Source: Deltaproteobacteria bacterium UBA4796 (GTDB lineage: Bacteria > Desulfobacterota > Syntrophorhabdia > Syntrophorhabdales > Syntrophorhabdaceae). From it: a stretch of 56,608 bases of DNA. The position numbers were made by a program, and so were the translations under genes. Positions 1-56,608 of this stretch are shown in pieces. The stretch spans positions 1-56,608 of the forward strand of contig DHGO01000123.1 of the NCBI GenBank assembly GCA_002402795.1, read 5' to 3'. Below the pieces are notes generated by a model that was not told the origin of the DNA, made no database searches, and saw nothing but the letters and a program-made list of their open reading frames with translations. Positions within the stretch are counted from its first letter, which is position 1. The number at the start of each line of letters is the position of its first letter.

Positions 1-1564
1 TCCATTCCTTCGGAACCTTATACTTCTCCAATCTCTCCTCTGCAAACTTTGTCAATTCATTAACGAGCTTTTCTGAGGGTTCGTATCCATGTTTTAACTT
101 GATGCAGGCTCCTATTATTTCACCCTTCACCTTATCTGGAATCCCTATACAACCCACCATCATAACCGCTGGATGTCTACTGATTACATCTTCAATCTCA
201 TAAGGTGCAATCAGATAGCCTGAACTTTTTATGATATCTAAATCTCTTGCCTTGAACCAGACTATCCCTTTCTCATCCCTGTAAGCTAAATCGCCAGAAC
301 GGAACCATCCGTCCCTGACAACCTCTCTCTGCTTGTTCGGAAGCCTCCAATAAAAGGCACCTGCTGCACCACGAGCGGAGATTGTTCCTACCTTTCCGGC
401 AGGTAATTCTTCCCCTGTGGTTTCATCTACGATCTTAGCTTCATATCCATCATAAGGGAGACCTAAGGAAGTGGGTGGATGAACACCAGGCACAGTGCCT
501 ATGAAATTCCATATTTCTGTGTATCCATAAAAGTTGAAAATATTTGCCCCTGGAAAGGCTTCTTTAAGTGCTGACTCGAGTTCTTCTGTAAAGGTCTCAC
601 CCGCCGCCATCAGAAGCCTGACCCCGGCAAGACTGTATTTCGGTATCTCCGTCAACATCATCCTGTAGCCTGTGGGAACACATACTAAAACAGTTGCCTT
701 GTTCTGCTCCGCTGCCCTTAGAAAGTCTTCTGCAGTGAACCTCTCAACCAATATGCATGAGGCTCCTGTATATAGGGCGTACATCAGGGCTGCGTGACCG
801 TATGCAAAAGGCAGGGGTGGTGAAATACAGAGGATATCCTCTTCCCTTATTCCTGCAGTCTTTACAGTCCCTGCCACATGCCCCAATAGACCAACAGGTG
901 TCTGGATGCATCCTTTTGGGGGGCCTGTAGTTCCTGAGGTATAATGGATTAAGGCTACGTCATGGAAATATATCTTTTGAATCTGCAACTCTTCCGCTCC
1001 CTCTTCAACAAGTTTCTCCCAGATGAAGTACCCCTTCTCTCTATGTGCCTCCGTTCCTCCTGACACGATCACTTTAATATCACGTTTTAAGTCCATTCCA
1101 CATTTTTCGATCTCTTCAAGGAGCTCTGCACTAACTATAATGCCTTTTGTTTCTGAGTCTTTTATGATGTGAGTAAGTGAAGAGGCTTTCAGCAGAACGA
1201 ATGTTGGAATGCCGATGGCACCTATCTTCTGAATAGCCAAATCGCTTATAACAAATTGCGGGCTATTGTTCATCCTGAGCATAATCCTGTCACCTATCCC
1301 GATCCCGATCTTTTTCAGACTATTCCCGAGTTTATTTGACATCTGGGAAAGCTGACGATAAGTAAAGGATTTATCTTTAAAAAAGATCGCCGTTTTATTC
1401 CCTCTTCCCTGGTCGAGATGCCGTTCTACAAGGGACTGTGCCAAGTTAAAGTCTTCCGTCCAATCTACCAGGTTTGTTGGTTTTACGTACGGCCACCCAT
1501 CGGCTGGCGGCCAGTACTCTTTCGGCACCCTGGTTCTACGAAGCAATTCTTCTCTCATATCCAT
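1..1564 (-). CDS. AMP-forming aryl/acyl-CoA ligase (benzoate-CoA ligase-like); C-terminus cut by window edge
   Basis: Absent from the ORF track because there is no stop inside the window. My minus-strand translation from ATG 1564 gives MDMREELLRRTRVPKEYWPP... It carries the AMP-binding signature YTSGTTGPPKG, then GYTE and GDLAYRDEKG. It is the last gene of the minus-strand operon. Confidence 0.8.
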   Translation of the reverse strand, partial: MDMREELLRRTRVPKEYWPPADGWPYVKPTNLVDWTEDFNLAQSLVERHLDQGRGNKTAIFFKDKSFTYRQLSQMSNKLGNSLKKIGIGIGDRIMLRMNNSPQFVISDLAIQKIGAIGIPTFVLLKASSLTHIIKDSETKGIIVSAELLEEIEKCGMDLKRDIKVIVSGGTEAHREKGYFIWEKLVEEGAEELQIQKIYFHDVALIHYTSGTTGPPKGCIQTPVGLLGHVAGTVKTAGIREEDILCISPPLPFAYGHAALMYALYTGASCILVERFTAEDFLRAAEQNKATVLVCVPTGYRMMLTEIPKYSLAGVRLLMAAGETFTEELESALKEAFPGANIFNFYGYTEIWNFIGTVPGVHPPTSLGLPYDGYEAKIVDETTGEELPAGKVGTISARGAAGAFYWRLPNKQREVVRDGWFRSGDLAYRDEKGIVWFKARDLDIIKSSGYLIAPYEIEDVISRHPAVMMVGCIGIPDKVKGEIIGACIKLKHGYEPSEKLVNELTKFAEERLEKYKVPKEW

Positions 1565-1621
1565 AATGTCCGATTCTCCTTTAAAATGTTTATAAGCACA
1601 ATATACTCAAGTAAGGGGGTT

Positions 1622-1825
1622 CTATGAGGCATTGTGCCGCTCTGTTTGCTGGATGGCCTCCTTCCAGCAGTACTCGACACATAGCCTGCATGTTTTGCCA
1701 CAACAACTCTCCATGTCCACAGGAACGGCTTTCCCCTTCTCTATCTCATAAACCCCTACAGGACAGATGAACTTACAGTCGCCACACCCTGTGCACTTTG
1801 ACTCATCCACGCGAATTTTAACCAT
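1622..1825 (-). CDS. small 4Fe-4S ferredoxin-domain protein (C-terminal half of a split SdhB-like subunit?)
   Basis: CTGCGDCKFICP (CxxCxxCxxxCP) plus a second Cys group, CCGKTCRLCVEYC. I prefer the internal ATG at 1825 (MVKIRVD) because AAGGGGG lies 5 nt upstream. The track start at 1846 would overlap the upstream gene. Confidence 0.7.
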   Translation of the reverse strand: MVKIRVDESKCTGCGDCKFICPVGVYEIEKGKAVPVDMESCCGKTCRLCVEYCWKEAIQQTERHNAS

Positions 1826-2159
1826 TGCTACCCCCTTTTCTTTCAAAGTCTACAACCAAGTCCTTTATGATGGTGAACTTCCTATGGGGTTTTATAACCA
1901 TCTCCTTGGTGGCAGGCGTTTCACAGGCAAGAACAGGAGAGCCGTTCACTTCCATAACACATGCTCCGCATCTGGCAGGACCAACACCATCACAACCTGA
2001 CCTGAAAGCTATCTCCGCATCCTGGTTTTCATAAATCTGCCTCAGCACCTGAAGAACAGTGTGCCCTTTCCATTCTTCAACTTCGTAGGTCCTGTACTTA
2101 GGCTCTTTGTCTTTTGATGGATCAAACGCAAAAATCTTCACACTGGCCTTATCATTCAA
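1818..2159 (-). CDS. 2Fe-2S domain protein resembling the N-terminal domain of SdhB/FrdB
   Basis: Cys pattern CDGVGPARCGACVMEVNGSPVLAC (C-x8-C-x2-C-x11-C). Likely TTG start at 2159, preceded by AAGGAGGTG. The flavoprotein stop TAA lies between the RBS and this start. Confidence 0.7.
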   Translation of the reverse strand: MNDKASVKIFAFDPSKDKEPKYRTYEVEEWKGHTVLQVLRQIYENQDAEIAFRSGCDGVGPARCGACVMEVNGSPVLACETPATKEMVIKPHRKFTIIKDLVVDFERKGGSNG

Positions 2160-2160
2160 T

Positions 2161-3879
2161 TTACACCTCCTTATCAGGTTGAATAATACAGAAGTCAACA
2201 GGTTCCGTGGAGATCTTCATACCATCGCCTTCCTTGCTGATCATGATATGCTTCAACCAGCCTGGATCTGCCTTGGGAAAATCGATTCTTTCGTGAAGAC
2301 CCCTGGTCTCCGGTCTTGTCAGGGCCGAGGTACATACTAACTCCCCCACATCAAGCATATTGTTAACCTCCAGGGCATCAAGCCAGTCGAGATTAAAGGT
2401 TCTGTGCTTAGCTATCGTGGCCATTGCAGGGATATCATTCTCTCGGATTTGTTTGAGTTGTTCTATGGCTGTTTTCAACCCTGTCTCGTCCCTTGATAAC
2501 GTAGCATATGTGGATAGTATTTCTCGAATCTTCCTCTTTACTTCAATGGGTCTCTTACCTTTCGGTGATTTCAGGGGTGACATGATCTGCTGCGATAATT
2601 TTTCAACATCGCTTTTATTAATCTCTGGAAGGGGAGCTTCCTTTGCCCTTCGGGCTGCCTCTTCTCCACCCACTACACCCATGGCAAGGCAGAAGGTAAT
2701 AGAATTACCTGCCAGCCTGTCCGCTCCGTCTTTTCCGCCTGAGCCCACTTCTCCCACGGCGTATAGCCCCTTGTAGCTCGTTTCACACCTTTCATTGATC
2801 CAGCAGCCTCCCTGTACATAGTGAGCTGCAGGTGCAATCTCTATGGCATCACGACGTATATCTAAACCTGCATCCCTTAATTTTTCGAAGTAGTGAACGC
2901 CTGCTGCCCTTTCTAAGAAGTGGTTTATGAGATTTTCTGGCAGATGATGGAAGCTCATGTAAGCGCCACCGTGGGGAGAACCTCTCCCTTCCCTGACCTC
3001 GGTCGCAATCGCACGCCCAGCAGCCTCTCTTGTTACCCATTCCTTTTTTTCAGGATAATATCTTTCAAGAAATCTCTCGCCAAGAATGTTATAAAACTGT
3101 GGGTGAAGATTCACCCAGAGCAGGTATGGATAAATGTCACCCCGGGCATTGGCTGGCCAGAGGTGTGCACCGGGCATAAATTGCATAAACTCCATATCCA
3201 TCATCTTGGTACCGGCCCTGTAAGCCATGGCGTGACCATCGCCAGTAAGGTTCGGGTTTGCTGTCGTGAAGTTGTAGCAACCCATGAATCCCCCTGTTGC
3301 CAGAATTGTGGATTTTGCCCTGAATACTTCTGTTGAGCCTGATCTTAAGTCAAGCCCTACTACGCCTCCAACGGTGTTGTTGTGTACCAACAGATCTGTT
3401 GAGAAAAAATCCTCCTTCACTTTGATGTTTCGCCTCTTGATCTGTCTGTATAAAGCCTTTTTGTATTCAGGACCTAAAAAGAGACCTGGTTTGCCACAGA
3501 CACTTCGCGGAAGCGAATGTCCTGGAAAGGGCAACTGAGAGAACCGGTCATCTTCTTTTGCAAGCCTTACCCCCCACTTGTTCATATCCGAAACCACTCT
3601 GGGCCCAAGGGACAGAAATGTTTTTACAAGTGTTTGATTGTTCAGGTACCATCCTGCCTTTATTGAGTCTTTTATATGGGTTTCGATGCTGTCTGGCGGA
3701 TACAGGGCAACCTGGAAACCGTTTCCGGCCATCCACGCTGCTGCTCCATCTTTGCATATAGCACCTTTGTTTAAGATGATCACATCGACGCCGCTCTCCG
3801 AGGCTTCAATAGCTGCCCTGATGCCTGCAATACCTCCCCCTATGACAAGAACATCTGCCTTGTTTTCCACAAAACTCAT
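2161..3879 (-). CDS. FAD flavoprotein of the succinate dehydrogenase/fumarate reductase/aspartate oxidase superfamily, divergent
   Basis: N-terminal VLVIGGGIAGIRAA dinucleotide fold. Also TGDGHAMAYRAG, HYVQGG, GLYAVGEV, GADRLAGNS and a C-terminal ETRGLHERIDFP. The canonical QFHPT reads QFMPG, and no His is present at the covalent-FAD position. Confidence 0.75.
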   Translation of the reverse strand: MSFVENKADVLVIGGGIAGIRAAIEASESGVDVIILNKGAICKDGAAAWMAGNGFQVALYPPDSIETHIKDSIKAGWYLNNQTLVKTFLSLGPRVVSDMNKWGVRLAKEDDRFSQLPFPGHSLPRSVCGKPGLFLGPEYKKALYRQIKRRNIKVKEDFFSTDLLVHNNTVGGVVGLDLRSGSTEVFRAKSTILATGGFMGCYNFTTANPNLTGDGHAMAYRAGTKMMDMEFMQFMPGAHLWPANARGDIYPYLLWVNLHPQFYNILGERFLERYYPEKKEWVTREAAGRAIATEVREGRGSPHGGAYMSFHHLPENLINHFLERAAGVHYFEKLRDAGLDIRRDAIEIAPAAHYVQGGCWINERCETSYKGLYAVGEVGSGGKDGADRLAGNSITFCLAMGVVGGEEAARRAKEAPLPEINKSDVEKLSQQIMSPLKSPKGKRPIEVKRKIREILSTYATLSRDETGLKTAIEQLKQIRENDIPAMATIAKHRTFNLDWLDALEVNNMLDVGELVCTSALTRPETRGLHERIDFPKADPGWLKHIMISKEGDGMKISTEPVDFCIIQPDKEV

Positions 3880-3930
3880 ATTATACTCCTCTCACCTAAC
3901 GTTTTTTCAAGCCTTTTGATTTGCCGCCTT

Positions 3931-4344
3931 TTATTCTCCCTTTTTTATAATTTTATCCACTAATTCCTTTTTCTGCTTCCATCTCCTTTCCAGCTCCTCT
4001 GTCATTAACTCTTTCTTTATTTTTTCCTTGTCTTCAGACATCATTGATCTCAACATGTATCCCCTTCGGTCGCCCAGTTTCAGGGATTCAAAGACTGTTA
4101 TCTCTTCCGCTTCCTCCTCCCTTTCCATAATTTTTATATACCACTTTCCCTCAACGTAGCCACCTCTTTCCTGGATCAATAACTCGCTATATCCCTCTTC
4201 ATATGCCTCAGAAATCATTACCTTGGCTTGAAACTGCTCCTGTGTATCTTCATCTATTACTACTTGATCTACCACCTTACCCTGAATTCCTTTAACCATC
4301 TCCAGTCCCTTCTCTGGAACAAAGATTCTATATCTTTTTTCCAT
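3931..4344 (-). CDS. small acidic protein, paralogue of 5874-6128; putative accessory subunit of the UbiD-like enzyme
   Basis: Shares the motif AKVMIxEA...EGK(W/Y)(Y/H)IK(I/V)ME with the 84-aa ORF. Lies immediately downstream of a UbiD paralogue in the same operon. Confidence 0.6.
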   Translation of the reverse strand: MEKRYRIFVPEKGLEMVKGIQGKVVDQVVIDEDTQEQFQAKVMISEAYEEGYSELLIQERGGYVEGKWYIKIMEREEEAEEITVFESLKLGDRRGYMLRSMMSEDKEKIKKELMTEELERRWKQKKELVDKIIKKGE

Positions 4345-4364
4345 GGCTTACTTCCTTTTTCTTT

Positions 4365-5852
4365 TCACTTTATTTTGTATTCCCAAACCTTTGGACTGAG
4401 CTTCCACTTTTCATTCCAATTCTTAATTACCTTTTCTCTGATCTCTTTTGGAAAGCAGACCTCAAAAGTGGTCCTTCGAGGGACAGTGGCAGGATCTCTA
4501 TCCATTCTCCAGGTAGCATCAATATACATCCACGAACCAAGCTTTTCTCTAAAACTATGATTTTCCGTCAAGCCGAGCGGCTTTTCCATCTTGGGATAAA
4601 TATAGTAGTCCCTCTCAACATTTGCCTTGAAATTACGATCGGTGATAATCGTTGGAAGGTCTTCTGAATCTAAATCACCATCTACGACCAGCACCTGCCT
4701 TATAAACGGACTATAAGCAACCATCAGCTGTGCTGCCCGTCCTGGCAGCCCCGGTATAGGTTGAGCTGCTAATGAAACTATCCCGAGACAGAGTCTTGCC
4801 TCAACAGGTATTTCTAACCATTTAACCGGCACCCCGCTCATCCTGAGCATTCTCGTCAACTCGGCTGAATGGAATACTGAAAAAAGACACATAGAATCGC
4901 TCGGCCTGGCACCCTCGACTATAAAAGGCAAAATGGGGTTTTTGCGTTGAGTGATGCATTCAACCTGGTAAACAAAATTGTTCGGACTTCTCTCAAGATA
5001 ATATGATATCCCGGCAAAAGGACCTTCTTCTTTTGCAACCCCCGGATAGATGTGGCCTTCAAGGATAATCTCTGCCTCTGCAGGAACCAGGATATCACTC
5101 AATTGTGCCTTTACTAATGGGATGGAGTTAAGCCCCAATCCCCCGGCAAGACCATATTCGTCACTACCCTCGGGGGTGGATAAAACCGCTGTCATTATCA
5201 TCTCGGGAGGAGGCCCTACAACTACAGCAAATGGGGCTGGTTCACCCTTACTGTGGTATTTGCGAACAATCTCTTCGAAGTTACTGGGACGCGTACGGCG
5301 AGGGATACCTCCGTGGATCAATGTATTCCTGCCTGCCACCATCAACCTGTATACACCTATATTTGTCCATGCCTTCTCCTTGTCCCTCACCAATGTCACG
5401 TGAAAGGTCAGATACCTTCCACCATCCTGGTCATGAATCTTCGGGATGGGATACTTAAACAGATCCACGTTTTCTCCTTTTATCACCACCTCCTGGCAGG
5501 GACCGCTTTCGACCTCCATCGCTTTGATTGGCGTTTGCATTCTATCGATAACCGTCTCCAGAAGATCGCTGTAATGAGTATTGGCTTCCAAACCCAAAGC
5601 TATACACATACGCCCATGCATTCTACGGGGCACCTGAGGCCATTCTATAAAGCCTGGTCCGCATAACATACTTCCTGCCATGGACAGTCCTGGATAGTCT
5701 TTTACTTTATTAAACTGAATAGCAGGCCCTCCCACCCTCTGGGACATAGCACATAGTGCAGCTGCCTGTAGTTCATAATCCACTTCTTCATTTATAACAT
5801 TCAATTCACCTCTTGCCTTCAACTCCTCTAAAAAATTCCTGAAAGCTCCCAT
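4365..5852 (-). CDS. UbiD-family (prFMN-dependent) decarboxylase/carboxylase, paralogue 2
   Basis: 495 aa. The N-terminus FRNFLEELKARGELNVINEEVDYELQ...GGPAIQF fits the UbiD N-terminal signature (LRDFL..L...GEL..I...VD...GGPA.LF). Confidence 0.8.
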   Translation of the reverse strand: MGAFRNFLEELKARGELNVINEEVDYELQAAALCAMSQRVGGPAIQFNKVKDYPGLSMAGSMLCGPGFIEWPQVPRRMHGRMCIALGLEANTHYSDLLETVIDRMQTPIKAMEVESGPCQEVVIKGENVDLFKYPIPKIHDQDGGRYLTFHVTLVRDKEKAWTNIGVYRLMVAGRNTLIHGGIPRRTRPSNFEEIVRKYHSKGEPAPFAVVVGPPPEMIMTAVLSTPEGSDEYGLAGGLGLNSIPLVKAQLSDILVPAEAEIILEGHIYPGVAKEEGPFAGISYYLERSPNNFVYQVECITQRKNPILPFIVEGARPSDSMCLFSVFHSAELTRMLRMSGVPVKWLEIPVEARLCLGIVSLAAQPIPGLPGRAAQLMVAYSPFIRQVLVVDGDLDSEDLPTIITDRNFKANVERDYYIYPKMEKPLGLTENHSFREKLGSWMYIDATWRMDRDPATVPRRTTFEVCFPKEIREKVIKNWNEKWKLSPKVWEYKIK

Positions 5853-5873
5853 CTTTTTCCCTCCTTATTCTTT

Positions 5874-6128
5874 TTAATCGTCAAACGGTGAGGGTAATAT
5901 CTCCATTACCTTTATATGATACTTCCCCTCAGCATGAGGTTCACTAAAGGGTCCCAAGAGCCCCACCGGTTCGCTCCCCTTTACAGCTTCACTGAATATC
6001 ATCACCTTTGCTTGTTTCCATGTCTTTTCATTCTGATCCATTATCTCCATTTCTGTAGGTGTATTCTTATCTATGGAATCCTTTTTCCTGTCAAGCTCTT
6101 CCTTATATAACCAGTAATTTACTGCCAT
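5874..6128 (-). CDS. small protein, paralogue of 3931-4344; putative accessory subunit
   Basis: 84 aa with the motif QAKVMIFSEA...EGKYHIKVME. Lies between the two UbiD paralogues. Confidence 0.6.
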   Translation of the reverse strand: MAVNYWLYKEELDRKKDSIDKNTPTEMEIMDQNEKTWKQAKVMIFSEAVKGSEPVGLLGPFSEPHAEGKYHIKVMEILPSPFDD

Positions 6129-6165
6129 TTTTCACCCCTCCATTCTTTCTAAAATTTATTTCTCC

Positions 6166-7683
6166 TTAAAGCTTGGCCTCTAACCACGACCTATTGCTAC
6201 GAGGCTCCTCTTTAAACCCTAACCTACCCCAGTTCTCCATCACCCATTTCTGCAGCCTTTCAGGAAAGAGCGTCTCAAGGTTAAGCCTCTTCGCACCCAT
6301 TGGCGGCTCCTCCTTTGTGGTAGCATCAATGACCAATTTCTGTGAAAGGATGGTTCCTGGTCCTGTAAATTTGTCTCTATCCCACTCCTCCATCCAGGAA
6401 GCTTCGATTGTCATTACAGGGAATGGATTTGTTTTGCTCATGTCCCTCGCAGGATTCACCTGGTTAAACATCGCCTCATAAAAATCCCCATAATCGAGAA
6501 TGTTCACATCATCATCGAAGAAGACATCCTTGGAAAGGACACCTCCCATCCCGGGCTGGCCCATTACTATATTCTTCACATCTTCCATAAAGCCAGGGTA
6601 GTCTTCAGGGTATTTCTTCTTATATACCCCTGCATGACCTGTAGCCCCTGTACGTGGTATTGAAACAGAACAACCAAATTTAAGAGGCAGACCAAACATC
6701 TTGATCTGGCCCCAGTAACCTAAATGCCCCAAACTATCATGTAAAGCATTCGTGCTGCTCCCTATGGAAGTATGGATGTCCCAAATAATGGGGTTCTTCC
6801 GATGTGTGATGCAGTGTACTCTGATTGGATAGAAGGGTTGCCTTGGACCAACAGAGAAACCAAAAGCCTCAATCTTTGGTCCCTCAGGAAGTCTCTCATA
6901 GGGCCTTATCTCACCCTCAATAACTATCTCAGCATTTGCAGGAACAAGAAGGTCTGAGGTCTCTGCCTTTACAAGTTCCATGGGGACCCCTCTTATCCCC
7001 CCTGCTATATCATATTCTGTAACACCAGGAGGCATAATCATTCCCGCTGCCATTGTCACCGCTGGATCGCCTCCAAGACATACCGCAACAGGCATGCTTT
7101 GTCCCCTCAACTGATATTTTGTGTTATAGATACTTACAAAATTCGTATGGGCATAGGGTGTTACCACCAATCGGTTCCTTGAGAAGACTTCTATCGCATA
7201 ATTACCCGTATTTATCCAGAATGAGTCAGGATCTCTAATCACCACAGCATTGATAAAGATATACCTCCCTCCTTCACCTATAGCATGGTAAGTGAAAGGG
7301 AAATTCAGGAGGTTAATATCCTTCCCTTTCAAAACCACCTCTTTACAGGGCCCCTTAGCCACTTCAACAGGTCTCAACATATTCATCATCCTTCTGGCAA
7401 GTTCCTGGTACCACTGGGCCCTATCAAGATCTGGATCGATTCCCAAGGCTATTGCAGCCTTTCTATGGGGCCTATAGAAAGTGCCCACAAAGGGTGCTGC
7501 AAGAACCCTCGTGCCCTTGGAAGTGCCTTTAATGTTGTTGAATAAAAAAGCAGGACCACCAAATCTTCCCCCGATCACTTCATATGCAGGTATTTCGTAA
7601 TTCCAGTCCACTTCATCATCGATCTCTCTTAACTCACCTACCTTCCTCAAATCCTCCACAAAATCCCTTAAATCATACGCCAT
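6166..7683 (-). CDS. UbiD-family (prFMN-dependent) decarboxylase/carboxylase, paralogue 1
   Basis: 505 aa. N-terminus MAYDLRDFVEDLRKVGELREIDDEVDWNYE...GGPAFLF. Confidence 0.8.
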   Translation of the reverse strand: MAYDLRDFVEDLRKVGELREIDDEVDWNYEIPAYEVIGGRFGGPAFLFNNIKGTSKGTRVLAAPFVGTFYRPHRKAAIALGIDPDLDRAQWYQELARRMMNMLRPVEVAKGPCKEVVLKGKDINLLNFPFTYHAIGEGGRYIFINAVVIRDPDSFWINTGNYAIEVFSRNRLVVTPYAHTNFVSIYNTKYQLRGQSMPVAVCLGGDPAVTMAAGMIMPPGVTEYDIAGGIRGVPMELVKAETSDLLVPANAEIVIEGEIRPYERLPEGPKIEAFGFSVGPRQPFYPIRVHCITHRKNPIIWDIHTSIGSSTNALHDSLGHLGYWGQIKMFGLPLKFGCSVSIPRTGATGHAGVYKKKYPEDYPGFMEDVKNIVMGQPGMGGVLSKDVFFDDDVNILDYGDFYEAMFNQVNPARDMSKTNPFPVMTIEASWMEEWDRDKFTGPGTILSQKLVIDATTKEEPPMGAKRLNLETLFPERLQKWVMENWGRLGFKEEPRSNRSWLEAKL

Positions 7684-7719
7684 TTTCCTTACCCCCTTTC
7701 AGGTATTGAATTATAAAAT

Positions 7720-8646
7720 TCAATTACCCTTTATAGTTTCGCAGTGTTTGACAACTGCGTTCACTACTGCATCCATGGCCTTTGCCTCTTCGCTACCCGG
7801 GTATTTAATCACAAAAGGCTCGCCATCGTCCAGACTTGTACTTACCTTAATAGAAACGGGGACCTTGACAAGGAAAGATACCTCTTCTTCTCTCGCCATT
7901 CTTTCACCTGCACCACTCGAAATAATACTAGCAGGCTCACCACATTCAGGGCAATTCGTATCGCTCATGTTCTCGACAACCCCAATAATTGGTATCCTGG
8001 CACTTTTCAGAATATAGATGCATTTTCTCGCCACATTTTGAGATATCTGCGATGGAACCGTTATGACCACACCTCCGGCAATATCCGGCATATACTTAAG
8101 AATGTTTACAGTCTCTGAACTTGTCCCTGCAGGTATATCTGCTATCAAGTACTCCGTATCTCCGTAATCTACAGCAGCGAGTAATTCTTCGGTAGCATTT
8201 CTCTTCATCTCGTGAAACCAGATAATTACCTCATCCTGGTCAAGTATCAACCCTGTAGAAATAACCCTGACACCCCATTTGCTTTCGTATGGTATAAGTC
8301 CCTTTTCACCTATCATTAATCTGGCATCCCCTGAAACACCCAACATCATAGGAACAGCAGGGCAATCGTAGACCTGATCCAGAAGGGCAACCTTTTTTCC
8401 TCTTTTTGCTAAGGCTGCTGCAAGGTTAACAGCCAGCATGGATTTCCCCACTCCTCCTTTTCCTCCCAATACAACAATTTTATATTTGACATTTTTAAGA
8501 TTTTCTCTGATCAAACTCAGAATACCTTTCTGTTTAAAAATCTCCTTGACAGAAAGATCGCATTCAAAATATTTTTCACAATCCTCGCACTTTTTGTTAC
8601 ACCCTTCTGTCACATTCAATTCTTTTAATTCGGTTTCAACACCCAT
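7720..8646 (-). CDS. Mrp/NBP35-family P-loop ATPase with N-terminal Cys4 motif
   Basis: Deviant Walker A GGKGGVGKS. N-terminal CNKKCEDCEKYFEC (C-x3-C-x2-C-x5-C). C-terminal CPECGE CxxC, typical of Mrp/ApbC/NBP35. Confidence 0.8.
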   Translation of the reverse strand: MGVETELKELNVTEGCNKKCEDCEKYFECDLSVKEIFKQKGILSLIRENLKNVKYKIVVLGGKGGVGKSMLAVNLAAALAKRGKKVALLDQVYDCPAVPMMLGVSGDARLMIGEKGLIPYESKWGVRVISTGLILDQDEVIIWFHEMKRNATEELLAAVDYGDTEYLIADIPAGTSSETVNILKYMPDIAGGVVITVPSQISQNVARKCIYILKSARIPIIGVVENMSDTNCPECGEPASIISSGAGERMAREEEVSFLVKVPVSIKVSTSLDDGEPFVIKYPGSEEAKAMDAVVNAVVKHCETIKGN

Positions 8647-8672
8647 TGGACGCCTCCTGACAATTTTGAACT

Positions 8673-9599
8673 TTAAAGCCTCTGTAAAATTTCTTCTTCT
8701 AATCTCCTTGCAATCTCTTTCATCTTCTCGGAAACGGGATTGGATGGGAATTTGTAAACAAATGGAACCCCTTTATCACATGCTTCTGCTACCTCTGGAT
8801 GTAACGGCAATCTGCCCAGGAAAGGAACGCCCAGTTCTTTGGCTAAAGCCTCTCCTCCTCCCCTTTTCATAAGGTCAAATTCTTTTCCACATTTCCCACA
8901 TATATAGCCACTCATATTTTCTATTATTCCCAATACCTTACTTCCGGCTTTTGCAGAAAGCAAGGTAGCTTTTCTTGCTGCAAGTTGTGATACTGCAGGG
9001 GGAACGGTAACGGTGATGGTTCCATCCAGATCCGGTATATATTGTAAAAGGTTACAGGCATCCGAACTTGTACCAGGTGGAAGATCTACAATGAGGTAAT
9101 CCCTCTCCCCATAGTCAACATTGGCCAGGAACTCCTCGGTGGTTCCCCTCCTCATCTCGTGAAACATGGTTATTACCTCATCTGGATATACTAATGCCAT
9201 TGATATAACCTGCATTCCTAAACCCAAGGTGTCTTCGGCCGGTATTATTCCCTGTGTACCATATCTCAACTTTTTTACTCCCTGAACTCCTAACATTCTT
9301 GGTATGGTAGAACCGTCAAAGTCCTGATCCAGAATAGTAACCTTCCTTCCCATCATTGCCAAAGCAGTTGCAAGATTCGTACTCACTGTAGATTTACCAA
9401 CCCCTCCCTTTCCTCCGGAGATAGTAATCTTATGTTTGATATTTGACATCTTTTTGATGGCCTGTGCCATCCTTCTACGCCGATAGATTTTCCATTTCAT
9501 CTCATCACGGCAATCAAAAAATCTTTCGCAATTTTCACATTTATGATCACACCTCAGCTCCACATTGATACTTATAACCTCGCGTGCTTCCTGGCCCAT
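8673..9599 (-). CDS. Mrp/NBP35-family P-loop ATPase with N-terminal Cys4 motif (paralogue)
   Basis: GGKGGVGKS, N-terminal CDHKCENCERFFDC and C-terminal CGKCGKE. First gene of the operon. Confidence 0.8.
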   Translation of the reverse strand: MGQEAREVISINVELRCDHKCENCERFFDCRDEMKWKIYRRRRMAQAIKKMSNIKHKITISGGKGGVGKSTVSTNLATALAMMGRKVTILDQDFDGSTIPRMLGVQGVKKLRYGTQGIIPAEDTLGLGMQVISMALVYPDEVITMFHEMRRGTTEEFLANVDYGERDYLIVDLPPGTSSDACNLLQYIPDLDGTITVTVPPAVSQLAARKATLLSAKAGSKVLGIIENMSGYICGKCGKEFDLMKRGGGEALAKELGVPFLGRLPLHPEVAEACDKGVPFVYKFPSNPVSEKMKEIARRLEEEILQRL

Positions 9600-9681
9600 T
9601 TTACCTCCTTATTTTTAATTAGAAATTATCCTACTTACAAACAAGCTCCCCCGCTATTATTAATTAATCAGGAACGATGAT

Positions 9682-9711
9682 ATAATAAAATTAATCTCGA
9701 TTTTATGTCAA
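9682..9711 (-). promoter_or_regulatory. possible sigma70-type promoter of the carboxylase operon
   Basis: On the minus strand, TTGACA (9711-9706), an 18-nt spacer, then TATTAT (9687-9682), about 80 nt upstream of the start at 9599. Confidence 0.3.
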
Positions 9712-9884
9712 GTAGAAAATTGTATGGAAAAAGGAGCAACTCTTTTATAATGTTTTTATATGAACATATCTCCAATGTTTTTTTGATATTTGCCACTCAC
9801 CATCATAGTAAGCTCGGGACATATTTTTATATCCATCTGAACAGGGCGGGTGCTTTATTCCGCTACCTTAAGGTAATCCTACCA

Positions 9885-10022
9885 GAAATCATTGAACCGG
9901 ACCCCGTTCTTGATGACATTGTAAATCCCGATCAATATCCTGCGGGCAATGGAGGCAAATTGAACGAGTCTGCGAATCAGACAGTAGCGGATTTCGTCCG
10001 GGCGGTATTGGGTGATCCCTCG
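9885..10022 (-). pseudogene. short transposase-like gene fragment
   Basis: The minus-strand frame reads ITQYRPDEIRYCLIRRLVQFASIARRILIGIYNVIKNGVRFNDF and then hits a stop. No start, no full ORF, and higher GC than the flanks. Confidence 0.3.
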
Positions 10023-10182
10023 TAAGCCAGCCATAGACTTCTATTCGAACGACTTCGAGATTTCTCTTTAGTTGCCCCGGAAAGAATTCTTGAGGACCTC
10101 CATTTTTTCTTGACTTTTATTTCGAAAACAGGGCAAAAGGGACCGGGAGAAATTCAGTCAGCTTCGGCAGACTCTTCTTCGC

Positions 10183-10542
10183 TTGGCCGGCGGAATTAAG
10201 GGACTGGTCGAACCTTTGTTTTCTCATCGCCCGGTGATCAAAGGAACGGTCTATGAGCTGAAGTGCAGATGTGGAAAGCCGGGCTGTAAGTGTGCTCGTG
10301 GGGAATTGCATGCGCGTATGGTGGTCGGCGCCAGCGAAGGAGGCAAGACCCGGTTGCAGGTCATTCCCCGTGGATTTCTCGTTGAGGTTCAAGCGAAGGT
10401 GCGGCGTTATCAGGAGTTGCGGCGGGTTCGAGCCCGACTGGGAGAGATTTATCGGAAGATGCTGGGGGTGATGGATCAGATGGAGGCGATGCGTCGGGAG
10501 GAGATGTCTTCATCGGGGAAGAGGCGCCTGGGAGGGGATTAG
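10183..10542 (+). CDS. small Cys-rich protein of the DUF6788-like type (often seen next to IS/integrative elements)
   Basis: YELKCRCGKPGCKCARGELH motif followed by a basic helical tail. Sits in a GC-rich island clearly different from the flanks. Confidence 0.45.
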   Translation: MAGGIKGLVEPLFSHRPVIKGTVYELKCRCGKPGCKCARGELHARMVVGASEGGKTRLQVIPRGFLVEVQAKVRRYQELRRVRARLGEIYRKMLGVMDQMEAMRREEMSSSGKRRLGGD

Positions 10543-10831
10543 CCGAGATGGACCTGGTGATCTTTGAGCAGAACAAGCCGCTCGTCCTGGAGGAGGGACT
10601 GGGCAACGGAGGGTTTGACTACATCGAGGCGGCCAGCGAGGTCTTTGAGGCCGATTTCTTCCGGTTTATCAAAGCTCGGCCTATCTGGATGAGTTGGCAG
10701 AGACCTATTCCATGTCCTGGAAGAAAGTTGATACAATTGTCGATATAATGCGTTTTTTCATGGTCTAAAATTGCCTCTCGATGCTATACTGTCAAGGATT
10801 TGCGTCGTCAAAAATTCAAGAGGCTGAGATA

Positions 10832-11069
10832 ATGGGTAAAAAAACTGTCCTTATTGCGGTTCAAACAATACCAGGAAAAAAGGTTATATAAGAAACAGCG
10901 CTAACGGTATCAGTGTAAATTGTGCGATAGGCAGTTTCAAAATCACTCACGGCAGAAACGGTTAGAGCAAGTTCTGTGGAATGACTATGTCTATCAGCGA
11001 CAACCATACATCAGCTATCAGAAAAACATGAGAGGGGCAAAGACAGAAGATGAGAGAATGGGTGGATGA
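10832..11069 (+). pseudogene. N-terminal zinc-ribbon fragment of an IS transposase, disrupted
   Basis: MGKKTVLIAVQTIPGKKVI-stop, then in another frame RYQCKLCDRQFQNHSRQKRLEQVLWNDYVYQRQ. Truncated where the octamer repeat tract begins. Confidence 0.35.
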
Positions 11070-11071
11070 GG

Positions 11072-11146
11072 AATAAAGGCAATAAAGGCAAGGCACAGAG
11101 GCACAGAGGCAATAAAGGCAAGGCACAAAGGCACAGAGGCACAAGG
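11072..11146. repeat. tandem GGCACAGA/GGCACAAA/GGCAATAAA repeat tract (octamer family)
   Basis: Direct reading gives GGCAATAAA GGCAA GGCACAGA GGCACAGA GGCAATAAA GGCAA GGCACAAA GGCACAGA GGCACAAG. Confidence 0.9.
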
Positions 11147-11222
11147 GGAAGGAAGGGATAAAAAAGGTTGACAGAACTTTTTGTTATTGTTAGTTTTTGG
11201 AAAAAATCATAGAGGAGGGATT

Positions 11223-11438
11223 ATGAAGAGCGAAAGCAGGGTTGCAAGGGTTACTGAGGTCATTGCCGGTTCTCCAAAAAGCTTTGAAGATGCAGTGACT
11301 GTGGGTTTCAAGAGGGCTGCAAAAACCCTACGGGGCATTACTGGTTTGAAGGTAAGTGATATGCGGTGCAAGGTTGAGGATGGGAAGATTGTGGAGTACA
11401 GGGTAACACTGGAGGTACTATTTATACTGGAAAGTTAA
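11223..11438 (+). CDS. dodecin-family small flavin-binding protein
   Basis: MKSESRVARVTEVIAGSPKSFEDAVTVGFKRAAKTLRGITGLKVSDMRCKVEDGKIVEYRVTLEVLF fits the dodecin pattern. ATG 11223 has AGAGGAGGG upstream, so the track start at 11181 is unlikely. Confidence 0.7.
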   Translation: MKSESRVARVTEVIAGSPKSFEDAVTVGFKRAAKTLRGITGLKVSDMRCKVEDGKIVEYRVTLEVLFILES

Positions 11439-11462
11439 TAAAGGCACAGAGGCACAGAGGGC
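11437..11462. repeat. octamer-family repeat (AATAAAGGCACAGAGGCACAGAGG)
   Basis: Same units as 11072-11146, immediately after the dodecin stop. Confidence 0.85.
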
Positions 11463-11603
11463 GAAGGACTCTCTGGAACGATAACCGAGGACGCCTTGGG
11501 GACTCCCAGTTATGATGAGGTGGGTGTCCATGATACATCGAGTGAGCCGAATCTTACTGGGGTAAGGTGCCCGGAGTAAAAGAGTGGAAGACAGGCTTCG
11601 CAA

Positions 11604-11623
11604 CAAAGGCAAGGCACAGAGGG
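11604..11623. repeat. octamer-family repeat (AAAGGCAAGGCACAGAGGG)
   Basis: Same units again, just before the GT2 gene stop. Confidence 0.8.
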
Positions 11624-11635
11624 AAGGGCGAATCA

Positions 11636-12622
11636 CTATTTACGGGATCTATTAGAGCGGAGGCCGAAGCTATCGGGATAGCCTGAGAGGCTCCAGAGAA
11701 GAAGGCGGGCATAGTAGGAATAGCTACGACGAATCTTTTTATTGAAGAGTAGAAAGGGCAGGCAGGTTGTACATATAATAAAAATGGAGGTTTTGATAAA
11801 ACGTATCCACTGGAATAGAATGTAGTAAGGAAGGGAATGATGTTTTTTTATAAACTTGTGTAATGAAATATTATATTCGATCCTCCCCTTCACCCATGCC
11901 TTTCGGACGGTTTGTCCCTGAAGGTGAATAACCTTCACGTCTGGTAAGAATACTACCCTCTGCCCCATGCCCCTTGCCCTTAAGCAAAGATCTGTCTCTT
12001 CAAGAAAGAAAAAGAATTGTTCATCAAACCCTCCTAATCTTTTCAGAAGTGATTTTCTTACAAGAATAGCAGCACCAATGAGGGAGGGAACATCTATGAT
12101 ACAGTGACTGGTGATTGATGACTGATGACTGGTGACTGGGGACCGGTGATTGGTGATAGGTGACTGGTGACCGGGAATTAGTAAAAACTGTGGAAGGAGT
12201 TCGGAGAGGAGGGAGGGGACTACTGCAAGGGAGCGCTGAAACCGCATATCAGGAAATACAAGCTGGGGACCGCAGATACCCACATCTTTGTGTTCTTCCA
12301 TAAAATGGAGCATCTTCACAACCTCGCCATCTATGAGGCGTGTGTCAGAATTGAGAAAGAGCAGATAATCACCTTTAGCACGGGTAATTCCCATGTTTGC
12401 TGAAGCTGCAAATCCCTTGTTCTCATTGTTTTTCAAATATTGAAGAGAAGGAAATTTCTCCCTTATCATTACCTCTGTCCCATCTGTTGAGCCATTGTCT
12501 ATTATAATAATATCCTGTATGTATGGTTTAAGGGATGTGTCCTTCTCAATCGAAAGTAGAAGGGATTTCAGAAGTTGTTCTGTATCTTTTGTAATGATAA
12601 TGATTGAAAGTATAGAAGCCAT
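11636..12622 (-). CDS. family-2 glycosyltransferase
   Basis: N-terminal IIIITKD...IIIIDNGSTDGT GT2 signature. Contains an in-frame heptamer-repeat insert (HQSPITNHRSPVTSHQSSITSH). Confidence 0.75.
   Translation of the reverse strand: MASILSIIIITKDTEQLLKSLLLSIEKDTSLKPYIQDIIIIDNGSTDGTEVMIREKFPSLQYLKNNENKGFAASANMGITRAKGDYLLFLNSDTRLIDGEVVKMLHFMEEHKDVGICGPQLVFPDMRFQRSLAVVPSLLSELLPQFLLIPGHQSPITNHRSPVTSHQSSITSHCIIDVPSLIGAAILVRKSLLKRLGGFDEQFFFFLEETDLCLRARGMGQRVVFLPDVKVIHLQGQTVRKAWVKGRIEYNISLHKFIKKHHSLPYYILFQWIRFIKTSIFIICTTCLPFLLFNKKIRRSYSYYARLLLWSLSGYPDSFGLRSNRSRK
12104..12173. repeat. heptamer tandem repeat GTGAYYG, about 10 units, inside the GT2 gene
   Basis: GTGACTG GTGATTG ATGACTG ATGACTG GTGACTG GGGACCG GTGATTG GTGATAG GTGACTG GTGACCG. 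Confidence 0.9.
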
Positions 12623-12667
12623 TTCAAGCTTTTTGAATTATACTGGATGTTTTATGAAATAACTATA

Positions 12668-14521
12668 CTAAAATTTTGAAGAACCTTTTTTCTGCCTCAT
12701 CATATTGCAGACAATTAAACACATTCCGCACATTACGCAAATTCCATCATCTACAACAACCTTACGCCTTTCCTCATCGAATGTAATGGCCGGACAGCCA
12801 AAGAATTTTATACACCCTTTACATCCAATACAGTCCCTCTCGATTGGAAGGTCTTCAACCATCTTCTTTACTCTGCCCCTTGCATTAAGGAGGCATTCTC
12901 TCCGGGCAATTATAACAGCAGGTGAGTGGTGATTAGTGATTGGTGACCGGTGACTTGTGACCGGTGACTGGTGAGTGGTTAGGTAATCGTATGCCTCTTT
13001 AATGGTTTGTATCATGAGGGGGATGTCGTAAGGGTCAATGACCTTTACAAAACCAATACCAAACCCTTTAAGCACATTCTCAATGGTAATTGAGCGTGTA
13101 TGTGTGCCGTCAGCAGTAATGCCTGTCTGAGGGGTTGGCTGCATACCTGTCATGGCTGTTGTGCCATTGTCCATGATAACAAGAATAAACTTTTTATTTG
13201 TAGTTACTGCATCGTAGAGAGGTGGCAAGCACGCATGAAAGAATGTGGAATCACCAACCGAAGCAAGTATGGGTGGCACTTTTCCATCCTGATGAAAGGT
13301 ATTATAAAAACCAGAAGCAAGGGTTACACCGCTACCCATGTCAATGCAGGTATCCACAGCGCCCTGTAGTGTCCCGAGAGTATAGCATCCAATATCTCCG
13401 GGAAAGATCGCATCGGGAAAGGCATACCGCATTGCATAGAAGGAAGACCTATGAGAACAGCCTGCACAGAGTTTTGGTGGTCTTGGCTTTACCGCAACTG
13501 TCTTCATTGCTTCTTCAATGCGGCTATCGGGTACAAAACTCTTCTTTTCAATACCTGCCTTCTCCATTGCCCTTTCAATAACCCCTTTCACCACATCATA
13601 GGTAAGTTCTCCTTCTTTCGGGACATAACCATTTCTCCTTCCAAGTGCTTTTTTGCCCCTATCTATAAGCGCTTCAATCACTGCATCTGTCTCTTCGAGG
13701 ACAAGAACGTTGTCAACGCTGTCAAGAAATGCCTGCAGGCCGGGAGTAGAAGAGCCGCGAAGGGTGACTGGTGACTGGTGACCGGTGATTGGCGAGAATT
13801 GAACTACTTTATAAATCGGGACAATGTCTGAAATACCAATATCTTGAAGCACATCCATAGCTATGGAGTAAGTCATGCCAGAAGCAACAATGCCAAGAGC
13901 CATGATTCGTGATTGGCGATTGGCAAGTGGTGATTGGTGATTGATTCCTTCATGGAGGGTGACTTTGCGTGTGCCTGGTGGATAAAGAGGGACTGCCTGA
14001 CGGGCATGGCTCACCCTGTGGGTGGAACGCAAAATAACAGGGGTCTTATGCTCAAATGAGTACTTAAGTGCACAATAGGCAATGTCAGCAGCTTCTTCTG
14101 GAGATGCAGGGTCAAAGACAGGTATATAGAATAGTGTGGCAAGAAGTCTTGTATCCTGCTCTGTCTGTGATGATTGAGGCCCGGGGTCATCACAGGAGAC
14201 AACTACAAGAGCGCCTTTTATGGTCTTGTGCATTCCACGCAAAAGGGCTGGAAAGGCAACGTTTAATCCCACCTGCTTCATCATACAGGCCGCCTTTTTT
14301 CCTGCTATAGCAGCCCCATAAGCAACCTCCATGGCACACCGTTCATTGACTGACCATTCAGTGTGAATCGCACACTTCTCTCTCCTTTTAAACTCAATAA
14401 TGCCAGGGAGAATTTCTGAACTTGGCGTACCTGGATATGCAGCGGCTACCTGAATACCGGCTTCAACAAGTCCCCGTGCAATGGCGTAATTGCCCATCAT
14501 GACCTCTGCCAGCACCTTCAA
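12668..14521 (-). CDS. iorA: indolepyruvate:ferredoxin oxidoreductase alpha subunit
   Basis: 617 aa. TPP-enzyme layout with GDSTFFH...IMDNGTTAMTG. C-terminal double ferredoxin motifs CIGCKGCIKFFGCP and CVMCGMCLIVC. Start overlaps the upstream iorB stop by 4 nt (translational coupling). Three heptamer-coded inserts. Confidence 0.8.
   Translation of the reverse strand: MKVLAEVMMGNYAIARGLVEAGIQVAAAYPGTPSSEILPGIIEFKRREKCAIHTEWSVNERCAMEVAYGAAIAGKKAACMMKQVGLNVAFPALLRGMHKTIKGALVVVSCDDPGPQSSQTEQDTRLLATLFYIPVFDPASPEEAADIAYCALKYSFEHKTPVILRSTHRVSHARQAVPLYPPGTRKVTLHEGINHQSPLANRQSRIMALGIVASGMTYSIAMDVLQDIGISDIVPIYKVVQFSPITGHQSPVTLRGSSTPGLQAFLDSVDNVLVLEETDAVIEALIDRGKKALGRRNGYVPKEGELTYDVVKGVIERAMEKAGIEKKSFVPDSRIEEAMKTVAVKPRPPKLCAGCSHRSSFYAMRYAFPDAIFPGDIGCYTLGTLQGAVDTCIDMGSGVTLASGFYNTFHQDGKVPPILASVGDSTFFHACLPPLYDAVTTNKKFILVIMDNGTTAMTGMQPTPQTGITADGTHTRSITIENVLKGFGIGFVKVIDPYDIPLMIQTIKEAYDYLTTHQSPVTSHRSPITNHHSPAVIIARRECLLNARGRVKKMVEDLPIERDCIGCKGCIKFFGCPAITFDEERRKVVVDDGICVMCGMCLIVCNMMRQKKGSSKF
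12922..12977. repeat. heptamer tandem repeat, 8 units plus a degenerate ninth, inside iorA
   Basis: GTGAGTG GTGATTA GTGATTG GTGACCG GTGACTT GTGACCG GTGACTG GTGAGTG. Encodes THQSPVTSHRSPITNHHSP. Confidence 0.9.
13764..13791. repeat. heptamer tandem repeat, 4 units, inside iorA
   Basis: GTGACTG GTGACTG GTGACCG GTGATTG. Encodes TGHQSPVT. Confidence 0.85.
13909..13943. repeat. heptamer tandem repeat, 5 units, inside iorA
   Basis: GTGATTG GCGATTG GCAAGTG GTGATTG GTGATTG. Encodes INHQSPLANRQS. Confidence 0.85.
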
Positions 14522-15078
14522 GATAGAACCTCCTTTGCTCCCATGTAGCCTGCCTGAAAGATCTCAAGATTCTTTTCAAGGAGTTTTTCTGAAACCCTTT
14601 TTTTAATCGTTCGCTCCACATTTTCCCGTGTATAGGGTTCAATGGATAAGAAGGCGAAGAATCCGAGGAGTGCCATGTTCGCTGCCTGAATCATGCCCTT
14701 TTCTTTTGCAATCCTGTCAGCGTCAACAAGATAACAGGCAAGTGCCCTTTCCTGTGCAAGGGAATAAATCGCATCAGGCAAAGTCTTTCTTTGAGTATTT
14801 ACTAAAGCAATGCCTTCCCGTTTCAGCATTGCGATGTTTCTATAGAATTCACTCTCTTCAAAGGCAAGGATGATATGAGCCCTTTCCCTTCCTATAAGGG
14901 GACTCTTAAAATCACCCACCTTAACAAGGGATACTACAGAGCCACCTCTCTGGCTCATGCCGTATTCGTCCGAGGCAATAGCATTGTGTCCGCTGGCAAT
15001 GGCAGCCTCAATCAAGATGGTCGAGGCAAGAAGAACCCCCCTGCCACCAATGCCTGCGCACACGATTTCAAGTTTCAT
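14518..15078 (-). CDS. iorB: indolepyruvate:ferredoxin oxidoreductase beta subunit
   Basis: 186 aa with the VCAGIGGRGV motif of the 2-oxoacid oxidoreductase gamma/IorB fold. Its stop overlaps the start of the downstream iorA by 4 nt. Confidence 0.75.
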   Translation of the reverse strand: MKLEIVCAGIGGRGVLLASTILIEAAIASGHNAIASDEYGMSQRGGSVVSLVKVGDFKSPLIGRERAHIILAFEESEFYRNIAMLKREGIALVNTQRKTLPDAIYSLAQERALACYLVDADRIAKEKGMIQAANMALLGFFAFLSIEPYTRENVERTIKKRVSEKLLEKNLEIFQAGYMGAKEVLS

Positions 15079-15177
15079 CCATATACCTCATTCAGTATCA
15101 AGTAGTCAGTAGCCAGAATATAGAATAAAAAGGGGCTGTTCACTACATTCTGTACTCTGACTCCTGTATTCTATTGC

Positions 15178-16452
15178 TCATACCATTCCTTTATAGAAAA
15201 CTACGGTCATTTCATCACTATCCTTGAAGCGTTCAATTTCATTAACGTCCTTAAGGTAAAAGATGTTTGTAAAACCCCATCCTTTCAATAGATTCTCAAT
15301 CTCCTGTGCCCTTTTATTCGTCATAATGAGAAGCAAATAGGAAGAATTGTTGTAAAGCGTGTTAATGAACGCAGGCATACCTGAGTGGAAAAAGGCATCC
15401 TCAAAGGTAATGGCAAGGAGCTTCTTTTCAGGGCTGCTCCTTTTTATGCCATGTGCCATGTTGATGGATGATGCAGGTCCAAGAATATCACGTACCACAT
15501 AAAATCCGTACATGGTCTCTTCGTGCTTTTCTTTTGAGTGACCCGCAAAGAAAGGCTCTTTTATAAGTTTTTCTCTATCCCCTATCTGGAGCTCAATCAC
15601 CGGATATTCACCCTCTACTATGTAAAATGTATCCACCTCGCTAATAAATGAACTGACGAGCTTGCGGGGTAAAGGATGAACTGTAGAAAGGGTAAGAATG
15701 CTTTCATCCCCATCAGGAAATGATGAATAGACCATTCTCGTGGTTATAACGCCCCTCTTTCCCTTTATGACTTTCTTATTACCTTCATATGTCTCAAGGT
15801 CTTCCCGAATATTGTTTAGTTTGTCATTGAGTTCTTTGTGGAGAGAAAATCTGAATTGGGGTGTTGCTGCCCATCGGGCAGGATTCCTGACAAACCGTGC
15901 TTCGTGAGTGGTAGGTGGCGAGTGGTGACTGGTGACCGGTGGCTGGTGACCGGTGGCTGGTGATTCCTCAGGTGTGACCTGTATAATAACAGGTATTTCA
16001 TATTTTTCAGAGATGGTGTAGCCAGATGTAACTGCACGGGTAAAATCATCAAGGGTCTCTGTCACAAAGAGTGGCATCTTTGAAAAGAGACCAAGGGGTG
16101 TCACTTCCTCAACGGTATCCCTGATTCCTATGATGAGAAGACCGCCAATAACACCTGTATAGGCAGAACTCATGATCGGGTCCAATGCCTCATATACCCT
16201 TTCAGCTGAAAACATACAGGTATTTCTCTTCCCCGCAATGCTTCCGGTTAAGGCAAGCTCATAGGCTACCTTTTCGTTGATGGGTATTTCTGTATGAAAG
16301 GATGGATACTCTGTTTTCAGTTTCTCAAGGGTGGCTCCAATAATTTTGTGTGTTGTGTATATAAACCTGGAGCCACTATTCAAAAGGACTCTGCAGTATG
16401 GCTCATATATATTGCTCATCTGGTTGCTATACCATGCTTCTAAGAATTTCAA
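15178..16452 (-). CDS. IorA-like paralogue lacking the ferredoxin domain and with a degenerate TPP/Mg motif
   Basis: NEKVAYELALTGSIAGKRNTCMF aligns with iorA NERCAMEVAYGAAIAGKKAACMM. Where iorA has GDSTFFH...IMDNGTTAMTG, this protein reads FEDAFFH...IMTNKRAQ. Carries a heptamer insert (ATGHQPPVTSHHSPPTTH). Confidence 0.6.
   Translation of the reverse strand: MKFLEAWYSNQMSNIYEPYCRVLLNSGSRFIYTTHKIIGATLEKLKTEYPSFHTEIPINEKVAYELALTGSIAGKRNTCMFSAERVYEALDPIMSSAYTGVIGGLLIIGIRDTVEEVTPLGLFSKMPLFVTETLDDFTRAVTSGYTISEKYEIPVIIQVTPEESPATGHQPPVTSHHSPPTTHEARFVRNPARWAATPQFRFSLHKELNDKLNNIREDLETYEGNKKVIKGKRGVITTRMVYSSFPDGDESILTLSTVHPLPRKLVSSFISEVDTFYIVEGEYPVIELQIGDREKLIKEPFFAGHSKEKHEETMYGFYVVRDILGPASSINMAHGIKRSSPEKKLLAITFEDAFFHSGMPAFINTLYNNSSYLLLIMTNKRAQEIENLLKGWGFTNIFYLKDVNEIERFKDSDEMTVVFYKGMV
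15904..15966. repeat. heptamer tandem repeat, 9 units, inside the IorA-like gene
   Basis: GTGAGTG GTAGGTG GCGAGTG GTGACTG GTGACCG GTGGCTG GTGACCG GTGGCTG GTGATTC. Confidence 0.9.
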
Positions 16453-17524
16453 TGCCTTTTATTACGTGTTCCTCCGGTGCTGCAAAGGAGATACGTACAT
16501 TTGATTTTTTCCGTGAAAAGATACTTCCCGGAATGATAAATAGATTCTTCTCCAAGGCTTTTTCTACAAAGGTATCACCATCACCATCAGGCACTTCTGG
16601 AAAGATAAAAAATGCACCCCTTGGCTTTACAACCCTGAATTTGTCTTTCAAGCCTTCGTAAATAAGGTCTCTCTTCCTTTTGTATCCCTCAATGAGAGGG
16701 GCAGTGCTGTAGTCAAGGGCAAAGAGCGCTGCCTTCTGGCCAATGGAGTTGATGCTGCTGAACACATATTGCTGCATGGTAACCATAGTCTGAATAATCT
16801 CTTTGGGCCCTGCAACAAAACCAACCCTCCAGCCTGTCATTGCCCAGGTTTTTGAAAAACCACCAATTGTAAGGGTTCTGTCATAGAGCTGTCCCATATA
16901 AACCCTTTCTTCACCGTCCTCATACATAAAGCGGTCATAGACATCATCAGAGAATACGAGCAGGTTCTTTTCCCTTGCCACCCTTGCAACCATTTCCATT
17001 TCCTTGCGAGAGTACACAATACCTGTGGGATTATTCGGGCTATTAATAAGAATTACCCTCGTCTTATCAGTGATTACCTCCCGTAATTTCTCCTCTTTTA
17101 AAGTAAACGCTGGATAGGTATCTACAAATACCGGTTTTCCACCAAGGAGAAGCACCTGATATTCATAGAGCACAAAGTATGGGTCAGGAATTATCACCTC
17201 GTCCATGGGATCCATGGTCACCATAAGGGCGAGCAGTATACCACCCGTTGCGCCTGCCGTGATAATGACATCCTCACATATGATACCCATTGATTGAAGG
17301 TCATGGAGGAGCCTCTCTCGCAAGGGCATGATACCGCCTGAAGGGGTATACTTATTGAATCCTGCGCGAATCCATTTTATGCCCTCCTCCTTGATAGGGT
17401 CAGGTATATCAAAGTCAGGTTCTCCTATACTCAGATTGATAGGATTCTGTACCTTCCGGGCAAGGTCAAAGATCTTTCTCACGCCTGAAGGTTTTATATT
17501 CTTTACCCTTTCTGAGAGGAACAT
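16427..17524 (-). CDS. class I/II PLP aminotransferase (aspartate/aromatic type)
   Basis: IKPSGVRKIF N-terminus, NPTG, and GFSKTWAMTGWRVGF with the PLP lysine. ATG at 17524 has GGAGG 5 nt upstream. The track start at 17536 is a TTG too close to the RBS. Confidence 0.75.
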   Translation of the reverse strand: MFLSERVKNIKPSGVRKIFDLARKVQNPINLSIGEPDFDIPDPIKEEGIKWIRAGFNKYTPSGGIMPLRERLLHDLQSMGIICEDVIITAGATGGILLALMVTMDPMDEVIIPDPYFVLYEYQVLLLGGKPVFVDTYPAFTLKEEKLREVITDKTRVILINSPNNPTGIVYSRKEMEMVARVAREKNLLVFSDDVYDRFMYEDGEERVYMGQLYDRTLTIGGFSKTWAMTGWRVGFVAGPKEIIQTMVTMQQYVFSSINSIGQKAALFALDYSTAPLIEGYKRKRDLIYEGLKDKFRVVKPRGAFFIFPEVPDGDGDTFVEKALEKNLFIIPGSIFSRKKSNVRISFAAPEEHVIKGIEILRSMV

Positions 17525-17722
17525 GCATGCCTCCAATTATCCATAATGCCTCTGTTTCTTTATAAATACATCAACGATATACTATCAAACATTTTTTTGT
17601 CAAGCTATTTCGCCCTGTTACTCCTCATTAAATTTTAACAAAGAAACAGCAAAAAATATAATTCCACTTGACTTTTAGACGTTCCTTCTGTTACAAAAAC
17701 AGCAAAAAAATAGGAGAATAAT

Positions 17723-18859
17723 ATGCAAAAACGTTATCTTCTTGCACCAGGTCCAACCCAGATACCACCTGAAGTACTGCTTGCTATGGCAGCGCCTATA
17801 ATCCATCACAGGAATCCGCTTTTTGAAGCGATTGTGGAAGAGGTTCGTGGTGGTTTGAAGTACCTCTTCGGTACCAAAAATGAGGTTCTTATCTTTGCCT
17901 CATCAGGTACAGGAGCCATGGAAGGCGCTATAACAAATGTTCTATCTCCAGGAGATAAAGCCATTGTAGTAAGGGCAGGAAAGTTCGGTGAAAGATGGGC
18001 AAATATATGTAAGGCTTATGGTGTGGAGACTATACCTATTGATATCCCCTGGGGCGATAACCTCGATCCTGCTATCATTGAGAAGACCATTAAAGCGAAT
18101 CCTGGTGTAAAGGCTGTCTATACCCAGGCAACAGAGACTTCAACAGGTGCCCGCTTCCCCATCAAAGAGATTGCAGAAATTGTTCAGTCCTATCCTGAAA
18201 CCCTCATGGTTGTCGATGGCATAACAGGTATAGGCGTCTTTGAACTTCCTATGGACGCATGGGGTATTGACATTCTCGTTGGAGGTTCCCAGAAAGCACT
18301 TATGCTTCCTCCAGGTCTTGCCTTTGCAGGCGTAAGCGACAAAGCCTGGGAATTTACAAAGACATCGAAGATTCCCAGATTCTACTTTAACTGGACAAAA
18401 GAGCTTGATAACCTCTTCAAAAATCAGACTAATTTTACTCCTGCCGTCTCTCTTATAGTAGGCTTGCGTGAGTCTTTGCGTATGATCAAACAGGAGGGGC
18501 TTGAGAATGTATATAAACGCATCGATAGTCTTGCCAGGGCAACAAGGGAAGGTGCAATTGCATTGGGTCTTCAGATCTTTGCCAGGAACCCGAGCCCGGC
18601 AGTCACTGCCATATATGCACCACCGGGCATTGATGGTCAGAAGATTTATAAGACTATGTGGCAGAAGTACGGTGTCACAGGTGCTGGAGGTCAGGACCAG
18701 CTCAAGGGAAAGGTCTTCAGGATTGCTACCTTAGGCTATGCAGATAATTACGATGTCATAACTGCTATCGCTGCCCTTGAATTTACACTCAAAGATTTAG
18801 GTTATTCATTCTCCATGGGTAGCGGCGTTGCCGCAGCAATTAAGGCACTAAAAGAATAA
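17723..18859 (+). CDS. class V PLP aminotransferase (phosphoserine/serine-glyoxylate type)
   Basis: 378 aa with GGSQKALMLPPGL carrying the PLP lysine. Lies directly upstream of serA, which suggests the phosphoserine aminotransferase role. Confidence 0.7.
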   Translation: MQKRYLLAPGPTQIPPEVLLAMAAPIIHHRNPLFEAIVEEVRGGLKYLFGTKNEVLIFASSGTGAMEGAITNVLSPGDKAIVVRAGKFGERWANICKAYGVETIPIDIPWGDNLDPAIIEKTIKANPGVKAVYTQATETSTGARFPIKEIAEIVQSYPETLMVVDGITGIGVFELPMDAWGIDILVGGSQKALMLPPGLAFAGVSDKAWEFTKTSKIPRFYFNWTKELDNLFKNQTNFTPAVSLIVGLRESLRMIKQEGLENVYKRIDSLARATREGAIALGLQIFARNPSPAVTAIYAPPGIDGQKIYKTMWQKYGVTGAGGQDQLKGKVFRIATLGYADNYDVITAIAALEFTLKDLGYSFSMGSGVAAAIKALKE

Positions 18860-18870
18860 AGAGGTGAATA

Positions 18871-20451
18871 ATGAAGATACTTATTGCTGACCAGCTCTCA
18901 GATAAGGCAGTTAATATCCTAACAACCCAGGGATTTACAGTGGATATTAAAACAGGTCTTTCCCCGGATACATTGAAAGAAATCATTGGTACCTATGATG
19001 GCCTCATTGTAAGGAGTGCCACCAAAGTTACAAAGGATATTATTAATAAGGCAGATAACCTCAAGGTCATTGGAAGGGCAGGTATTGGTGTAGATAATGT
19101 GGATGTGGTAGCTGCAACAGAGAAGGGTATTATTGTTATGAATACACCCCAGGGAAATGCCCTTGCTGCAGCAGAACATACCCTTGCCTTAATGTTTGCT
19201 GCTGCCCGAAAGATTGCCATTGCAGACAGAACCATGAAAGAAGGTAAGTGGGAGAAAAAGGCATTCGTGGGCATTGAAATCTATGAGAAGGCTTTAGGTG
19301 TTATTGGTATTGGGAATATAGGCTTAATAGTTGCAGAAAAGGCTCTTGCCCTTGGCATGCAGGTCATTGCCTATGATCCCTACATACCCCGGGACTTTGC
19401 CGAAAGGAAAGGTATAACCCTCGTTGATTTTGATACCCTCCTGAAGGAGAGTGATTTTATCACCATCCATGTTCCCCTTGTAAAGGATACGAGAAACCTG
19501 ATCAATAAAGATGCTCTTGATAAAATGAAGAAGGGCGTCATTATTATTAATGCAGCGAGAGGTCCTATTGTGAATGAGAAGGATCTCTATGAGGCGCTGG
19601 AATCTGGTCAGGTTGCGTGTGCTGCCCTTGATGTCTTTGAACAGGAACCCCCTCCAAAGGACAACCCGCTCATCTTATCTGATAAGACCGTATGTACACC
19701 ACACCTCGGTGCATCCACAAGGGAAGCCCAGGATAAGGTTGCTATTGATATTGCCAATCAGATGGTAGATTTCTTTGTGAATGGCGTTATAAAGAATAGT
19801 GTTAATGCCCCTTCAGTATCAAAAGAGGTGGCACGAAAAATCAAACCCTATCTCTCTCTGTCGGAAAAGTTAGGTACCGTTGTTTCTGCTATCAGTGATT
19901 TTCCAGTCGAGGAAATAGATATACAATACATGGGTGGAATCTCTGAAACAGATACCCGCGTACTCACCCAGGCAATCATAAAGAGCGTTCTTTCCCAGAG
20001 AATGGAGGGCATCAACTATGTGAATGCCCCTGCCGTTGCCAAAAGTAGAGAGATAAAGGTAAAAGAGACAAAGATGGACGAACATGAAGATTTTACTTCC
20101 CTGCTTACCATTACCTTACGGGGTGGTGGAAATGAGAATACTGTATACGGAACGCTCTTTGGGAAAAAGGAGCCAAGACTTGTCAAAATAAAAAATATTT
20201 TCCTTGAGGCAGATTTAGGGGAACATATGCTTTTTGTCTACAACTATGACAAACCTGGTGTCATTGCAGGTATTTCCAATGTCTTCTTCTTAAAAGGTAT
20301 AAACATAGGTGATATGCACTTTGGAAGGGAGAGTGCTGGTGGTCTTGCCATTTCCCTACTTGAAGTGGATGTAAAGATAGATGATAGTATTATAAAGGAG
20401 ATTCAGGGGCTTCCAAATATTATCAGTGCCAAGAAGATTGACCTGCCTTAA
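18871..20451 (+). CDS. serA: D-3-phosphoglycerate dehydrogenase with C-terminal regulatory (ACT-type) extension
   Basis: 526 aa. GVIGIGNIGLIVA NAD fold, 2-hydroxyacid dehydrogenase core (PHLGAST), long C-terminal domain. Confidence 0.8.
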   Translation: MKILIADQLSDKAVNILTTQGFTVDIKTGLSPDTLKEIIGTYDGLIVRSATKVTKDIINKADNLKVIGRAGIGVDNVDVVAATEKGIIVMNTPQGNALAAAEHTLALMFAAARKIAIADRTMKEGKWEKKAFVGIEIYEKALGVIGIGNIGLIVAEKALALGMQVIAYDPYIPRDFAERKGITLVDFDTLLKESDFITIHVPLVKDTRNLINKDALDKMKKGVIIINAARGPIVNEKDLYEALESGQVACAALDVFEQEPPPKDNPLILSDKTVCTPHLGASTREAQDKVAIDIANQMVDFFVNGVIKNSVNAPSVSKEVARKIKPYLSLSEKLGTVVSAISDFPVEEIDIQYMGGISETDTRVLTQAIIKSVLSQRMEGINYVNAPAVAKSREIKVKETKMDEHEDFTSLLTITLRGGGNENTVYGTLFGKKEPRLVKIKNIFLEADLGEHMLFVYNYDKPGVIAGISNVFFLKGINIGDMHFGRESAGGLAISLLEVDVKIDDSIIKEIQGLPNIISAKKIDLP

Positions 20452-20561
20452 ACAGATTTTACGCTAAGTTTTTTGAGCCCTTTTGTTCATAACCATTATT
20501 CATGAATGAGGGGCTCATTTACTATTGACACATGATAGCTTTCCTATTATAAAAAGAGTAT

Positions 20562-20647
20562 GCCTGGGTGGCGGAATAGGCAGACGCAAGGGACTTAAAA
20601 TCCCTCGGGGCGCAAGCTCTGTACGAGTTCGATTCTCGTCCCAGGCA
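20562..20647 (+). tRNA. tRNA-Leu (anticodon UAA)
   Basis: Acceptor GCCTGGG/CCCAGGC. Anticodon stem AGGGA/TCCCT with loop CTTAAAA. Long variable arm. T-arm ACGAG-TTCGATT-CTCGT. No encoded CCA. Confidence 0.9.
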
Positions 20648-20692
20648 TTTGGATATACAGTTCAGGCCTGCTCCGAAGGATGTAAATGAGGG

Positions 20693-20697
20693 AGTGG
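20693..20697. repeat. 5-bp target-site duplication AGTGG (right-end copy)
   Basis: AGTGG directly abuts the terminal inverted repeat at 20698. An identical AGTGG abuts the other end at 56584-56588. Confidence 0.7.
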
Positions 20698-20703
20698 TAT
20701 AAC

Positions 20704-20770
20704 TTAACACCTAATTTGAGAAAAAGTAACAGGAGTTTGAGAAAAAGTTAACAGGTAGTTTGAGAAATTT
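20704..20770. promoter_or_regulatory. right-end transposase-binding repeats (three contiguous sites)
   Basis: TTAACACCTAATTTGAGAAAAAG / TAACAGGAGTTTGAGAAAAAG / TTAACAGGTAGTTTGAGAAATTT in direct tandem. The innermost site overlaps the RT stop codon. Confidence 0.7.
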
Positions 20771-21803
20771 TACCGCTCAAAATTAGGTATTTCAAACACA
20801 GATTTGCTCCTCTTTTTACATTAGCATGTTGACAGTGTCCCAACCATGATGATAATGAGCATCTTACATCGGAAAGATTAATTAATCCCTCTTTATATGC
20901 CTTTGAAAACCTTTTAAAACGCTTTGTGGCGCGAATAAGACTGCTCTTTCGTAAAAGTATATTATTATGCCATATTCTATAGCCCAGAAAATCAATACCT
21001 CGACTCACAGGGTAGATATCGCTCTTAGGGTTAAGGTTGAGCTTAAGATGACTGTTCAGAAACAGAGATATTTCTCTTTTAAGACGGTGCAGTTCTTTAT
21101 GATCTCCATTAAATATAAGAAAATCATCCATATATCTGATGTAATATTTCACCTTTAAAACATGTTTTATGTATTGATCCAGCTCATTCAAATAAAGATT
21201 GGCGCCCCACTGGGAGATTAGATTACCAATGGGCATGTTCTTTGATTCAGGATCGTCCCTATCAAACGTATTATTAAAAACAATCCGATTAAAGAGCCAC
21301 ATGGTTTCTTTACATTTTATTTTTTGAGCGATGATCCGTAGCATTATATGATGGTTAATGGAAGGAAAAAATTTTGTTACATCGCATTTTAAACAATAGA
21401 CCTTCCCCCATTCTTGCTGTGACCTTCTCAGAAATTCAACGGTTCTCGTGACTCCCGCATGGGTACCCTTATTTATTCTACATGCGTATGAGTCATAAAT
21501 AAAGAAGCTATTCCAAATTGGCTCCACGATGTTCATGATTGCATGATGGACTATCCGGTCTTTAATTGGTGATACATAAATAATCCTTTTTTTCGGCTCG
21601 TAGAGGGTAAATGTCCGGTATGGACTCGGGGTATAAGTTTTATTAATCAGCTCCCCTTGAAGGTTAATTAAGTTTTCTTCCAGGGCATCCTTATATTGAA
21701 GGATATCTCCGTAGTACCGTCTGCCCTTTGAAACCTTATAAAGGGCAAGGTTAAGGTTCTCTAAATCACAAATCTTTTCATATAGGTTACCATATCTCCT
21801 CAT
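20748..21803 (-). CDS. DGR reverse transcriptase
   Basis: 351 aa with a YMDD box (YIRYMDDFLIF) and the DGR-type motif PIGNLISQWGANLY ([LIV]GxxxSQ). Lies directly downstream of the TR. Confidence 0.9.
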   Translation of the reverse strand: MRRYGNLYEKICDLENLNLALYKVSKGRRYYGDILQYKDALEENLINLQGELINKTYTPSPYRTFTLYEPKKRIIYVSPIKDRIVHHAIMNIVEPIWNSFFIYDSYACRINKGTHAGVTRTVEFLRRSQQEWGKVYCLKCDVTKFFPSINHHIMLRIIAQKIKCKETMWLFNRIVFNNTFDRDDPESKNMPIGNLISQWGANLYLNELDQYIKHVLKVKYYIRYMDDFLIFNGDHKELHRLKREISLFLNSHLKLNLNPKSDIYPVSRGIDFLGYRIWHNNILLRKSSLIRATKRFKRFSKAYKEGLINLSDVRCSLSSWLGHCQHANVKRGANLCLKYLILSGKISQTTC

Positions 21804-21965
21804 TATATTGCCGCCGCTCCAGATGGCTTTCGGGACTCCCTACTAACCACCTGGGCAGCATTTTTATTTTTGCCGATCCATGCGGATGCGACAAGGATCA
21901 TAACCTGTACAGATTATGGACTGTCTTAATAGGCAATGCCTATTAAGCTTCTCCCGATATCTGTG

Positions 21966-22066
21966 CTGCGCGGGCACCGATGTTCCAGTTGTAGTTCGAC
22001 GGCGTGTTGTTCAAGTTCAACGCGCCAGGGCATTGAGCACCGTTGTTACAGTTGCCCCCGCGAAGG
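21966..22066 (-). repeat. DGR template repeat (TR)
   Basis: 101 bp, 87/101 identical to 23496-23596. The coding strand holds 24 adenines, including 9 AAC codons when read in the VR frame. Lies 8 bp downstream of the avd stop. Confidence 0.9.
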
Positions 22067-22073
22067 TTTCCAG

Positions 22074-22418
22074 CTATGACCCTGAAATCTTCTTGATCCA
22101 TCCACCCACCATCTTGCCCAGCTCGATAACCATTTTCTCCCAGTTTTCGTATTTATTAAAGGGGAGAAATCCCAGTTCCTTTGCCAGGCGTATCTTTGTC
22201 TTTAAGTGAGCGATCTCGATATCCAAATCCTGTAGGGTTGTTTTTTTAAAATATTTCTTTTGCGACCTGATTATCAGCTTATCGATCTCGTACATTGTGA
22301 GGCGTATCTCTGCCGATAGGGTATGCCGCTCACTTTTTGGGAACTGCTTTAGGCAGATATACCCATATTTCATCATGTCTTCATGTTTTTGTTTAACAAT
22401 AAGCGGTTCCATACCCAT
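22074..22418 (-). CDS. avd: Avd-like DGR accessory protein (four-helix-bundle family)
   Basis: 114 aa, helical and basic, with the FPKSERHTLSAEIR motif typical of the Avd / 23S-rRNA-IVS protein family. Located between target and TR. Confidence 0.75.
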   Translation of the reverse strand: MGMEPLIVKQKHEDMMKYGYICLKQFPKSERHTLSAEIRLTMYEIDKLIIRSQKKYFKKTTLQDLDIEIAHLKTKIRLAKELGFLPFNKYENWEKMVIELGKMVGGWIKKISGS

Positions 22419-22456
22419 TGATTATTAGCACCGACAAAAGAGAGCTGTCAAGTTAT

Positions 22457-23236
22457 TTAAGTATTTTTTGGGGTAAAATTCATGATCAGGAGTTCGGTAG
22501 CTCTGACCTTATTGCTTGCACCCGCGCATGAATATGTAGTAGTGACCTCTTCGATGGCAAATTCTTTGTAAGTCTCCCTGATTTCAGGTGTATCGTTAAT
22601 GGACATGATAAATTTACCCTGAATGGCATTTAGAATATTTCTAAGCTTAGCAAAATCATCTCTATGAAAAATTCCCTTACCATACCAATCCTCGCGTTTA
22701 TAATAGGGAGGGTCGAGGTAGAAAAAGGTGTGTGAGCGGTCAAAACGTTCAATAAATTTTTCATAACGCATATTTTCTATGTAGACCCTGGAGAGTCTTA
22801 GATGTGCCGCTGAAAGTTCCTCTTCAACCCGGAGAAGATTGAAATTCGAACGTCTGGTGGTGTTAATAGAAAACGAGAAGTTGTCGATCCGGCTGGAATA
22901 GCCATTTTTGAGCAAGTAGTAAAACCTTACGGCTTTTTGGATGTCAGTGAGCGAGTCAGGATTTTCGACTTTAAAGCGTTCAAATTCATCTCTGGCCACG
23001 AGGATCCACTTTAAGTAACGAATGAACTCCTCAAGATGATTTTTTATTACCCGATAGAGGGTAACCAGATTAGAATTAATGTCATTAATGGTCTCAATTT
23101 CCGATTCTTCCTTTTTGAAGAGGAGCCAGGCAGCGCCGGCAAAAACTTCACAATAGCATGTGTGCTGCGGCACAAGCGGGATAATTTTGTTTGCCAGTAA
23201 TGATTTCCCCCCGAGATAACTTAAAAAACTTTTCAT
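22457..23236 (-). CDS. dam: Dam-family N6-adenine DNA methyltransferase
   Basis: Starts MKSFLSYLGGKSLLANKI... with AAGGAGGG upstream. EVFAGAAWL (AdoMet motif I) and the DPPY catalytic motif. The 40-codon track extension to 23356 is unlikely. Confidence 0.8.
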   Translation of the reverse strand: MKSFLSYLGGKSLLANKIIPLVPQHTCYCEVFAGAAWLLFKKEESEIETINDINSNLVTLYRVIKNHLEEFIRYLKWILVARDEFERFKVENPDSLTDIQKAVRFYYLLKNGYSSRIDNFSFSINTTRRSNFNLLRVEEELSAAHLRLSRVYIENMRYEKFIERFDRSHTFFYLDPPYYKREDWYGKGIFHRDDFAKLRNILNAIQGKFIMSINDTPEIRETYKEFAIEEVTTTYSCAGASNKVRATELLIMNFTPKNT

Positions 23237-23433
23237 GGAAAACCCTCCTTCGTTACATTGATTTTGTGGGATTTTCTTGCTACACTTTAGCTGCCCAGAT
23301 CTCGGTCGGGGAATAGGCGGCGGATGGTAGCGGGTTATCCCGTCATCTCGTAGCATGGGATGGTTAAGGGAGGGCTTTCTCCCTGAACTACTGTCCGCTG
23401 GTCTTTAACTAATCTATATCATGTATGCTCACC

Positions 23434-23465
23434 CCTGACCCCCACCCTTTCGGGCGGGGGTCAGG
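23434..23465 (-). promoter_or_regulatory. GC-rich hairpin downstream of VR (DGR target-recognition hairpin and/or terminator)
   Basis: CCTGACCCCCACCC-TTTC-GGGCGGGGGTCAGG: 13 bp plus one A.C mismatch. The loop is GAAA on the coding strand. Lies 17 nt after the target stop codon. Confidence 0.7.
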
Positions 23466-23481
23466 TTTCAGTTACCAGGGC

Positions 23482-24786
23482 TCAGGGTACAAGTACTGCG
23501 CGGGCACCGATGTACCAGGCGTAGTCCGAGGGCGCGTTGATCAAGGCCAACGCGCCAGGGCACCGAGCACCGGAGTCACAGTTGCCCCCGCGAAGGGATA
23601 TTCTTTCATCGGTAGCGACATACCAAAACCCCTGACCATCGAATCCTCCTTGACCAGAGGGCACAGTGCTTGCAGGGATTCCATGTTTTTTTAGCAGGTT
23701 TTCAGTGCGTAGAGATGCCACGCTTTGCCCTGATGTAACACCATCGACAGTCAGTCCTGTATCTACGAATGATGCATGTCCGTATCCATCTGTTGGATCT
23801 GTAAAAGGATTTACTGTTTTCAAGGCAGTATATATACCATTGGCATTCAATCTCAATCCGTCAGCAAATTCCCATCGGTTTCCACAAAAATCGCTTACAG
23901 GAATTTCCCATAGTTTGCTCCCCCCACCTGCAAGGGAGCCACCCCAAGCAGCGTCCAGCGTGGGGTCTTTTAGCCCTATATCGTTAGGGTCAAGATGCCA
24001 CTGCGGGATATGGTTAGAGGCATTGTAACCATTGGTGTTGCCTCTCAATAGCCAACGATTGATACGTGTCCACAGCCACAACTCATTCCAGTGTGCGTCA
24101 GTCATCAATCCACCTTTGCCTGCCCAACCTTCATAAGCCGCTCCTTGTCCTAAATGCAAAAATCCACCTTTATCAAAACGGGACTTTAGATATTGTCTGA
24201 AATGAGCGATTGTCTGGGCTACCCTCGGCACTTTCAAGGGCTGGCTAATATAACATTTTCTTCCTGTGTCACTCCCATTGCATACATCCCCAGCAGCTAT
24301 CATTGTAGCATTACTGCTTGAGCATAGATACATGTCAACCCAATACCCTCCCATCTCATTCTCCCATAAGACAGAAGAGTGTTCCCAATGAGTAGGAGTA
24401 TCACCTGTAGCTATAAAGCACTGTCCAGAGGCATTTTGTGGCGCACCTACATTTGTGAAGTCATCATCAGCTTTAAGTTCCTCAATCCTATAATGCCTGC
24501 CAACAGTAAGTGCCCCTGATGTCAAGCGTAGCCTTTTTCCAAGAACCTCATAATCTGTGTTTTCTGTCCATCCAGTTTGAATCTGTTCAGGATGGAAGAA
24601 GTCCCCTACCGTGCCTGATGGAGTAGCAACTTTTGCATTATCAGTCAATGCCCTACAAGCAGTGAATGGGGGTATCCACTTCATGTAGGAATAGAAGCCG
24701 TCTACGTCAACGAAAATACCGATAAAGGTATCAAACTTACTCATCTGCTCTCTTATCCATAAGCTATTTCTTTTAACTATTGCCAT
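23482..24786 (-). CDS. DGR target: receptor-binding / tail-fibre protein with C-terminal variable region
   Basis: 434 aa. The C-terminus LRGGNCDSGARCPGALALINAPSDYAWYIGARAVLVP is encoded by VR. The gene lies at the distal end of the tail module. Confidence 0.8.
   Translation of the reverse strand: MAIVKRNSLWIREQMSKFDTFIGIFVDVDGFYSYMKWIPPFTACRALTDNAKVATPSGTVGDFFHPEQIQTGWTENTDYEVLGKRLRLTSGALTVGRHYRIEELKADDDFTNVGAPQNASGQCFIATGDTPTHWEHSSVLWENEMGGYWVDMYLCSSSNATMIAAGDVCNGSDTGRKCYISQPLKVPRVAQTIAHFRQYLKSRFDKGGFLHLGQGAAYEGWAGKGGLMTDAHWNELWLWTRINRWLLRGNTNGYNASNHIPQWHLDPNDIGLKDPTLDAAWGGSLAGGGSKLWEIPVSDFCGNRWEFADGLRLNANGIYTALKTVNPFTDPTDGYGHASFVDTGLTVDGVTSGQSVASLRTENLLKKHGIPASTVPSGQGGFDGQGFWYVATDERISLRGGNCDSGARCPGALALINAPSDYAWYIGARAVLVP
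23496..23596 (-). repeat. DGR variable repeat (VR)
   Basis: Lies at the 3' end of the target gene, ending 14 nt before its stop. Differs from TR at 14 positions, 13 of which are TR adenines. Confidence 0.9.
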
Positions 24787-24788
24787 GT

Positions 24789-25049
24789 CTATGCCTCCTT
24801 ATATTCTTCTAAATCAATCAAAACTGCCTCTATTTGATTTTCAGGTATGCAAAAAGACAGCCAATCTTCGTTTGCATACTCGCCTATAAATTTATCTGTT
24901 TTTTTATACTCTTCAGGCACGAGGCATACCTTTATGGGCTGGCATACTTTCAGTTCAAAAAATCCATTCAATTCAGAATCCCTCGTAATAACAGGAGCGT
25001 CTTGATTACATTTCTTCAATTTTTCTATCAAGTCTTTTACCTTCATCAT
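24789..25049 (-). CDS. hypothetical phage protein
   Basis: 86-aa ORF tightly packed between the tail genes and the DGR target. Confidence 0.5.
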   Translation of the reverse strand: MMKVKDLIEKLKKCNQDAPVITRDSELNGFFELKVCQPIKVCLVPEEYKKTDKFIGEYANEDWLSFCIPENQIEAVLIDLEEYKEA

Positions 25050-25357
25050 GCCTCCTTTGGTAAATCAAAATATCTTATTTTTATTTTATTTAAATCCAAC
25101 GGTTCAGGTTCGCTTCTAATCTCTTCACCTGATTTTTCATTAATGTTAATATCAGCTTTAGGATAAGGGATTTCCATCTCGCATAGATGCCAATAACAGT
25201 CATACATGGGGTTCACAACCAGTTTTAAATCATTATCAAGATATATCCGCACCATCTGACCTTGATATAACGATAAGTCAATTTCCTGTGCAGAAACTAT
25301 GCCCTTCTCACATTCAAATCCATCAAGTTGCAATTTAGAGCCACTTAATTTAAGCAT
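25046..25357 (-). CDS. hypothetical phage protein
   Basis: 103-aa ORF with a 4-nt overlap with the downstream ORF. Confidence 0.5.
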   Translation of the reverse strand: MLKLSGSKLQLDGFECEKGIVSAQEIDLSLYQGQMVRIYLDNDLKLVVNPMYDCYWHLCEMEIPYPKADININEKSGEEIRSEPEPLDLNKIKIRYFDLPKEA

Positions 25358-25368
25358 TTATACCCCCT

Positions 25369-25827
25369 TTATGCTATGTTGGATAGCTCAATATCTGCTG
25401 TAATACCACCGATTCCGCTGTTATAGATGACACATGTATTTGCAGATTTGACGACAGATATTTCTCCAATCATACCAAGTTTCATATCTTTAGGCATTAC
25501 CTTGATGAGATAGTTCGTATCCCCCTTATTATGTGTTACAGTTGCACCATTCTGCCCATCGAGCGTTACCGCCCCGGTCATAAACACTTCTCCATTACTT
25601 CCAGGCACTGCCGAGGGCCATGTAGTCTTGCCTACTCCTCCTAAAAATATCTGCATAAATGCGCCCTGTGCATATGCCTTTGAAGGACTACCTACACGGC
25701 CCGTATTATGTGATGATGGGTCCTGGATGTTTTGTGTCTGATGCGCATTAGCATTCTTATCATGGATATTATTAATGCGTTCATCAAACAGGACATATAA
25801 AACTGTGTTAGGAAATATATCAGGCAT
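25369..25827 (-). CDS. hypothetical tail-associated protein
   Basis: 152-aa ORF directly after the tail-tip gene. Confidence 0.5.
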   Translation of the reverse strand: MPDIFPNTVLYVLFDERINNIHDKNANAHQTQNIQDPSSHNTGRVGSPSKAYAQGAFMQIFLGGVGKTTWPSAVPGSNGEVFMTGAVTLDGQNGATVTHNKGDTNYLIKVMPKDMKLGMIGEISVVKSANTCVIYNSGIGGITADIELSNIA

Positions 25828-25839
25828 AATTACCTCCTT

Positions 25840-28800
25840 TTAGGAATATACTTCATCACGATATACTATTCCTCTGATTGTTGAGAACATCGTCTCAGCG
25901 CTTCGTTTAATGCTTTTTGTCCTGTATATCGTGTTGATTTCGCTCGTTTTAGCGAGGATATAATTGCATTCATAAGGTTTATTATTATCTATTGTTAACC
26001 CTGTCGGTTTTGGAACTTCCGTAATGCTGTAACCCGTAAGCACACCTTCCCAGGTATAGACAACCCCATCAGCCCCCCATACACGAAGGCGGTATGTAAC
26101 ACCGCTTTCTATTTCAATCGATTTGTCGAGTATAACCTTATCTCCTGCATCATTTGTGCCCAGTATCCTTCCACTGAAAGCAAAATCATTAACCTGTGAT
26201 TGGAAGGCAAAACAATTGCCAACTTCAACCTCAATGGATTCACTGCCTGCGTCAAATTCTATCTCATGGTCAATATAGCGGTTATACTTAAGGAGTCGTC
26301 GCAAATATCTTCTTGCCTCTGATTCACGTGTAATGCCCACAAGCGGAGAGAGGGTTTTCACGATTGGATATTCTCCGGATTGTATATCTTCTTCACTTAT
26401 TGTTTTTTCATCATAATTCAAATTTTCATCCAGATAGGCAACCACAAGCACATTTGCCCTGTCCCGTTGCGGTATTGGATAGACATGGACATTTTTGGTG
26501 TTCCCTTCACCGAATACCTGGGCAGGTGAGCTAACCGGCTTATCTATAATGATTTTATATTTATCTCCATATGGGATAATCTGAGCTGATGCCTGCTGTA
26601 CTATTCTTGTTACCAACCCCCATAAATCTTCGCTAAAATCAATCACTGCATCGAATTTATGGCGCTGTTCGCCATCTACAAGTTCATTGCAATCTGCATC
26701 AAGTTCCGCGAATGATTCCCAATCAATATGATTTGAGGTAATCCTGCCATGAGAGCCTTCAATTAATACTTTTGCGATTGTCCAGGCATAGCTATCCGTG
26801 GGCGCATAGTTTTCATAAAAGACCATAACCTGCGTATCCGCTGGTATTTCTTCCGTTGACTGCAAATATAACCTTGTTCTTGCGCCGACGATCTCCCAGG
26901 TGTGAACACGGTTGAAATATTTTGTGAGCAGCCTATCGGGCTGTGCAAAACCAGGCGAATCCATTCGCACAAGCCAATAGTAAAAAATTGACGGTGCGGA
27001 TGGGTTAGGAAGTTGTGCATCGATGAGAATCTTTCTCATACCGTCCACAAGGATATTATTAATCGTATTACCTGTGCCTGTTACTATACCTTCATCGGCA
27101 TAGACCGTTGTATCATATCTATCCCCTACTGGTGGGACTGAAAGGGGCTGTCCTATGCCGATGGCAGTGATTTTAGGACGTGAACCTGACAATCTATCTG
27201 TTGCCATAGCGGAGACGCCAATCAGGGCGTGATTTGGATATGCAAGTTCATCGGTTATGATTTCAGAATAAGTCTTCAGGAATATGTCATCACACCAATA
27301 AATGGATGTCTGGTCTACGGTTGTGCGCCATATTCTAAAGTTATATGTATCTTCTTCTAAGTCCAACAATTCAATTATCTTTGTTACCGCCTCAAGTGGA
27401 TTTGAGGCATTGCCGCTAATGGTGACTGATTGCGCCTGTACTGAGAGATAGAGAGTATCTATTGCGAAGGCGTTAATATTATGTGTACCATACGGATTCG
27501 TACAACAATCATTTGCCCAATCAATTCGCACTTGATATTTGCCGGTCGCAAGTCCTGATATGACAATATCCCATGAACCGTCTGCCAAATATCCATAGTA
27601 ACAAGCGCCAACCTCATAGGTCCCATGCAATATCCAGGAAGATGCTCCTTCTCTGCGGTAATAGACTCTATAGCGAGACCACGTGAAGGTTGTAGTCTCG
27701 TCAATTGTATGATAACTAATCAAACGAAATCTGATTGCATTTGTATCTATATTTGTGTCAAAGCCCCTCCAGATTCTTCCTGAAAATCCTGATGTATTAT
27801 CTGTGACATTCCCAGCTTGCCATGAAAAATCACCCAGGACGAGATTCCATGTCTCTTCAGTATGTTTTTTATATTGAATACGAAAGACAACATCTCTCGC
27901 CTGCGGAGAACTGCCTACTATTTCGTATAGACCACGAGGCGCAGATATAACTAATCTGCAACCTGTGATGTCTTTTTTCGATGTGAATGCAATATAATTT
28001 GTGGGGTTATCTGCGCTGGCATCATATTGGACTTTAGCGCCCGATAAATATTGAGTATATATTTTTCTGAATGTATCGATAATGGTCTGCTCATCATCTC
28101 CAGGGCGCAAAGCAACCTGTACCTGGCCATAATATTGACTTTCTGTATCATTAATACAAACATCGTCAAATCTTGTAATGCGATGCGCTACAGGACATAT
28201 AAGCATATTCAGATATTCATTATTGTTTGCATCGTACGATACATGCTCGGATATAATCTGTCCGCCCACTTTCATTGTCCCGAATAGCCAGGGCTTTGCA
28301 AGTCCAGGTCGATGGTCGTTAACAACGCCATCCCAGGTATAATGGCGCGAATCCTTGAGGTTGTTATCCCAGCCTGAGAGGGAAGGCATTTCAGGGGATG
28401 GTATAGGAAAAAGCGAATCAACAACCATGCTGCCAACAATCGATATTGCCATAGATGCGCCTATGGCGCCTGCAAGCGCCCAGCCTCCAAGGCTTGCAAG
28501 GTTTGCCCATCCTGCAATGCCTGCACCAGCCAGCATGGGTGGAAAAACAAAGGCAGCAACAGCAGTAAGAAGTCCGCCAATTGCCCTGCCAACACTTCCA
28601 CCGCCTGCTATAGGAAGTATTTCTCCTCCGTCTGCCTTATATCGATAAAAAGAGATTATTACATGATCATATTTTTTTAGTTTTGATAAGACTACTCCTT
28701 TATTTTCATCACATCGCAAAAGCTGCATATCAGGCGTAATTACTCCAAGATGCAACCCTATATTAGAGCGCATCAGGGCAACCGCATATGGTTCAGGATT

Positions 28801-29022
28801 AACAATCTTTTCCCAGTTTGCTCCTTCCTTTTGAACCAATTCGGCAGATAATTCCATTTCATTTCTTATTGGAAGGGTAATATTAATGCCTTTATAGACC
28901 TCACGGACAAGACCATAGCAGTTCAAGCCTTTTGAGCGGGCCTGGCCGCCCAAGGCATAAGATATGCCTATGAGATTTGCCCAATCTTTATGTGTTTCGG
29001 CTATGATTTCACGTCTATACAT
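25840..29022 (-). CDS. tail-tip protein: NlpC/P60 domain + Gly/Ala-rich hydrophobic linker + gpJ-like host-specificity region
   Basis: N-terminus has GLNCYGLV (Cys) and LHLGVI (His) of the NlpC/P60 type. Residues around 140-205 are a GGGSVGRAIGG...AGAIGASMAI hydrophobic stretch. The rest has FGTMKVGGQII, as in the gpJ N-terminus. 1060 aa. Confidence 0.6.
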   Translation of the reverse strand: MYRREIIAETHKDWANLIGISYALGGQARSKGLNCYGLVREVYKGINITLPIRNEMELSAELVQKEGANWEKIVNPEPYAVALMRSNIGLHLGVITPDMQLLRCDENKGVVLSKLKKYDHVIISFYRYKADGGEILPIAGGGSVGRAIGGLLTAVAAFVFPPMLAGAGIAGWANLASLGGWALAGAIGASMAISIVGSMVVDSLFPIPSPEMPSLSGWDNNLKDSRHYTWDGVVNDHRPGLAKPWLFGTMKVGGQIISEHVSYDANNNEYLNMLICPVAHRITRFDDVCINDTESQYYGQVQVALRPGDDEQTIIDTFRKIYTQYLSGAKVQYDASADNPTNYIAFTSKKDITGCRLVISAPRGLYEIVGSSPQARDVVFRIQYKKHTEETWNLVLGDFSWQAGNVTDNTSGFSGRIWRGFDTNIDTNAIRFRLISYHTIDETTTFTWSRYRVYYRREGASSWILHGTYEVGACYYGYLADGSWDIVISGLATGKYQVRIDWANDCCTNPYGTHNINAFAIDTLYLSVQAQSVTISGNASNPLEAVTKIIELLDLEEDTYNFRIWRTTVDQTSIYWCDDIFLKTYSEIITDELAYPNHALIGVSAMATDRLSGSRPKITAIGIGQPLSVPPVGDRYDTTVYADEGIVTGTGNTINNILVDGMRKILIDAQLPNPSAPSIFYYWLVRMDSPGFAQPDRLLTKYFNRVHTWEIVGARTRLYLQSTEEIPADTQVMVFYENYAPTDSYAWTIAKVLIEGSHGRITSNHIDWESFAELDADCNELVDGEQRHKFDAVIDFSEDLWGLVTRIVQQASAQIIPYGDKYKIIIDKPVSSPAQVFGEGNTKNVHVYPIPQRDRANVLVVAYLDENLNYDEKTISEEDIQSGEYPIVKTLSPLVGITRESEARRYLRRLLKYNRYIDHEIEFDAGSESIEVEVGNCFAFQSQVNDFAFSGRILGTNDAGDKVILDKSIEIESGVTYRLRVWGADGVVYTWEGVLTGYSITEVPKPTGLTIDNNKPYECNYILAKTSEINTIYRTKSIKRSAETMFSTIRGIVYRDEVYS

Positions 29023-29650
29023 AGCCCACGCCTCCCGGTATGCCGGGAAAAGAGTTCAATCTCAAGACATTCCCGTGCCTTTTACAGTCCACTCTATTAT
29101 GATTGCATGTATCCGGACTGCCTGCTACAAATCCTACGGGCTGAATATATGTGCCGTCTGACTTTTGAATCCAGCAGCCCTTGCCTTTATAGCGGTTCCA
29201 GCAGAAATCAGTAATGAATTTTTCATGCAATAGCTTTGCAAGAAATGGATTGAATATACCGACGCTCAGGGCAATTGACTGTTCTGAAATATCATCTATC
29301 CCTATGATCTCAAGGGTCTCTTCATAAATTATTGTATCGTTCTCAATGCTGTATTGTTTGAAGGTTACAGAGTATCCTTCTACCTCGCGGGAGGTTTTGA
29401 ATTTATCGGAAAGCATTCCTTCTATGTTCGAGATTATCAGCCTCATTGTTGAAACCTGGCCGCTTGAATCTTCCCGAAGCTCCTCAAGCATCACAGGGAA
29501 AGGTATATATATATTGCCATTGACTTCAATTTCTTCAGGGTTTGGACTAAGATAATATGTGCCATCATCAAGGGTGATTTCAAATAATGCAACCCATGTG
29601 GATGGCTTATTGAATTTGAGGTGCTCATTGTCTGGAATTGTGCGTGGCAT
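29015..29650 (-). CDS. minor tail protein, lambda gpL / BR0599-like
   Basis: 211 aa with a Cys-rich C-terminus (CWNRYKGKGCW...DTCNHNRVDCKRHGN) ending in FPGIPG. Position after the gpM-like gene. Confidence 0.55.
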   Translation of the reverse strand: MPRTIPDNEHLKFNKPSTWVALFEITLDDGTYYLSPNPEEIEVNGNIYIPFPVMLEELREDSSGQVSTMRLIISNIEGMLSDKFKTSREVEGYSVTFKQYSIENDTIIYEETLEIIGIDDISEQSIALSVGIFNPFLAKLLHEKFITDFCWNRYKGKGCWIQKSDGTYIQPVGFVAGSPDTCNHNRVDCKRHGNVLRLNSFPGIPGGVGYV

Positions 29651-29662
29651 ATTTTTCCTTTT

Positions 29663-30082
29663 TTAATCCGTTGGAGGTGTCCCAACGACTTCTGAACCCA
29701 TGGATTCAAAGGTAAGGCTGCATGTCCATAGGAAACCAGGATGTTTGGGGTCCTCTGCCATTTCATCACTGGTTATAAGACACAGGATGCCAATCGGATA
29801 TATCTTACCATCTGGTTTTGGTTTCATAGATGTAGGAAAAATAAAATAGAAAGTCTCTGATTTATACTCATCGATAAAGGCGGCCAGAAGGTTCTTTTCT
29901 GCATCTGTAAGCATCTCAAATTCTATCTGTATTTTATATTGTACTGTTGGGGATTGCTCTCTTTGCTGTATATAGCCCGCTGGCGTGCGAAGCCTTACCT
30001 TAGGCATAACCTTCGTAACTTTATACCCACCAAATGGAATTATGGGCAATTCATATTCTATATTATCAAGCACGCCGCTCAT
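29663..30082 (-). CDS. minor/distal tail protein (gpM-like position)
   Basis: 139 aa, immediately downstream of the tape-measure gene with a 4-nt overlap. Confidence 0.45.
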   Translation of the reverse strand: MSGVLDNIEYELPIIPFGGYKVTKVMPKVRLRTPAGYIQQREQSPTVQYKIQIEFEMLTDAEKNLLAAFIDEYKSETFYFIFPTSMKPKPDGKIYPIGILCLITSDEMAEDPKHPGFLWTCSLTFESMGSEVVGTPPTD

Positions 30083-32667
30083 GATTTGCCTCCTGTTTGT
30101 AGAAAATTCCTAAATTGTTTATCCTCTTTGACCTTACGAACAACGGTAGATATGACAAGCTGGTCAAGGTCAAACTTGACATCAGGATTTTCATCTATCT
30201 CAAGCCTTGTGCCTGATTCATTCTTTAATTCAACCTTCACATTCATAGGGCTTGCTCCACGTGCCATGAGACCTAAAGCCTTCATCTGGTTCTTGGTAAA
30301 GATTGATTCGCCTTTTTGCAGGATGGCTGCATATTCATCCGAGGCCAGGCCAGTATGATGGCGGGGGGCATGAGCAAAGGCAAAATTAGAAACAATCCTA
30401 TAGAAAGTTGGATTATCATGGCCTATTACACCACCTTTGTGATGAGCGGGGGCAAGAAATGAAAAGGTCTTTCCAAAACTTTCATACGCAGCGGCATTGG
30501 ATGCACCTGTTGCACCTGTTGCGCCAAAAAGGCCGCTTATACCGCCTATAATCGCACCTGATACCTGCTGACCTAATGCGCTTGCTATCGCCCTTCGGAC
30601 ACTTTTTGAAAAACTTTCTATATAATCAGATAGGTCTTTCAATTTTGCATCAAATGCATCAAAGAAAAAATCAGTAAATGCCTGTTCCATAGCCTCTGCG
30701 GTTTCTTTCGCAATCTCTTTTGCGGTTTGGAATGTTGAATTCAAGTTATAGAGAAATTCGTTGAACCCCCTTAAGGCGCCTTCGGCAAATGTACCTGTCA
30801 GCTCTGTCAGGGTTAGATTGAGTTCGTTAAGATGAGTATTTATATCACTGATCTTATCCTCTGCCTGAATCCTTGCTGTAATGTCTCCAATCTCTATCGC
30901 ACGATCCCTTATTGATTCGTAATATGTAAGAAGCTTTTGATATTCTGCAATACGACCTTTTGTAATGTCCGTTTTTGATAAAAACATCTCCTTTTCAGCC
31001 ATGTCAAGGATGGCAAGCCGGCGTCTGGATTCAGATTCAAGAATGGCGAGATTATAGTCCTCATTAATCTTTTCTCTTTCGCGAGCGCCTTTTTCTTCTA
31101 TTTCCGTAAGGCGATTTTGGTATTCCTCATATGACATTTCAGTTGTTTGCCATATCTCAAGAAGTTCTTGCGTCAATTTTGTTTCTTCCTGAATGCTTTT
31201 TTGAATTCTATTCAGTCTTTCATCAGCTGTAGATGTTTCGAGTTCGTTCGCAAGCGCTGTATATCTTTTCTCTCCTTCCTCCCGTTTTTTTAAATATTCT
31301 TCATATTCCTTCCACTGTTTTTCCCATTGAACCTGTTCTGTCATCTTTTGTAACCAGGTATTAATTTCTGATATTGTGCCAGGAATATTTTTAAACTTTT
31401 GTTTCATATCCTCTGCTTTATTTGTAATTTCAAGCACTTTCTGATCAAATTCATCAAGCCCTGCTTTTGAAATATCAGTTTGAAGATCGCGCCTGGTTTT
31501 TCCCCACTCTTCACCAAGCTTCTTCAGGTTGTTTTTCACTGCGTCAATATCTTTTTTCCCAGTAGGCGCTATAGTGTTTGTAAGCCTGGCAGTCTGGCCT
31601 GCCGCACTCTGGATAGCACGCGTGCCCATATCGCTTAAATATTGCTCCGAGGCTTTGTATCGGGCTTCAAGCGTTTTGTTCAATTCATCCATCCGCTTGC
31701 CAAACGATGTGAAGGGACCGCCCGAAACAACATAACCTATGGTCGTCAGCGTCCCTCCTACCTTATCAAGAACCATACTGAACGCTACCAATATTGCAAT
31801 CGCACCTCTGACTGAATCTGCAAGCTCAAATGCCCACTCTGATGAAACTCCCGACCTGGACATGTCTGCAAGTTGCCTATCCAGTACCTTTAGACTTTCC
31901 GTAAATTCACTCACCACAACCCCTAACGCAGGGGAGATCATGTCGCCTAATTTTAGTTTTACCTCTTCGATATATCTTGGAAGCGATGTAAGCTGTTTCC
32001 CTGTTGTCTCCATAGCGGCTTCATATGCGCCCTGTATATCCTTGCCCCTTTCCAGGACAGCATTCATGCGTATCTGAGCCTTTTCATTCTCTGTCAGAGC
32101 TTCTGTAGTCTTCCCCATCTGTTCAGCAGCTCTGGCATAAGCATTTTCAAAATTGACATTGATGCCTATGGTTCGGAGCATTTCTACTTGAGCAGATTGG
32201 ATGCCGTATACCATGCGCTCTAAGGCTTCAGAAGAGTTAACGTTGCCTATCACAGCCGCGTCCTGGGCAACACGAGCCAGTTCAGATGCCTTTGTAAGGT
32301 CAAGGTGCGCCTGTGCCATGCGAATAATGCTTTCCCTCGATTCCTGTGTCGTAATCCCCATTTTTCGGACTTCTTCAGAAAAGGCTGCAACCTCTTCCTG
32401 CGAATATCCTGCATTTCTTCCCACAACACCCATGACAATACCAAGGGTTTCTACTCTTGCGGATAGTGTGGCTATATCCAATGCTTTATAGACAGCAGCC
32501 ATTGCGCTTGCTATTGTGGCTGTCAATCCGAGCCAATGGCTTTTTATGCTGGAGACAACGCTGGCATTTACACCAGAAAGCCTTTGCATTTCGCCAGAGA
32601 CGCTTTGGAATGCCTGTTTAGTGTTGTTAATTGCGGTAATTGTAAGCTGTACTTTATTGTCAGCCAT
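30079..32667 (-). CDS. tail tape-measure protein
   Basis: 862 aa, long helical/coiled-coil protein with Gly-rich hydrophobic segments. Canonical position after the chaperone pair. Confidence 0.8.
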   Translation of the reverse strand: MADNKVQLTITAINNTKQAFQSVSGEMQRLSGVNASVVSSIKSHWLGLTATIASAMAAVYKALDIATLSARVETLGIVMGVVGRNAGYSQEEVAAFSEEVRKMGITTQESRESIIRMAQAHLDLTKASELARVAQDAAVIGNVNSSEALERMVYGIQSAQVEMLRTIGINVNFENAYARAAEQMGKTTEALTENEKAQIRMNAVLERGKDIQGAYEAAMETTGKQLTSLPRYIEEVKLKLGDMISPALGVVVSEFTESLKVLDRQLADMSRSGVSSEWAFELADSVRGAIAILVAFSMVLDKVGGTLTTIGYVVSGGPFTSFGKRMDELNKTLEARYKASEQYLSDMGTRAIQSAAGQTARLTNTIAPTGKKDIDAVKNNLKKLGEEWGKTRRDLQTDISKAGLDEFDQKVLEITNKAEDMKQKFKNIPGTISEINTWLQKMTEQVQWEKQWKEYEEYLKKREEGEKRYTALANELETSTADERLNRIQKSIQEETKLTQELLEIWQTTEMSYEEYQNRLTEIEEKGAREREKINEDYNLAILESESRRRLAILDMAEKEMFLSKTDITKGRIAEYQKLLTYYESIRDRAIEIGDITARIQAEDKISDINTHLNELNLTLTELTGTFAEGALRGFNEFLYNLNSTFQTAKEIAKETAEAMEQAFTDFFFDAFDAKLKDLSDYIESFSKSVRRAIASALGQQVSGAIIGGISGLFGATGATGASNAAAYESFGKTFSFLAPAHHKGGVIGHDNPTFYRIVSNFAFAHAPRHHTGLASDEYAAILQKGESIFTKNQMKALGLMARGASPMNVKVELKNESGTRLEIDENPDVKFDLDQLVISTVVRKVKEDKQFRNFLQTGGKS

Positions 32668-33273
32668 GCGTTATCCTGTCCTCACATTCCTTTCGGCATA
32701 TTGCACACACATCCGGATGGTGGCATCTTTTATGCTTTTCCTTCTGTCCTTTATCTTCCTTCACAAAAAACCCTATCACTCCCTCTCTGAATATTACATC
32801 CCGTCTTCTGTACTCGACATATTTTTCGCATTCTCTGAAGGTATATCCCCATTCGATTTCGTCTCTTTTTGTGATGTCTCCTCCTGCGAGAAAACAGACG
32901 AACTCATCGATGATTGAATCGCCTGACTCTGTATCTTTACGATTGCCCCGGTCAGCCTCTCCAAAACTGAGGCTATCGGGTTCAAGTCGAAAAAATCTTC
33001 TACTATCTGAATTGCAGTTTCTATATTGACCGCTTCTTCAAACTCTTCGGACAGGGCATTGATGTCTTTATCTTTTAGCCTCATCCCCTCTGGGGTCAAG
33101 ATAATTGCAAACACGCCAGGAAGTTCTTCTGCAAGAAGGGAAACTAATTCTGGTATATCAATATTGCCTGGAATTTTTAGATGACCTATAGCATGTGTTA
33201 ACTGTTTGATCTGTCCTATGACAAGAGGCTTCAGTATCCATCTCTTTCCATTAATTTCATATACATATTTCAT
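32660..33273 (-). CDS. tail assembly chaperone -1 frameshift product (gpGT-like)
   Basis: The -1 frame is open from the slippery site (32995-32989) to a TGA at 32662-32660, overlapping the tape-measure ATG at 32667. It exactly fills the 126-nt gap after the gpG-like stop. My translation of the extension: FFRLEPDSLSFGEADRGNRKDTESGDSIIDEFVCFLAGGDITKRDEIEWGYTFRECEKYVEYRRRDVIFREGVIGFFVKEDKGQKEKHKRCHHPDVCAICRKECEDRITHG. Confidence 0.6.
32794..33273 (-). CDS. tail assembly chaperone (gpG-like)
   Basis: 159 aa and acidic, between the major tail and tape-measure genes. Contains the slippery heptamer T_TTT_TTC at codons 93-95. Confidence 0.7.
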   Translation of the reverse strand: MKYVYEINGKRWILKPLVIGQIKQLTHAIGHLKIPGNIDIPELVSLLAEELPGVFAIILTPEGMRLKDKDINALSEEFEEAVNIETAIQIVEDFFDLNPIASVLERLTGAIVKIQSQAIQSSMSSSVFSQEETSQKETKSNGDIPSENAKNMSSTEDGM

Positions 33274-33289
33274 AGTCCCTCCGAATTTC

Positions 33290-34210
33290 TTATGTAAATA
33301 CTATTGAAAGTTCATCATCTCCTGCATTTCTATTGAGCTGGCAGGTAATTCCGAGATTTCTTAGCCCTTCTTTGACATCATCAGAAATAGCTGTATATTG
33401 AACTTTAGGCGCTGTGATGGTGCAGACGTTTCCTGCCGAGCCCGTTAAAGCAAGGCTGAGGGCGCCTTCATTGCCTGAACGCAGCTTCCCATAGAAATCA
33501 TATGTAGCCACAAGCACAGCTTCAGGGTCTATTGTCATGGATGGTTTTCTATTTGTGATGACTGCGCTCTTATAACCGCTTGCGCTATTTATGTCTTTTC
33601 TCAGGGCCACTGCATTATTCATATTAATTTCGAGGGCGCCGATTAAGGCGGAATAGGAATCAATCGTCAATGTTGCAGCAAGAAAGGCAATGGGCTTTGT
33701 GGATTCATAGGTTACATCTGCAAGCATAGTTACATCTGTAACAGAGAAATCAGCGCCTGTGAATTCAAAATGCAGCCATCCAGGGGCGCCATCTTCTAAT
33801 TTAAGGCTTACGTTCCCCCTCGCCCCCCATATCTTTTTCATAATCCCGTCTTCATACGATGCGATGGTAATAGAACTTATGCTTGTGGAGGCAGGTTTAT
33901 ATGTAACTGATGTGTTTGCCGAAACGGTTTCGCCAAATCCACATGCCTTCAATAACGCGCCCAATGCCGGGGCTGTGCCTTTAGTTCCTGAGCCTTTAAG
34001 CTCAACATCAAATTCCATCTTTGCAGACCTTGCGCCAGGTATGGGTGCCCAGGGGGATAAGGATGCTGATACATTTGGCCTTTCTCCCGCTGGAGTATCT
34101 GGCGTAAATTTAAAATTAGCCGCAAGAAAGGCTTCTGTTTTGGTAAGGGCCTCTGCCTGTCCTTCGGTTCCTTCAATTTTTGCTGCTAATTGTGTTCTCG
34201 CCTCTATCAT
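33290..34210 (-). CDS. major tail (tube) protein
   Basis: 306 aa, in the position preceding the chaperone/tape-measure genes. Strong RBS AAAAGGAGGTAACAA. Confidence 0.6.
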   Translation of the reverse strand: MIEARTQLAAKIEGTEGQAEALTKTEAFLAANFKFTPDTPAGERPNVSASLSPWAPIPGARSAKMEFDVELKGSGTKGTAPALGALLKACGFGETVSANTSVTYKPASTSISSITIASYEDGIMKKIWGARGNVSLKLEDGAPGWLHFEFTGADFSVTDVTMLADVTYESTKPIAFLAATLTIDSYSALIGALEINMNNAVALRKDINSASGYKSAVITNRKPSMTIDPEAVLVATYDFYGKLRSGNEGALSLALTGSAGNVCTITAPKVQYTAISDDVKEGLRNLGITCQLNRNAGDDELSIVFT

Positions 34211-34331
34211 TTGTTACCTCCTTTTTATCCTGTTTTTTTGTTTTTGCCTTGTAATTCTTATATTCCTCTTCTGTCATCTCTTTACCATCAACGATATATT
34301 TTGTTTCGCCTGTATTCCATCTATCTTCCAT
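34173..34331 (-). CDS. possible small protein (52 aa), below the ORF-track cutoff
   Basis: ATG 34331 is preceded by AAGGAGGTAAC. Reads MEDRWNTGETKYIVDGKEMTEEEYKNYKAKTKKQDKKEVTNDRGENTISSKN. The 3' end overlaps the major tail gene start. Confidence 0.4.
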   Translation of the reverse strand: MEDRWNTGETKYIVDGKEMTEEEYKNYKAKTKKQDKKEVTNDRGENTISSKN

Positions 34332-34355
34332 GTTACCTCCTTTTTCTCCTTACTT

Positions 34356-34793
34356 TTAATCAGGGACAGGCACACTAAGATAGCGCCTTGTCTGTATCTT
34401 GATGCTGTATGTAATTAATCCATTGTCATAATCCACAAAATCTCTGGACATACAGGTCCATGGTTCAATATCATCTATACCTAATCTCTTGCCATTTATC
34501 GCCTGCTCAACTGCTTCAAGCAAGACATAGGAATCACGGGCTGCCTGCTCTTCTGGCCTTAGAGATAGATTGCGGCACATAATGACTATCTCAAAATTAA
34601 GAGTATAAACAGGGCGGGGCTTTGACCTTGTGTTACTGTCTCCAACAAAATATACGAGAGCGCACGGATACGTAAGGGGAGTTGGTGGACCTTTTCTTCC
34701 CAGAGAGCCTACATAAGTAAACAAATTTATCCCATCTTCCTTCAATGCTTCAATGGTTGAAATTAATTTATCTTCTATGTCTGCTATGTTCAT
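34356..34793 (-). CDS. Mu gp37-like (DUF1834-type) head-tail/tail completion protein
   Basis: 145 aa. The N-terminus IADIEDKLISTIEALK resembles the gp37 family as I recall it. Position just upstream of the tail tube gene. Confidence 0.45.
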   Translation of the reverse strand: MNIADIEDKLISTIEALKEDGINLFTYVGSLGRKGPPTPLTYPCALVYFVGDSNTRSKPRPVYTLNFEIVIMCRNLSLRPEEQAARDSYVLLEAVEQAINGKRLGIDDIEPWTCMSRDFVDYDNGLITYSIKIQTRRYLSVPVPD

Positions 34794-34814
34794 TCAGCCC
34801 CCTTGTTACCTGTG

Positions 34815-35066
34815 TTACCTGTTCTCAAGTATCAGCATATATTGCATAAGCTTTAGCATGTCTTCGTATACCATACAGCACAAGCTCCGCTCTTTCTCAT
34901 CTACTTCGGCAGTAAATCCGCAGTGCCAGCCATATTCAAGGGTTGGTCTTTCTAATTTCGCCCCACTTCCCCTCAGGCTTGCGCACCCTGAAAGGAGCAT
35001 TAGGGTTATCAGTAAGACTATTAAGCTCCTTTGTAAGTTCAATGAGCCTCGCCTCCATTTCTTCAT
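34815..35066 (-). CDS. o-spanin (outer-membrane lipoprotein), overlapped architecture
   Basis: From the internal Met: MKKWRRGSLNLQRSLIVLLITLMLLSGC, a signal peptide plus lipobox LSGC. Starts inside the i-spanin gene in another frame and ends beyond it. Confidence 0.65.
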   Translation of the reverse strand: MKKWRRGSLNLQRSLIVLLITLMLLSGCASLRGSGAKLERPTLEYGWHCGFTAEVDEKERSLCCMVYEDMLKLMQYMLILENR

Positions 35067-35202
35067 ATATCTCCTCTTCTTTCTTCTTTGCGCCTGTCTC
35101 TTTGCCTTTTTTGTAGATAAAGAAGATGAAGACAGCAATCAAGATAACAATACCGAAACAACCTGATATTTTCGCTATCCCTAAGAGGCCTGCAATGTCC
35201 AT
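34936..35202 (-). CDS. i-spanin (N-terminal TM + coiled coil)
   Basis: 88 aa with a hydrophobic N-terminus (GCFGIVILIAVFIFFI) and then a charged helical region. Follows the holin. Confidence 0.6.
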   Translation of the reverse strand: MDIAGLLGIAKISGCFGIVILIAVFIFFIYKKGKETGAKKKEEEIYEEMEARLIELTKELNSLTDNPNAPFRVRKPEGKWGEIRKTNP

Positions 35203-35204
35203 GA

Positions 35205-35405
35205 TTACTTTACGCCTTCTATCTTCTTGACCGCCCTAACCCTTCCATAGATTGCAATGCCTGCGCCGATAAGGGCAATGATGTCGTTGACGAAACCTTC
35301 TGTGTCGCCTCCTATATCGTAGCCTGCAATTTTCAAGGCTGTGGCTGCAATTGCTATGATTGCGCCCCAGATTGTCTTGCTTGTTAATAGCCCTTTAGTT
35401 TCCAT
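35205..35405 (-). CDS. holin-like small membrane protein
   Basis: 66 aa with two hydrophobic helices and a basic C-terminus. Lies between the endolysin and the spanins. Confidence 0.55.
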   Translation of the reverse strand: METKGLLTSKTIWGAIIAIAATALKIAGYDIGGDTEGFVNDIIALIGAGIAIYGRVRAVKKIEGVK

Positions 35406-35882
35406 TTATACCTCCTTGTGTGTTTGTTCCTCTGCATAGAATTCATGATTGCCGATGATGGCAACCAATTTCATTTTATCTGCCCAGGAAGCTATACATT
35501 TTGCAGTCTTATAATGGGTGGCGCCAAAGACATTATCCTTAAAGGCAGTTCCTTCAATCGCCTTTTCTGCAACATAATAACATTCCCTGAGCGCTTTATC
35601 TTTTTGGAAAAAATAATCCCAGTTTTGAGCAATTATGATTAATCGTCTTCTGTTCGGGTCTTTTTCGTTGAAGCAGGAAAATTGTTTCGGCTTCAAAATT
35701 ACCTTTTTAATTGTTGAGCCAAACCAGCCATTTTTTTTGACGCGATTCATGATAACGAAGGCAATTCCAATCTTCCCGGAAAGGGGTTCGCCCCTCGCTT
35801 CTCCATAGAGACATAAAGCCATCAATTTTTTATCATCCAACCCCTCAAAAACCTCAAAACTGCTTTTTTTGGTCTCAGACAT
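35406..35882 (-). CDS. endolysin, SleB-type cell-wall hydrolase
   Basis: LYGEARGEPLSGKIGIAFVIMNRV...KQFSCFN matches the SleB/Hydrolase_2 motif pattern. Confidence 0.7.
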   Translation of the reverse strand: MSETKKSSFEVFEGLDDKKLMALCLYGEARGEPLSGKIGIAFVIMNRVKKNGWFGSTIKKVILKPKQFSCFNEKDPNRRRLIIIAQNWDYFFQKDKALRECYYVAEKAIEGTAFKDNVFGATHYKTAKCIASWADKMKLVAIIGNHEFYAEEQTHKEV

Positions 35883-35916
35883 TTTTTGCCCTTTTTCAAA
35901 ATCCTTAAATGGTCAT

Positions 35917-35949
35917 TAATAGCCCTTTAATAGCCCTTTAATAGCCCTT
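35917..35949. repeat. three perfect tandem 11-bp repeats TAATAGCCCTT (plus a degenerate fourth)
   Basis: Direct reading, in the 286-bp non-coding gap between the head genes and the lysis cassette. Confidence 0.9.
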
Positions 35950-36141
35950 TAAAAGTCCTCAATCTCTACCCCCTTCCAAAATGCGCTACATTGCATTTTT
36001 TTATATGGGGGGGCTACATTACTATTGTTTTCAAAATACCCCTTCTCAAAACGAAAATATGGCGAAAATAGAGGCATATCGCTTTTTAACATTTTTTGCC
36101 CTTTTTCCTGCCCTTTTTCATGTCCTTTTTTTGCCTTTCAG

Positions 36142-36169
36142 CCATCACCTATCGCCAATCAATAATCAC
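36142..36169. repeat. heptamer-family repeat, 4 units, stop-containing orientation relative to transcription
   Basis: The minus strand reads TAG TGATTAT TGATTGG CGATAGG TGATGG. It starts at the stop codon of the gp36-like gene. Confidence 0.75.
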
Positions 36170-36609
36170 TATTTCCAGTATCCATCAAGCACATCTTTTG
36201 AGAAGATCCTATCGTCTGAAGTTTTGTTCGATTTATACTCGCCTGGGCCTGGCAAATCTTCCCCCGAAACAGCATCGCCAAGGGTAATTTTTCCAGCCTG
36301 AATCTGCTCCAGTATTTTCAGGGTATTTGTATATTTCTTCCCAATATTTTCGTTTTCAATTTCAGGCCGTCTGCCATAGAGATAAAAAATGACCAGGTCA
36401 ATGGACAGCTTTTTTAAGAAGGATGGCACAGTGGAGAGGGGGAGCGTATATCTCCCCCGTAAATATCCATCTATGAGCTGGTCTGCATAGGCAATGGCGT
36501 CTGCAACAACATCCATATCTACAGTGCCTGTGGATGCATCGTTTGTGAGCATGATGATATCCTGCTCAGGTAGCATCCTTTTTATATCATCTATAGTGCA
36601 GTAGGACAT
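36169..36609 (-). CDS. Mu gp36-like (DUF1320) head completion protein
   Basis: MSYCTIDDIKRMLPEQDIIMLTNDAS...LIDGYLRGRYTLPL fits the gp36/DUF1320 pattern. Follows the capsid gene. Confidence 0.6.
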   Translation of the reverse strand: MSYCTIDDIKRMLPEQDIIMLTNDASTGTVDMDVVADAIAYADQLIDGYLRGRYTLPLSTVPSFLKKLSIDLVIFYLYGRRPEIENENIGKKYTNTLKILEQIQAGKITLGDAVSGEDLPGPGEYKSNKTSDDRIFSKDVLDGYWK

Positions 36610-36623
36610 TTACGCCATTCTCC

Positions 36624-37613
36624 TTATGTTGCAAAGGTATCCTTGAACATATAGCCGAGGTCAGCCCCGGTCTGAACAATGTCCGTCTCTTCAGCCACTT
36701 CATAGACATCCTGATGCCTGGATGGTTCTCTCCATGTTGTGGTACGACGAGGCTGTCCATCTTCATAGGCAACCCTTGCCTGGTATCCTGCCGAAGGCAC
36801 TTTGAGCCCCGGAGATGCCGGTCTGTAATATACAAATCCCATACCGTGACCAGCATTAACTTCCCACACATAAGAGGCGGTGAATTCGGTTCCTGCCTTA
36901 GTTTCCTTTGCCGTATTGACGATAGCTTCACCGACGATTACCTCTTCGAGGTCAAGCAGTGCGGCAAGAATATCCTTTGTCAGGACGCCTCTTTCGGTAT
37001 ATTTGATTTTATCCAGAATAGCTGCGACCTGCTTTAATGCCTCATAGGTTGCATAATCTATCAGGAGCGCATTTGGGGTCACGCCTGTCTTGCTCTGGAT
37101 TGCCTTTTTAGCTTTGGCGATGTCTGCAAGGAAAGTGTTTGTATCTCCTACAGGAGACCATAGCCCTTCTGCATCTTCTCCGCCTGCGCCGGCGCCGTCT
37201 ATCCAGGAACTTTCTTTTACGATGGCTGCTACCCTTCGTTCCTTGGAGAGGTCTATTTTGTCGGCGCAGAATTCAATGGCGTCCTGGTCGGGTTTAAGAG
37301 GCGGCGCCATCTGCGATGCGGCAAATCTTCTATCCTCATCGGTCACCTCTTTTGCAAAGGCATATTCCTTCGTTGCAATCGATAGAAGGTCAACCTTGTA
37401 TGTTCCTCTTGAGGCCTCCCCCCCGGGTCCACGGATAGCCGCTTCATCTCTGAACCAGGAGCCCTTGAGGTACCTGGCTATCTTTGCCTTCGGATCAACC
37501 CTGTCGAGAATCGGGAAAACTCTGTCTGCTATGTAGCTCTTATTCCGATACGCGATGCTTACATTTTGTAACGGTCCAGCTATCAAAAGTTCTTTTACTA
37601 TTGGATCTGGCAT
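36624..37613 (-). CDS. major capsid protein (lambda gpE-like family, HK97 fold)
   Basis: 329 aa. N-terminus NVSIAYRNKSYIADRVFPILDRV is typical of the capsid-E family. Position after the scaffold and decoration genes. Confidence 0.7.
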   Translation of the reverse strand: MPDPIVKELLIAGPLQNVSIAYRNKSYIADRVFPILDRVDPKAKIARYLKGSWFRDEAAIRGPGGEASRGTYKVDLLSIATKEYAFAKEVTDEDRRFAASQMAPPLKPDQDAIEFCADKIDLSKERRVAAIVKESSWIDGAGAGGEDAEGLWSPVGDTNTFLADIAKAKKAIQSKTGVTPNALLIDYATYEALKQVAAILDKIKYTERGVLTKDILAALLDLEEVIVGEAIVNTAKETKAGTEFTASYVWEVNAGHGMGFVYYRPASPGLKVPSAGYQARVAYEDGQPRRTTTWREPSRHQDVYEVAEETDIVQTGADLGYMFKDTFAT

Positions 37614-37633
37614 ATTTTGTTACCTCCTTTTTT

Positions 37634-38656
37634 TTATGCGAGTGCTCTGAGCACAATGTAGTTTATGATCGTATCTGCTCCCGGATTGCCGGAGAACGTG
37701 CAGGTAATGTTTCCTCCGCCTGCCTTTGCCTTCGACTCAAGGAGCGTCACGTTATTGGTGCCGTTATCCTGGACAGTGACAATCGGCACGTCTGTTTGGA
37801 GCATCCCTGTCACCTCGATGTCTTCCGTTGCAGCTCCACCGGTGGTTGTGTGGCTTCCTGCCGCCACTACGCCGTAGAGGGCTTCTGTTGCTTTGTTTGG
37901 CAAAACGCCGAGGCTGTAAATGGTCACTGCTTCGGTGCCCGAACCTGCATTGGTTACAACAGCAAGAAACCTTCTGGAGTTGTATCTCTTGACGGTCATA
38001 TCGCCGGAGAGCGTCACCTTTGCATCGGTGGTGGTCAGGGTAACCGTCTCATCTCCGTCTGCGGTATTGCGTATCTCAAATTCAAAGCAACTGCTTGCAA
38101 CAACACCCTGAATGGCTGCAACAATTGATTCTGCTGTTGGGGTTACATCGGAACGGTTTGCCCCACTCGGATCACGGAGAATGAGACCGCCAAGTAACTC
38201 CTCGGCTGTATACGTTACTGCATCCGCGGTGTTTTTTGTGGTGACTGTAGCCTGCTGCCAGGGAACTGCGGTAATAGCCGGGACAGGGCCACACAGCAAT
38301 ACCGTTGCCAGGTCATCTTCGGCGTCTGCGGCTTCAAGTACAAAGGCCCGCGCATAAGCCAGGGCAGCAGAGGCATCTTTCCCCTTGCCTGCGTCAGCAG
38401 CATCAACGTATTCTGCTTTTACCCAGGAACCAACTCCAATTGCGTCGTTCATTTCGAGCTTGCTGACTCCAAGTTCCATTACTACAGCCGCTTCTCCTTC
38501 AGCAGGTGCGTTCTGTAAAATCCCCAGGCAAATCTCTGTCTCGCTGTTGGGACGCCTGACCCCCGTGGATGTAAGCACAACAAACCTGTACTGGTCGTTG
38601 CTTAAATCTTCAATAGCCTTATAACTTTCTCTTAATACGGGCAATTCTTTCGCCAT
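37634..38656 (-). CDS. head decoration-like protein (DUF2190-like N-terminus with long Ala/Thr/Val-rich extension)
   Basis: N-terminal YRFVVLTSTGVRRP...GILQNAPAEGEAAVVMELGVSKL resembles DUF2190. Position between the scaffold and capsid genes. Confidence 0.45.
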   Translation of the reverse strand: MAKELPVLRESYKAIEDLSNDQYRFVVLTSTGVRRPNSETEICLGILQNAPAEGEAAVVMELGVSKLEMNDAIGVGSWVKAEYVDAADAGKGKDASAALAYARAFVLEAADAEDDLATVLLCGPVPAITAVPWQQATVTTKNTADAVTYTAEELLGGLILRDPSGANRSDVTPTAESIVAAIQGVVASSCFEFEIRNTADGDETVTLTTTDAKVTLSGDMTVKRYNSRRFLAVVTNAGSGTEAVTIYSLGVLPNKATEALYGVVAAGSHTTTGGAATEDIEVTGMLQTDVPIVTVQDNGTNNVTLLESKAKAGGGNITCTFSGNPGADTIINYIVLRALA

Positions 38657-38669
38657 TTTATATACCTCC

Positions 38670-40073
38670 TTATCCTTTTATTTCTGTGGCATATTCCTCT
38701 GCCAACTGAAGGTTCTCTTTCTGCACCAGCGTGAATGCTTCATTGTAATTTAAAGTCTTATCTGCTTTTAATTTGTCCTGAATCAGGGCTTCGATTTTCT
38801 CTGTTGCCTTGCCGGTGAGGGAAGAGGCTTTATCCTTTCTTGCCATTTCCTTGAATTCCACTTGTACGGGAAGGGTAGTCAAGAGCCCTTTAAAGGCTTC
38901 AAGCGGTGACTTTTTCACCCTCCTGTCTCCCTCAGCAAATTCATACTCAGTAACCACGGATAGGATTTCCATGAAGTCCATAACCAGCGGTTTCTGAGCA
39001 GGGGTAAGCCTGCCATCTGTAACAAGGCTATCGCAGAATGCATTGAATTCTGCCTGCCTTTTCTCTGCCATTTCCTTTTCAAGCGCCTGTTTGAGCCCTG
39101 CAAGCTCCGCGTCTTTTGCCTTTTCTTTCTCGGCATATTCAGAGAGAGAGCCTTCCAATTGCTTGATTTTTTCTTCAAGCTCCACAATTTTGTCCATATC
39201 TTCCTCCTTTTCTATAAAATTCCATTTTTCTTCATCTATTTCGATGCCTGCCTTTTTCGCTGCCCTGAGTATCCTTTTAGTGATAGCCTTCACCTCCTCA
39301 GTTGTGTATTGTTCCCTGTTTTTCGGCATGCCCCAGTACGAAAGGGCTGCCTTTACATGGGCTTCATCAATCGGGTAGCGATAATTCACGGGGTCAGCAA
39401 ATTCATCATCTGGAACTGTTTCATACTCTGATGGTTTGGTAACATTTCCTCCTTCCTTGATGGCTATGCCATATTTTTTCGCTCTTGCCTCCTGTGCCTT
39501 TTTTGCCTTTTCCCTGTCGCCTTCGGCAAAAGCCTTTATTTCGGTCGGTTGAGAACGCTTAAGCTCATCAATATCCCACTGGCCTACAACACGGTCCGCA
39601 GTTTCAGCGCCAAATTTTTCGATGAACCATTCCCTGAGCCTCTGGAAAATGTTGCCGAGCAGAGACATTTGATACTCATCAAACTCAATTGAAATCGCAT
39701 CGCCCTCGGAAAACTGCACGTCCGCAAGTCCCTTCACTGCCGGCGGCATAGCGCCTAAAAATCCCACATGACGCAGGGTCAGATCAGGATACAGCGACAC
39801 TGAACGCTTTTTGAAAAGCCCTTTATTTACCATCTCCTTGAATTCGGGTACTATATCTTTTGCCTTTGCGAGGAGTCTCCCCCCTTCCCGCTTGATTGCT
39901 TCAACCCAGCCAAAGGCAGGGGCATTGTCTTTCGGGTGGCCAATCACTATCGGAGCTTCATGCTGCGATGGGTCATATCTTGATACAATAGTATCAAGAT
40001 CGGCCTCGGTCCATGTCCTTGTTGCGCCTTCTGAATCTGTATGTGTGCCTGTCTTGAATATCTCAAACCACAT
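38670..40073 (-). CDS. capsid scaffold/maturation protease (Mu gpI / P2 gpO-like)
   Basis: 467 aa. N-terminal WFEIFKTGTHTDSEGATRTWTEADLDTIV... domain, then a long charged coiled-coil C-terminal half. First gene of the minus-strand head operon. Confidence 0.55.
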   Translation of the reverse strand: MWFEIFKTGTHTDSEGATRTWTEADLDTIVSRYDPSQHEAPIVIGHPKDNAPAFGWVEAIKREGGRLLAKAKDIVPEFKEMVNKGLFKKRSVSLYPDLTLRHVGFLGAMPPAVKGLADVQFSEGDAISIEFDEYQMSLLGNIFQRLREWFIEKFGAETADRVVGQWDIDELKRSQPTEIKAFAEGDREKAKKAQEARAKKYGIAIKEGGNVTKPSEYETVPDDEFADPVNYRYPIDEAHVKAALSYWGMPKNREQYTTEEVKAITKRILRAAKKAGIEIDEEKWNFIEKEEDMDKIVELEEKIKQLEGSLSEYAEKEKAKDAELAGLKQALEKEMAEKRQAEFNAFCDSLVTDGRLTPAQKPLVMDFMEILSVVTEYEFAEGDRRVKKSPLEAFKGLLTTLPVQVEFKEMARKDKASSLTGKATEKIEALIQDKLKADKTLNYNEAFTLVQKENLQLAEEYATEIKG

Positions 40074-40165
40074 ATTAGCCTCCTGTGCTAAAATCAGGGA
40101 TTGGCTCCCTGTTCTTTTGAGCCCTGTAACATTCTCCGATGAGTCTATATCTATAAAAAATATAT

Positions 40166-40188
40166 TTCTTCTGATTATTTCAGAAGAA
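40166..40188. promoter_or_regulatory. perfect 9-bp inverted repeat in the divergent late-promoter region
   Basis: TTCTTCTGA-ttatt-TCAGAAGAA, between the divergent operons starting at 40073 (-) and 40266 (+). A TATAAT lies at 40213-40218. Confidence 0.35.
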
Positions 40189-40265
40189 TTCTAAACAGAA
40201 AAGTTTTAAAAGTATAATAGACTTTCGGGCTAAGGCTAAGGAGCCTGATTCAATAAGGGGGAAAA

Positions 40266-40535
40266 ATGCCAGATGCGAGCTTTTTTATAGAAATATTAAA
40301 ACAATTAGGCGTGGCAGGGGTTGTCTTTGTTATATTTTATATATACCACAAAAGCCAGGTTAAACTCTTCTCAGACATTATCGATACACAGAATGAACAT
40401 GCAAAACGCAATTTTGAAATACTCCAGAGCTTTATTCAGACTCTTGAATATCATGGGGCCTGCCTTGCGCGTATGGAAACAAAAATAGACCAGAACCAAT
40501 TCTGTCCTGTGGCGCGAAAGGAGAGCGGGAAATGA
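40266..40535 (+). CDS. small membrane protein (Mu gp25-like position)
   Basis: 89 aa with an N-terminal TM (LGVAGVVFVIFYIY). First gene of the plus-strand packaging operon. Confidence 0.5.
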   Translation: MPDASFFIEILKQLGVAGVVFVIFYIYHKSQVKLFSDIIDTQNEHAKRNFEILQSFIQTLEYHGACLARMETKIDQNQFCPVARKESGK

Positions 40536-40780
40536 ATCAGGAAATTATGATGTTGAAAGGACAGCTTGCGGATTGCAAACACCGGCTGAAAGAATTAGAC
40601 CTTGAGGCATCAGGACTGATTATCTCAATCAGAGCAACGCTTAACCCCTATGAAGATGATATTACAAAATTAAAAATCCCCGAAGCAAAGGCCTCGATGA
40701 AGCGGCTCTATGCCATCTACAACGAGATGATTATTCTCAAGAATCGCATTACCGATATGGAAGAAGACTTAAATGGCTAA
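40532..40780 (+). CDS. small coiled-coil protein (Mu gp26-like position)
   Basis: 82 aa with a 4-nt overlap with its neighbours. Confidence 0.5.
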   Translation: MNQEIMMLKGQLADCKHRLKELDLEASGLIISIRATLNPYEDDITKLKIPEAKASMKRLYAIYNEMIILKNRITDMEEDLNG

Positions 40781-41186
40781 AAAACAGCTCTATTTCAATG
40801 AGGCTGAAAGGCTTTATGTGGTCGAGCAGTGCACGCTCACAGAGATTGCCTCCCGCCTGCGACTTGCAGAAAAGACTGTCCGCCTCTGGAAGGATGAAGG
40901 GGACTGGGAGGGCAAGCGTATGCAGCATCTGAAAAGCAAAGAGGCATTTCACGAAGAATTATATGAATTTGCCCGCAAGCTTATGAAAACTATCAAGGAA
41001 GATATGGAAAATGGCGAGAGGGTAGACCCTGGCAGGATGTATGCCTTTACAAGGCTCCTGCCGTTGATTATTAAGGTAAAGGACTATGAGGATGTGCTTT
41101 CAAAGAAAGAAAGGGAGGAAGATAAAAAGGGTCTTACGGATGATGTGCTGAAAATTATCGAAAGTGAAATTTTAGGCATTAGATGA
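40773..41186 (+). CDS. terminase small subunit, Mu gp27-like (DUF1804-type)
   Basis: N-terminal HTH: AERLYVVEQCTLTEIASRLRLAEKTVRLWKDEGDW. Directly precedes the large terminase. Confidence 0.6.
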   Translation: MAKKQLYFNEAERLYVVEQCTLTEIASRLRLAEKTVRLWKDEGDWEGKRMQHLKSKEAFHEELYEFARKLMKTIKEDMENGERVDPGRMYAFTRLLPLIIKVKDYEDVLSKKEREEDKKGLTDDVLKIIESEILGIR

Positions 41187-42538
41187 AAGAAGATGAAAAA
41201 TATTTTCTTCCCTATCAGATTGCCTGGCTCAAGGATGAAAGTCCTGTAAAAGTATGGGAAAAATCACGCCGCATCGGCGCCACATATGTACAATCTTATG
41301 AGGATGTAAGAGATTGCGCAAGAGGCAAAGTCCCTGCTGTGTGGTTCTCTTCTGCTGATGAATCTGCTGCAAGGGAATATATCAGTTATTGCGAGCAGTG
41401 GACAAGGCTCTTCAATGTTGCCGCTAAATCTCTCGGCCAGGTGGTTATAGATTCTGACCGCAATATCAAGACTTTTATCATTGAATTTGCAAACGGGACA
41501 AAGATACATGCCCTCTCCTCAAACCCAAAGGCATTCAGGAGCAAGGGCGGGAAGGTCATCCTTGATGAATTCGCACACCATGAAGACCCGGAGAGGATGT
41601 GGTCAGCCGCAAGGCCTGTCATTACCTGGGGATTCCCATTAAGGGTGCTTTCCACACATAATGGAAAGTCATGCAAATTCTACAAGTTTGTTGATGCCGT
41701 CAAGAAGGGCCGTCTCAAGTGGTCTCTCCACACAGTTGACATATATAAGGCAGTTGAAGATGGTCTTGTTGACAAAATTCTGAAGAAAAAAGCCACAAAA
41801 AAAGAGAAAGAAGAATGGCTCAAGGACCAGCATGATAACTGCTTTGATGAAAATACATGGCTTCAGGAATATTGCTGTGTTGCGGTCGATGAAGCGGCTG
41901 CCTTTCTTACATATGAAATGATTGATAAGTGCGAGCGTGACGGCATTTTAACCACGCTCGATGCAATAACCGGCGACCTCTATGCAGGCGTGGATATAGG
42001 CAGGAGGAGAAACCTCACGGTCATCTGGGGTGTTGAAAAATTAGGGCTTGTCTATTATACGCGGATATATAAAGTCCTTGAAAAGGCAACATTCAAGGCA
42101 CAGAGAGAGGCTCTGTATCAGATTCTTGAGCATCGCACCATGAGGCGGTGCTGTATTGATGAGACGGGGCTTGGTATGCAGCTTGCTGAGGAGGCTCAGG
42201 ATAGGTTTGGCAAGTTCAGGGTGGAGCCCGTAACATTCACCAATCAGGTCAAGTCTGATCTTGCCCATACGCTATATACATATATTGAAGATATACAGCT
42301 CTATATTCCTGCCATGCCGGAGGTAAGGGAAGACCTTCATTCGGTCAAGAAGATTACCACTTCGGCGGGCAATATCCGTTTTGATGCGGCAAATACTGAT
42401 GATTCTCATGCTGACCGTTTCTGGGCAGCAGCCCTTGCCATGCATGCAGCTCACAATCCTCATTCGGGGCCAATTGAAGTAAATATAGCGTCAAGGAAAA
42501 GAAGGGAATCAACTAATATATTAAGAGGATACCAATGA
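41183..42538 (+). CDS. terminase large subunit, Mu gp28-like
   Basis: 451 aa. YQIAWLKDESPVKVWEKSRRIGATY (ATPase N-domain) and a C-terminal nuclease-like region with acidic residues (DETGLG, DSHADR). Confidence 0.75.
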   Translation: MKEDEKYFLPYQIAWLKDESPVKVWEKSRRIGATYVQSYEDVRDCARGKVPAVWFSSADESAAREYISYCEQWTRLFNVAAKSLGQVVIDSDRNIKTFIIEFANGTKIHALSSNPKAFRSKGGKVILDEFAHHEDPERMWSAARPVITWGFPLRVLSTHNGKSCKFYKFVDAVKKGRLKWSLHTVDIYKAVEDGLVDKILKKKATKKEKEEWLKDQHDNCFDENTWLQEYCCVAVDEAAAFLTYEMIDKCERDGILTTLDAITGDLYAGVDIGRRRNLTVIWGVEKLGLVYYTRIYKVLEKATFKAQREALYQILEHRTMRRCCIDETGLGMQLAEEAQDRFGKFRVEPVTFTNQVKSDLAHTLYTYIEDIQLYIPAMPEVREDLHSVKKITTSAGNIRFDAANTDDSHADRFWAAALAMHAAHNPHSGPIEVNIASRKRRESTNILRGYQ

Positions 42539-42664
42539 AAGAAAATGAGTGCTGGAACTGCAAAGGGACTATGAAACTAATCGCTCATGATACTTTTTAT
42601 TGGTTCTACAAATGCCCTGATTGCGGGAAAGAGAAGGCTTCCCCGCGGGAAGACAGGAGGGTTT

Positions 42665-44149
42665 ATGACAAAAAAGATATGGATCAATGAACGGGAATAT
42701 ATCTCTCTTGCAGAGAAAAAAACTACATTTGCTGAGGAGATTGCTACCAGGAAGCGCTCTATAGATTTTTATTCCCTGGGCATGTATCTGCCCAACCCTG
42801 ACCCTGTGCTGAAAAAGCAGGGGAAAGACATTACGATATACAAAGAGCTTTTATCGGATGGCCATCTGGGCGGATGCGTATCAAGCAGGAAAGCAGGGGT
42901 AAAATCTCTTGAATGGGGAATTGACAGGGGAAAAGCAAAATCCAGACAGACGCGCCTTATTGAAGACCTTTTCAAATCTTTGCCCATCAACGATATTATT
43001 GATACGATTCTCGATGCTGTATTCTTTGGATACCAGCCCATAGAAGTGATGTGGGAGAGGGCAGGAAATTACATCCTTCCAAAGGACGTCGTTGGCAAGC
43101 CGCCTGAATGGTTTGTTTTCAGCCAGGAGAATGAACTCCGTTTCAGAACCAAAGATAATTATATCAATGGCGAAGAGCTTCCTGATAAAAAATTTCTCAT
43201 TCCAAGACATTGTGCAACATATCAGAACCCTTACGGATTTCCTGAGCTGTCCCGGTGCTTCTGGCCCATCACCTTCAAGCGCGGGGGCATGAAGTTCTGG
43301 GTCATATTTACTGAAAAATACGGCATGCCCTATCTTATCGGCAAAAAACCGAGAGGCACTTCAAAGGAAGAGACCGACGCGCTTGCGGACGTGCTTGAAA
43401 ATATGGTTCAGGATGCTGTGGCGGTCATTCCTGATGACTCTTCTGTAGAGATTAAAGAGGCATCAGGCAAAAGCGCATCTGCTGATATATATGAGAGGCT
43501 GCTTGAATTTTGCAAGACAGAGGTGTCAATCGCAATTCTTGGACAGAATCTTACAACAGAAGTCAAAGGCGGGAGCTATGCCGCCGCACAGTCTCACATG
43601 GCGGTAAGACAGGACATTGTCGACAGCGATAAAAAGCTGGTAGCAAATACCTTGAATGAACTTATACGATGGATATTTGAGATTAATTTCGGCTCAGGAG
43701 AGCCCCCTGTCTTTTCTATGTGGGAAGAGGAGGATGTAGATCTTGACCTGGCACAAAGAGATAAAACGCTCACAGAGGCCGGCATAAGATTTACAAAAAA
43801 TTATTTTGTGAAGGCATACGGCCTTGAGGAAGATGATATAGAGATTGGCGCAATTCCTCAGCCACAGCCACAGCAGTTTGCAGAGAATCGAAGGGCGCCA
43901 TTTCCAGACCAGAAAGCCCTCGATAATGCGATGGACGGCATATCTCCTGAAACACTACAAAACCAGGCAGAAGGCATCTTAAAGCCCATTATAGAGCTTA
44001 TCAAGAAGGGCGAATCCTATACTGATATTATGGAAAATCTTGTCGAAACATTTCCTGATATGGACGCATCAGTACTTGAAGAGATGCTTTCAAGGGCGAT
44101 ATTCGTCTCCGAACTATGGGGAAGGCTGAGTGCAGAACAAGAGGCATAA
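42665..44149 (+). CDS. portal protein, Mu gp29-like (DUF935)
   Basis: About 495 aa from ATG 42665 (GGAGGG upstream). Position between the terminase and the gpF-like gene. Confidence 0.7.
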   Translation: MTKKIWINEREYISLAEKKTTFAEEIATRKRSIDFYSLGMYLPNPDPVLKKQGKDITIYKELLSDGHLGGCVSSRKAGVKSLEWGIDRGKAKSRQTRLIEDLFKSLPINDIIDTILDAVFFGYQPIEVMWERAGNYILPKDVVGKPPEWFVFSQENELRFRTKDNYINGEELPDKKFLIPRHCATYQNPYGFPELSRCFWPITFKRGGMKFWVIFTEKYGMPYLIGKKPRGTSKEETDALADVLENMVQDAVAVIPDDSSVEIKEASGKSASADIYERLLEFCKTEVSIAILGQNLTTEVKGGSYAAAQSHMAVRQDIVDSDKKLVANTLNELIRWIFEINFGSGEPPVFSMWEEEDVDLDLAQRDKTLTEAGIRFTKNYFVKAYGLEEDDIEIGAIPQPQPQQFAENRRAPFPDQKALDNAMDGISPETLQNQAEGILKPIIELIKKGESYTDIMENLVETFPDMDASVLEEMLSRAIFVSELWGRLSAEQEA

Positions 44150-44152
44150 AAC

Positions 44153-44959
44153 ATGGCGAAGAAATTACCTGATTTATCTTATGCCATAGGGCTTCCGCCT
44201 GAAAGGGCGATAGAGTATTTTAAATCAAAGGGTTATGCCTTTTCATGGGACTGGCATGATATATGGCAGGAGGCGCACACAAAGGCATTCACTGTGGCTA
44301 AGGTAATGCGCATGGATATCCTTCAGGACGTCAGGGACATGGTGCAGAAAGCACTTGATGAAGGCAGGACGTTTCAGGATTTTGAAAAAGACCTTGAACC
44401 ACGGCTCAAGGCTAAAGGATGGTGGGGGAAGGTTTATGTGGGGGACGAAGAAGGCGCTCAGGCGGTACAGCTTGGTTCTCCCTGGAGACTCCGCACAATC
44501 TACCAGACCAATATGCAGACTTCCTATATGGCAGGCCGCTATAAGGAAATGATTGATAATGTTGATGACAGACCTTACTGGCAGTATGTGGCGGTAATGG
44601 ATGCCGTAACAAGACCTGCCCATGCTGCCTTAAATGGCAAGGTTTTCCGTTATGACGACCCTTTTTGGGACACACATTATCCGCCCTTAGGATATAATTG
44701 CAGGTGTCGTGTTCGTGCTCTCTCTCCACAAAATATTAAGGATAGGGGATTGAAGATTAGCTCTGCTGAAGGTAGAATTGAATGGCAGGATACGATTGTA
44801 TCTAAAAAGACAGGCGAGACAAAGCCTGTTGCCGTATACCGTGACCCGGCAGGCCGTGCTATCCCGACCGACCCTGGCTTCAGCTACAACCCGGGGAAAG
44901 AAGCCTGGCAGCCTGACTTAACAAAATACGATAAAGATATAGCGAAGTTGGGGACATGA
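44153..44959 (+). CDS. Mu gpF-like head morphogenesis protein
   Basis: YWQYVAVMDAVTRPAHAALNGKVFRYDDPFWDTHYPPLGYNCRCRV is the Phage_Mu_F / SPP1 gp7 signature. Confidence 0.8.
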   Translation: MAKKLPDLSYAIGLPPERAIEYFKSKGYAFSWDWHDIWQEAHTKAFTVAKVMRMDILQDVRDMVQKALDEGRTFQDFEKDLEPRLKAKGWWGKVYVGDEEGAQAVQLGSPWRLRTIYQTNMQTSYMAGRYKEMIDNVDDRPYWQYVAVMDAVTRPAHAALNGKVFRYDDPFWDTHYPPLGYNCRCRVRALSPQNIKDRGLKISSAEGRIEWQDTIVSKKTGETKPVAVYRDPAGRAIPTDPGFSYNPGKEAWQPDLTKYDKDIAKLGT

Positions 44960-45465
44960 TTGATATTAAAGTAGACGATAAAGGCGTAATCCAGCTTCTC
45001 AAGAGGCTTGAGCAGAAGATGGGGGATATGACGCCTGTGATGCGAGCCATAGCAGGAATCATGCATGATGCTGTCGAGCAGAATTTCGAGGAAGAGGGGC
45101 GCCCGAAGTGGAAACCTCTGTCGCCTGCCACCATTATGCAGCGTGAAAAGAAGGGCCATTGGCCAGGGAAGATTCTTCAGGCAAGCGGACAGCTTGCAAG
45201 TTCTATTAATTCGAGAGCAACGTCTAATTCTGCGATAGTGGGAACAAATAAGAAATATGCTGCAATACATCAGCTCGGAGGGAAGACAAAGGCACATATC
45301 ATCAAACCAAGGCATAAGGCAGCGCTCTTTTTCCCGGGGCTGAAGCACCCGGTAAAGTCTGTCAATCATCCCGGATCAAAAATCCCTGCAAGACCATTTT
45401 TAAAGCTCGATGATAGGGCTTTAGAGGCGATTAAAAGGGCGATTATGGAGTATATGGTGAAATAA
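44956..45465 (+). CDS. Mu gpG-like virion morphogenesis protein
   Basis: 169 aa, directly after the gpF-like gene with a 4-nt overlap. Confidence 0.55.
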   Translation: MIDIKVDDKGVIQLLKRLEQKMGDMTPVMRAIAGIMHDAVEQNFEEEGRPKWKPLSPATIMQREKKGHWPGKILQASGQLASSINSRATSNSAIVGTNKKYAAIHQLGGKTKAHIIKPRHKAALFFPGLKHPVKSVNHPGSKIPARPFLKLDDRALEAIKRAIMEYMVK

Positions 45466-45468
45466 AAA

Positions 45469-45488
45469 CCCCCGCCCGAAGGCGGGGG
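45469..45488. terminator. bidirectional intrinsic terminator between convergent operons
   Basis: CCCCCGCC-cgaa-GGCGGGGG: 8-bp GC stem. A-run on one side (a U-tract for minus-strand transcripts) and TT on the other. Confidence 0.65.
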
Positions 45489-45496
45489 TTGGCGGG

Positions 45497-45751
45497 TTAG
45501 GGGGTTGTACGTTGTGCGATTGCATCCGAGAGCATGTCTGAATAGCCTTTTATCTCATCAACTATATTTTCTATGAGCCAGCCTGTGCTTGAAATGGATT
45601 CAGCTGTCGGGTATATCGAGCTGTCCACAAGTTCGCCCTGGGACATGAGCAAGTCCGCAATGCCCTTCAGCCAATCAAGACGCATGTCTATTTCAGATAG
45701 CCAATCAAGGGGCACGTCTACTTTTGTATCCATCACTTTTGTATCCATCAC
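45497..45751 (-). CDS. hypothetical phage protein
   Basis: 84 aa, last ORF of the minus-strand early/middle transcription unit. Confidence 0.5.
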   Translation of the reverse strand: MMDTKVMDTKVDVPLDWLSEIDMRLDWLKGIADLLMSQGELVDSSIYPTAESISSTGWLIENIVDEIKGYSDMLSDAIAQRTTP

Positions 45752-46323
45752 AGTACCTCCCTGGGGATTGCAGGCAGATTCGTCCGTGCAGGTGGCACGA
45801 GGATGTCCCAGAGACCGGCCTTTTTAACCATATTCTCTGCCCTCTTAATCGTGTCTTTCGAGCAATCAAGGAGCTTGCCTACTTCCCATTGATAGAGGCC
45901 CCGCCTGCGGTACTTGATGAGTCTTTCTACCCAGTCCATGTTGCGTTTTTTGGAAAGCGAGTTTTGAAATTCAATGAGGGCAATGGCAGTCTCCTTGCGG
46001 ATAGCCTCCATCTTGCGCTGGCGGATGTCTTTGAGGAGACGGGCAACCTTCTGCCTGAACTCCTTTGCCTTTTCGGTGCGGGCAAGCATGGAGATGATAT
46101 AGATGCCTTCTTCGGTATAGTAGAAAGTCAAATTGACTTTCAGTCTATACGGCTCAATTTCATCAACATGCCTTTGGGCTATCTTATTAATAGATTCTTC
46201 TGGAAACTCATAGCCAAGCCCTCTCCCAATGTCTTCTGCTGTCAAACAGAACTCGCCTTGAATCTCGTGAAACCTGATTTCTCCATTCCCTTGAAACACC
46301 ATTGGTACTGCTGATTGTGCCAT
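45748..46323 (-). CDS. Bro-N/antirepressor-like DNA-binding protein, possible late activator
   Basis: N-terminal MVFQGNGEIRFHEIQGEFCLTAEDIGRGLGY (Bro-N-like) and a C-terminal HTH (YQWEVGKLLDCSKDTIKRAENMV). Sits where Mu has C, downstream of mor. Confidence 0.5.
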   Translation of the reverse strand: MAQSAVPMVFQGNGEIRFHEIQGEFCLTAEDIGRGLGYEFPEESINKIAQRHVDEIEPYRLKVNLTFYYTEEGIYIISMLARTEKAKEFRQKVARLLKDIRQRKMEAIRKETAIALIEFQNSLSKKRNMDWVERLIKYRRRGLYQWEVGKLLDCSKDTIKRAENMVKKAGLWDILVPPARTNLPAIPREVL

Positions 46324-46531
46324 GTGGCACCTCCTTGAATTTTAGTCTCCGGGCTTAACAAAAAGCCCAGGTGCGACCGTGGCTTCAAGGAGGCCACCCC
46401 CGTCCTTACGGTCCCGGGGACACCTGGGTTTTCACCAAATAAAAATTCCCCGAAATCAGGCTGGGGATAACCCCTTGAATACTGGTCATCTCCATTTTCC
46501 CCCATCCTGAAAAAAATGTCAAGAAAATTTT
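46324..46531 (-). promoter_or_regulatory. structured 208-nt leader: weak-(-10) promoter, terminator-like branched hairpin and anti-SD loop
   Basis: TTGACA (46522-46517) with GAAAAT 17 nt downstream. Stem CCCAGGTG/CACCTGGG (46428-46421 with 46373-46366) followed by CUUUUUGUU. The loop CCUCCUUGAA is complementary to the RBS UUCAAGGAGG of the next gene. Confidence 0.45.
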
Positions 46532-46849
46532 TCAAAATAATTTATCCTGCCTCGCTTCGACAGGGCTTAAATCGCTGACCGCATCATAGATAAATCGCTC
46601 TGAGACCTCCAGCAGCGAACAAAGTTCTTTAATATTCTTCCTGTTATAATGTTTTCTGATATATCGTTTCTTTGCCTCAGTCAATGGTTTTGTAGAGATA
46701 TAGAGGCTCATGGATGGAAAGTGCGTGAGAAGCGTAAGGAGTGTATCAAGCCCGCACCACTCGTACACAAGCTTCAAATCCCCGTCCAGCAGGTCTTCTA
46801 TCCCGACTTCCCTGACCCATTCCAATGAGTTCTTTTGTATCTCCTTCAT
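46532..46849 (-). CDS. mor: Mor-family transcription activator
   Basis: From the internal Met (GAGG RBS): MKEIQKNSLEWVREVG...KKRYIRKHYNRKNIKELCSLLEVSERFIYDAV, a Mor/C-type C-terminal HTH. The track start at 47047 overlaps the upstream gene. Confidence 0.65.
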   Translation of the reverse strand: MKEIQKNSLEWVREVGIEDLLDGDLKLVYEWCGLDTLLTLLTHFPSMSLYISTKPLTEAKKRYIRKHYNRKNIKELCSLLEVSERFIYDAVSDLSPVEARQDKLF

Positions 46850-46850
46850 T

Positions 46851-47234
46851 TTAGACCTCGTGACCTGCGGACTCTTTAAACTCCAATCTCCCCTGGTTAA
46901 ATATCTCTTCCAGCGTGAGTTTTTGCAGCTTCGCCGCCCGCACCAATATTGATATTCCTCTGTGCCGCAAGGACTTTGTTGCTTGCTCCACCTCTTCTTT
47001 GGTTTCGGGGATATAAAATCCAGGTGGATTTGATACAGCGCTCCCAATTAGAATATTATGGTCTAAAATAAGATGCCTGATGGTATTCCTTATCTGCACA
47101 TCATCATAGCCTGTGGATTCCGCAATCTGCCTGACAGATATTGCGTTGCTACGGCCATATTTCAAAAGCTGGTATATGCGGCGTTCCTCATAGTTCAGTT
47201 GTGGAGAAAAATTAAGTTCCATTTGCATCATCAA
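46851..47234 (-). CDS. hypothetical winged-helix-like early protein
   Basis: 127 aa. ISVRQIAESTGYDDVQIRNTIRHLI suggests an HTH. Confidence 0.5.
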   Translation of the reverse strand: MMMQMELNFSPQLNYEERRIYQLLKYGRSNAISVRQIAESTGYDDVQIRNTIRHLILDHNILIGSAVSNPPGFYIPETKEEVEQATKSLRHRGISILVRAAKLQKLTLEEIFNQGRLEFKESAGHEV

Positions 47235-47262
47235 TCTCCCATATGATTCGTCCTTTTCCCCT

Positions 47263-47532
47263 TTATGTGGAAAGTATTTTCCTTACAGAATAATTTCTCC
47301 CGTCTGCATCTTCTACTGCCTTAATAAGCGCATTATCTAAACATCCAATAATGGCTTGTCTCAATTTCATAGCTTTTATAGCTACTTTATTTCCGTTTTC
47401 GGCCTCCACCGCACATGGATTTGAGTAGCCACCGTCGGATTTAAGTACGCTTTTCGAGAGATAAAACCTCAAGAGGTCTGCTTCCTCTATGCCCATTTCT
47501 ATTATTACTGCCTCTGGTCGAATCTCTATCAT
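47263..47532 (-). CDS. hypothetical early protein
   Basis: 89-aa ORF in the early operon. Confidence 0.45.
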   Translation of the reverse strand: MIEIRPEAVIIEMGIEEADLLRFYLSKSVLKSDGGYSNPCAVEAENGNKVAIKAMKLRQAIIGCLDNALIKAVEDADGRNYSVRKILST

Positions 47533-47547
47533 ACCTTCCTCCCTTTT

Positions 47548-47916
47548 TTAAATTTCTTTACGATATTTTCTATTATATTCAAGGTCGTACTCCTTCTTCG
47601 CAATTACCCTGCAAATAAGGCAGCGTCTTGCCCGTGTCCATGCCTCGAATAATTTTCCACATCTTTCACATGGACGCATGTTCCCCTTTGTCCCTTTGTG
47701 CCTCTCTCCCTTTGTGCCTTTGTGCCTCTGTGCCTCTGTATCTTTATTCTCTTCATCTTCCATTCCCATTTTCCTCTTTATCCCTTTATACATCCTGAAT
47801 CCGCATGTAACACAGGCAATAGCTTCGGTCCCGTTTTGCCTGTCATCGTCTCGGCACAGGCTTGTGCTACCGCATTTAGGGCAGGTGATGTTTGGTGATT
47901 TTTCTTTTACCATCAT
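47548..47916 (-). CDS. double zinc-ribbon early protein with octamer-repeat-encoded insert
   Basis: CPKCGS...CVTCG and CERCGK...CLIC, separated by DTEAQRHKGTKGERHKGTKG, which is encoded by the octamer repeats. Confidence 0.55.
   Translation of the reverse strand: MMVKEKSPNITCPKCGSTSLCRDDDRQNGTEAIACVTCGFRMYKGIKRKMGMEDEENKDTEAQRHKGTKGERHKGTKGNMRPCERCGKLFEAWTRARRCLICRVIAKKEYDLEYNRKYRKEI
47687..47738. repeat. octamer-family tandem repeat inside a phage gene
   Basis: TTTGTCCC TTTGTGCC TCTCTCCC TTTGTGCC TTTGTGCC TCTGTGCC on the plus strand (reverse complement of GGCACARA). Confidence 0.85.
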
Positions 47917-48194
47917 ATCACATCAACAATAAATCTAAGCGCCATGGCCCCCACCTGGACAGCCTCTTTTTTCATCTTCTCCGTATCTCTCTTGGATGCT
48001 TTCCTCCATACCTCGGCCTTCAACTCGTCAAGCTCTTCGAGAATCACCGCATAGCCTTCGTGGGCTGAATGAAAGGTCCCGTTCGTCTCTGCCGCCCTAT
48101 CATATTCCCGGGCAATAAGGGCTAAGGCTGATTCCTTTTTGGCAAAATCCTCTAAAATAGTGCCCTCATAGGTCATCGACATCTTTTTTATCAT
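47913..48194 (-). CDS. hypothetical early protein
   Basis: 93-aa helical ORF with 4-nt overlaps on both sides. Confidence 0.5.
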   Translation of the reverse strand: MIKKMSMTYEGTILEDFAKKESALALIAREYDRAAETNGTFHSAHEGYAVILEELDELKAEVWRKASKRDTEKMKKEAVQVGAMALRFIVDVI

Positions 48195-48712
48195 GCTGCC
48201 TCCGCTTCTTCGTTGTCTTTGAGCAATGCCTCCACCAACTTATCCACTTCTGAATCCGTGGGCCTGATTATAATCACATCGCCTGTTTCTTCCACGGTAA
48301 CACCTATCTTTTTGAGGTCAGCCACAGATAGATTTGCCAGGGCTTTTTTAACTGGCTTTTCTATTCTTTTTATCAAAACTTCTTCCTGGTCGGGGAAGTG
48401 CTTTTTTATAAGACGCACAACCTGGTCATCGCTTTCCCATTCGATTCTACCTTTGCTTTTTTCGTAACCTACTTTAATCCCTGCAAAAATTACTGTCCTT
48501 GGCTTGACGAAAAGATCAGGACTTTCTTCAATTGCGCAGAATAGATTTGCCTTTTTTTCTTTTGCGATGCCGACCTGGCGCTTAATGGCTGGCAAATATT
48601 GGCGTTTTATCGTTTCAATCTTTGCCTCAAGCGTCCGAACAGTATTTGCCAGGCTGCTGCGTGCGTCTGCATATTCCTTTGTTAATTTTTCAATCTTTTC
48701 TAATGTTGCCAT
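48191..48712 (-). CDS. gam: Mu Gam-like host-nuclease inhibitor
   Basis: 173 aa. N-terminal coiled coil, then VKPRTVIFAGIKVGYEKSKGRIEW...VLIKRIEKPVKKALANL, parallel to Mu Gam as I recall it. Confidence 0.5.
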   Translation of the reverse strand: MATLEKIEKLTKEYADARSSLANTVRTLEAKIETIKRQYLPAIKRQVGIAKEKKANLFCAIEESPDLFVKPRTVIFAGIKVGYEKSKGRIEWESDDQVVRLIKKHFPDQEEVLIKRIEKPVKKALANLSVADLKKIGVTVEETGDVIIIRPTDSEVDKLVEALLKDNEEAEAA

Positions 48713-49031
48713 GATTTTCCTCCTTTTTTATTGTTTCTTGGGTCTTCAGCCATGTTTCAAGTTTTGTATCGAACATATCAGCAACACGGTTTTTTGTGGC
48801 TTCTTCCCCTAATGCAAGCCCGATATTCATATATGTTGTACTGCAACAGCGAGGACATGCCCGCTGTTCTACGCTAAAAATAGTTTCGCAATTCATGCAC
48901 AATACCCCTCTGTCAAGGGGGATTGCCTGTATATATTCATCTTCATTGTTGCCGTTTCCTGCCCATACAAATCTTCCAAAAAACCATGCAGCCAAAAAAC
49001 TTATTGTTAAACCTCCCATAATCCAACCCAT
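48690..49031 (-). CDS. small membrane/zinc-ribbon protein
   Basis: N-terminal TM plus CMNCE...CPRCC. I prefer the ATG at 49031 (GGAGG 5 nt upstream) over the track's GTG at 49037. Confidence 0.45.
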   Translation of the reverse strand: MGWIMGGLTISFLAAWFFGRFVWAGNGNNEDEYIQAIPLDRGVLCMNCETIFSVEQRACPRCCSTTYMNIGLALGEEATKNRVADMFDTKLETWLKTQETIKKEENHGNIRKD

Positions 49032-49070
49032 ATTCACCTCCTATAAATTTTTCGTTTCTTTGTTTTTGAC

Positions 49071-49105
49071 TCATCGCTCATCACTTGCCACTTATCACTC
49101 ACCAC
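49071..49105. repeat. heptamer-family repeat, 5 units, intergenic, stop-containing orientation
   Basis: The minus strand reads GTGGTGA GTGATAA GTGGCAA GTGATGA GCGATGA, just downstream of the GemA-like stop. Confidence 0.75.
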
Positions 49106-49113
49106 TGTAGTTC

Positions 49114-49578
49114 TCATATTGCCAGCCTCCTTCTTGTTGCCGGGTGCTCCTTCATCTCCTGAAGGGCCCGCATAATCTTCCTTGCCTGCCAGTCCTCAAG
49201 AAATCGTATATTTGAGACGTGAAAGAACCCATATATGAATTTATTGAGCGCCCTGAGCTTTGTTTCCTGGTCGGGTTGATAGGAGACATCGCACCACATC
49301 GCCTCAATCTTTCGGAGCTGTCTCGGCGATGCAAAGCCCTCTCTATCACCAAGGTCATCATATTTTGCTTTGTTGCCCTCGCTGTGCTTCCATTTGCCTG
49401 TTTTTTCAGCAATATAGCGCAGTCTTTGGATCATTACTTCTGCCTGTCCGTAGTTCAATTTCAGACATGTATCAACATCAAACCATCGCCTGAGCAACCC
49501 CCGGTAGTCCTCATCCGGCATCTTTAAGGCACCGGTTAATACGTGAATTAGCTTTTTTTGTCTATTATTAATCTCCAT
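49114..49578 (-). CDS. gemA: GemA / Mu gp16-like (DUF1018) protein
   Basis: NNRQKKLIHVLTGALKMPDEDYRGLLRRWFDVDTCLKLNYGQAEVMIQRL...ASPRQLRKIEAMW fits the DUF1018 pattern. Confidence 0.65.
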   Translation of the reverse strand: MEINNRQKKLIHVLTGALKMPDEDYRGLLRRWFDVDTCLKLNYGQAEVMIQRLRYIAEKTGKWKHSEGNKAKYDDLGDREGFASPRQLRKIEAMWCDVSYQPDQETKLRALNKFIYGFFHVSNIRFLEDWQARKIMRALQEMKEHPATRRRLAI

Positions 49579-50380
49579 TATAGCCCTGCCTTTTTCGCTT
49601 CTTGGTCCAGTTGTAAACGTTGGCCGGGGGAATACCCAGGATGTCGGCTATTCTGTTGGGCGTTATACCTTCTTCTGTCATTTTGAGTGCCCTTTCCCGA
49701 TTTTCCCTGTTGTGTGCGTGCACATAGCCGTCCCTTGGCTTTTCAAGGGGTTTGCCTGCTTTTAGTTTGTTGACCATGCGCCTAACTTTGGAATTGAGCT
49801 CTCCCTTGAGGCCCATAGCCTCACCGATTTCTATTCGCTTCGCCCTAATTCCACGCGTCCAGGGCTTGACATTGATGAGGGCGATTAGCGAGGCAGGGGG
49901 CTTCTCCATCGTACCCATAGCCAGAGCTACGATAAGATCGTTGCACCACAAAATAGCGGCGACCTTATGGGGGCTATTTGAAAAAAGAAGAACCTTCTGG
50001 TACCCGTAAGGAAGAGTAAAAAAACGCATTTTCATGAGCCGAGAAAACTTTCCATCAGTTTGAGAAACATGACATTCAGTTTGAGAAGTTTTTGAAGGAG
50101 ATGCAGGGACAAATTGTCCCAGCATCTCCTCGTCTTCCATCCCAACATCTTCACGCCTGAAGTAAACAATTGGCGCCTCGGCGAGAAAGGTATCCTGGTC
50201 GGTAAATTCTTTCTTATGGCGTTGATAGATTTTGTTTACCATAGATACCGGGTCTTTTGATTCGGGATTGATAGCTCGGCCCATTGTGAAGGAATCAACA
50301 GCCTCTATTTTGAAGCCCCCGTAAATATTCTCTTTTCTGTAAACTCCTATGGGTACGATATTATTCATCGTAATAGGCAT
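49568..50380 (-). CDS. hypothetical early protein with C-terminal HTH
   Basis: 270 aa with C-terminal GITPNRIADILGIPPANVYNWTKK. Confidence 0.5.
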   Translation of the reverse strand: MPITMNNIVPIGVYRKENIYGGFKIEAVDSFTMGRAINPESKDPVSMVNKIYQRHKKEFTDQDTFLAEAPIVYFRREDVGMEDEEMLGQFVPASPSKTSQTECHVSQTDGKFSRLMKMRFFTLPYGYQKVLLFSNSPHKVAAILWCNDLIVALAMGTMEKPPASLIALINVKPWTRGIRAKRIEIGEAMGLKGELNSKVRRMVNKLKAGKPLEKPRDGYVHAHNRENRERALKMTEEGITPNRIADILGIPPANVYNWTKKRKRQGYNGD

Positions 50381-50698
50381 TTAATGCCCCCTTAAAGAGC
50401 AGTTAAGACACATTTTATATAGCCTTAAGGTTTCTGGATTTCCCGCCTTCATGCCTATTTTCTTTGCAAGATTCCACTTCTCACCGCATTTTGTAGGGGT
50501 AATTTTACCAAGAATGGGGCAATTGATGCCGCCGTTTCCATAAATCTTTTTGATTCTCCTCAACATATTTTCAAGATTCCCTGGATATTTTTCGGAAACG
50601 AGCAGATTGACAGACGAAACACTAACCCCCAACTCAGATGCCACCTGCTTTATGCCCTTTGTCTCTATTTCTCTTTTTAATATCTCAATTTCATTCAT
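50381..50698 (-). CDS. HTH + Cys-rich early DNA-binding protein
   Basis: 105 aa with GIKQVASELGVSVSSVNLLV. Confidence 0.5.
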   Translation of the reverse strand: MNEIEILKREIETKGIKQVASELGVSVSSVNLLVSEKYPGNLENMLRRIKKIYGNGGINCPILGKITPTKCGEKWNLAKKIGMKAGNPETLRLYKMCLNCSLRGH

Positions 50699-51227
50699 CT
50701 TTTTCTCCCTCTATGCCTTTGTGCCTCTGTGCCTCAGTGCCTTTGCTCCTCTGTGCCTCTATGCCAATGGGCCTATCGGGCCCCGGATCCTTGATAAGTG
50801 CCCATACAACGCCTCTCCCGCCATGCCTCGACGGCTGTATATATCCTAATTTTCTGTAATGCTTTGTAAAAAAGGCAACGTTTTCAGGATGTTGATCGCA
50901 TATCGTAATGAGATCGTATCTTGTGAATCTTCTCATTGCCCTGATCGCCTTCCACATCTTGTCCCAACCGTTTTTTTCTGTCTTGCGCTTAACTTTCCAT
51001 AGCTCTTTTGTATTTCTGTATGTGATTTCTTTGCCTGGACGGCCCTTTTTGAAGGTTGGAGTGGCCCCCCCTTCTGCAAAGCGCACAATTGCGCCTTCTT
51101 TTTCAAGCTTCCAGAGGACATGGCGCACCCTGGAACGATTTTCTTTTACAATATCAGCGACCTGGCTCACTGTATAAATGCTTGTGCCAAACGATTTACA
51201 CGCCGCGATGATTTCTATTCTCATCAC
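50691..51227 (-). CDS. winged-helix early protein with octamer-repeat-encoded C-terminal tail
   Basis: 178 aa. The C-terminus IGIEAQRSKGTEAQRHKGIEGEKDE is encoded by the repeat tract. Confidence 0.5.
   Translation of the reverse strand: MMRIEIIAACKSFGTSIYTVSQVADIVKENRSRVRHVLWKLEKEGAIVRFAEGGATPTFKKGRPGKEITYRNTKELWKVKRKTEKNGWDKMWKAIRAMRRFTRYDLITICDQHPENVAFFTKHYRKLGYIQPSRHGGRGVVWALIKDPGPDRPIGIEAQRSKGTEAQRHKGIEGEKDE
50710..50765. repeat. octamer-family tandem repeat, 7 units, inside a phage gene
   Basis: TCTATGCC TTTGTGCC TCTGTGCC TCAGTGCC TTTGCTCC TCTGTGCC TCTATGCC. Confidence 0.9.
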
Positions 51228-51907
51228 TGCCTCTTTCCGTCCAGATGCGCCCTTGTAACTTCTTTCAGGCTATTGACCTTTGCAACTGCCTCTGCCCTGT
51301 ACATCCACACCACCACCCGTCTGAACCTGTTAGCCTGGCTATGGATATATGAAATGGCATCGTTATGGAGTTTTGTCTCACACATATTCTCTGCAATTAT
51401 CCTTACGTCCTCTTCGGTCAGTGGATGGAATCTGACTATTTCCGAAAACCTGTCATATAAATGCTTGAATCTCATTAGTTTTTTATCTGCCTGGTCCATG
51501 CCTATAAGCACCAGCGGGCTTCCTGTGGTATCATATAGGTCCCTCAGGGTCTCGATGATTTTTGCATCGTGAGCAAGATAGTCCGCCTCATCAATAAACA
51601 ATGCCCGTGGCCTTTCAAAGAGCTGTTCCACTGCCTGACGCCAGAGATCAGATGTTTTTCTCATGGGCGCCTCACCGAGCTCTGCTACAATCTCTTCAAG
51701 AAGCCACCGACCGGTCATCAGCTTTTTTGTCCTTACAAACACCCCATCGTTCTGAAGCCCCCACCATAAGGCGGTGCGGGTCTTGCCAACCCCTGGCTCG
51801 CCATATACAAGCGCCATGCCAGGGATTCCTTCCTCCCTCTTTTGTAGCCTTGACATGGCTGTAATAAAGGCGTTGACGTTACTCGTCTTTACAAATGTTC
51901 TTTTCAT
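51224..51907 (-). CDS. MuB-like AAA+ transposition ATPase
   Basis: Walker A GEPGVGKT and Walker B LFIDEADYL. Downstream of the transposase. Confidence 0.75.
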   Translation of the reverse strand: MKRTFVKTSNVNAFITAMSRLQKREEGIPGMALVYGEPGVGKTRTALWWGLQNDGVFVRTKKLMTGRWLLEEIVAELGEAPMRKTSDLWRQAVEQLFERPRALFIDEADYLAHDAKIIETLRDLYDTTGSPLVLIGMDQADKKLMRFKHLYDRFSEIVRFHPLTEEDVRIIAENMCETKLHNDAISYIHSQANRFRRVVVWMYRAEAVAKVNSLKEVTRAHLDGKRQ

Positions 51908-51916
51908 AATCCCTCC

Positions 51917-52312
51917 TCATTCATAAATTTCTTTGATATAGTCCAGCAAAACGAATTTGTTTGCTATCCTGTGATGAAAATGAAAAATTATGTGGGCAAA
52001 TATCCCGGCATTGATGCTCCCCTCCGCAACAACCCTGTTTTCAAAGAGAGTATAGTGTTCGATATATGGTTTGTGCCCTGGTTCATTTGTTATTTTTTTC
52101 AATATGTTATGCTCACGCGGGGTTAGATTATGAAGCCCGCAAATGCAGATGTAATTCTCAAAAAAATATGAGCGATAAAGGGGCATATCAATCTTTGGCA
52201 CCCCTATAAATGGAATATTTTGCTTATAAAAATTGATTATTTGAATGTCGATATTAGAATCAAAAGGATAGCTTTCTGCCTGCTTTATCTTTTCATATAT
52301 AGGGCTAAACAT
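51917..52312 (-). CDS. hypothetical AT-rich ORF inserted between transposase A and B
   Basis: 131 aa with a His-rich patch (FAHIIFHFHHRI). Visibly more AT-rich than the flanking genes. Overlaps the A stop by 8 nt. Confidence 0.5.
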   Translation of the reverse strand: MFSPIYEKIKQAESYPFDSNIDIQIINFYKQNIPFIGVPKIDMPLYRSYFFENYICICGLHNLTPREHNILKKITNEPGHKPYIEHYTLFENRVVAEGSINAGIFAHIIFHFHHRIANKFVLLDYIKEIYE

Positions 52313-54467
52313 TTATTCCGTCTTCCTTTATTGTTTCTGTTGTTTTTGTTGTTTCTGTTGTTTGAATCTTTAAAAAAGGCTTAATCATCCTGAAATCATT
52401 AGAGTTTTCAAACTCCTCCTTGAACACAAAGTCGCTTGGGCTAACAAACCCGTTAGCCAGATGCCATTCGTATCTTTTTATCGCATCGAGGCCGAAGAAT
52501 GGTCTTTCTGGCCTGTCTGATTCGGGAGCGGTGGCGGGGTTTTCGTCTTGCGGGTTTACAGGGCTGCATGCCTCTTCCGGTATGTGCTCTTCTATGCCTG
52601 GAAGTTCTATGTTTTCCGCTTCAAGCTTCTCTGGAAGAGAAGGCGCGGCTTTAATAACCTGCTGCCAGTCCATCTCAATTGACTTTCCAATGCGAGCGAG
52701 CTCTTTAATGCCTTTTATGGTTCTTTTTTGCAGATTTGCCTGGAGAGAGCGGGCTTTCTGAAGGGCTTCCATGTCAAGCTTTGTTCCTGATACTCGTGCA
52801 ATTGGATGGACGTCTTCAACTCTCTTTGCTTCGCAAAGTAATTCGCCGGACAAGGCATAGACCTTAATGGATGCGAGGTCAAAAAGACTATATCTTATGA
52901 TGACCTGTTCTCTTAATCCATAGAGAGCATCATCATAATAGTCGGCGCCAAGAAATCTTATGCCTCGCTGTCTGATATTGGCTATTTTCGTACTCAGCAT
53001 GAGATCATCAAGTTCATGTGGATCAACCCCGCTGCCAACTCCCTCATCAAAGACCTCTCCAATTGTTTTGCCTTTCACGTGCGGGCATGGTTGCGAGCGT
53101 AAGAAATCATGCCACATATCAATCAACTCAATGGTTTCTTCGATAGTTGGAATATATTGTTTATGAAGGGCTTTATGAAATTTTTCATTTCTCAATAGAT
53201 GGGCTGGTTTATCCTCTATGGATGAGCCGGTATATGATGGAAGAAGGCGCTCGAATGTGTTGGTGAATTCCTGGAACCACCGCTCGATGACCTTTGCCCT
53301 TGCATTATAGGGTTTTGCAAATATAGGTATTGTGCCAAGACGGGCAAAAAGTCCATATATGCCCGCCTCATTGAATGTGTCTATTGAGGTGAAGAATTTT
53401 GCTCGAAATGCCTTTCCATTGTCGAGATAGATAACTTCAGGGTATTTTTTGAGCCGAAGAATCGAGTTTCTGAAGGCACTGGCGATGCATTGGGTGCTTT
53501 CTTCAACCATGACCTCATAGCCCACAAGGTCCCAGCTCTTCCAATCAAGATACCCGACAAGAACTGCTCTGCAGGGCTTCCCTGTGAAGGGATTTATTAC
53601 CTGGAAATTGAGTCTGTGCCCGTCGGCAACGAGGGCTTGGCCCACCTCTAAGAGAGAGGCATCTCTTTTAATGTAAAAATTCACCTTGTCCGTGAGGGCT
53701 TTCTGCCCCTCACGCATAAAAACCCACCTGTCGTAGAACTTCGATTTATAGTCTTCTGCAAACCTCCTGAAGGTCATATGGGATTTGTTGACCGTGATTC
53801 CTCGCTCATGAAAATAATATTTGAGGAGGCGAATTGCAGAGCCTATTTTGATTTTATTTGGATGGAGAAGCATGCCTAAAAACACCCTCTCTTCAGAGGA
53901 AGAGAGGCGGGGCCTGTCTGAATTTCTGTGATATTGGGGAATAAGACACGCCCAATCCTCGGTCCCCTCTAAAAACGCCTTCCAGCGGTAAAGAGTCTGG
54001 ATTGATGCTTCGCCAAGAATGGCGTGGATGGCAGGATATAAGTTGCCTGTATTATATCCTGATATAAATTCGGTATCGGCATTGGTGGCCCTGTCGTGTG
54101 TGGAGCGGTATTCTTGCCAGATACGAAGCAGGTCCATGCGGGCGAGGGCAATGCGACGGGCCTTCTCGGTGGTTGCAGCTGGGAGAACAGGCACCCGCTC
54201 AGGGAGGGTAGGAGCAAGCGCCTGTTCCGGGAGGGTAGTTATGTGAGATGGAGGGGTTATAGATGCTAATGATGTAGTAGATTGCGAAGTTAGATAAAGA
54301 CGGGTTTCTTCCGGGAGGGAGGAGATGTGGTATTCACGGCCTCCGCCTTTATCGGTGCGGGGACGAGATTGCCATAAACATTTTTTTGCTTTTATTTGTA
54401 TTGCTCGTTTTGTCCCGGGCATCCCTGGCGCCCCCGCCAGTTCCTTCACCGAGTACCATTCCTTCAT
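52305..54467 (-). CDS. MuA-like DDE transposase
   Basis: 720 aa. N-terminal MKEWYSVKELAGAPGMPGTKRAIQ (Mu-type winged HTH). Integrase-core candidates LVADGHRLNF, VIYLDNGKAF and AKVIERWFQEF. Confidence 0.8.
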   Translation of the reverse strand: MKEWYSVKELAGAPGMPGTKRAIQIKAKKCLWQSRPRTDKGGGREYHISSLPEETRLYLTSQSTTSLASITPPSHITTLPEQALAPTLPERVPVLPAATTEKARRIALARMDLLRIWQEYRSTHDRATNADTEFISGYNTGNLYPAIHAILGEASIQTLYRWKAFLEGTEDWACLIPQYHRNSDRPRLSSSEERVFLGMLLHPNKIKIGSAIRLLKYYFHERGITVNKSHMTFRRFAEDYKSKFYDRWVFMREGQKALTDKVNFYIKRDASLLEVGQALVADGHRLNFQVINPFTGKPCRAVLVGYLDWKSWDLVGYEVMVEESTQCIASAFRNSILRLKKYPEVIYLDNGKAFRAKFFTSIDTFNEAGIYGLFARLGTIPIFAKPYNARAKVIERWFQEFTNTFERLLPSYTGSSIEDKPAHLLRNEKFHKALHKQYIPTIEETIELIDMWHDFLRSQPCPHVKGKTIGEVFDEGVGSGVDPHELDDLMLSTKIANIRQRGIRFLGADYYDDALYGLREQVIIRYSLFDLASIKVYALSGELLCEAKRVEDVHPIARVSGTKLDMEALQKARSLQANLQKRTIKGIKELARIGKSIEMDWQQVIKAAPSLPEKLEAENIELPGIEEHIPEEACSPVNPQDENPATAPESDRPERPFFGLDAIKRYEWHLANGFVSPSDFVFKEEFENSNDFRMIKPFLKIQTTETTKTTETIKEDGINV

Positions 54468-54506
54468 GATTGCCTCCCGTTTTTGATTTTTGTATTGTAG
54501 ATGACT

Positions 54507-54983
54507 TCATACCCTCTCTATCTCTTTGAGAAAAAGCATTCTCTTTTGCTTCTCAATTTTTAGCCTTTGTATCTCTTCGTTAATCTGTTGGATCTCTGAC
54601 CTCAGAGCCTCTGGGCCTGGCAGCATAAAAAGCCCGCTGTGCCGTGAAATCGCCTCCACAGCCCTTCTTTGGCCTCCTGTTGCCTTAACGAAGGCAGGAA
54701 GATAATCCGCAGGCATGCTGTGCGGGTGGCTTGTCGCTGTCCAGTTGTTGAGGACAGAAAGCGTAATTTCTTCTCCAAGGTAATCTGTCATTCTGGCAGC
54801 GACCTGAGCGCGGGATATTTCTCTACCAAATTCATCGTGTGCGTGGTGAATATCACCAGAAAGGGCAGCCTTAAATTCTTTTTCGATTGAAAGGCTGCCA
54901 TTCGTTATATTTTTTGTTGATTCCCTGATAAAATCAAAAAGGGATGGTTGGTTGTATGACGATTGTTTTTTTCTTTTAGTCAT
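54507..54983 (-). CDS. hypothetical early protein (coiled-coil C-terminus)
   Basis: 158 aa, between the Ner-like gene and the transposase. Confidence 0.5.
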   Translation of the reverse strand: MTKRKKQSSYNQPSLFDFIRESTKNITNGSLSIEKEFKAALSGDIHHAHDEFGREISRAQVAARMTDYLGEEITLSVLNNWTATSHPHSMPADYLPAFVKATGGQRRAVEAISRHSGLFMLPGPEALRSEIQQINEEIQRLKIEKQKRMLFLKEIERV

Positions 54984-55236
54984 TTACAACCTTATCTTTC
55001 TTTGTTATAGTAAGATTATGATTACGTTCATGGTGCCATATTTTTTCAAAGGGTTTATTAAGTGCATTAGCAATTGCTTCCTGAATTCGACGAGATTTTT
55101 TAATTGGATAATAATTAATAATTGTTCCAACTGTTTTAGGCGAATTTCCTGTAATTTTTGCAATGTCTCTGATCTTGATACCCTTCATAATGAACATAAT
55201 TTTAATTCGCCTTGCGTTTTGTTGATTCTTTTTCAT
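54976..55236 (-). CDS. ner: Ner-like small HTH regulator
   Basis: 86 aa with IKIRDIAKITGNSPKTVGTIINY. First gene of the early operon, divergent from the repressor. Confidence 0.55.
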   Translation of the reverse strand: MKKNQQNARRIKIMFIMKGIKIRDIAKITGNSPKTVGTIINYYPIKKSRRIQEAIANALNKPFEKIWHHERNHNLTITKKDKVVND

Positions 55237-55278
55237 TTTTATATCTCTTTATGTAAGGTTAGTATTACCATAATGAAG

Positions 55279-55308
55279 TTTATAAACTACACAATGAACA
55301 TTTGTCAA
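55279..55308 (-). promoter_or_regulatory. candidate early promoter (Pe)
   Basis: Minus strand: TTGACA (55308-55303), 18-nt spacer, TATAAA (55284-55279), about 40 nt upstream of the Ner-like start. Confidence 0.45.
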
Positions 55309-55320
55309 GAAAAAAATTCG

Positions 55321-55474
55321 TTTCGCAGTTATTTTTTTGAAGAAAATAAAGTAATTTTAAAAATGTATAATAAAAACAATAAGTTTGAAAACTGCGAAAT
55401 GAATTTTATTATTTCGCAGTTATTTCGCAGTTATTTCGCAGTTATTTCGCAGTTATGATGGTAAGCTACGAAAC
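55321..55474. promoter_or_regulatory. operator array: seven TTTCGCAG-core sites including four perfect tandem 11-bp units
   Basis: TTATTTCGCAG x4 at 55409-55452, abutting the repressor ATG. One direct copy at 55321-55328. Inverted copies at 55392-55400 and 55466-55474. A perfect TATAAT at 55366-55371. Confidence 0.6.
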
Positions 55475-56150
55475 GAATTTGAAAAATAGGCTTGCAATAC
55501 TTATGGGTAATAAAAAACCATTCAGGTGGGCCAAAGAAATAGGTATAAATGCAGCAACATTCAATAGAATATGGAATAAGGGCGGTCAATTAAAGTCTGA
55601 CCATGCAACGTTAATTATTAAAAAAACTGGTGTTTCCGCGCTGTGGCTTATTACCGGGGAAGGGCCTATGTATGAATATGAGCGTCAAAAAGGAAGAATG
55701 ATGGTTGCAGAGAATATAGAAAAATATAATATTCCCCAGGATGAATTCGTTTTAATTCCTGTCGTGCAAGGTAGAATAAGTGCTGGCGGCGGGCTTGTGC
55801 CCGATAATACCGTTGAGATGAAATGTGCATTTAAAAAGGAATGGATAGCAAAAAAGGGTGATTATAAAAATATGTCTATGATACGCATTCAGGGAGATAG
55901 TATGTCTCCTACGCTTCTTGATGGCGATGTGGTTCTTGTTAATCATAATATCCAGGTCGTTGGTGCTGCTGGCGGGATATATGCAATTACATTTCAGGAT
56001 GAAATCATTATTAAACGTATTAATAAGGTTTTCCCGACAGGTCAATTAAAAATTCAAAGCGACAATCCATCTTATGAGTCCTTTATTGTTGATCCTGCGC
56101 AGATTATAATAAATGGAAAGGTTATCTGGTATGCCAGAAATCTTGAGTAA
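55455..56150 (+). CDS. CI/LexA-type repressor with S24 autopeptidase domain
   Basis: N-terminal HTH (KPFRWAKEIGINAATFNRIWNKG). C-terminal GDSMSPTLLDGDVVLV plus IIIKRI (Ser/Lys dyad). Confidence 0.8.
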   Translation: MMVSYETNLKNRLAILMGNKKPFRWAKEIGINAATFNRIWNKGGQLKSDHATLIIKKTGVSALWLITGEGPMYEYERQKGRMMVAENIEKYNIPQDEFVLIPVVQGRISAGGGLVPDNTVEMKCAFKKEWIAKKGDYKNMSMIRIQGDSMSPTLLDGDVVLVNHNIQVVGAAGGIYAITFQDEIIIKRINKVFPTGQLKIQSDNPSYESFIVDPAQIIINGKVIWYARNLE

Positions 56151-56164
56151 AATAGGGGTGTAAA

Positions 56165-56428
56165 ATGTTTGGATCAGAAGGTGTAAGTACTATAGTTTTA
56201 ACTCTTTTTGTGATTTTAGGGGTCTTTTTATTAATAAGAAAAATTGTATTGTGGTATTTTAAATTTGATGTAATGGCTGAATATCAAAGAGAAATATTGG
56301 AACAATTGAAAATTATGAACGGTCTCGCCACGCCAGGGCAAAAACCCTCAGCCACTGAAAGAGCTACAGTAAAAGTATTAAGTGCCATCGCAAACTTTAA
56401 GCGTAATTTTATTAAAAAAGAGCGGTAA
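56165..56428 (+). CDS. small membrane protein co-oriented with the repressor
   Basis: 87 aa with an N-terminal TM (VSTIVLTLFVILGVFLLI). Starts 14 nt after the repressor stop. Its stop lies inside the innermost left-end repeat. Confidence 0.55.
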   Translation: MFGSEGVSTIVLTLFVILGVFLLIRKIVLWYFKFDVMAEYQREILEQLKIMNGLATPGQKPSATERATVKVLSAIANFKRNFIKKER

Positions 56429-56580
56429 AATTTCTCAAACTACCTGTTAAAAAAACGGTAATTTCGGTAATTTTTCTCAAACCTCGATGCGCGTCGTACA
56501 AAAACAAAAACCCTTTATATATTGATATGATATATATACTTCTCCTCTATATTCCCATTTCTCAAATTACCTGTAAACTT
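56428..56580. promoter_or_regulatory. left-end transposase-binding repeats (three sites, outermost separated from the inner pair)
   Basis: TTTCTCAAA cores at about 56431-56439, 56473-56481 and 56558-56566, inverted relative to the right end. 56421-56450 is a perfect 30-bp inverted copy of 20748-20777. Confidence 0.7.
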
Positions 56581-56583
56581 ATA

Positions 56584-56588
56584 AGTGG
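56584..56588. repeat. 5-bp target-site duplication AGTGG (left-end copy)
   Basis: Directly follows the terminal ...AAACTTATA of the element. Identical to 20693-20697. Confidence 0.7.
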
Positions 56589-56608
56589 GTGAATAGGAGA
56601 ATGAGGAG

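Follow-up and report, generated by a model that had tools for sequence, protein, structure and literature searches.

The function assigned to carboxylase complexes of the N47 type, rare enzymes proposed to carboxylate naphthalene and phenanthrene anaerobically, derives from proteomic data, native gels, and assays of extracts. The naphthalene carboxylase complex is described as an assembly of UbiD-like subunits, two ParA/MinD-like ATPases, and small linker proteins (PMC10570749, PMC12016498). Naphthalene is carboxylated by N47 extracts, a complex of ~750 kDa has been proposed, and its ATP dependence is debated (PMC12016498). The UbiD subunit NPH_5859 is up-regulated on naphthalene (PMC2988823), and the orthologues of the cluster core in Desulfatiglans TRIP_1 are highly expressed on phenanthrene (PMC6849830). 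In addition, Sdh/Frd-type Fe-S and flavoprotein genes lie beside the clusters of N47 (N47_K27410/K27400/K27390) and NaphS2 (NPH_5879/5880) (PMC6849830).

Here, we analyze a locus in a 56,608-nt stretch of DNA (the window) from Deltaproteobacteria bacterium UBA4796. The host is likely a syntrophic, Syntrophorhabdaceae-like anaerobe, and within our analysis the family assignment comes from one housekeeping protein. Phenol, hydroxybenzoate, and phthalate isomers serve as substrates for cultivated Syntrophorhabdus.

A minus-strand operon of at least 16 genes

All 10 minus-strand genes listed in the first-pass annotation are present in the order it gave, and each label is backed by Pfam and NCBIfam (Table 1). 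That annotation had treated the ten genes as the whole operon; they instead cover the upstream two-thirds of an operon comprising at least 16 genes. A public contig that matches the window without mismatch over 9,700 nt carries the operon past the window edge, where genes for UbiD-3, a DUF5678 protein, a Mo-bisPGD enzyme, FmdE, a corrinoid protein, and DctP (TRAP binding protein) follow. Intergenic distances among the 10 genes range from −8 to 57 nt. For the 2Fe-2S protein, public gene calls place the start at 2159 and the longest open reading frame at 2198.

Table 1. Features of the UBA4796 locus, in window coordinates unless another locus is named
Feature	Position	Strand	Match or remark
Candidate sigma-70-type promoter	9682..9711	-	TTGACA-18-TATTAT, 11/12 matches
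Mrp/NBP35-type ParA ATPase 1	8673-9599	-	PF10609, E 4e-69
Mrp/NBP35-type ParA ATPase 2	7720-8646	-	PF10609, E 2e-64
UbiD-1	6166-7683	-	PF01977, E 1e-55
84-aa protein	5874-6128	-	no Pfam family
UbiD-2	4365-5852	-	PF01977, E 3e-55
137-aa protein	3931-4344	-	no family match
Sdh/Frd-type flavoprotein	2161-3879	-	FAD_binding_2, E 9e-61; Succ_DH_flav_C, E 1e-25
2Fe-2S protein	1818-2159	-	Fer2_3, E 4e-24
2x[4Fe-4S] ferredoxin	1622-1825	-	Fer4 families
AMP-forming acyl/aryl-CoA ligase	2-1564	-	AMP-binding, E 1e-70; 521/545 aa, cut by window edge
140-nt perfect direct repeat, part of copy 1	1..25		no strand; window ends inside copy
140-nt repeat copies	locus L093, 11801-11940 and 13780-13919

A strong ribosome-binding site (AAGGAGG) sits just upstream of the first ATG at 9599, and a candidate promoter is located 80 nt upstream of the same ATG. 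The latter is the top-scoring sigma-70-like site in positions 1 to 11,700; since the total number of such sites does not exceed chance, it is the position that supports this candidate. We found no sigma-54 site upstream of the operon.

The ubiX gene directly follows the core in TRIP_1, NaphS2, and one MAG, unlike in the UBA4796 operon. Consistent with the first-pass annotation, the window contains no ubiX by tblastn with the E. coli UbiX query (best E 0.9) and no UbiX Pfam match among its other large open reading frames, and the gene was not found in the extension beyond the window either. A dodecin gene is located upstream of the UBA4796 operon, and a riboflavin kinase gene is present in N47.

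The six-gene core and its orthologues

Genes 1 to 6 are collinear, gene-for-gene orthologues of N47_K27520 to K27470, the core of the naphthalene carboxylase cluster, with identities of 67% (ATPase 1 and K27520), 62% (ATPase 2 and K27510), 50% (UbiD-1 and K27500), 30% (84-aa protein and K27490; E 5e-8), 54% (UbiD-2 and K27480), and 47% (137-aa protein and K27470; E 1e-32). They are nearer to two candidate phenanthrene carboxylase clusters of TRIP_1 than to N47 (80 and 71% for the ATPases, 62 and 59% for UbiD-1 and UbiD-2), and UbiD-1, also the orthologue of NPH_5859, reaches 75% identity to a Desulforudis MAG. The six-gene order is likewise observed in NaphS2, TRIP_1 (twice), and MAGs of Desulforudis, Syntrophales, and Desulfobacteraceae. 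In a scan of 185,579 species, with one genome per species, only 8 genomes hold UbiD-1 orthologues with at least 50% identity, 3 of them from known naphthalene or phenanthrene degraders, and the next matches reach at most 34%. The layout resemblance to the naphthalene carboxylase cluster and the presence of ParA/MinD-like ATPases in such clusters, both noted in the first-pass annotation, were borne out. This orthology supports the view that the operon encodes a putative multisubunit system for aromatic (de)carboxylation of the UbiD type, similar in kind to naphthalene carboxylase, for which we infer a substrate and a reaction direction below. The N47 cluster differs in having an AbcA/PpcA-like subunit (K27540) and a K27460-type subunit, both absent from the UBA4796 operon.

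ATPase 1 combines an N-terminal Cx3Cx2Cx5C motif with a deviant Walker A motif (GGKGGVGKS) and CGKCG, and its top PDB matches are Cfd1 and the Mrp/ApbC Fe-S carriers. The same Cys motifs occur in ATPase 2, in the form CPECG, and in the alignment the Cys motifs and Walker A are kept in 10 of 10 ATPase orthologues. The 84-aa protein shows weak similarity to the N-terminal half of its 137-aa counterpart, suggesting weak paralogy, and this half is weakly similar to the phenylphosphate carboxylase gamma-like K27530. Proteins of the K27470 type are represented by only 23 clusters at E ≤ 1e-3 among 1.84 billion proteins.

The UbiD orthologues fall into clean clusters, with 49 to 76% identity within and 23 to 33% between them, and UbiD-1 is at most 33% identical to other UbiD clades. 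In both UbiD-1 and UbiD-2, the catalytic Glu-Arg-Glu triad is incomplete by one residue. UbiD-1 has Ala at the Fdc1-Arg173 position while both Glu residues and the metal/phosphate ligands are retained, and across its clade all 48 homologues with at least 45% identity carry Ala, Cys, Ser, or Gly instead of this Arg. UbiD-2 has Gly at the Fdc1-Glu282 position (HMMER alignment to Fdc1, multiple alignment), with Arg173, Glu277, and the metal ligands retained; Gly, Ser, or His occupies this position in all seven orthologues. The intact triad is found only in UbiD-3, outside the window, whose clade is canonical at all positions. UbiD-3 also scores above the TIGR00148 cutoff of 245 bits (321 bits), whereas UbiD-1 remains below it (205 bits). 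Neither UbiD-1 nor UbiD-2 reaches any NCBIfam equivalog cutoff, including those for UbiD, menaquinone decarboxylase, VdcC, PpcA, and PpcB, which leads us to reject VdcC and the quinone biosynthesis UbiD as identities, and phenylphosphate carboxylase too, as the scores fall far short of the PpcA and PpcB cutoffs. Phthaloyl-CoA decarboxylase was likewise rejected, with matches no better than E 1e-7 to 1e-11.

A separate conserved unit behind the core

Genes 7 to 10 belong to a separate conserved unit (unit B) of flavoprotein, Fe-S protein, ligase, Mo enzyme, and transporter. We observe this unit without UbiD in five other loci from other Desulfobacterota, in which the flavoprotein orthologues are 53 to 82% identical and no UbiD gene lies within 10 kb; the ligase is always found beside the flavoprotein, and the Mo enzyme and transporter usually are present. 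One of these loci (L092) is a collinear orthologue of unit B (59 to 77% identity), with a ligase 68% identical to that of the operon and the Mo-enzyme gene directly after the ligase gene. Just outside the window, the UbiD-3/DUF5678 cassette is flanked by the copies of a 140-nt perfect direct repeat, which corresponds to the 3' end of the ligase gene. The core and unit B have been joined a second time, independently, in L089/L090, where the genes are arranged differently and the flavoprotein shares only 56% identity.

The flavoprotein, first gene of unit B, is soluble and SdhA/TfrA-like, scoring 406 bits against a TfrA cutoff of 718. Aligned to E. coli SdhA, it lacks the covalent-FAD His and carries other residues in place of His242 and Thr254, while Arg286, His354, and Arg399, one carboxylate-binding and proton transfer set, are retained; this pattern is constant across its clade. 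The loss of the second-carboxylate residues suggests that it acts on a nonfumarate acid rather than on fumarate or succinate. The 2Fe-2S protein is equivalent to the SdhB N-terminal domain and the ferredoxin to a second SdhB-like part, and in related loci the two are fused into one protein of 188 to 191 aa; the ferredoxin shares 70% identity with the C-terminal portion of the L092 fusion protein. The ligase stays under every NCBIfam cutoff, including that of benzoate-CoA ligase (226 versus 375 bits), and its top PDB matches are an Acs-like enzyme, anthranilate-CoA ligase, and benzoate-CoA ligase.

Overall, the first-pass interpretation stands for the type of UbiD complex and the ATPases. Besides the operon extent, it has to be revised for the redox module, which it had placed in no described system although the TRIP_1 paper reports Sdh-like neighbors for the N47 and NaphS2 clusters (PMC6849830), and for the flavoprotein, Fe-S proteins, and ligase, which belong to an independent conserved unit rather than exclusively to the carboxylase. 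Since unit B occurs without UbiD elsewhere, an aryl-CoA ligase serving the carboxylase is an interpretation and not a finding.

A proposed mosaic operon and competing explanations

We favor, with a probability of roughly 60%, an operon in which a naphthalene/phenanthrene carboxylase-type UbiD core (unit A) has been joined with unit B as an independent, recombined acid-processing unit. Unit A would comprise the two ATPases, UbiD-1 with its 84-aa partner, UbiD-2 with its 137-aa partner, and UbiD-3 with its DUF5678 partner. UbiD-3 would be the prFMN-dependent catalytic subunit and, through the cycloaddition mechanism suggested for naphthalene carboxylase, would reversibly attach CO2 to the ring of an unsubstituted or polycyclic arene. 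UbiD-1 and UbiD-2, with cofactor phosphate/metal ligands retained, may be auxiliary or noncanonical components of a large heteromer that the small proteins hold together, and the ATPases are probably either where the direct ATP dependence described for the N47 enzyme resides or assembly factors. Unit B would contribute the SdhA-like flavoprotein, the split SdhB-like Fe-S chain, the AMP ligase, the Mo-bisPGD enzyme, FmdE, the corrinoid protein, and the TRAP binding protein, and the two units may be coupled through the ligase, which would convert the aromatic acid to its CoA thioester and thereby pull a slightly endergonic carboxylation. Several points weigh against this mosaic: ubiX is absent from both window and extension, the operon has no counterpart of the N47 subunits K27540 and K27460, UbiD-3 is only ~30% identical to any N47 UbiD, and in one Syntrophales MAG UbiD-1 paralogues adjoin 4-hydroxybenzoyl-CoA reductase-like genes, which suggests phenolic substrates. 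Furthermore, to our knowledge no enzyme of the N47-type family has been purified or reconstituted, and we know of no cultivated Syntrophorhabdus that uses polycyclic aromatic hydrocarbons.

An imported carboxylic acid would suit the TRAP binding protein and the acid-handling unit B no less well than a hydrocarbon. An acid-catabolic operon would import an aromatic carboxylic or dicarboxylic acid by TRAP, activate it with the ligase, process it with the flavoprotein and Mo enzyme, and decarboxylate it with the UbiD complex, whose likeness to hydrocarbon carboxylases would reflect common chemistry and not physiology. UbiD reactions are reversible, DctP lies within the same operon, unit B is linked across its loci to TRAP or ABC transporters (usually present) and to MarR regulators, cultured relatives of the likely Syntrophorhabdaceae host break down aromatic acids, and a relative of the flavoprotein is found in Syntrophorhabdus MAG PtaU1, named presumably for a terephthalate-degrading reactor. 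However, the six-gene core otherwise occurs in hydrocarbon degraders, with orthologues induced by naphthalene or phenanthrene, similarity to phthaloyl-CoA decarboxylase is not meaningful, and unit B, without UbiD in most loci, needs no decarboxylase; we thus consider this explanation somewhat unlikely. A phenol-type pathway appears unlikely. Here a hydroxylated or heterocyclic aromatic would be carboxylated by UbiD and ligated to CoA, and its substituent removed or altered by the Mo enzyme and the flavoprotein/Fe-S chain, paralleling the series phenylphosphate carboxylase, 4-hydroxybenzoate-CoA ligase, and 4-hydroxybenzoyl-CoA reductase (4-HBCR). UbiD-1-type genes do adjoin 4-HBCR-like XDH-family Mo enzymes and ligases in three loci from other genomes (L012, L015, and L088), a Mo-bisPGD enzyme recurs beside the core in this subclade, UbiD-3 scores best against the hydroxyarylic acid decarboxylase VdcC (311 bits), and the small subunits weakly resemble the phenylphosphate carboxylase gamma subunit. 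Yet the operon contains neither phenylphosphate synthase nor a HAD-type delta subunit, its Mo enzyme is of the bisPGD and not the 4-HBCR family, and the PpcA/PpcB scores argue against it as well.

It is very unlikely that the redox module serves the cofactor, with the SdhA-like flavoprotein and Fe-S proteins, possibly together with the Fe-S ATPases, oxidizing prFMNH2 to the iminium form without O2. The maturation of prFMN in strict anaerobes is described as unsettled, with dedicated maturases or chaperones elsewhere (PMC13040415, PMC10865409), and a PNPOx-like gene lies beside the Sdh-like genes of N47 and NaphS2 (PMC6849830). The nearby flavin-related genes (dodecin here, riboflavin kinase in N47) and the at least two independent fusions of units A and B also agree with such a role, but the flavoprotein orthologues of the five UbiD-free loci and the retained carboxylate-binding Arg/His set do not. 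Finally, most homologues are publicly annotated as "4-hydroxy-3-polyprenylbenzoate decarboxylase," which would make the UbiD paralogues housekeeping enzymes of quinone biosynthesis or small-acid decarboxylation. This role is effectively refuted: besides the missed equivalog cutoffs, identity to E. coli UbiD is 26 to 27%, the paralogues are rare and patchily distributed, and their genes lie inside a multisubunit catabolic operon.

Shared gene core of the operon and its relatives

All ten minus-strand genes that the first-pass annotation had arranged into one operon are present in the window in the order it gave, with intergenic distances of -8 to 57 nt. Eight of the ten give unambiguous profile matches (Pfam, NCBIfam), and the 84-aa and 137-aa proteins match no family in either collection. 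The first gene is preceded by a strong ribosome-binding site and by a sigma-70-like site (TTGACA-18-TATTAT), the best scoring of the region. A sigma-54 promoter was considered because sigma-54 activators lie upstream of the clusters of Desulfobacterium sp. N47 and of genome GCA_052915985.1 (L088), and was rejected: no site is found upstream of position 9599, and the window has as many matches as chance predicts. No riboswitch or other leader RNA emerges from Rfam, which returns only a tRNA and a retroelement RNA elsewhere in the window. The ligase gene is interrupted by the window edge, with 521 of its 545 codons inside, and a public metagenome contig (L093), identical to the window over 9700 nt, continues the operon with genes encoding, in order, UbiD-3 (475 aa), a DUF5678 protein (84 aa), a Mo-bisPGD oxidoreductase (698 aa), FmdE, a corrinoid protein and a TRAP solute-binding protein. 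That the window lacks UbiX, as the first-pass annotation stated, is borne out by tblastn of E. coli UbiX against the window and L093 (best E 0.9), and ubiX is likewise not found among the window's other ORFs. It sits after the core in the phenanthrene degrader TRIP_1 (candidate Desulfatiglans), in the naphthalene degrader NaphS2 and in a further compared locus (L019).

The best named match of UbiD-1 is a protein of N47, encoded in its published naphthalene carboxylase cluster (PMC12016498). By BLASTP against N47, each protein of the six-gene core pairs with the protein at the same position: ATPase 1 with K27520 (67% identity), ATPase 2 with K27510 (62%), UbiD-1 with K27500 (50%), the 84-aa protein with K27490 (30%, E 5e-8), UbiD-2 with K27480 (54%), and the 137-aa protein with K27470 (47%, E 1e-32). 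UbiD-1/K27500 and UbiD-2/K27480 are mutual best matches and thus orthologues, the two Mrp/ParA-MinD-like ATPases lie directly upstream in the N47 order with their motifs conserved, and a small "linker" protein of the K27490 or K27470 type follows each UbiD. The six orthologues keep this order in N47_K27540-K27460 and in NPH_5855-5865 of NaphS2. We therefore place the six-gene core with strong confidence among the gene clusters of polycyclic aromatic hydrocarbon (PAH) carboxylases, a correspondence that does not extend to the K27540 and K27460 subunits or to ubiX. Neither the window nor the 8.6-kb extension encodes an orthologue of the PpcA/AbcA-like K27540 or of the gamma-like K27530, and the K27460-type UbiD, present in N47, NaphS2 and L088, is absent here, as are the HAD hydrolases and Toluene_X porin of N47. 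In place of these missing components the window system has UbiD-3 and DUF5678.

In a scan covering 185,579 species with one genome each, UbiD-1 orthologues of at least 50% identity occur in at least 8 genomes and 13 loci, a genome count that is a lower bound since the scan rests on two peptide patterns; the next matches fall to 34% or less. The genomes are those of N47, NaphS2 and TRIP_1 (two clusters), a Desulforudis MAG, two Syntrophales MAGs, a Desulfobacteraceae MAG and a Chloroflexi MAG, and the six-gene order is preserved in every contig of sufficient length. Among 1.84 billion proteins, small proteins of the K27470 type make up only 23 representative clusters, so the system is rare.

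The window core is nearest to TRIP_1 and the Desulforudis MAG (UbiD-1, 62-75%; ATPase 1, 80-82%), and its identities to N47 (30-67%) are lower than those to TRIP_1. The two candidate phenanthrene carboxylase clusters of TRIP_1 are the closest relatives with any experimental study, their genes being strongly expressed on phenanthrene (PMC6849830). They share with the window the arrangement ParA-ParA-UbiD-small-UbiD-small (80, 71, 62, 37, 59 and 51% identity), and TRIP_1 also has an orthologue of UbiD-3 (57-58%) close to a DUF5678 gene. Unlike the window, TRIP_1 has ubiX directly after the core, UbiD-3/DUF5678 at a distance of 5-8 kb on the opposite strand, and no SdhA-like, ligase or Mo unit within 10 kb; its host is a sulfate reducer, whereas the window host is a likely member of Syntrophorhabdaceae. 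The N47 enzyme has been proposed to be a complex of ~750 kDa comprising UbiD-like subunits, two ParA/MinD-like ATPases and linker proteins (PMC12016498, PMC10570749), and NPH_5859, the NaphS2 orthologue of UbiD-1, is up-regulated on naphthalene (PMC2988823). Upstream of the N47 cluster (L007, 915-3247) we also observe a fused double Mrp/ParA protein (629 aa) and a CTP-dependent (archaeal-type) riboflavin kinase, a further flavin-related gene beside such a cluster.

UbiD subunits, ATPases and small proteins

The UbiD sequences fall into five clean clades, with 49-76% identity inside and 23-33% across. Residues were mapped by HMMER alignment to Fdc1 (PDB 7nf0, numbering checked) and E. coli UbiD. 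The UbiD-1/K27500 clade keeps Asn168, Glu233, Glu277 and Glu282 and has Arg173 replaced, and the UbiD-2/K27480 clade keeps Arg173 and Glu277 and has Gly, Ser or His for Glu282 in 7/7 orthologues. The canonical Glu277-Arg173-Glu/Asp282 triad is hence incomplete in both window proteins (Ala at position 173 in UbiD-1, Ala163 in its own numbering; Gly at position 282 in UbiD-2), each of which keeps Asn168 and Glu233, and N47 and NaphS2 show the same triad-deficient patterns. Every position is canonical in the UbiD-3 clade, as are the catalytic triad and cofactor ligands in the K27540 clade; the K27460 clade is without the cofactor ligands Asn168 and Glu233. Among 110 full-length UbiD-1 homologues, Arg173 is replaced by Ala, Cys, Ser or Gly in all 48 with at least 45% identity and kept in 55 of the 62 more distant ones; the replacement is clade-defining. 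The general UbiD family cut-off is passed by UbiD-3 and missed by UbiD-1 and UbiD-2. Since UbiD-1 and UbiD-2 each lack a triad residue and UbiD-3 is canonical, the two paralogues around which the first-pass annotation built its proposal turn out to be the non-canonical ones; the catalytic subunit is likely UbiD-3, just outside the window.

UbiD-3 was considered as an orthologue of K27540 and rejected, having 30-32% identity and a clade of its own, and DUF5678 shows no significant similarity to the phenylphosphate-carboxylase-gamma-like K27530 as whose homologue it was tried. The two most conserved UbiD subunits of these clusters are each without one catalytic residue, which directs experiments to a different subunit, namely UbiD-3 in the window lineage and the K27540 type in N47.

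Both ATPases belong to the Mrp/NBP35/Cfd1 family, with full-length matches to PF10609 and Cfd1 as best PDB match; their scores lie below the MrpORP and ApbC equivalog cut-offs, so that only family membership is assigned. An NBP35-like N-terminal Cx3Cx2Cx5C motif, a deviant Walker A and a CxxC motif of the bridging-cluster type are conserved in 10/10 orthologues compared, except that CxC replaces CxxC in ATPase 1 of N47 and NaphS2, and these motifs fit Fe-S-binding ATPases. In the literature accessed we found no description of either the Fe-S motifs of these ATPases or the clade-wide complementary triad loss of the UbiD subunits, both of which may still be described. K27530, the 84-aa protein and the 137-aa protein in its N-terminal half show weak mutual similarity, which suggests one small partner for each UbiD subunit.

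The L088 cluster encodes four UbiD paralogues (UbiD-1, UbiD-2, UbiD-3 with DUF5678, and a K27460 type), is preceded by PAS/sigma-54 activator and transposase genes, and continues with a ligase, an XDH-type FAD subunit and a Fer2-Mo enzyme. The presence of a T4SS TraN gene close by hints at a mobile setting. The Syntrophales MAG SMAG_U8302 (L009, L010, L012, L015, L016) holds at least five UbiD-1-type paralogues, two of them directly after a ferredoxin 58% identical to that of the window, with the ATPases missing. Their neighbours encode 4-hydroxybenzoyl-CoA-reductase-like XDH-family Mo enzymes, an HGD-D/benzoyl-CoA-reductase-family protein, a thiolase and ligases.

The flavoprotein unit and its junction with the carboxylase genes

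Compared with E. coli SdhA, whose numbering is used here, the flavoprotein clade keeps Arg286, His354 and Arg399. The covalent-FAD His45 is replaced by Gly and His242 by Met (hydrophobic in the clade), and the Thr254 loop is shortened by a 5-residue deletion that ends in Pro, a pattern that holds in 11 clade members. The flavoprotein misses the NCBIfam cut-offs for Sdh, Frd, NadB and TfrA, the last being its top model at 406 bits against a cut-off of 718, and is not assigned to succinate dehydrogenase/fumarate reductase; given the altered active site and these scores, it is not a standard fumarate reductase. On the aligned residues, one carboxylate-binding/proton-transfer set is retained and the second-carboxylate site is lost, which argues for a different acid as substrate, possibly a monocarboxylate or half-thioester. 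Like thiol:fumarate reductase TfrAB and the soluble Sdh/Frd flavoenzymes, it combines FAD_binding_2 and Succ_DH_flav_C domains with an SdhB-like 2Fe-2S and 4Fe-4S chain and has neither membrane anchor nor covalent-FAD His. Unlike TfrAB, it has a hydrophobic residue for His242, the shortened loop and no HdrD-like CCG domain, and unlike either group, flavoproteins of the window type always come with an AMP ligase.

Proteins 50-82% identical to the flavoprotein are widespread among Thermodesulfobacteriota, Syntrophorhabdus, Desulfatiglandales and Chloroflexi. In five loci without UbiD within 10 kb, the flavoprotein gene adjoins one for an SdhB-like Fe-S protein, before or after it, that is fused (188-191 aa) or split as in the window; an AMP ligase and usually a Mo-bisPGD enzyme (~700 aa) complete the set, with TRAP/ABC transporters, MarR regulators, corrinoid/RACo proteins and methyltransferase/radical-SAM genes nearby. 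One of these loci, L092, is collinear with the window unit (flavoprotein, 72%; Fe-S parts, 64% and 70%; ligase, 68%; Mo enzyme, 59%; DctP, 77%). The flavoprotein and Fe-S genes singled out as a "redox module" in the first-pass annotation thus belong to a separate conserved unit of flavoprotein, Fe-S protein, ligase and Mo enzyme. Beside the N47 and NaphS2 clusters, too, genes for Sdh-like Fe-S proteins and flavoproteins have been listed, the likeness being one of annotation (PMC6849830).

In the UbiD-free L092 the Mo-enzyme gene directly follows the ligase gene, and in the window lineage a 1.8-kb UbiD-3/DUF5678 cassette lies between the two, flanked by a 140-nt perfect direct repeat that takes in the final ~96 nt of the ligase gene and a further 44 nt. 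The window contig, like a JGI contig, terminates at this repeat. The arrangement looks like a recent cassette insertion, with the caveat that 140 nt equals k-1 of a k141 assembly. A further fusion of carboxylase core and flavoprotein unit (L089/L090) has another gene order and a flavoprotein 56% identical to that of the window, from which we conclude that the two were joined at least twice.

The flavoprotein/Fe-S/ligase unit recurs in the contexts of L091, L092, L102 and P0123, with the Mo enzyme in all but L091. Its larger neighbourhood holds a corrinoid protein, a RACo-type activase, a UbiE-like methyltransferase, a radical-SAM protein with HMPTM zinc ribbon, DUF7479, a second (PaaK-like) AMP ligase and an ~840-aa Hdr/GltD-like protein, and appears to be an uncharacterised anaerobic catabolic supercluster.

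Interpretation, host and surroundings

How strict anaerobes attach CO2 to unactivated benzene, naphthalene and phenanthrene is a long-standing question; to our knowledge no such arene carboxylase has been purified, and the role of ATP is disputed. In the best-supported reading, the core together with UbiD-3 and DUF5678 encodes a putative multi-subunit prFMN-dependent aromatic carboxylase of the N47/TRIP type; the flavoprotein, its Fe-S partners, the ligase and the Mo enzyme belong to an acid-processing unit joined to it by recombination, whose ligase would convert the carboxylated product to a CoA ester and so trap it. A reading of the operon as an aromatic-acid decarboxylation system is unlikely, and one of the phenol type less likely still; both are kept because the operon encodes a TRAP binding protein, the host is likely a member of Syntrophorhabdaceae and the paralogues in the Syntrophales MAG have 4-hydroxybenzoyl-CoA-reductase-like neighbours. 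Phthaloyl-CoA decarboxylase shows no full-length similarity, with partial matches to 8oz5 and 8pmk (E 7e-11 and 7e-7). Phenylphosphate carboxylase PpcABCD of Thauera and Aromatoleum is likewise a multi-subunit aromatic carboxylase with two UbiD-fold large subunits, a small gamma-type subunit and a subsequent CoA ligase step. Mrp/NBP35 ATPases are not part of it, neither a HAD-type delta/phosphatase subunit nor phenylphosphate synthase is encoded in the operon, and UbiD-1 and UbiD-2 score at best 168 bits against the PpcA model (cut-off 565) and 153 bits against the PpcB model (cut-off 469). By cluster layout, the putative anaerobic benzene carboxylase AbcAD of Peptococcaceae, with BzlA, UbiX and an MRP homologue, likewise brings together a UbiD subunit, a small PpcC-like subunit, a CoA ligase and an MRP-type gene, but has a single UbiD large subunit and ubiX, unlike the window (PMC5852087).

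Since it mostly occurs without UbiD, the redox unit is unlikely to take part in anaerobic prFMN maturation, and the close flavoprotein orthologues in UbiD-free loci weaken the idea of a dedicated maturase. More improbable than the decarboxylation and phenol-type readings, we consider, is a proposal in which the ATPase pair and the two triad-deficient but cofactor-competent UbiDs would form an ATP-driven redox-active module that primes or redox-cycles prFMN, or an arene-prFMN adduct, for UbiD-3, with the SdhAB-like chain as electron sink or source; the ATPase pair has two conserved Fe-S-type Cys motifs in a SIMIBI-fold layout resembling that of the nitrogenase Fe protein. If true, anaerobic arene carboxylation would be energy- and electron-coupled and not a simple reversible UbiD reaction.

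Returning to the carboxylase reading, PAH carboxylase clusters are already known as a kind of system. New here are the likely Syntrophorhabdaceae host, UbiD-3 replacing the K27540-type subunit, the fusion with a conserved uncharacterised flavoprotein/Fe-S/ligase/Mo unit, and the recombination scar. The locus extends the rare N47-type core to likely syntrophic Syntrophorhabdaceae, beyond the sulfate reducers studied, brings out ATPases with conserved Fe-S-type motifs, and separates the recurrent Sdh-like "redox module" as an independent unit fused with carboxylase genes at least twice. With its function predicted, the case sharpens the arene-carboxylation question and offers testable constructs.

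SerA, encoded beyond the operon along with IorAB and aminotransferases, has its closest named relatives in Syntrophorhabdaceae/Syntrophorhabdales MAGs (64-75%), and a Firmicute host, considered from the SleB-like hydrolase and a 75% Desulforudis MAG match, was set aside for this reason. The contig is present in runs SRR1313281-85, SRR943334 and SRR5324166 and in the JGI sets 3300001580 and 3300002703, which are presumably hydrocarbon-resource metagenomes.

Positions of features in the window, or in L093 where named
Feature	Position	Strand	Remark
Sigma-70-like site	9711-9682	minus	precedes first operon gene
Four small genes	9750-11438	plus	upstream of operon, opposite strand; two are 91-aa and 66-aa ORFs
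DUF6788 protein	10183-10542	plus	one of the four
Dodecin	11223-11438	plus	one of the four
IorA	12668-14521		indolepyruvate:ferredoxin-oxidoreductase-like
IorB	14518-15078		as IorA
424-aa ORF	15178-16452		no Pfam match
Class I/II aminotransferase	16427-17536		
tRNA-Leu(taa)	20561-20648		at one end of prophage
Mu-like transposable prophage	20748-56150		to window end; also Gam, GemA, Mu F, gp36, tail genes
Diversity-generating retroelement	20748-24786		in prophage
Reverse transcriptase	20748-21803		retroelement
RT-14 RNA	21814-21965		retroelement
Template repeat	21963-22066		retroelement
bAvd	22074-22418		retroelement
D12 adenine methyltransferase	22457-23356		within retroelement region
Variable repeat	23493-23596		86% identical; in the following ORF, reported at 3' end
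Variable-repeat ORF	23482-24786		434 aa, no Pfam match
SleB-like hydrolase	35406-35882		prophage
Terminase	41183-42538		prophage
Mu portal	42587-44149		prophage
MuB-like AAA protein	51224-51907		prophage
Mu transposase	52305-54467		prophage
S24 repressor	55455-56150		prophage
140-nt perfect direct repeat	L093 11801-11940 and 13780-13919		flanks cassette; window 1-25 inside copy 1

The stretch from IorA to the aminotransferase may be an aromatic amino acid or arylpyruvate module. Dodecin is a flavin-binding/storage protein, which makes its gene notable beside a flavin-cofactor-dependent enzyme system.

Follow-up and report, generated by a model that had tools for sequence, protein, structure and literature searches.

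Degenerate heptanucleotide tracts inside three genes of a Syntrophorhabdaceae bacterium: probable drifting microsatellites in tolerant linkers

Five tracts of a degenerate 7-nt unit lie inside three protein-coding genes of the contig analysed here (DHGO01000123.1 from Deltaproteobacteria bacterium UBA4796, 56,608 nt; hereafter called the window). They are probably microsatellites of the type known as STRR in heterocystous cyanobacteria, generated by slippage and drifting at an approximately neutral rate within linkers that tolerate them. On the best reading of the evidence presented below, the tracts are a fast-evolving and largely neutral microsatellite of a known kind, and not a new system.

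All five tracts had been listed in an earlier, sequence-only reading of the window, and they were found at the same coordinates by direct reading of the sequence, by Tandem Repeats Finder (TRF) and by a pattern scan. They have the general form (GTGAYYG)n, or CRRTCAC in the sense direction, and TRF assigns them 4.3-9.7 copies of the 7-nt unit. The two-unit pattern GTGAYYGGTGAYYG, with at most one mismatch, has 23 matches in the window, every one of them on the plus strand; in 100 dinucleotide-shuffled versions the average was 0.16 matches and the highest count was 2. By TRF and by comparison with the shuffles, the tracts are long simple sequence repeats (SSRs), that is, head-to-tail arrays of a 1-11-nt unit that run longer than chance. 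They are also impure, with a longest run of identical consecutive units of 1.9-2.9 per tract. A strict period detector misses tracts this degenerate, and the array counts given throughout were obtained with TRF. Single-strand folding of the tracts yielded nothing stable (-0.3 to -4.8 kcal/mol) and the tracts contain no G runs, and an explanation based on secondary structure or G-quadruplexes was rejected on these grounds. Insertion of a mobile element is likewise unsupported, as the aligned flanks of the tracts have no shared motif, target duplication or terminal repeat.

The tracts and their host genes are all encoded on the minus strand, and for each of the three genes the nearest homologues come from Syntrophorhabdus or Syntrophorhabdaceae. 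The first gene encodes a family-2 glycosyltransferase (GT2) of 328 aa (11636..12622; Pfam PF00535, E = 3.5e-23), in which a tract of 10 units (12104..12173) specifies residues 150-173, PGHQSPITNHRSPVTSHQSSITSH. The second encodes IorA, the alpha subunit of indolepyruvate:ferredoxin oxidoreductase (12668..14521; 617 aa), recognized by its Pfam domains POR_N, TPP_enzyme_C and Fer4 and by homologues that are named IorA; iorB comes next after it (14518..15078). IorA carries three tracts. Tract A, of about 5 degenerate units (13909..13943; residues 193-205, INHQSPLANRQSR), is located at the C-terminal edge of the POR_N domain, tract B has 4 units (13764..13791; residues 244-253, PITGHQSPVT), and tract C, of about 8 units (12922..12979; residues 515-534, TTHQSPVTSHRSPITNHHSP), separates the TPP-binding domain from the ferredoxin domain. 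The third gene (15178..16419) encodes an IorA-like protein of 413 aa when read from the ATG at 16419, while the automatically called ORF, which starts with TTG at 16452, is 424 aa long. The protein belongs to a family that is conserved in Syntrophorhabdus and bears the JGI annotation 'TPP-dependent IOR alpha'; a Pfam search with it returned no match. The tract in this gene has about 9 units, the last six of them clean (15904..15966; residues 152-172, ESPATGHQPPVTSHHSPPTTH), and CAGCCAC and CGGTCAC are among its units.

A sixth tract of the same unit family, overlooked by the sequence-only reading, was detected by TRF at 49069..49106, where the plus strand reads CTCATCR/CTCACCA. This unit family therefore occupies six loci in 56.6 kb, five of which are intragenic. 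The sixth is intergenic, between two minus-strand prophage genes, and has the stop-containing orientation relative to both. Inside genes the situation is different: CAGTCAC repeated three times reads Q-S-P-V-T-S-H, and TGA is found on the opposite strand, so that both the cyclic heptapeptide and the stop codon of the opposite orientation had been read correctly at the outset. All three minus-strand frames are open across four of the five tracts, while no plus-strand frame is open across any of them. The five intragenic tracts share one orientation, but this uniformity is forced by stop codons and cannot count as independent evidence of a bias, and the 'forbidden' orientation is indeed present in a spacer where nothing is translated.

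The sites that hold the tracts were examined by alignment and by structure prediction. In S. aromaticivorans and other outgroups, IorA sites A, B and C consist of 8, 10 and 6 residues, as against 16, 23 and 19 in the window; among 119 IorA homologues, these short lengths form the baseline and the maxima are 95, 68 and 104 residues. The inserted peptides of these homologues have a self-identity of 0.225 at lag 7 compared to about 0.08 at other lags, and the insert-bearing sequences fall into clades, with 28-191 extra residues in the clade of the window. An AlphaFold model of IorA based on 98 sequences (mean pLDDT 79.4) puts the tracts in low-confidence coil, and the three longest internal segments with pLDDT below 50 (residues 196-199, 244-259 and 519-529) match tracts A, B and C. 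A first run on a 19-sequence alignment gave a mean pLDDT of 60, too poor for locating loops, and a PDB sequence search produced a distant match to the N-terminal domain only (1yd7, E = 2.4e-7), which was unusable for placing the tracts. The suggestion that the tracts were inserted into loops or linkers in particular lineages is borne out for IorA by both the alignment and the model. It does not extend to GT2 and the IorA-like protein as clean insertions, because the tracts there fill a linker that is hypervariable in all relatives, an inter-domain linker in the case of the IorA-like protein, and the S. aromaticivorans sequence at these positions is non-repetitive.

Comparison with related strains shows that the tracts change quickly in both length and sequence. 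The relative L001 is 94% identical to the window at the nucleotide level, with the same gene order and tracts at the same sites. Over about 6 kb of coding DNA, the only indels between the two are one of 42 nt and one of 18 nt, and both fall inside tracts: the GT2 tract is 42 nt (6 units) longer in the window, and IorA tract C accounts for the 18-nt difference. In P0002, which is 88% identical, IorA site A lacks exactly 7 residues (21 nt, 3 units) relative to the window. Unit-number polymorphism, which the sequence-only reading had proposed looking for, is thus found among related strains as in other SSRs. The length differences are without exception divisible by 3 nt, and two of them consist of full 21-nt steps (3 units). 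Change in frame-preserving steps of three units would predict stronger 21-nt than 7-nt periodicity in genic arrays; overall there is no such excess (0.768 versus 0.766), which counts against the reading given below, and a 21-nt excess is seen in single arrays only, for example at 11667-11770 of L122 and in an 84-nt higher-order repeat at site C of L127. The tracts differ from those of L001 at 14.4% of positions (28/194), whereas the genes excluding tracts differ at 4.3% overall and at 9.0% of third codon positions (Fisher p = 6e-8 for tracts against genes and 0.02 against third positions); for the IorA-like tract the divergence is 12.7%.

These observations are best explained by arrays whose birth and turnover are events of the DNA itself, through slipped-strand mispairing or unequal recombination (the origin step is one that we infer), in a Syntrophorhabdaceae lineage whose genomes are prone to period-7 arrays. 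An array would persist within a gene only under three conditions. The coding strand would need to carry the orientation that is free of stops in every frame, as it does in the tracts described here, and the net length would need to preserve the downstream frame, as it does in the strains compared. Furthermore, the encoded peptide, rich in Pro, Ser, Thr, His and Gln and periodic in 7 residues, would need to fall in a linker at the surface or a loop between domains where additional disordered residues are tolerated, which is what the alignment and the AlphaFold model show. The tracts would then be translated as floppy linkers, a step to which the intact and conserved reading frames point. The arrays at these sites are old and common to a whole clade of IorA sequences, and their units change through point mutation, duplication and loss, giving different heptamers at the same place in distant relatives. 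The tracts show a route by which a microsatellite with a non-triplet unit can spread into conserved enzymes without disrupting them: the orientation has to be free of stops, changes in length have to keep the frame and the receiving linker has to be tolerant, three requirements that together act as a filter. Repeats of this sort make proteins longer and more diverse in length, interfere with alignment and annotation, fragment assemblies made from short reads and give rise to spurious ORFs.

More distant Syntrophorhabdaceae have heptamer arrays at the same sites, composed of related or different units and adding up to 191 residues. At IorA site C the units form a graded series, from ACCAGTC in the window to TCACCAA in L124, AGCCACC in L127 and TCAGCAG in L122. 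The Syntrophorhabdaceae are a lineage with repeated colonisation of the same sites, from a few units in the window to about 30 units in relatives. Among tandem arrays of at least 3 copies, period 7 dominates, with 6/9 arrays in the window, 4/6 in L001, 25/28 in L122 and 16/23 in L127. TRF found zero tandem arrays at the syntenic locus of S. aromaticivorans (L126), as against 0.7-1.1 arrays per kb in L122 and L127, where period-7 arrays make up 3-4% of the DNA at the locus and a few unit families (e.g. GCCTCAC, GAACGAG and AACGTTG) recur at many genic and intergenic loci on both strands. This steep contrast in heptamer load at one syntenic locus provides a handle on why 7-nt units dominate long bacterial microsatellites. 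A literature search found nothing on tandem repeats together with Syntrophorhabdus.

The statement that the units could not be linked to any described family did not survive. The GTGAYYG unit forms long arrays in Nostocales cyanobacteria and in many other phyla, and the cyanobacterial array matches include Sphaerospermopsis, Dolichospermum/Anabaena, Nostoc PCC 7120 and others. The protein matches in cyanobacteria are dozens of hypothetical proteins of 40-74 aa, which look like spurious ORFs called over arrays. The classical STRR units (Mazel et al. 1990) are reportedly CCCCAGT, TTGGTCA and CAACAGT, each of which would be one substitution away from a rotation or strand of the window unit. The window tracts share with STRRs the tandem 7-nt unit and the occurrence of few families at many dispersed loci, six in this case. 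They differ in their host, which is a Syntrophorhabdaceae-like anaerobe and not a cyanobacterium, and in their placement, since STRR arrays are expected to be mainly intergenic whereas five of the six tracts here lie inside conserved enzyme genes.

Heptanucleotide repeats are a described class with described cases inside ORFs (PMC4679880, PMC13001214). G-rich heptamers are reported to be under-represented in the coding DNA of Xanthomonas and Nostoc (PMC4692102). As relayed in PMC4679880 and PMC4692102, the survey of Mrazek, Guo & Shah (2007) holds that heptanucleotides are the most abundant class of long SSRs (5-11-nt units) in most prokaryotic genomes, that polymerase slippage is their proposed source, and that units with a multiple of three nucleotides are likeliest in coding regions; in contrast to the last point, the main intragenic repeat in the window is a non-triplet unit. 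A close parallel is provided by the TAACTGA repeats of marine Beggiatoaceae (MacGregor 2015, PMC4679880), in which all three frames of one orientation contain stop codons, and this orientation is found solely in spacers and at the ends of genes. Read the other way, the repeat encodes a heptapeptide repeat, LSVISYQ; this happens in 11 ORFs, as a rule near the periphery of the protein but in one instance within an RNA polymerase beta-prime-like ORF (PMC4679880). The orientation logic is the same as in the window tracts. However, the TAACTGA repeats are overwhelmingly intergenic, with a proposed role in translational regulation (PMC4679880), whereas the window arrays are of another unit and are found mid-protein, in inter-domain linkers of core enzymes and at sites conserved across a clade.

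Purely local slippage leaves two observations unaccounted for, namely the presence of one unit family at six separate loci in the window and of a few families at many loci in L122 and L127. The recurrence of unit families across loci calls for some inter-locus copying or a shared bias, and this reading does not account for the period of 7 either. An active process specific for period 7 could instead seed and spread arrays of a few unit families, with genes as collateral targets; candidates could include a lineage-specific property of a replication or repair enzyme, templated addition, and ectopic gene conversion between arrays. The array load of L122 and L127 at a locus that has none in S. aromaticivorans, the near exclusivity of period 7, the same few families at many loci on both strands within one genome, and the arraying of the identical GTGAYYG unit in many phyla all argue in this direction. 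But no candidate enzyme or template has been identified, the flanking signatures, terminal repeats and hairpins looked for at the tracts were not seen, and the recurrent families could come from selection for translatability together with chance. Such a process, which in any event bears on origin and spread and not on what the tracts do in their host genes, is in our view unlikely. It is distinctly unlikely that some Syntrophorhabdaceae, like heterocystous cyanobacteria and Beggiatoaceae, possess a putative period-7-specific activity for generating or copying repeats, one that seeds a few unit families genome-wide with fast turnover and has added as many as about 190 residues to core enzymes at fixed positions in their linkers; on this view the window would represent a mild or decaying stage. 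If this were true, the difference between 0 and 1.1 arrays per kb in sister genomes should make the determinant findable by comparative genomics.

Selection could also act at the protein level, with the inserts serving as flexible Pro/Ser/Thr-rich inter-domain linkers and the DNA repeat being a mere means of making them. Arrays are kept at all five sites, three in IorA and one each in GT2 and the IorA-like protein, throughout a clade with identities down to about 65%, their composition is typical of disordered linkers, and the tracts are at or near domain boundaries. Yet the minimal 8, 10 and 6 residues suffice in many clades of IorA, that of S. aromaticivorans among them, and both length and sequence are unconstrained, with inserts of 16 to 95 residues and peptides that differ by lineage. 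Tract DNA diverges at or above the rate of third codon positions, the same units occur in non-coding DNA, and the periodicity is one of 7 nucleotides that is read out as a 7-residue period. We consider this explanation improbable.

The tracts had also been proposed as frameshift hotspots, and a 7-nt change would indeed shift the frame, as direct reading confirms: the unit is not a multiple of 3 and lies inside a reading frame. They might then be contingency loci in which slippage by a single unit toggles the GT2, IorA or IorA-like gene. Glycosyltransferases are a gene class that is often phase-variable in pathogens, one of the host genes encodes such an enzyme, and all of the between-strain indels are inside tracts. 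The precedent is neuO of E. coli K1, an experimentally demonstrated heptanucleotide repeat in coding sequence, with 3-53 repeats of a unit given as AAGACTC near the 5' end, full translation restricted to unit numbers divisible by 3, and 65.6% of genomes phase-OFF (PMC13001214). The window tracts resemble neuO in having a 7-nt tandem repeat in coding sequence, frame-dependent full translation and a unit number that varies between strains. They differ in being internal arrays of 4-10 degenerate units, whose shortness and impurity (no more than 2.9 identical units in a row) set them apart from the long, near-perfect arrays that can slip at a high rate. Furthermore, all the alleles encountered keep the frame (the window, L001, L123, L124, L122, L127, P0002, P0242, P0243 and P0246), although these are only about 10 related alleles from called proteins, a source in which frameshifted alleles are under-reported and out-of-frame variants could be missed. 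A 488-aa protein that is 99% identical, P0003, was considered as a frameshifted allele and rejected, as the first 345 nt of its contig are unlike the window and the rest is 100% identical. In addition, IorA is a central catabolic enzyme with three tracts, and the genes outside the tracts are under purifying selection, judging from the 4.3% overall and 9.0% third-position divergence. The hotspot claim is weakened accordingly, and phase switching of these genes is very improbable.

Short-read assemblers can mis-size tandem repeats, but the chance that the tracts are assembly or sequencing artefacts is negligible: four other assemblies have arrays at the same sites (the sources being JGI, Logan, ENA and NCBI assemblies of other samples), the tracts are shorter than one read and all reading frames are intact, and the independent ENA contig L123 is 100% identical to the window over positions 6668-14096, including the tracts in that span.

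Five period-7 tracts lie within three neighbouring minus-strand genes of the window, and the sequence between 11900 and 16200, Tandem Repeats Finder (TRF) and a pattern scan all place them where the sequence-only reading had put them. One tract (12104-12173, 10 units) is in the gene for a family-2 glycosyltransferase (GT2; 11636..12622, minus strand). Three are in iorA (12668..14521, minus strand), which lies next to iorB (14518..15078) and encodes the alpha subunit of indolepyruvate:ferredoxin oxidoreductase, IorA, with POR_N, TPP_enzyme_C and 4Fe-4S domains; these are tract A (13909-13943, about 5 degenerate units), tract B (13764-13791, 4 units) and tract C (12922-12979, about 8 units). The fifth (15904-15966, about 9 units) is in the gene for a 413-aa IorA-like protein (15178..16419, minus strand), which has no Pfam match and whose family is conserved in Syntrophorhabdus. 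The closest named homologues of the host genes are those of Syntrophorhabdus and Syntrophorhabdaceae. The two-unit pattern GTGAYYGGTGAYYG, with at most 1 mismatch, was matched 23 times, in every case on the plus strand, versus a mean of 0.16 and a maximum of 2 in 100 dinucleotide-preserving shuffles. The units are variants (GTGACTG, GTGACCG and GTGATTG) that differ mostly by transitions at two positions, the longest run of identical consecutive units is 2.9 at most, and folding revealed no appreciable secondary structure in the tracts. The gene content of the upstream part of the window (1-10 kb) would suit a syntroph that degrades aromatic compounds, as it includes a fumarate-reductase-type flavoprotein, two UbiD-family decarboxylases and two NUBPL/ParA-type P-loop proteins.

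The sequence-only reading had argued that the repeat encodes a stop-free cyclic heptapeptide on one strand and carries TGA on the other, and this logic is borne out. Three copies of CAGTCAC read QSPVTSH and the complement contains TGA; none of the five tracts is open in a plus-strand frame, four are open in every minus-strand frame, and conceptual translation yields H/Q/S/P/V/T-rich peptides. All of the tracts are in the sole translatable orientation. The same orientation argument has been made for the TAACTGA repeats of Beggiatoaceae, which have stops in all frames in the forward orientation and in reverse encode LSVISYQ repeats; 11 ORFs contain these, most of them at the periphery of the protein (PMC4679880).

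The tracts are not an assembly artefact, since over window positions 6668-14096, four tracts included, an ENA contig (L123) matches with 100% identity, and samples from JGI, Logan, ENA and NCBI yielded contigs with arrays at matching sites. The match to L123 starts inside iorA; BLAST aligns its first 345 nt (1-345) to no part of the window, and these may represent a rearrangement variant or a chimeric end of the contig.

Closely related strains reveal how the tracts change. A JGI strain (L001) has the gene order of the window and is 94.4% identical to it in nucleotide sequence across 6 kb, and the only indels that separate the two inside the five genes are one of 42 nt (6 units) in the GT2 tract and one of 18 nt in IorA tract C. 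In a further relative (P0002, 88% identical), IorA site A is shorter by exactly 7 residues (3 units). The tracts differ from those of L001 at 28 of 194 aligned positions (14.4%), compared with 4.3% outside the tracts in the same genes and 9.0% at third codon positions (p = 6e-8 and 0.02). The tracts, which evolve at about the neutral rate, are therefore no slower to change than nearly neutral sites, and the genes around them are under purifying selection. The proposal that they are frameshift hotspots in core metabolic genes is weakened: unit number does differ between strains, but every length change in these comparisons preserves the frame, and the tracts are in frame in every allele seen. 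Phase variation, in which such changes would turn genes off, is unlikely because the arrays are impure and no out-of-frame allele was seen in what is a small sample. In neuO of E. coli K1, which has a heptanucleotide repeat in its coding region, full-length protein requires a unit number that is a multiple of 3, and the gene is OFF in 65.6% of genomes (PMC13001214).

An alignment of 119 IorA homologues shows where these length changes fall. Sites A, B and C have baseline lengths of 8, 10 and 6 residues in 42, 80 and 78 of the sequences, that of S. aromaticivorans among them, and reach up to 95, 68 and 104 residues in other homologues; outside the three sites the protein is of near-constant length (median 566 residues). 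Site A is at the end of POR_N, and site C is between the TPP and ferredoxin domains. In an AlphaFold model of IorA (98 sequences; mean pLDDT 79.4, pTM 0.79), the longest internal segments with pLDDT below 50 (residues 196-199, 244-259 and 519-529) lie within or directly overlap the tract residues (193-205, 244-253 and 515-534), so that the tracts are predicted to be in low-confidence coil at linker sites. The expectation that the tracts are lineage-specific insertions in loops or linkers thus holds for IorA but less well for GT2 and the IorA-like protein, where they fill a linker with hypervariable sequence in all relatives and non-repetitive sequence in S. aromaticivorans; for these two, "occupies a variable loop" is a better description than "inserted". 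At a second GT2 site, exactly where two relatives (L122 and L127) have heptamer-derived inserts of 60 to 80 residues, the window has a 2.7-unit heptamer, TGCCCCA (11961-11979), which encodes RGMGQ and may be the remnant or seed of an array, or due to chance.

The lineage-wide pattern is of greater interest than the five short, decaying tracts of the window. When the IorA inserts are pooled, amino-acid self-identity is 0.225 at lag 7 versus about 0.08 at every other lag, which is the footprint of 7-nt repeats translated in three frames. Insert-bearing sequences group in clades, and every member of the window's clade has 28-191 extra residues. The window's unit family recurs, as TCACCAA/TCACCAC, at matching sites in the relative L124 (IorA 78% identical in alignment A1), and L122 and L127 (IorA about 65% identical) have long arrays of other units at matching sites and in the same three genes, including AGGAACG, CCTCACG, TCAGCAA, GCATCCA and CAGCCAC (the last in 29.6 copies). 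The units at site C form a graded series across the window and its relatives, from ACCAGTC through TCACCAA and AGCCACC to TCAGCAG, as would fit old arrays with drifting units; in L127 this site also contains a frame-preserving higher-order duplication of 84 nt (12 units, 28 residues). Counting period-7 arrays of at least 3 copies, the density is 0.11 per kb in the window (0.48% of the DNA), 0.18 in L001 (0.63%), 0.22 in L124 (0.78%), 0.71 in L127 (3.33%) and 1.13 in L122 (4.35%), and it is 0 (0%) at the syntenic S. aromaticivorans locus, L126. Within a genome, a small set of unit families turns up again and again at many loci. Nearly every intergenic spacer of L122 has an array, whereas among its genes of assigned function only those for GT2, IorA and the IorA-like protein have internal ones, which argues that tolerance, not targeting, sets these three apart.

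Non-coding DNA, too, seems to keep its array sites, since the spacer between iorB and the IorA-like gene has clear heptamer arrays in L001 (9411-9432) and L122 (9391-9427). In the window this spacer (about 15090-15126) has a weak heptamer periodicity, TCAGTAT CAAGTAG TCAGTAG CCAGAAT, below TRF reporting. The arrays of L122 and L127 are often no more than a few tens of bases past stop codons, and a position shortly after stop codons is likewise reported for G-rich heptamers of Xanthomonas and Nostoc, in which coding DNA is poor in such repeats (PMC4692102). Both loci also have several small genes of the 23S_rRNA_IVP/bAvd family, toxin-antitoxin pairs and other short genes inserted between conserved ones (in L122, for example, 14155..14478, 15250..15615 and 20679..20999).

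The unit itself, which the sequence-only reading could not link to any described family, is a common cyanobacterial heptamer repeat. A search with (HQSPVTS)6 gave 74 protein matches, mostly "hypothetical proteins" of Sphaerospermopsis, Anabaena and Nostoc PCC 7120, whose size (40-74 residues) suggests that they are spurious ORF calls across long arrays. When prokaryotes were scanned, at one genome per species, for four exact consecutive GTGAYYG units, at least 120 loci were found, and the hosts among the matches listed include cyanobacteria, Acidobacteriota, Planctomycetota, Verrucomicrobiota, Bacteroidota, Streptomyces, Geobacter, Omnitrophota and others. Among the matches listed, 63 of 129 tracts are in no long frame and 44 fall well within an open frame of 150 codons or more, where only the CRRTCAC sense can occur; the 44 are an upper estimate because long frames open by chance in GC-rich genomes.

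Overall, the sequence-only interpretation was largely right: the tracts are an in-frame heptanucleotide microsatellite, a DNA-level period-7 repeat that is length-polymorphic between strains. Slippage or unequal exchange would give rise to them and alter them; they are presumably translated with their host proteins, and are probably tolerated rather than useful. Mrazek et al. 2007, as cited in PMC4679880 and PMC4692102, found that, among long simple-sequence repeats, those with heptanucleotide units are the commonest class in most prokaryotic genomes, and proposed polymerase slippage as the cause. A literature search found no paper in which tandem repeats and Syntrophorhabdus are mentioned together, and the lineage and protein context are new in the sense of being undescribed in the searchable literature.

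A second repeat family in the window has an 8-nt unit (sense CACAGAGG / CACAAAGG), to which the logic of the heptamers also applies because 8 is likewise coprime with 3. Three copies, AGGCACAG on the plus strand, are intergenic around a dodecin gene (11077-11141, 11442-11460 and about 11605-11622). Two more, in reverse orientation (47685-47739 and 50708-50765), read in frame with an 8-residue, EAQRHKGT-like period, one within a linker, in a small Zn-ribbon-like ORF (47548..47916), and the other at the C-terminus of a prophage ORF (50691..51227). The prophage is Mu-like (about 20.7-56.2 kb), with MuA transposase (52305..54467), a MuB-like AAA protein (51224..51907), GemA (49114..49578), an S24 repressor (55455..56150), Portal_Mu, Mu F, large terminase and tail proteins. 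At its tail end is a diversity-generating retroelement, consisting of a reverse transcriptase (20748..21803), a template repeat (21963-22066) and a variable repeat (23493-23596) at the 3' end of ORF 23482..24786. The two 104-nt repeats are 86% identical, and 13 of their 15 mismatches are at adenines of the template copy. A 21-22-nt tandem repeat (20704-20767) overlaps the reverse transcriptase gene at its 3' end.

Follow-up and report, generated by a model that had tools for sequence, protein, structure and literature searches.

The window, i.e., the whole 56,608-nt stretch of DNA analysed here, contains a 35.9-kb Mu-type transposable prophage at 20698-56583. In our preferred reading, to which we give a probability of about 85%, the late genes of this Mu-type prophage end in a host-recognition module with a complete DGR attached, and the place of the DGR at the right end follows from synteny. 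Such a layout of DGR and methylase has precedents in Hankyphage and other transposable phages, and the window adds a further example rather than a new kind.

The prophage and its ends

The element is an intact-looking prophage of a Mu-type transposable siphovirus, and its host is an uncultured anaerobe, probably a deltaproteobacterium. The early block on the minus strand (51224..54467) encodes a 720-aa MuA-type transposase (52305-54467; Mu-transpos_C E 7e-12 and HTH_Tnp_Mu_1 E 5e-11, both over the Pfam cut-offs), which has 24-25% identity to transposases of the D3112 group across 86% of its length, and a MuB-like AAA+ ATPase (51224-51907; Pfam AAA_22 E 8e-18, TniB E 4.5e-7), with a 131-aa ORF between the two genes. 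A CI/LexA-type repressor of the S24-peptidase family (55455..56150, plus strand; Pfam Peptidase_S24 E 3.8e-21) is divergent from the early operon. Pfam assigned small terminase, large terminase, Mu portal, MuF and gpG to a plus-strand block (40773..45465) lying on the strand opposite to every other late gene; Gam, GemA, gpG, gp36 and a small terminase of the DUF1804 type were also recognized in the prophage, and no integrase or invertase was found by Pfam among the prophage ORFs scanned. The assignment to Mu-like transposable phages in the initial annotation is thus borne out by MuA, the MuB-like ATPase, Gam, GemA, Mu portal, MuF, gpG and gp36, together with a 5-bp duplication and Mu-like end sites; 'Saltoviridae' is a proposed name for this group.

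Sequence reading and a script showed the 5-bp direct repeat AGTGG on both sides of the prophage, and we list these repeats as target-site duplications (right copy 20693..20697; left copy 56584..56588, by sequence reading); the exact right terminus is 20698, and the contig stops 20 bp beyond the left copy. A host tRNA-Leu(taa) gene (20561..20648, plus strand; ARAGORN, Rfam tRNA 57 bits) lies outside the phage, with its 3' end 50 bp from the right terminus. The terminal inverted repeat (20698-20723 / 56558-56583) is 26 nt long with 85% identity, and the longest inverted repeat in the 36 kb (20748-20778 / 56420-56450) is 31 nt long with 100% identity. Each end has three ACAGGTAGTTTGAGAAA-type sites, the right set being contiguous and the left set split, as in Mu. 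At the attR-like right end (20698..20778, plus strand), the TTTGAGAAA cores of R1, R2 and R3 start at 20715, 20736 and 20759, with spacings of 21 and 23 bp. At the attL-like left end (56420..56583, minus strand), L1 is terminal (56558-56583), and L2 (core 56473-56481) and L3 (56420-56450) lie beyond a spacer, like those of Mu attL; R3 (20748-20778) repeats L3, 35.6 kb away, in inverted orientation over 31 nt without a mismatch. The core motif occurs five times in the window against 0.7 expected, and five occurrences were reached in 0 of 100 shuffles. On their sequence, we regard these end repeats as putative binding sites for the MuA-type transposase.

The DGR cassette and its target

The last 4.1 kb, on the minus strand, consist of a variable protein with the VR, a D12 methylase, bAvd, the TR, an RT-14-type RNA and the RT, in this order; the RT, TR, avd, Dam methylase and variable gene named in the initial annotation were all recovered in the last 4 kb at the positions given there. 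The DGR reverse transcriptase (RT; 20748..21803, minus strand, 351 aa; Pfam RVT_1 E 1.4e-21, PHROG 1423 E 3e-129) has 38.7% identity to Brt of BPP-1, as against 43% for the RTs from BalMu-1 and Vibrio phage ZX4290; its best database matches are DGR RTs, Brt included. There is no spacer between the cassette and the transposon end: as had been proposed, the innermost end repeat, R3, encodes the RT stop codon (20748-20750) and the final ten codons, LSGKISQTTC. C-terminal comparison indicated that the conserved RT sequence stops at ...LILS and that the frame in the window runs seven codons further, through R3. Because the closest relatives have two sites beyond the RT stop codon, R3 may be a recent duplication without function.

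Between TR and RT lies a structured RNA (21814..21965, minus strand) matching the Rfam family RT-14 (RF02921) at 48.6 bits (E 1e-4; gathering score 48.1); this family matches relative L173 at the same place too, and the RNA would correspond to the spacer part of the DGR RNA. The accessory variability determinant (bAvd; 22074..22418, minus strand, 114 aa) was assigned by Pfam PF22296 (E 5.6e-30, 104 bits). A repeat search and adenine-specific mismatches defined the template repeat (TR; 21963..22066, minus strand), whose 104 nt correspond to the variable repeat (VR; 23493-23596, minus strand) at the C-terminus of a 434-aa ORF. Thirteen of the 15 mismatches fall on TR adenines, when about 3.6 would do so by chance (25 A in 104 nt), and the two translations differ at the AAC (Asn) codons of the TR, codons which are typical of DGRs. 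The DGR may be currently active; the one comparison that bears on ongoing mutagenic homing, with the diverged copy L003, is confounded by mosaicism. By analogy with known DGR biology, the TR and RT-14-like spacer would be transcribed, a complex of RT and Avd would make cDNA with misincorporation opposite template adenines, and the cDNA would replace the VR, so that about 13 codon positions of the ligand-binding face could be recoded.

The 434-aa target (23482..24786, minus strand) is a DGR variable protein, assigned on the basis of its VR, AlphaFold model, PHROG match and position; 11 nt separate the VR end from the stop codon. For a candidate C-type-lectin or related DGR variable-protein fold, the best PDB match of the model is the DGR variable protein TaqVP (5vf4, E 3e-5); significance is reached by chains of TaqVP only (E 3e-5 to 2e-4, probability 1.0), with a TM-score of about 0.4 and a VR modelled at low confidence (pLDDT <50 at residues 398-424). 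The target gene continues the tail operon: it follows a 1060-aa lambda-J-like central tail fibre or tip protein gene (25840..29022, minus strand; PHROG 31 E 2e-65, Pfam Phage-tail_3), with three small ORFs (24789-25827) between them. Because of this gene position and a weak PHROG "tail protein" match of its C-terminal part, the target is probably a distal tail or receptor-binding protein with a tail-fibre role; the proposed host-recognition module at the end of the late genes would thus comprise the J-like tip protein, the three small ORFs and the variable protein. About 17 nt past the target-gene stop codon lies a G+C-rich hairpin with a 14-bp stem and a GAAA loop (23434..23465, minus strand; inverted repeat, RNA fold -39.1 kcal/mol, z -4.5), which may serve in DGR target recognition, as a terminator or in both roles.

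The adenine methylase

The gene for a D12-class (Dam-type) N6-adenine DNA methyltransferase (22457..23356, minus strand; Pfam PF02086 E 1.4e-31, PHROG 56 E 7e-86), with a DPPY motif at residue 215, sits between the target gene and avd. On identical contigs, gene callers chose an internal ATG as its start (259 aa, about 22457-23236), and the real start is probably this ATG near 23236. No methylase is present between target and avd in relatives L006, L170, L175 and L176, and the gene is therefore an add-on to the DGR cassette, which would have been inserted there as an extra gene. Most likely, the enzyme protects phage DNA from restriction by methylation; its GATC specificity is assumed from the family.

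Comparison with known phages

One of the closest parallels is Hankyphage (Bacteroides phage p00, BK010646; Benler et al. 2018, PMC6199706; PMC12135933), a transposable siphovirus of the Mu type that makes 5-bp duplications. MuA and MuB are encoded at its left end, its terminase-portal-MuF block is inverted relative to other late genes, and its tail genes are followed, at the right end, by a DGR composed of a target with a C-terminal VR, a small Avd-like ORF, TR and RT; a D12-class N6-adenine methylase is likewise found at its right end. DGR activity and replicative transposition of this phage have been demonstrated experimentally. Similarity to the window is only remote (RT 27%, portal 26%, MuA 24%): four of the 41 window proteins match p00, at 24-27% identity, so that sequence relatedness to Hankyphage-like phages stays below the genus or family level, and the window has no nucleotide match to any deposited phage. 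The two also differ in that four genes follow the Hankyphage RT (two hypothetical genes, ThyA and, last, the methylase), whereas the window phage has its methylase between target and avd and ends with the RT gene, which overlaps an end site; the Hankyphage target has 2245 aa in place of 434 aa, and its host phylum is Bacteroidota rather than, probably, that of a deltaproteobacterium.

By sequence, the closest isolate is Vibrio phage vB-Vv-ZX4290 (PV485168; RT 43%, Avd 50%, MuF 36%, TerL 30%), a Mu-like siphovirus of the B3/D3112 style whose final genes encode a tail tip protein, a protein of 465 aa, Avd and RT; a further 300 bp follow the RT in the virion record, which includes host DNA. Its cassette, however, has no methylase, and its head genes are not inverted. 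Bacillus phage BalMu-1 (NC_030945) has a target of the FGE/SUMF1 type, Avd, TR and RT (42.7% identity to the window RT) after the tail genes and near the right end, but its tail is of the myovirus type (PBSX-like), and holin and endolysin genes follow the RT, so that the DGR is not terminal. Phage Mushu is a further published transposable phage with a DGR, and Mu-like prophages of Firmicutes with a DGR are attributed to Toussaint 2013 (Res Microbiol 164:281) as cited in PMC5883640. The initial annotation had called the combination rare rather than unprecedented; these phages support the precedent and speak against the rarity, and a DGR in a transposable phage is a recurrent, published pattern. 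The cassette order and components are those of Bordetella phage BPP-1 (mtd-avd-TR-brt), where the VR is likewise C-terminal in a distal tail protein (a probable role in the window phage) and a G+C-rich hairpin comes after it; BPP-1 differs in being a non-transposable podovirus whose cassette lacks a methylase, and its target Mtd matches the window target model weakly (rank 11).

In phage Mu, the last roughly 5 kb before attR hold the G segment, gin, com and mom, with S/U first in order. The view that unrelated modules fill this place in the window phage agrees with the Mu record, and tblastn searches of the window for Gin, Mom, Com, S and U gave no match. Nor does the window contain an inverted repeat pair bracketing the fibre region or, in the ORFs scanned by Pfam, a resolvase or invertase domain. 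The tasks would be shared, namely change of the receptor-binding protein and adenine modification of phage DNA, whereas the mechanisms are a two-state site-specific inversion and acetamido-adenine in Mu, and RT-driven codon rewriting and a predicted N6-methyladenine here. The DGR is a functional analogue, not a homologue, of the G segment, gin and mom. The Mu-like prophages FluMu and Pnme1 have an N6-adenine methyltransferase at the mom position (Drozdz et al. 2012, PMC3299994); these enzymes are near-nonspecific, whereas that of the window is a D12 (Dam-type) family member, putatively GATC-specific, inside a DGR cassette.

Position of the DGR at the right end

The right-end position is probably a consequence of synteny, because the late genes of transposable phages finish with the one for receptor binding and DGRs adjoin their targets; a DGR next to its target at this end then occupies the slot of the Mu G segment, gin and mom. 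When gene order was compared, B3 and D3112 were seen to end in tail or tail-fibre genes, and Mu in S/U, the G segment, gin, com and mom. The claim that the modules stand at the same place as in Mu therefore holds as to position, and the coincidence is most simply ascribed to synteny, as B3, D3112 and a P2-like phage indicate. An unlikely view, though the most probable of the rival ones, is that the right end is reserved for cargo that serves host range and anti-restriction, where the DGR and methylase were selected for end-linked reasons: this DNA may be packaged last, be reached by late read-through transcription or be coupled to transposase binding. Modification genes do lie at the extreme right end in Mu and FluMu/Pnme1, as do the cargo of Hankyphage (DGR, ThyA and D12 methylase) and that of the window phage, and the RT adjoins or overlaps end sites in every Mu-type relative examined. 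However, the window methylase is internal to the DGR and not at the very end, lysis genes follow the DGR of BalMu-1, B3 and D3112 lack such cargo, and in the P2-like phage ACA1, which is non-transposable, the DGR lies mid-genome directly after the antireceptor gene, so that adjacency to the target explains the location without any property of the ends.

That the prophage or its DGR is decaying, with the RT/R3 overlap as a chance outcome of erosion, is distinctly unlikely. Some relatives are in such a state: L007/L172 retain only an RT fragment lacking the first 79 residues, without avd, TR or VR; L173/L174 have a frameshifted RT, the remnant abutting a CRISPR array; and L171 is an element of roughly 7.6 kb with both ends but without MuA or MuB. 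In the window, by contrast, every DGR ORF and some 40 phage ORFs have their full length, both ends and the target duplication are preserved, the mismatches between TR and VR are specific to adenines, and identical copies are present in three independent assemblies, at one insertion site only.

The preferred reading, in which the cassette belongs to the phage, is further supported by related lineages. In eight such lineages the RT is likewise the final phage gene, and the four with the same type of end sites (L007/L172, L169, L173/L174 and L171; RT 68-90% identical) have four different, unrelated host flanks. In these four, the RT stop codon is followed by one or two TCTCAAAC(C/T)ATCTGTC sites, with the terminus ...GTTATA in L007/L172, L169 and L173/L174. 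A truncated mfd gene, then surA and uvrA, come after the RT in L175, where the element interrupts mfd; this and the four flanks (L007, L169, L173, L171) indicate insertion at many sites, with no fixed attachment site. Relatives had been proposed as a check for a DGR lying outside the terminal repeats, and in those examined the end sites enclose the RT as the last gene. The terminal RT in eight lineages and the four different flanks show that the prophage ends are correctly placed and that the cassette is not a separate insertion.

It is accordingly very improbable that 20698-24786 is a separate mobile element or bacterial DGR island beside the prophage by chance, a reading favoured by the mosaicism of the DGR module relative to the rest of the phage (the drop of identity inside the L003 methylase) and by L170, where an RT 82% identical is followed by wholly different sequence adjoining a tRNA-Thr gene, but contradicted by the duplication and inverted end sites enclosing the whole unit with the DGR inside, by R3 within the RT gene as the perfect partner of the distant L3, by the target gene as a continuation of the tail operon, by relatives keeping the RT inside their ends at four other insertion sites, and by the lack of a recombinase or repeats bordering the 4-kb segment. 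L003 is the only diverged copy at the same site, with seven non-adenine VR mismatches against an identical TR; its identity to the window is 100% between the host flank and the middle of the methylase gene and 76-94% further in, and its contig is a mosaic, or possibly an assembly chimera, with the breakpoint in the methylase gene.

Gene order and ends of the prophage

As the initial annotation had proposed, the DGR lies at the right end of a Mu-type phage, in the place where Mu has its G segment and mom; this was borne out by domain scans and by the Mu record. According to the ORF map and the scans, the prophage (20698–56583) reads on the minus strand, with an S24 repressor gene (55455–56150, plus strand) at its high-coordinate end, genes for a 720-aa MuA-type transposase (52305–54467, with Mu-transpos_C and HTH_Tnp_Mu_1 domains) and a MuB-like AAA+ ATPase (51224–51907) and, inward of these, genes for Gam, GemA and a Bro-N protein. 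A packaging block (40773–45465), which runs against the strand of every other late gene, encodes the small terminase, large terminase, Mu portal, MuF and gpG and is followed by the genes for gp36, a cell-wall hydrolase, a tail terminator, a tape-measure protein, and L-like and J-like tail proteins. The domain scans found neither an integrase nor an invertase among the prophage genes. The packaging block diverges from the scaffold and capsid genes, and no inverted repeats flank it. Directly upstream of the repressor gene start is a perfect tandem array (55409–55456) of 4.4 copies of TTATTTCGCAG, which is probably an operator array, and more TTTCGCAG copies lie close to it.

The termini, placed by reading both flanks and by script, are at 20698 and 56583, 35,886 bp apart, and are bracketed by the direct repeat AGTGG (20693–97 and 56584–88). 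The terminal 26 nt show 85% inverted complementarity, and no inverted repeat anywhere in the 36 kb is longer than a perfect 31-mer (20748–20778 and 56420–56450). At both ends there are three ACAGGTAGTTTGAGAAA-type sites, putative MuA-binding sites designated R1–R3 on the right and L1–L3 on the left. The right-end sites are contiguous, with cores at 20715, 20736 and 20759; at the left end L1 occupies the terminus, with L2 85 nt and L3 127 nt further inward, a layout that we take to be that of Mu attR and attL. With five matches versus 0.7 expected, the core motif is over-represented, and none of 100 shuffles reached five; the exact 22-nt end-site pattern gave zero matches in IMG/VR and the JGI metagenomes. 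A tRNA-Leu(taa) gene (20561–20648), 50 bp outside the right end, belongs to host DNA. On the other side the contig ends 25 bp past the left terminus (56584–56608), and an assembly break beside an element is expected when more than one insertion site occurs in the sampled population.

The DGR cassette

The cassette occupies the last 4.1 kb of the prophage and comprises, in phage orientation, the gene of the 434-aa variable target protein (24786–23482, VR at 23596–23493), a strong hairpin (23465–23434, z −4.5), a D12 N6-adenine methylase gene with a DPPY motif (23356 or 23236 to 22457), bAvd (22418–22074), the TR (22066–21963), a 150-nt element assigned to Rfam RT-14 at a score just over the gathering score (21965–21814), and the RT gene (21803–20748). 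Of the 104 positions, 15 are mismatched between TR and VR; 13 of these mismatches are at TR adenines, and in frame they fall mostly in AAC codons, which are typical of DGR templates. An AlphaFold model of the target made from 31 homologues (pLDDT 71, pTM 0.77), in which the VR part is poorly resolved, had significant matches only to chains of the DGR variable protein TaqVP in a PDB structure search; a sequence search against the PDB gave no match, and a Pfam domain is absent from all 93 target homologues. The MAGs that encode them are from anaerobic environments and bear the names Deltaproteobacteria, Syntrophales, Nitrospiraceae and Methylomirabilota; one 83%-identical homologue carries the name 'Deltaproteobacteria bacterium'. 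Clusters of the host proteins gave no taxonomy, and this name is the single pointer to the host of the phage, an uncultured anaerobe and probably a deltaproteobacterium. Among GTDB species representatives the best RT identity is 50%, so that the representative of the host species must be without this phage.

We rejected a DGR-specific role for the hairpin after the VR (23441–23461, downstream of the target gene), because a near-identical G+C-rich hairpin occurs after the gpG gene at the end of the inverted block (45468–45488). Both look like shared terminators, which weakens the DGR-specific reading of the first, and the hairpin after the VR may be only a terminator.

Right ends and flanks in related phages

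By RT searches of metagenomes and viromes, we gathered eight related lineages with sequence past the RT. Two TCTCAAAC(C/T)ATCTGTC sites lie beyond the RT stop in L007/L172, L169 and L173/L174, where the terminus reads ...GTTATA, and L171 has one such site and a terminus reading ...TTTACAC; the host sequence past the terminus is unrelated in each of these four lineages, that of L173 being a group II intron that starts 37 bp out. No relative was found with its DGR outside the terminal repeats, and with the RT abutting end sites and the flanks unrelated, the ends assigned to the window phage are upheld. Because the 31-nt partner of R3 sits at the far end of the element, the cassette lies inside the transposon, and the alternative of a separate element inserted beside the phage was not borne out.

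Four lineages have a tRNA gene, convergent to the RT, immediately beyond the phage end: the window, L006 (tRNA-Thr(cgt), 11241–11312), L170 (tRNA-Thr(cgt), 2274–2345) and L176 (a cut-off tRNA, 3702–3756). Since only one of the five relatives with TCTCAAAC-type ends is tRNA-adjacent, we rejected tRNA-targeted insertion as a trait of the window's Mu-type lineage. Such end sites are absent in L006, L170 and L176, which may be phages that integrate at tRNA genes and carry this DGR module at their end; or else the tRNA neighbours may stem from a form of target choice. Downstream of the RT of L175 are a truncated mfd and then surA and uvrA.

L003 (ENA ERZ27315071, compared with window 13500–31500) has the same insertion site as the window and is 100% identical to it in the host flank, RT, avd and most of the methylase gene; inward of about 23200, in mid-methylase, identity falls to 76–94%, with the target gene most diverged. 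The DGR module is mosaic, and L003 is a recombinant prophage or else the product of chimeric assembly from two phage variants that co-exist. As evidence of DGR activity L003 was rejected, because its VR also differs from the TR at seven non-adenine positions and because identity switches from 100% to about 80% inside the methylase gene. In L006, L170, L175 and L176 no methylase lies between target and avd, so the methylase is an added gene that does not belong to the DGR itself.

The join between the RT gene and the end sites

The RT stop codon and the ten preceding codons (LSGKISQTTC) are contained in R3, so the initial annotation was correct in assigning them to the innermost repeat. Comparison of RT C-termini shows conservation as far as ...L(I/V)LS, followed by lineage-specific tails, and no conserved residue falls in the overlap with R3. 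The RTs of L173, L007 and L169 (83–90% identical) end one residue after this motif, with exactly two end sites (50 nt) beyond the stop, and with the third site in the window phage the RT frame is seven codons longer. The RT thus abuts the end sites throughout this lineage; the overlap stems from one extra site, and we read it as compaction.

We consider it very unlikely that the join is functional and not merely compact, in either of two forms. In the first, the cassette from target to RT would recombine together with the right end as a portable unit between phage backbones. This fits the fact that the conserved part of the RT ends at the very point where the end sequence peculiar to each lineage begins, and the fact that cassettes with 60–82% identical RTs close phages with quite different ends, three of these cassettes adjoining tRNA genes. 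In the second, occupancy of R3 by transposase, or replicative transposition, would gate RT expression or cDNA integration, and hypermutation of the tail protein would then be tied to the lytic burst.

Comparison with known transposable phages

In the Mu record, S/U, the G segment, gin, com and mom lie in the last 5.3 kb, and mom ends 115 bp from the terminus. No homologue of Mu S, U, Gin, Com or Mom was found in the window, and the modules in Mu's place are thus unrelated to those of Mu, as had been suggested. B3 and D3112 have tail or tail-fibre genes at this end and no cargo. The Bacteroides Hankyphage p00 shares the gross architecture of the window phage, with an inverted MuF–portal–terminase block (inversion at 11824–17107), a terminal DGR and a D12-class methylase, which in p00 is the last gene, but protein identity is only 24–27%. 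The Vibrio phage vB-Vv-ZX4290 is without such an inversion and ends with target, Avd and RT, and no terminal repeats could be made out in its record; in the Bacillus phage BalMu-1 the same three genes are followed by lysis genes, and in the P2-like phage ACA1 the DGR comes right after the antireceptor gene in mid tail module. A megablast search with 24 kb of the window phage against 50,697 phage records gave no match; in IMG/VR the J-like tail protein had no relative and MuA matched only two short contigs (54% identity) without right ends.

Mu-like prophages with DGRs were reportedly described in Firmicutes by Toussaint in 2013. The combination had been called rare rather than unprecedented; that it has precedents is correct, but it is less rare than implied, the arrangement being recurrent and published. 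Integration of Hankyphage is random and leaves 5-bp repeats (PMC6199706); the phage has an active DGR, and replicative transposition sets in when it is de-repressed (PMC12135933); the Mu-like phage Mushu has an Avd-type DGR (PMC5883640), and FluMu and Pnme1 carry adenine methylases at the mom position of Mu (PMC3299994). As to whether DGR and gin exclude each other, none of the few genomes compared has both: gin is absent from the DGR-positive ones (the window phage, Hankyphage and the Vibrio phage as a whole, BalMu-1 in its right-hand 12 kb), Mu has gin and no DGR, and neither is annotated in the last ~6.5 kb of B3 and D3112.

The simplest account of the position is synteny: DGRs would travel with the receptor-binding gene, and as this gene would close the late operon of transposable phages, a DGR would land in the place of Mu's G segment. 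An analogy of tasks with Mu, namely host-range variation and adenine modification, is a reasonable suggestion. The initial annotation was thus accurate in what it observed and essentially correct in its interpretation. The window phage is a distant new member of the terminal-DGR transposable phages, and its host group is a new one, remote from the earlier cases in gut Bacteroides, Firmicutes and Vibrio; only minor variations are seen in the RT/R3 overlap and in the methylase placed within the cassette. As an example it is well delimited, with exact ends, target duplication and a full site map. A layout of the Hankyphage type, with inverted packaging block, terminal DGR and D12 methylase, recurs here although sequence identity is very low, which supports the Mu-type right end as the usual place for host-range and DNA-modification modules. 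Current understanding is unchanged, and the main use of the example is in annotation and in a systematic survey of attR content.

Additional observations

GATC occurs 49 times in the 35.9-kb phage versus ~134–142 expected (~0.35 of expectation) and 59 times in the host flank versus ~78–85 (~0.7); the depletion in the phage is consistent with GATC-directed restriction as a selective pressure, without being proof of it. CTAG occurs 0 times in the phage versus ~44 expected, and once in the host flank versus ~25.

Several relatives are reduced. At the right end of L007/L172 an RT fragment alone survives (9905–10798; 86% identical, first 79 residues missing), preceded by a 288-aa HTH protein and with no avd, TR or VR; this is a decayed DGR that retains the part abutting the end sites. 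L171 holds a ~7.6-kb element (~1740–9347) with Mu-type sites at both ends and, in order, repressor and early-gene homologues, homologues of two window ORFs located ahead of the target (152 aa, 25369–25827, and 103 aa, 25046–25357), a DGR target and the RT. It has no MuA, MuB, structural genes, detectable TR/VR pair or matching target duplication, and is a deletion derivative or mini element. In L169 and L173 there is no VR within 10 kb of the TR. L173 (4024–5852 and 11142–11308) has a 28-repeat CRISPR array directly against a 5-kb right-end remnant with a MuF-domain protein, gpG, avd, TR and a frameshifted RT. A MuF-domain protein fused to a toxin-like domain is encoded in L007 (6438–7763, PBECR2 nuclease), L169 (5890–8154, DRAT-like ADP-ribosyltransferase) and L173 (5892–8156), and in all three this fusion and gpG sit between the J-like tail gene and avd.

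Follow-up and report, generated by a model that had tools for sequence, protein, structure and literature searches.

The window, that is, the whole 56,608-nt stretch of DNA analysed here, contains a complete Mu-like transposable prophage whose right-end module we read as a diversity-generating retroelement (DGR; Table 1). The prophage is bounded by two direct copies of AGTGG, a target duplication of 5 bp (20693-20697 and 56584-56588), has three end repeats of 21-22 nt, the first of which includes the stop codon of the reverse transcriptase (RT), and encodes MuA (Mu-transpos_C and HTH_Tnp_Mu_1), a MuB-like ATPase (AAA_22/TniB-like), Gam, GemA, a Mu portal protein, Mu F, gp36 and an S24 repressor together with tail genes. 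The features by which a Mu-like phage is recognised, namely a MuA-type transposase with ATPase, terminal repeats and the 5-bp duplication, are thus all present. Homology with the related locus L001 stops at the prophage boundary, and the phage group to which this prophage belongs is located beside tRNA genes.

Table 1. Features of the DGR module and of the prophage that contains it.
Feature	Position	Strand	Remarks
Mu-like transposable prophage	20698..56583	-	complete; DGR as right-end module
DGR reverse transcriptase	20748..21803	-	351 aa; PF00078; YMDD, IGNLISQ
Structured spacer RNA between TR and RT	21814..21965	-	Rfam RF02921 (RT-14), 48.6 bits (gathering score 48.1)
Template repeat (TR)	21966..22066	-	101 nt; 24 adenines; starts 7 nt past the avd stop codon
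avd, accessory variability determinant	22074..22418	-	114 aa; PF22296 bAvd, E 5.6e-30; pI 9.6
Promoter-like sequence upstream of avd (inferred)	22421..22451	-	TTGACA, 18-19-nt spacer, TAATAAT
Dam-family (D12 class) N6-adenine DNA methyltransferase gene	22457..23236	-	259 aa; PF02086, E 8.6e-32; no canonical DGR part
Putative target-recognition hairpin/cruciform	23434..23465	-	14-bp GC-rich stem (one G-T pair), GAAA loop, 30 nt past VR
DGR target gene	23482..24786	-	434 aa; TaqVP/Mtd-like; last gene of the tail module; VR at C-terminus
Variable repeat (VR)	23496..23596	-	encodes LRGGNCDSGARCPGALALINAPSDYAWYIGARA; ends 4 codons short of the target stop
GC-rich 3' end of VR, IMH-like boundary	23496..23513	-	last 18 nt, identical in TR (alignment)

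An earlier note on this DNA had described two 101-bp repeats with 14 mismatches, 13 of them at adenines of TR, and a base-by-base comparison reproduced both the coordinates and the counts; according to a repeat search the pair can be extended to 104 nt (21963-22066 and 23493-23596). The mismatches at TR adenines comprise seven A>G, three A>T and three A>C changes, and none of the 14 falls on a VR adenine, hence the asymmetry between TR and VR has a direction. Given the adenine content of TR, 13 or more of 14 mismatches would fall on A with a hypergeometric probability of 3.8e-9. The remaining mismatch is a G>C change from CCG in TR to CCC in VR that leaves Pro in both, as had also been stated. 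At this site the TR of L001 carries C like the VR of the window, and the TR of the window has probably mutated after the last homing event, which would account for the lone mismatch outside the adenines. Read in the frame of the target gene, TR gives LRGGNCNNGAQCPGALNLNNTPSNYNWNIGARA with the nine AAC codons reported before; the 24 adenines sit in these codons and in CAA, ACG, TAC, ATC and GCA, and about 1.2e13 protein variants are possible from them, with stop codons never being created. The GC-rich 3' end that the note had found common to both repeats was seen again as the identical 18 nt, beyond which the next 16 nt agree with TR at 8 positions only. The flank on the VR side, AGTACTTGTnCCCTGAG, is kept in L001, L004 and L013. 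Within the window a single VR matches TR, and no second one was found.

Both RT motifs listed in the earlier note are present in the translation (Table 1). The best PDB sequence match of the RT is 8ub7 (E 2.5e-58, with 7e-24 for the next RT class, retron or group II), which we take to be the bRT of BPP-1, its residue numbering being in agreement with that of the published R74 and I181. In an alignment to 8ub7 the RT has conserved counterparts of both residues, and its PIGNLISQ conforms to the DGR signature [I/V/L]GxxxSQ (residues and signature as given in PMC7826257). A repeat pair was found in 113 of 168 RT relatives, and in 87 of these 113 at least 80% of the mismatches are at A. On sequence grounds the RT appears to group with that of the Bordetella DGR and with those relatives whose own TR/VR pairs are A-biased. 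The contrary explanation, a plain duplication diverged by random drift beside an RT of unrelated origin, be it of the group II intron, retron or defence type, has next to no probability. Its only points are the existence of a repeat and some NCBIfam similarity of the RT to group II, Drt and retron models, but all of these matches lie far below the cut-offs, the closest PDB relative is the 8ub7 RT, the same adenine pattern recurs in dozens of relatives, and Avd, hairpin and spacer RNA are all present beside the repeats. Drift of a plain duplication was rejected, since the bias towards adenines of the RT-proximal copy and its direction refute it.

The 114-aa protein that the note had called Avd-like, suggesting HMM searches as a check, is Avd according to both Pfam and NCBIfam models (the equivalog NF033474 DivGenRetAVD scores 106.4 bits, its cut-off being 80). 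The promoter-like sequence upstream of its gene was read by eye and is absent from the list of a strict consensus scan; a CTTGAC box is conserved at the same site upstream of avd in L001 and L004. With a score just above threshold, the spacer of the window matches the RT-14 motif, which also lies directly upstream of the RT in six relatives at 54-70 bits (L004, L015, L016, L020, L021 and L095), and compensatory changes occur in 20 of the 22 predicted pairs of this RNA. By analogy, the RT-14 spacer would be the positional counterpart of the Sp region of BPP-1, the source of the cis-primer; inspection identified neither the priming adenosine nor the TR:spacer duplex, which was counted against the best explanation. 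The motif RT-10 is found at the same place in BPP-1, and other RT motifs have been predicted to serve DGRs (Weinberg et al., PMC5737381). The BPP-1 mechanism needs RNA of the avd 3' end together with TR and Sp (bioRxiv 10.1101/2023.10.23.563531).

The GC hairpin with a GAAA loop that had been noted after VR was recovered, and the 76-nt stretch that contains it folds as DNA with -20 kcal/mol in total. Hairpins of DGRs follow rules of a GRNA loop and a distance of 4-34 bp from VR (Guo et al., 2011; PMC3240598); the present hairpin obeys the loop rule and its offset lies inside that range. As to a terminator, there is no T-run behind the stem and a terminator scan did not call one here. The hairpins of relatives have 7-8-bp stems of other sequence with GAAA or GATA loops. 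With 14 bp the stem of the window exceeds the 7-10 bp described for phage DGRs, an observation that was counted against the best explanation.

The canonical order target-VR-hairpin-avd-TR-RT given in the earlier note did not hold, as the methyltransferase gene separates the hairpin from avd. Its product scores 120.8 bits with TIGR00571 dam, above the cut-off of 114.85, contains the catalytic DPPY motif (FYLDPPYY) as well as EVFAGAAW, and shares 47-49% identity with phage adenine methylases of the ordinary kind; along the prophage GATC is under-represented, with 49 sites observed and 134 expected. Relative to L004 and L013 the gene lies within an insertion of about 0.96 kb. This insertion of roughly 1 kb parts VR from the core, which was likewise counted against the best explanation. 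The cassette has the architecture that Wu et al. (2018; PMC5758913) named 'B1-X'; these authors found that spacing of target and core by nested ORFs is tolerated, and they judged such ORFs, unconserved among DGRs, to be no accessory genes. The nested methyltransferase is most likely ordinary phage anti-restriction or epigenetic cargo without a part in mutagenesis. It is improbable that it serves this DGR lineage as a functional accessory, for example one that marks parental DNA or blunts repair of the cDNA:VR heteroduplex, even though a homologous methyltransferase (64-97% identity) occupies the same position, about 250 nt past the target and before avd, in at least 14 related loci, among them cassettes with an RT only 58-59% identical. 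The arrangement is missing from other loci including close relatives; L004 and L242, with RTs 82-88% identical, lack the gene yet have A-specific TR/VR pairs, and among about 160 other RT relatives a Dam-like gene is nearby in one only, where it lies downstream of the RT. Moreover, the protein resembles common orphan phage methylases, the adenines acted on by DGR mutagenesis are those of RNA rather than DNA, and the judgement of Wu et al. on nested ORFs also argues against an accessory role.

The target protein matches no Pfam or NCBIfam family; 93 homologues were found, and the hypervariable columns of their alignments are the positions of the AAC codons of TR. Modelling of the target, which the note had proposed as a check for a C-type-lectin fold, yielded a lectin/FGE fold: the AlphaFold2 model (pLDDT 94.8) has TaqVP of Thermus aquaticus (PDB 5vf4) as its best Foldseek match (E 1.5e-14, TM about 0.5 over about 385 columns), followed by Mtd, PvdO and TvpA. 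TaqVP, 17% identical in sequence, is also the only PDB sequence-profile match of the target. Based on this model, the target is predicted to be a C-type-lectin/FGE-fold protein that matches the DGR variable proteins TaqVP, Mtd and TvpA. Its gene follows that of a J-like tail protein and is co-oriented with the tail operon, and fold and gene position together suggest a receptor-binding role. It is rather unlikely that the diversified protein is instead another lectin-like protein of the virion or expressed by the lysogen, directed at a secondary ligand or a non-host surface. Such a protein would fit the lack of a family, the weak PHROG matches confined to the C-terminus, the separate 1060-aa J-like central tail fibre protein encoded upstream and the fact that TaqVP, which the model matches best in structure, belongs to a cellular DGR and not to one of a phage. 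However, the target gene is the last member of the tail operon in the same orientation, the viral structural matches of the model are FGE-like, tail-collar and tail-fibre proteins, and in L005 the target homologue comes after an Mtd_N/collagen tail-fibre gene.

The identical target protein with the same VR is encoded on 7 of 7 public contigs that carry the element, and three loci, each from another source, show 100% DNA identity over stretches of up to 7.3 kb that include VR. Assemblies represent consensus only. Three collections were scanned for the pattern and returned no VR variants of this element. In a cluster of homologues at 90% identity, the 11 members have 11 different VRs in an almost invariant backbone, and L001, L004, L008, L013 and L175 carry TR/VR pairs of their own with mismatches almost only at TR adenines. 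One may ask whether the DGR acted in the past and the copy is now static, being intact but silent, or very rarely firing, in a resident prophage. We consider this unlikely: the single VR common to all seven contigs is in line with it, as is the non-adenine mismatch, which suggests drift of TR since the last homing event. On the other hand, RT, Avd, TR and the target ORF are intact, as are the hairpin and the structure of the spacer RNA; the VRs of close relatives differ and are A-derived; homing of DGRs is as a rule a rare event that consensus assemblies do not reveal; and the seven contigs are 100% identical elsewhere too and therefore probably stem from one clone that was sampled repeatedly. 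Intactness and the relatives suggest that this copy is functional and may be currently active.

Very probably, then, the region is a complete DGR of the avd-TR-RT type and the last module of the Mu-like prophage. The claim of completeness in the earlier note is borne out in that every defining component is present and the TR/VR asymmetry is both adenine-specific and directional. The element is no new system but a well-formed case of one already known. By analogy with BPP-1, a transcript would run from the 3' end of avd through TR and the structured RT-14 spacer; a complex of RT and Avd would bind it, and cDNA synthesis would be self-primed from the spacer. TR would be copied faithfully save opposite adenines, at which the RT may add any nucleotide, and the resulting cDNA would replace VR at the 3' end of the target gene, marked by the GC-rich repeat end shared with TR and by the GAAA-loop hairpin just past VR. 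All changes encoded by the TR adenines are predicted to land on the ligand-binding face of the C-type-lectin-fold tail protein, and the likely function, judging from the model, is to alter what the phage tail binds and therefore its host range.

Compared with the BPP-1 DGR (mtd-avd-TR-brt), the present element has the same avd-TR-spacer-RT core, an AAC-rich TR, the GC-rich end shared by the repeats, VR at the 3' end of a gene for a tail protein of predicted C-type-lectin fold, a GAAA-loop GC hairpin after VR, and an RT with the IGxxxSQ signature and counterparts of R74 and I181. Unlike in BPP-1, VR and avd are separated by the nested gene of a Dam-family methyltransferase, the spacer RNA is RT-14 instead of RT-10, the hairpin stem has 14 bp instead of 8 bp, and the carrier is a transposable phage of the Mu-like kind. 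The target resembles TaqVP more closely than Mtd, to which it is only distantly similar (Foldseek E about 1e-3); TaqVP comes from a bacterial chromosome context whereas the target ends a phage tail operon. The Bacteroides Hankyphage is likewise a Mu-like transposable temperate phage with a DGR and 5-bp repeats flanking its insertions (PMC6199706), but its host belongs to another phylum, it integrates at random sites in contrast to the tRNA-adjacent sites of the present phage group, and no nested methyltransferase is reported for it. With the B1-X cassettes (Wu et al., 2018; PMC5758913) the element shares the avd-TR-RT core, the upstream target and an unrelated ORF nested between them; here this ORF encodes a Dam-family methyltransferase found again in many related cassettes, whereas those of Wu et al. 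are unconserved. In the phage collection a single match was found at the DNA level, to the DGR of Vibrio phage VHML / VP585, a phage of a different type and without other DNA similarity, whose TR region is 78% identical over 90 nt; this match reflects the common CLec VR scaffold.

The minus strand of the window carries a genuine, complete DGR: an avd-TR-RT cassette, a CLec-type target upstream of it, and a methyltransferase gene nested between the two. An earlier note made from the sequence alone had placed the parts in the order target-VR-(hairpin)-avd-TR-RT, which is wrong since the methyltransferase gene lies between the hairpin and avd, but the rest of its description proved accurate: the TR and VR coordinates were reproduced both by a minus-strand reading of 20500-25100 and by an independent repeat search, the GC hairpin with a GAAA loop is present after VR, and the proposed 14 mismatches, 13 of them at TR adenines and one synonymous in a proline codon, were borne out base by base.

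Features of the DGR and its prophage (window coordinates unless another locus is named; L-numbers denote related loci fetched for comparison)
Feature	Position	Size or structure	Remark
RT	20748-21803		matches RVT_1
Spacer RNA	21814-21965	152 nt, TR to RT start	Rfam RT-14, 48.6 against a gathering score of 48.1
TR	21966-22066	101 nt	
avd	22074-22418	114 aa	NCBIfam DGR Avd equivalog, 106 bits against 80
Methyltransferase ORF	22457-23236	259 aa	good ribosome-binding site; between hairpin and avd
Hairpin	23434-23465	14-bp GC-rich stem, GAAA loop	30 nt past VR
VR	23496-23596	101 nt	
Complete Mu-like prophage	20698-56583		right end 20698, left end 56583
tRNA-proximal right ends	20561-20700; L001 14040-14196; L004 9240-9462; L013 6100-6312; L175 10215-10406		also L200, L208, L242

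The mismatches at adenines of the RT-proximal copy comprise 7 A>G, 3 A>T and 3 A>C changes, none falls at an adenine of the distal copy (VR), and the remaining one is G>C (CCG to CCC). With 24 adenines among 101 bases, the hypergeometric probability that 13 or more of the 14 mismatches fall at A is 3.8e-9. The repeat search lengthens both copies by 3 nt, to 104 nt; a third, 15-nt match at 25534-25548 was dismissed as a short chance match. A TR pattern with N at every adenine, with which a second VR was sought in the window, found TR and VR alone and had no site in shuffles. In the target frame TR holds nine AAC codons together with CAA, ACG, TAC, ATC and GCA, and its adenines permit 4^24 = 2.8e14 variants at the DNA level and about 1.2e13 at the protein level, all free of stop codons. 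We are confident that this VR was written by a DGR. At the single non-adenine site, the TR of the sister phage L001 has the base of the window's VR, which suggests that the window's TR has undergone a point change since the last homing event, and makes the pair a worked case of a non-adenine mismatch traceable to TR drift.

The checks with RT and Avd profiles that had been proposed were positive for both proteins, Avd being basic as well. Among solved structures the RT is closest to 8ub7 (E 2.5e-58, residues 2-329 aligned), with its PIGNLISQ opposite PIGSLTSQ, and retron-type and group II intron RTs follow far behind at about 1e-23; the NCBIfam group II, retron and Drt RT models all score far under their cut-offs. 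A literature search for entry 8UB7 found nothing. The counterparts of R74 and I181 of bRT, the RT of the Bordetella phage BPP-1, are conserved; in bRT both residues promote adenine mutagenesis, and I181 starts the DGR signature [I/V/L]GxxxSQ (PMC7826257). The RT-14 RNA also adjoins the RT on its upstream side in six relatives (54-70 bits), and an alignment of nine sequences contains compensatory changes in 20 of 22 predicted spacer-RNA pairs. BPP-1 has RT-10 at the equivalent position, and other RT motifs were guessed to serve other DGRs (Weinberg et al., PMC5737381); the orphan Rfam motif RT-14 is now placed between TR and RT, the position of the DGR spacer RNA. The cis-primer of BPP-1 comes from the spacer at this position; a TR:spacer priming duplex sought by eye gave candidates of 4-6 bp at most, and no priming site is claimed here.

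For the 434-aa target no Pfam or NCBIfam family was found, PHROGs matches are weak and confined to the C-terminus, and its 93 homologues are all unnamed. Their alignment has a well-conserved backbone and a C-terminal pattern, LRGGxCxxGAxCPGALxLxxAPSxxxWxxGARAVLVP, whose variable columns are exactly the TR Asn codons. When the target was modelled, as the earlier note had advised for its C-terminus, AlphaFold2 reached a pLDDT of 94.8 (built on 91 sequences); the best PDB match was TaqVP, the DGR variable protein of Thermus aquaticus (E 1.5e-14), also the sole match of the sequence profile, and further top matches were Mtd, the FGE-like PvdO and Treponema TvpA, with FGE-like, tail-collar and tail-fibre proteins among viral matches. 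The gene ends the tail operon, behind a tape-measure gene, a J-like 1060-aa protein and three small ORFs. A family of more than 90 proteins that lacks a Pfam model can thus be labelled as TaqVP/CLec-type DGR variable proteins. In the homologue P0031, on a 133-kb contig, an Asn-rich VR-like C-terminus (NFYNASSNYNWNIGARAAQ...) runs into sequence like the TR 3' flank, which looks as if VR and TR had collapsed, through assembly or an avd-deleting recombination. A VR-like C-terminus with no avd or RT within 4-6 kb downstream occurs at L173 (P0003, an 82% identical target), L005/L006 and L202/L203; lysis genes follow the target homologue of L173, and the methyltransferase alone those of L202 and L203. 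These loci may be orphan targets or belong to remote DGRs.

The hairpin obeys the rules of Guo et al., which ask for a GC-rich stem and a 4-nt GRNA loop 4-34 bp from VR (PMC3240598). A role as terminator was rejected, as it has no T-run and is absent from the terminator scan calls, and an Rfam match at the same place is noise. Hairpins of relatives have 7-8-bp stems of other sequence and GAAA or GATA loops. In the close relative L004 (Avd 97%, RT 88% identical) the post-VR hairpin at 7330-7355 has the loop TTTC, the complement of the usual GAAA/GRNA; homing of BPP-1 was nearly abolished when GAAA was swapped for CTTT, yet the VR of L004 differs from its own TR at 9 adenines.

The 259-aa ORF encodes a D12-class, Dam-family N6-adenine DNA methyltransferase (PF02086, E 8.6e-32; TIGR00571 above cut-off; DPPY motif). 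Alignment with L004 and L013, relatives without the gene, places it within an insertion of about 0.96 kb that falls precisely between the hairpin and the conserved TTGAC box found upstream of avd, leaving the cis elements on either side untouched. Across 74 metagenomic loci that encode target homologues, surveyed along with the loci fetched earlier, the gene is patchily distributed: at least 14 loci have a methyltransferase homologue (64-97% identity) about 250 nt past the target, including a lineage with an RT about 58-59% identical to the window's, while the cassettes of L004 and L242 (RT 82-88% identical) are without it. Among about 160 more distant RT relatives a Dam-like gene is nearby in one, downstream of the RT, and the enzyme resembles ordinary orphan phage methylases (47-49% identity). 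Cassettes in which an ORF sits between target and core ('X' architectures) are known, and such ORFs were judged non-accessory (Wu et al., PMC5758913); we read the methyltransferase as cargo settled in this slot. That it is instead a long-retained working partner of the DGR in this phage group, which could time cassette expression or help to retain mutagenised cDNA by protecting or marking DNA, would explain the retention of the slot in cassettes with RTs down to 58% identity, but we hold this to be improbable. The gene is an example of a recurrent methyltransferase inside a DGR cassette. GATC is strongly depleted in the prophage despite the encoded Dam-family enzyme (49 sites where base composition predicts about 134) and less so in the host flank (59 against 78).

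The exact target protein of the window was found on 7 contigs. Three of these loci were fetched, from JGI, ENA and Logan data, and match the window at 100% DNA identity, VR included; no VR heterogeneity is visible at consensus level. Scans for an exact VR pattern in which each of the 24 TR-adenine positions was set to N returned no VR variants from metagenome_contigs, viral_contigs or genome_contigs; since the metagenome_contigs scan missed the element-bearing JGI contig L010, the absence of matches reflects collection content and says nothing on heterogeneity. L001 (87% identical) has a different VR, with 11 differences from its own TR, all at TR adenines; the TR/VR pairs of the related loci L004, L008, L013 and L175 behave likewise, and one homologue cluster at 90% identity comprises 11 members, no two with the same VR, and only two columns vary elsewhere. 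These comparisons of sequences speak for a working system in this family, and we think it reasonably probable that the window's DGR is still active. The reading of contig L002 (ena:ERZ27315071:k141_990830) as a VR variant of the window's prophage was rejected: the contig is a perfect hybrid, 100% L001 on one side and 100% window on the other, with the switch inside the methyltransferase gene (window 22806-23055), where the two phages are 98-99% alike and where L011, a 2.3-kb window-type contig of the same sample, also ends. Its TR/VR pairing is false (7 non-adenine mismatches), and most likely two co-resident prophages were assembled into one chimeric contig, for which reason it was kept out of the evidence for VR turnover. 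Between L001 and the window the target gene is the most diverged segment, beyond VR alone (75-83% nucleotide identity; segments compared, window 24303-24802 against 22056-23305), identity is 92-98% from the methyltransferase gene through avd to TR and falls to about 76% in the 3' two-thirds of the RT, so the right-end module is mosaic.

The prophage encodes an S24 repressor, MuA transposase, AAA+ partner, Gam and GemA, as well as terminase, Mu portal, Mu F, gp36, an endolysin and a siphovirus-type tail. Its termini (20693-20767 and 56431-56588) are imperfect inverted repeats, TATAACTTAACACC... / ...CTGTAAACTTATA, and a motif of about 21-22 nt, TTTCTCAAAyTnnnTGTTAAs, is repeated in tandem, three times on the right and twice on the left; a 5-bp direct duplication, AGTGG, flanks the element. 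The DGR is the terminal module, because the RT stop codon falls within the first right-end repeat. MAGs of Syntrophales, Smithella and 'Deltaproteobacteria' contain relatives. Hankyphage (PMC6199706) is an earlier instance of a Mu-like phage with a DGR, and the present case, clean, fully annotated and from a Mu-like prophage associated with an uncultured anaerobe, leaves the view of DGRs unchanged and serves for annotation and as a reconstitution candidate.

The adjacent tRNA-Leu was ruled out as an integrase att site by the Mu-type ends, transposase and 5-bp duplication. In 8 of the 9 independent insertions whose flanks could be read, the Mu-like phages with this DGR family sit directly downstream of a tRNA gene: the right end lies 43-160 nt beyond the 3' end of a host tRNA gene whose strand is always opposite to that of the RT (Leu-taa, three Leu-caa, two Thr-cgt, Phe-gaa and one truncated by the contig end), across three phage end sequence types and differing host neighbourhoods. 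This differs from the near-random insertion reported for Hankyphage, normal for Mu-type transposition, and suggests tRNA-proximal target choice or strong survivorship; it is a more unusual observation than the DGR and merits its own study. A perfect 11-nt tandem repeat, TTATTTCGCAG x 4.4, lies at 55409-55456, directly upstream of the gene for the S24-peptidase repressor (55455-56150), and shares 2 nt with the start codon of that gene; it is a possible operator array for the Mu-like early region. An 8-nt unit (AGGCACAG, complement CCTyTGTG) forms short tandem arrays in the host flank of the window (11077-11143), twice within the prophage (47684-47745, 50708-50765) and in the host flank of L001 (about 14230-14290).
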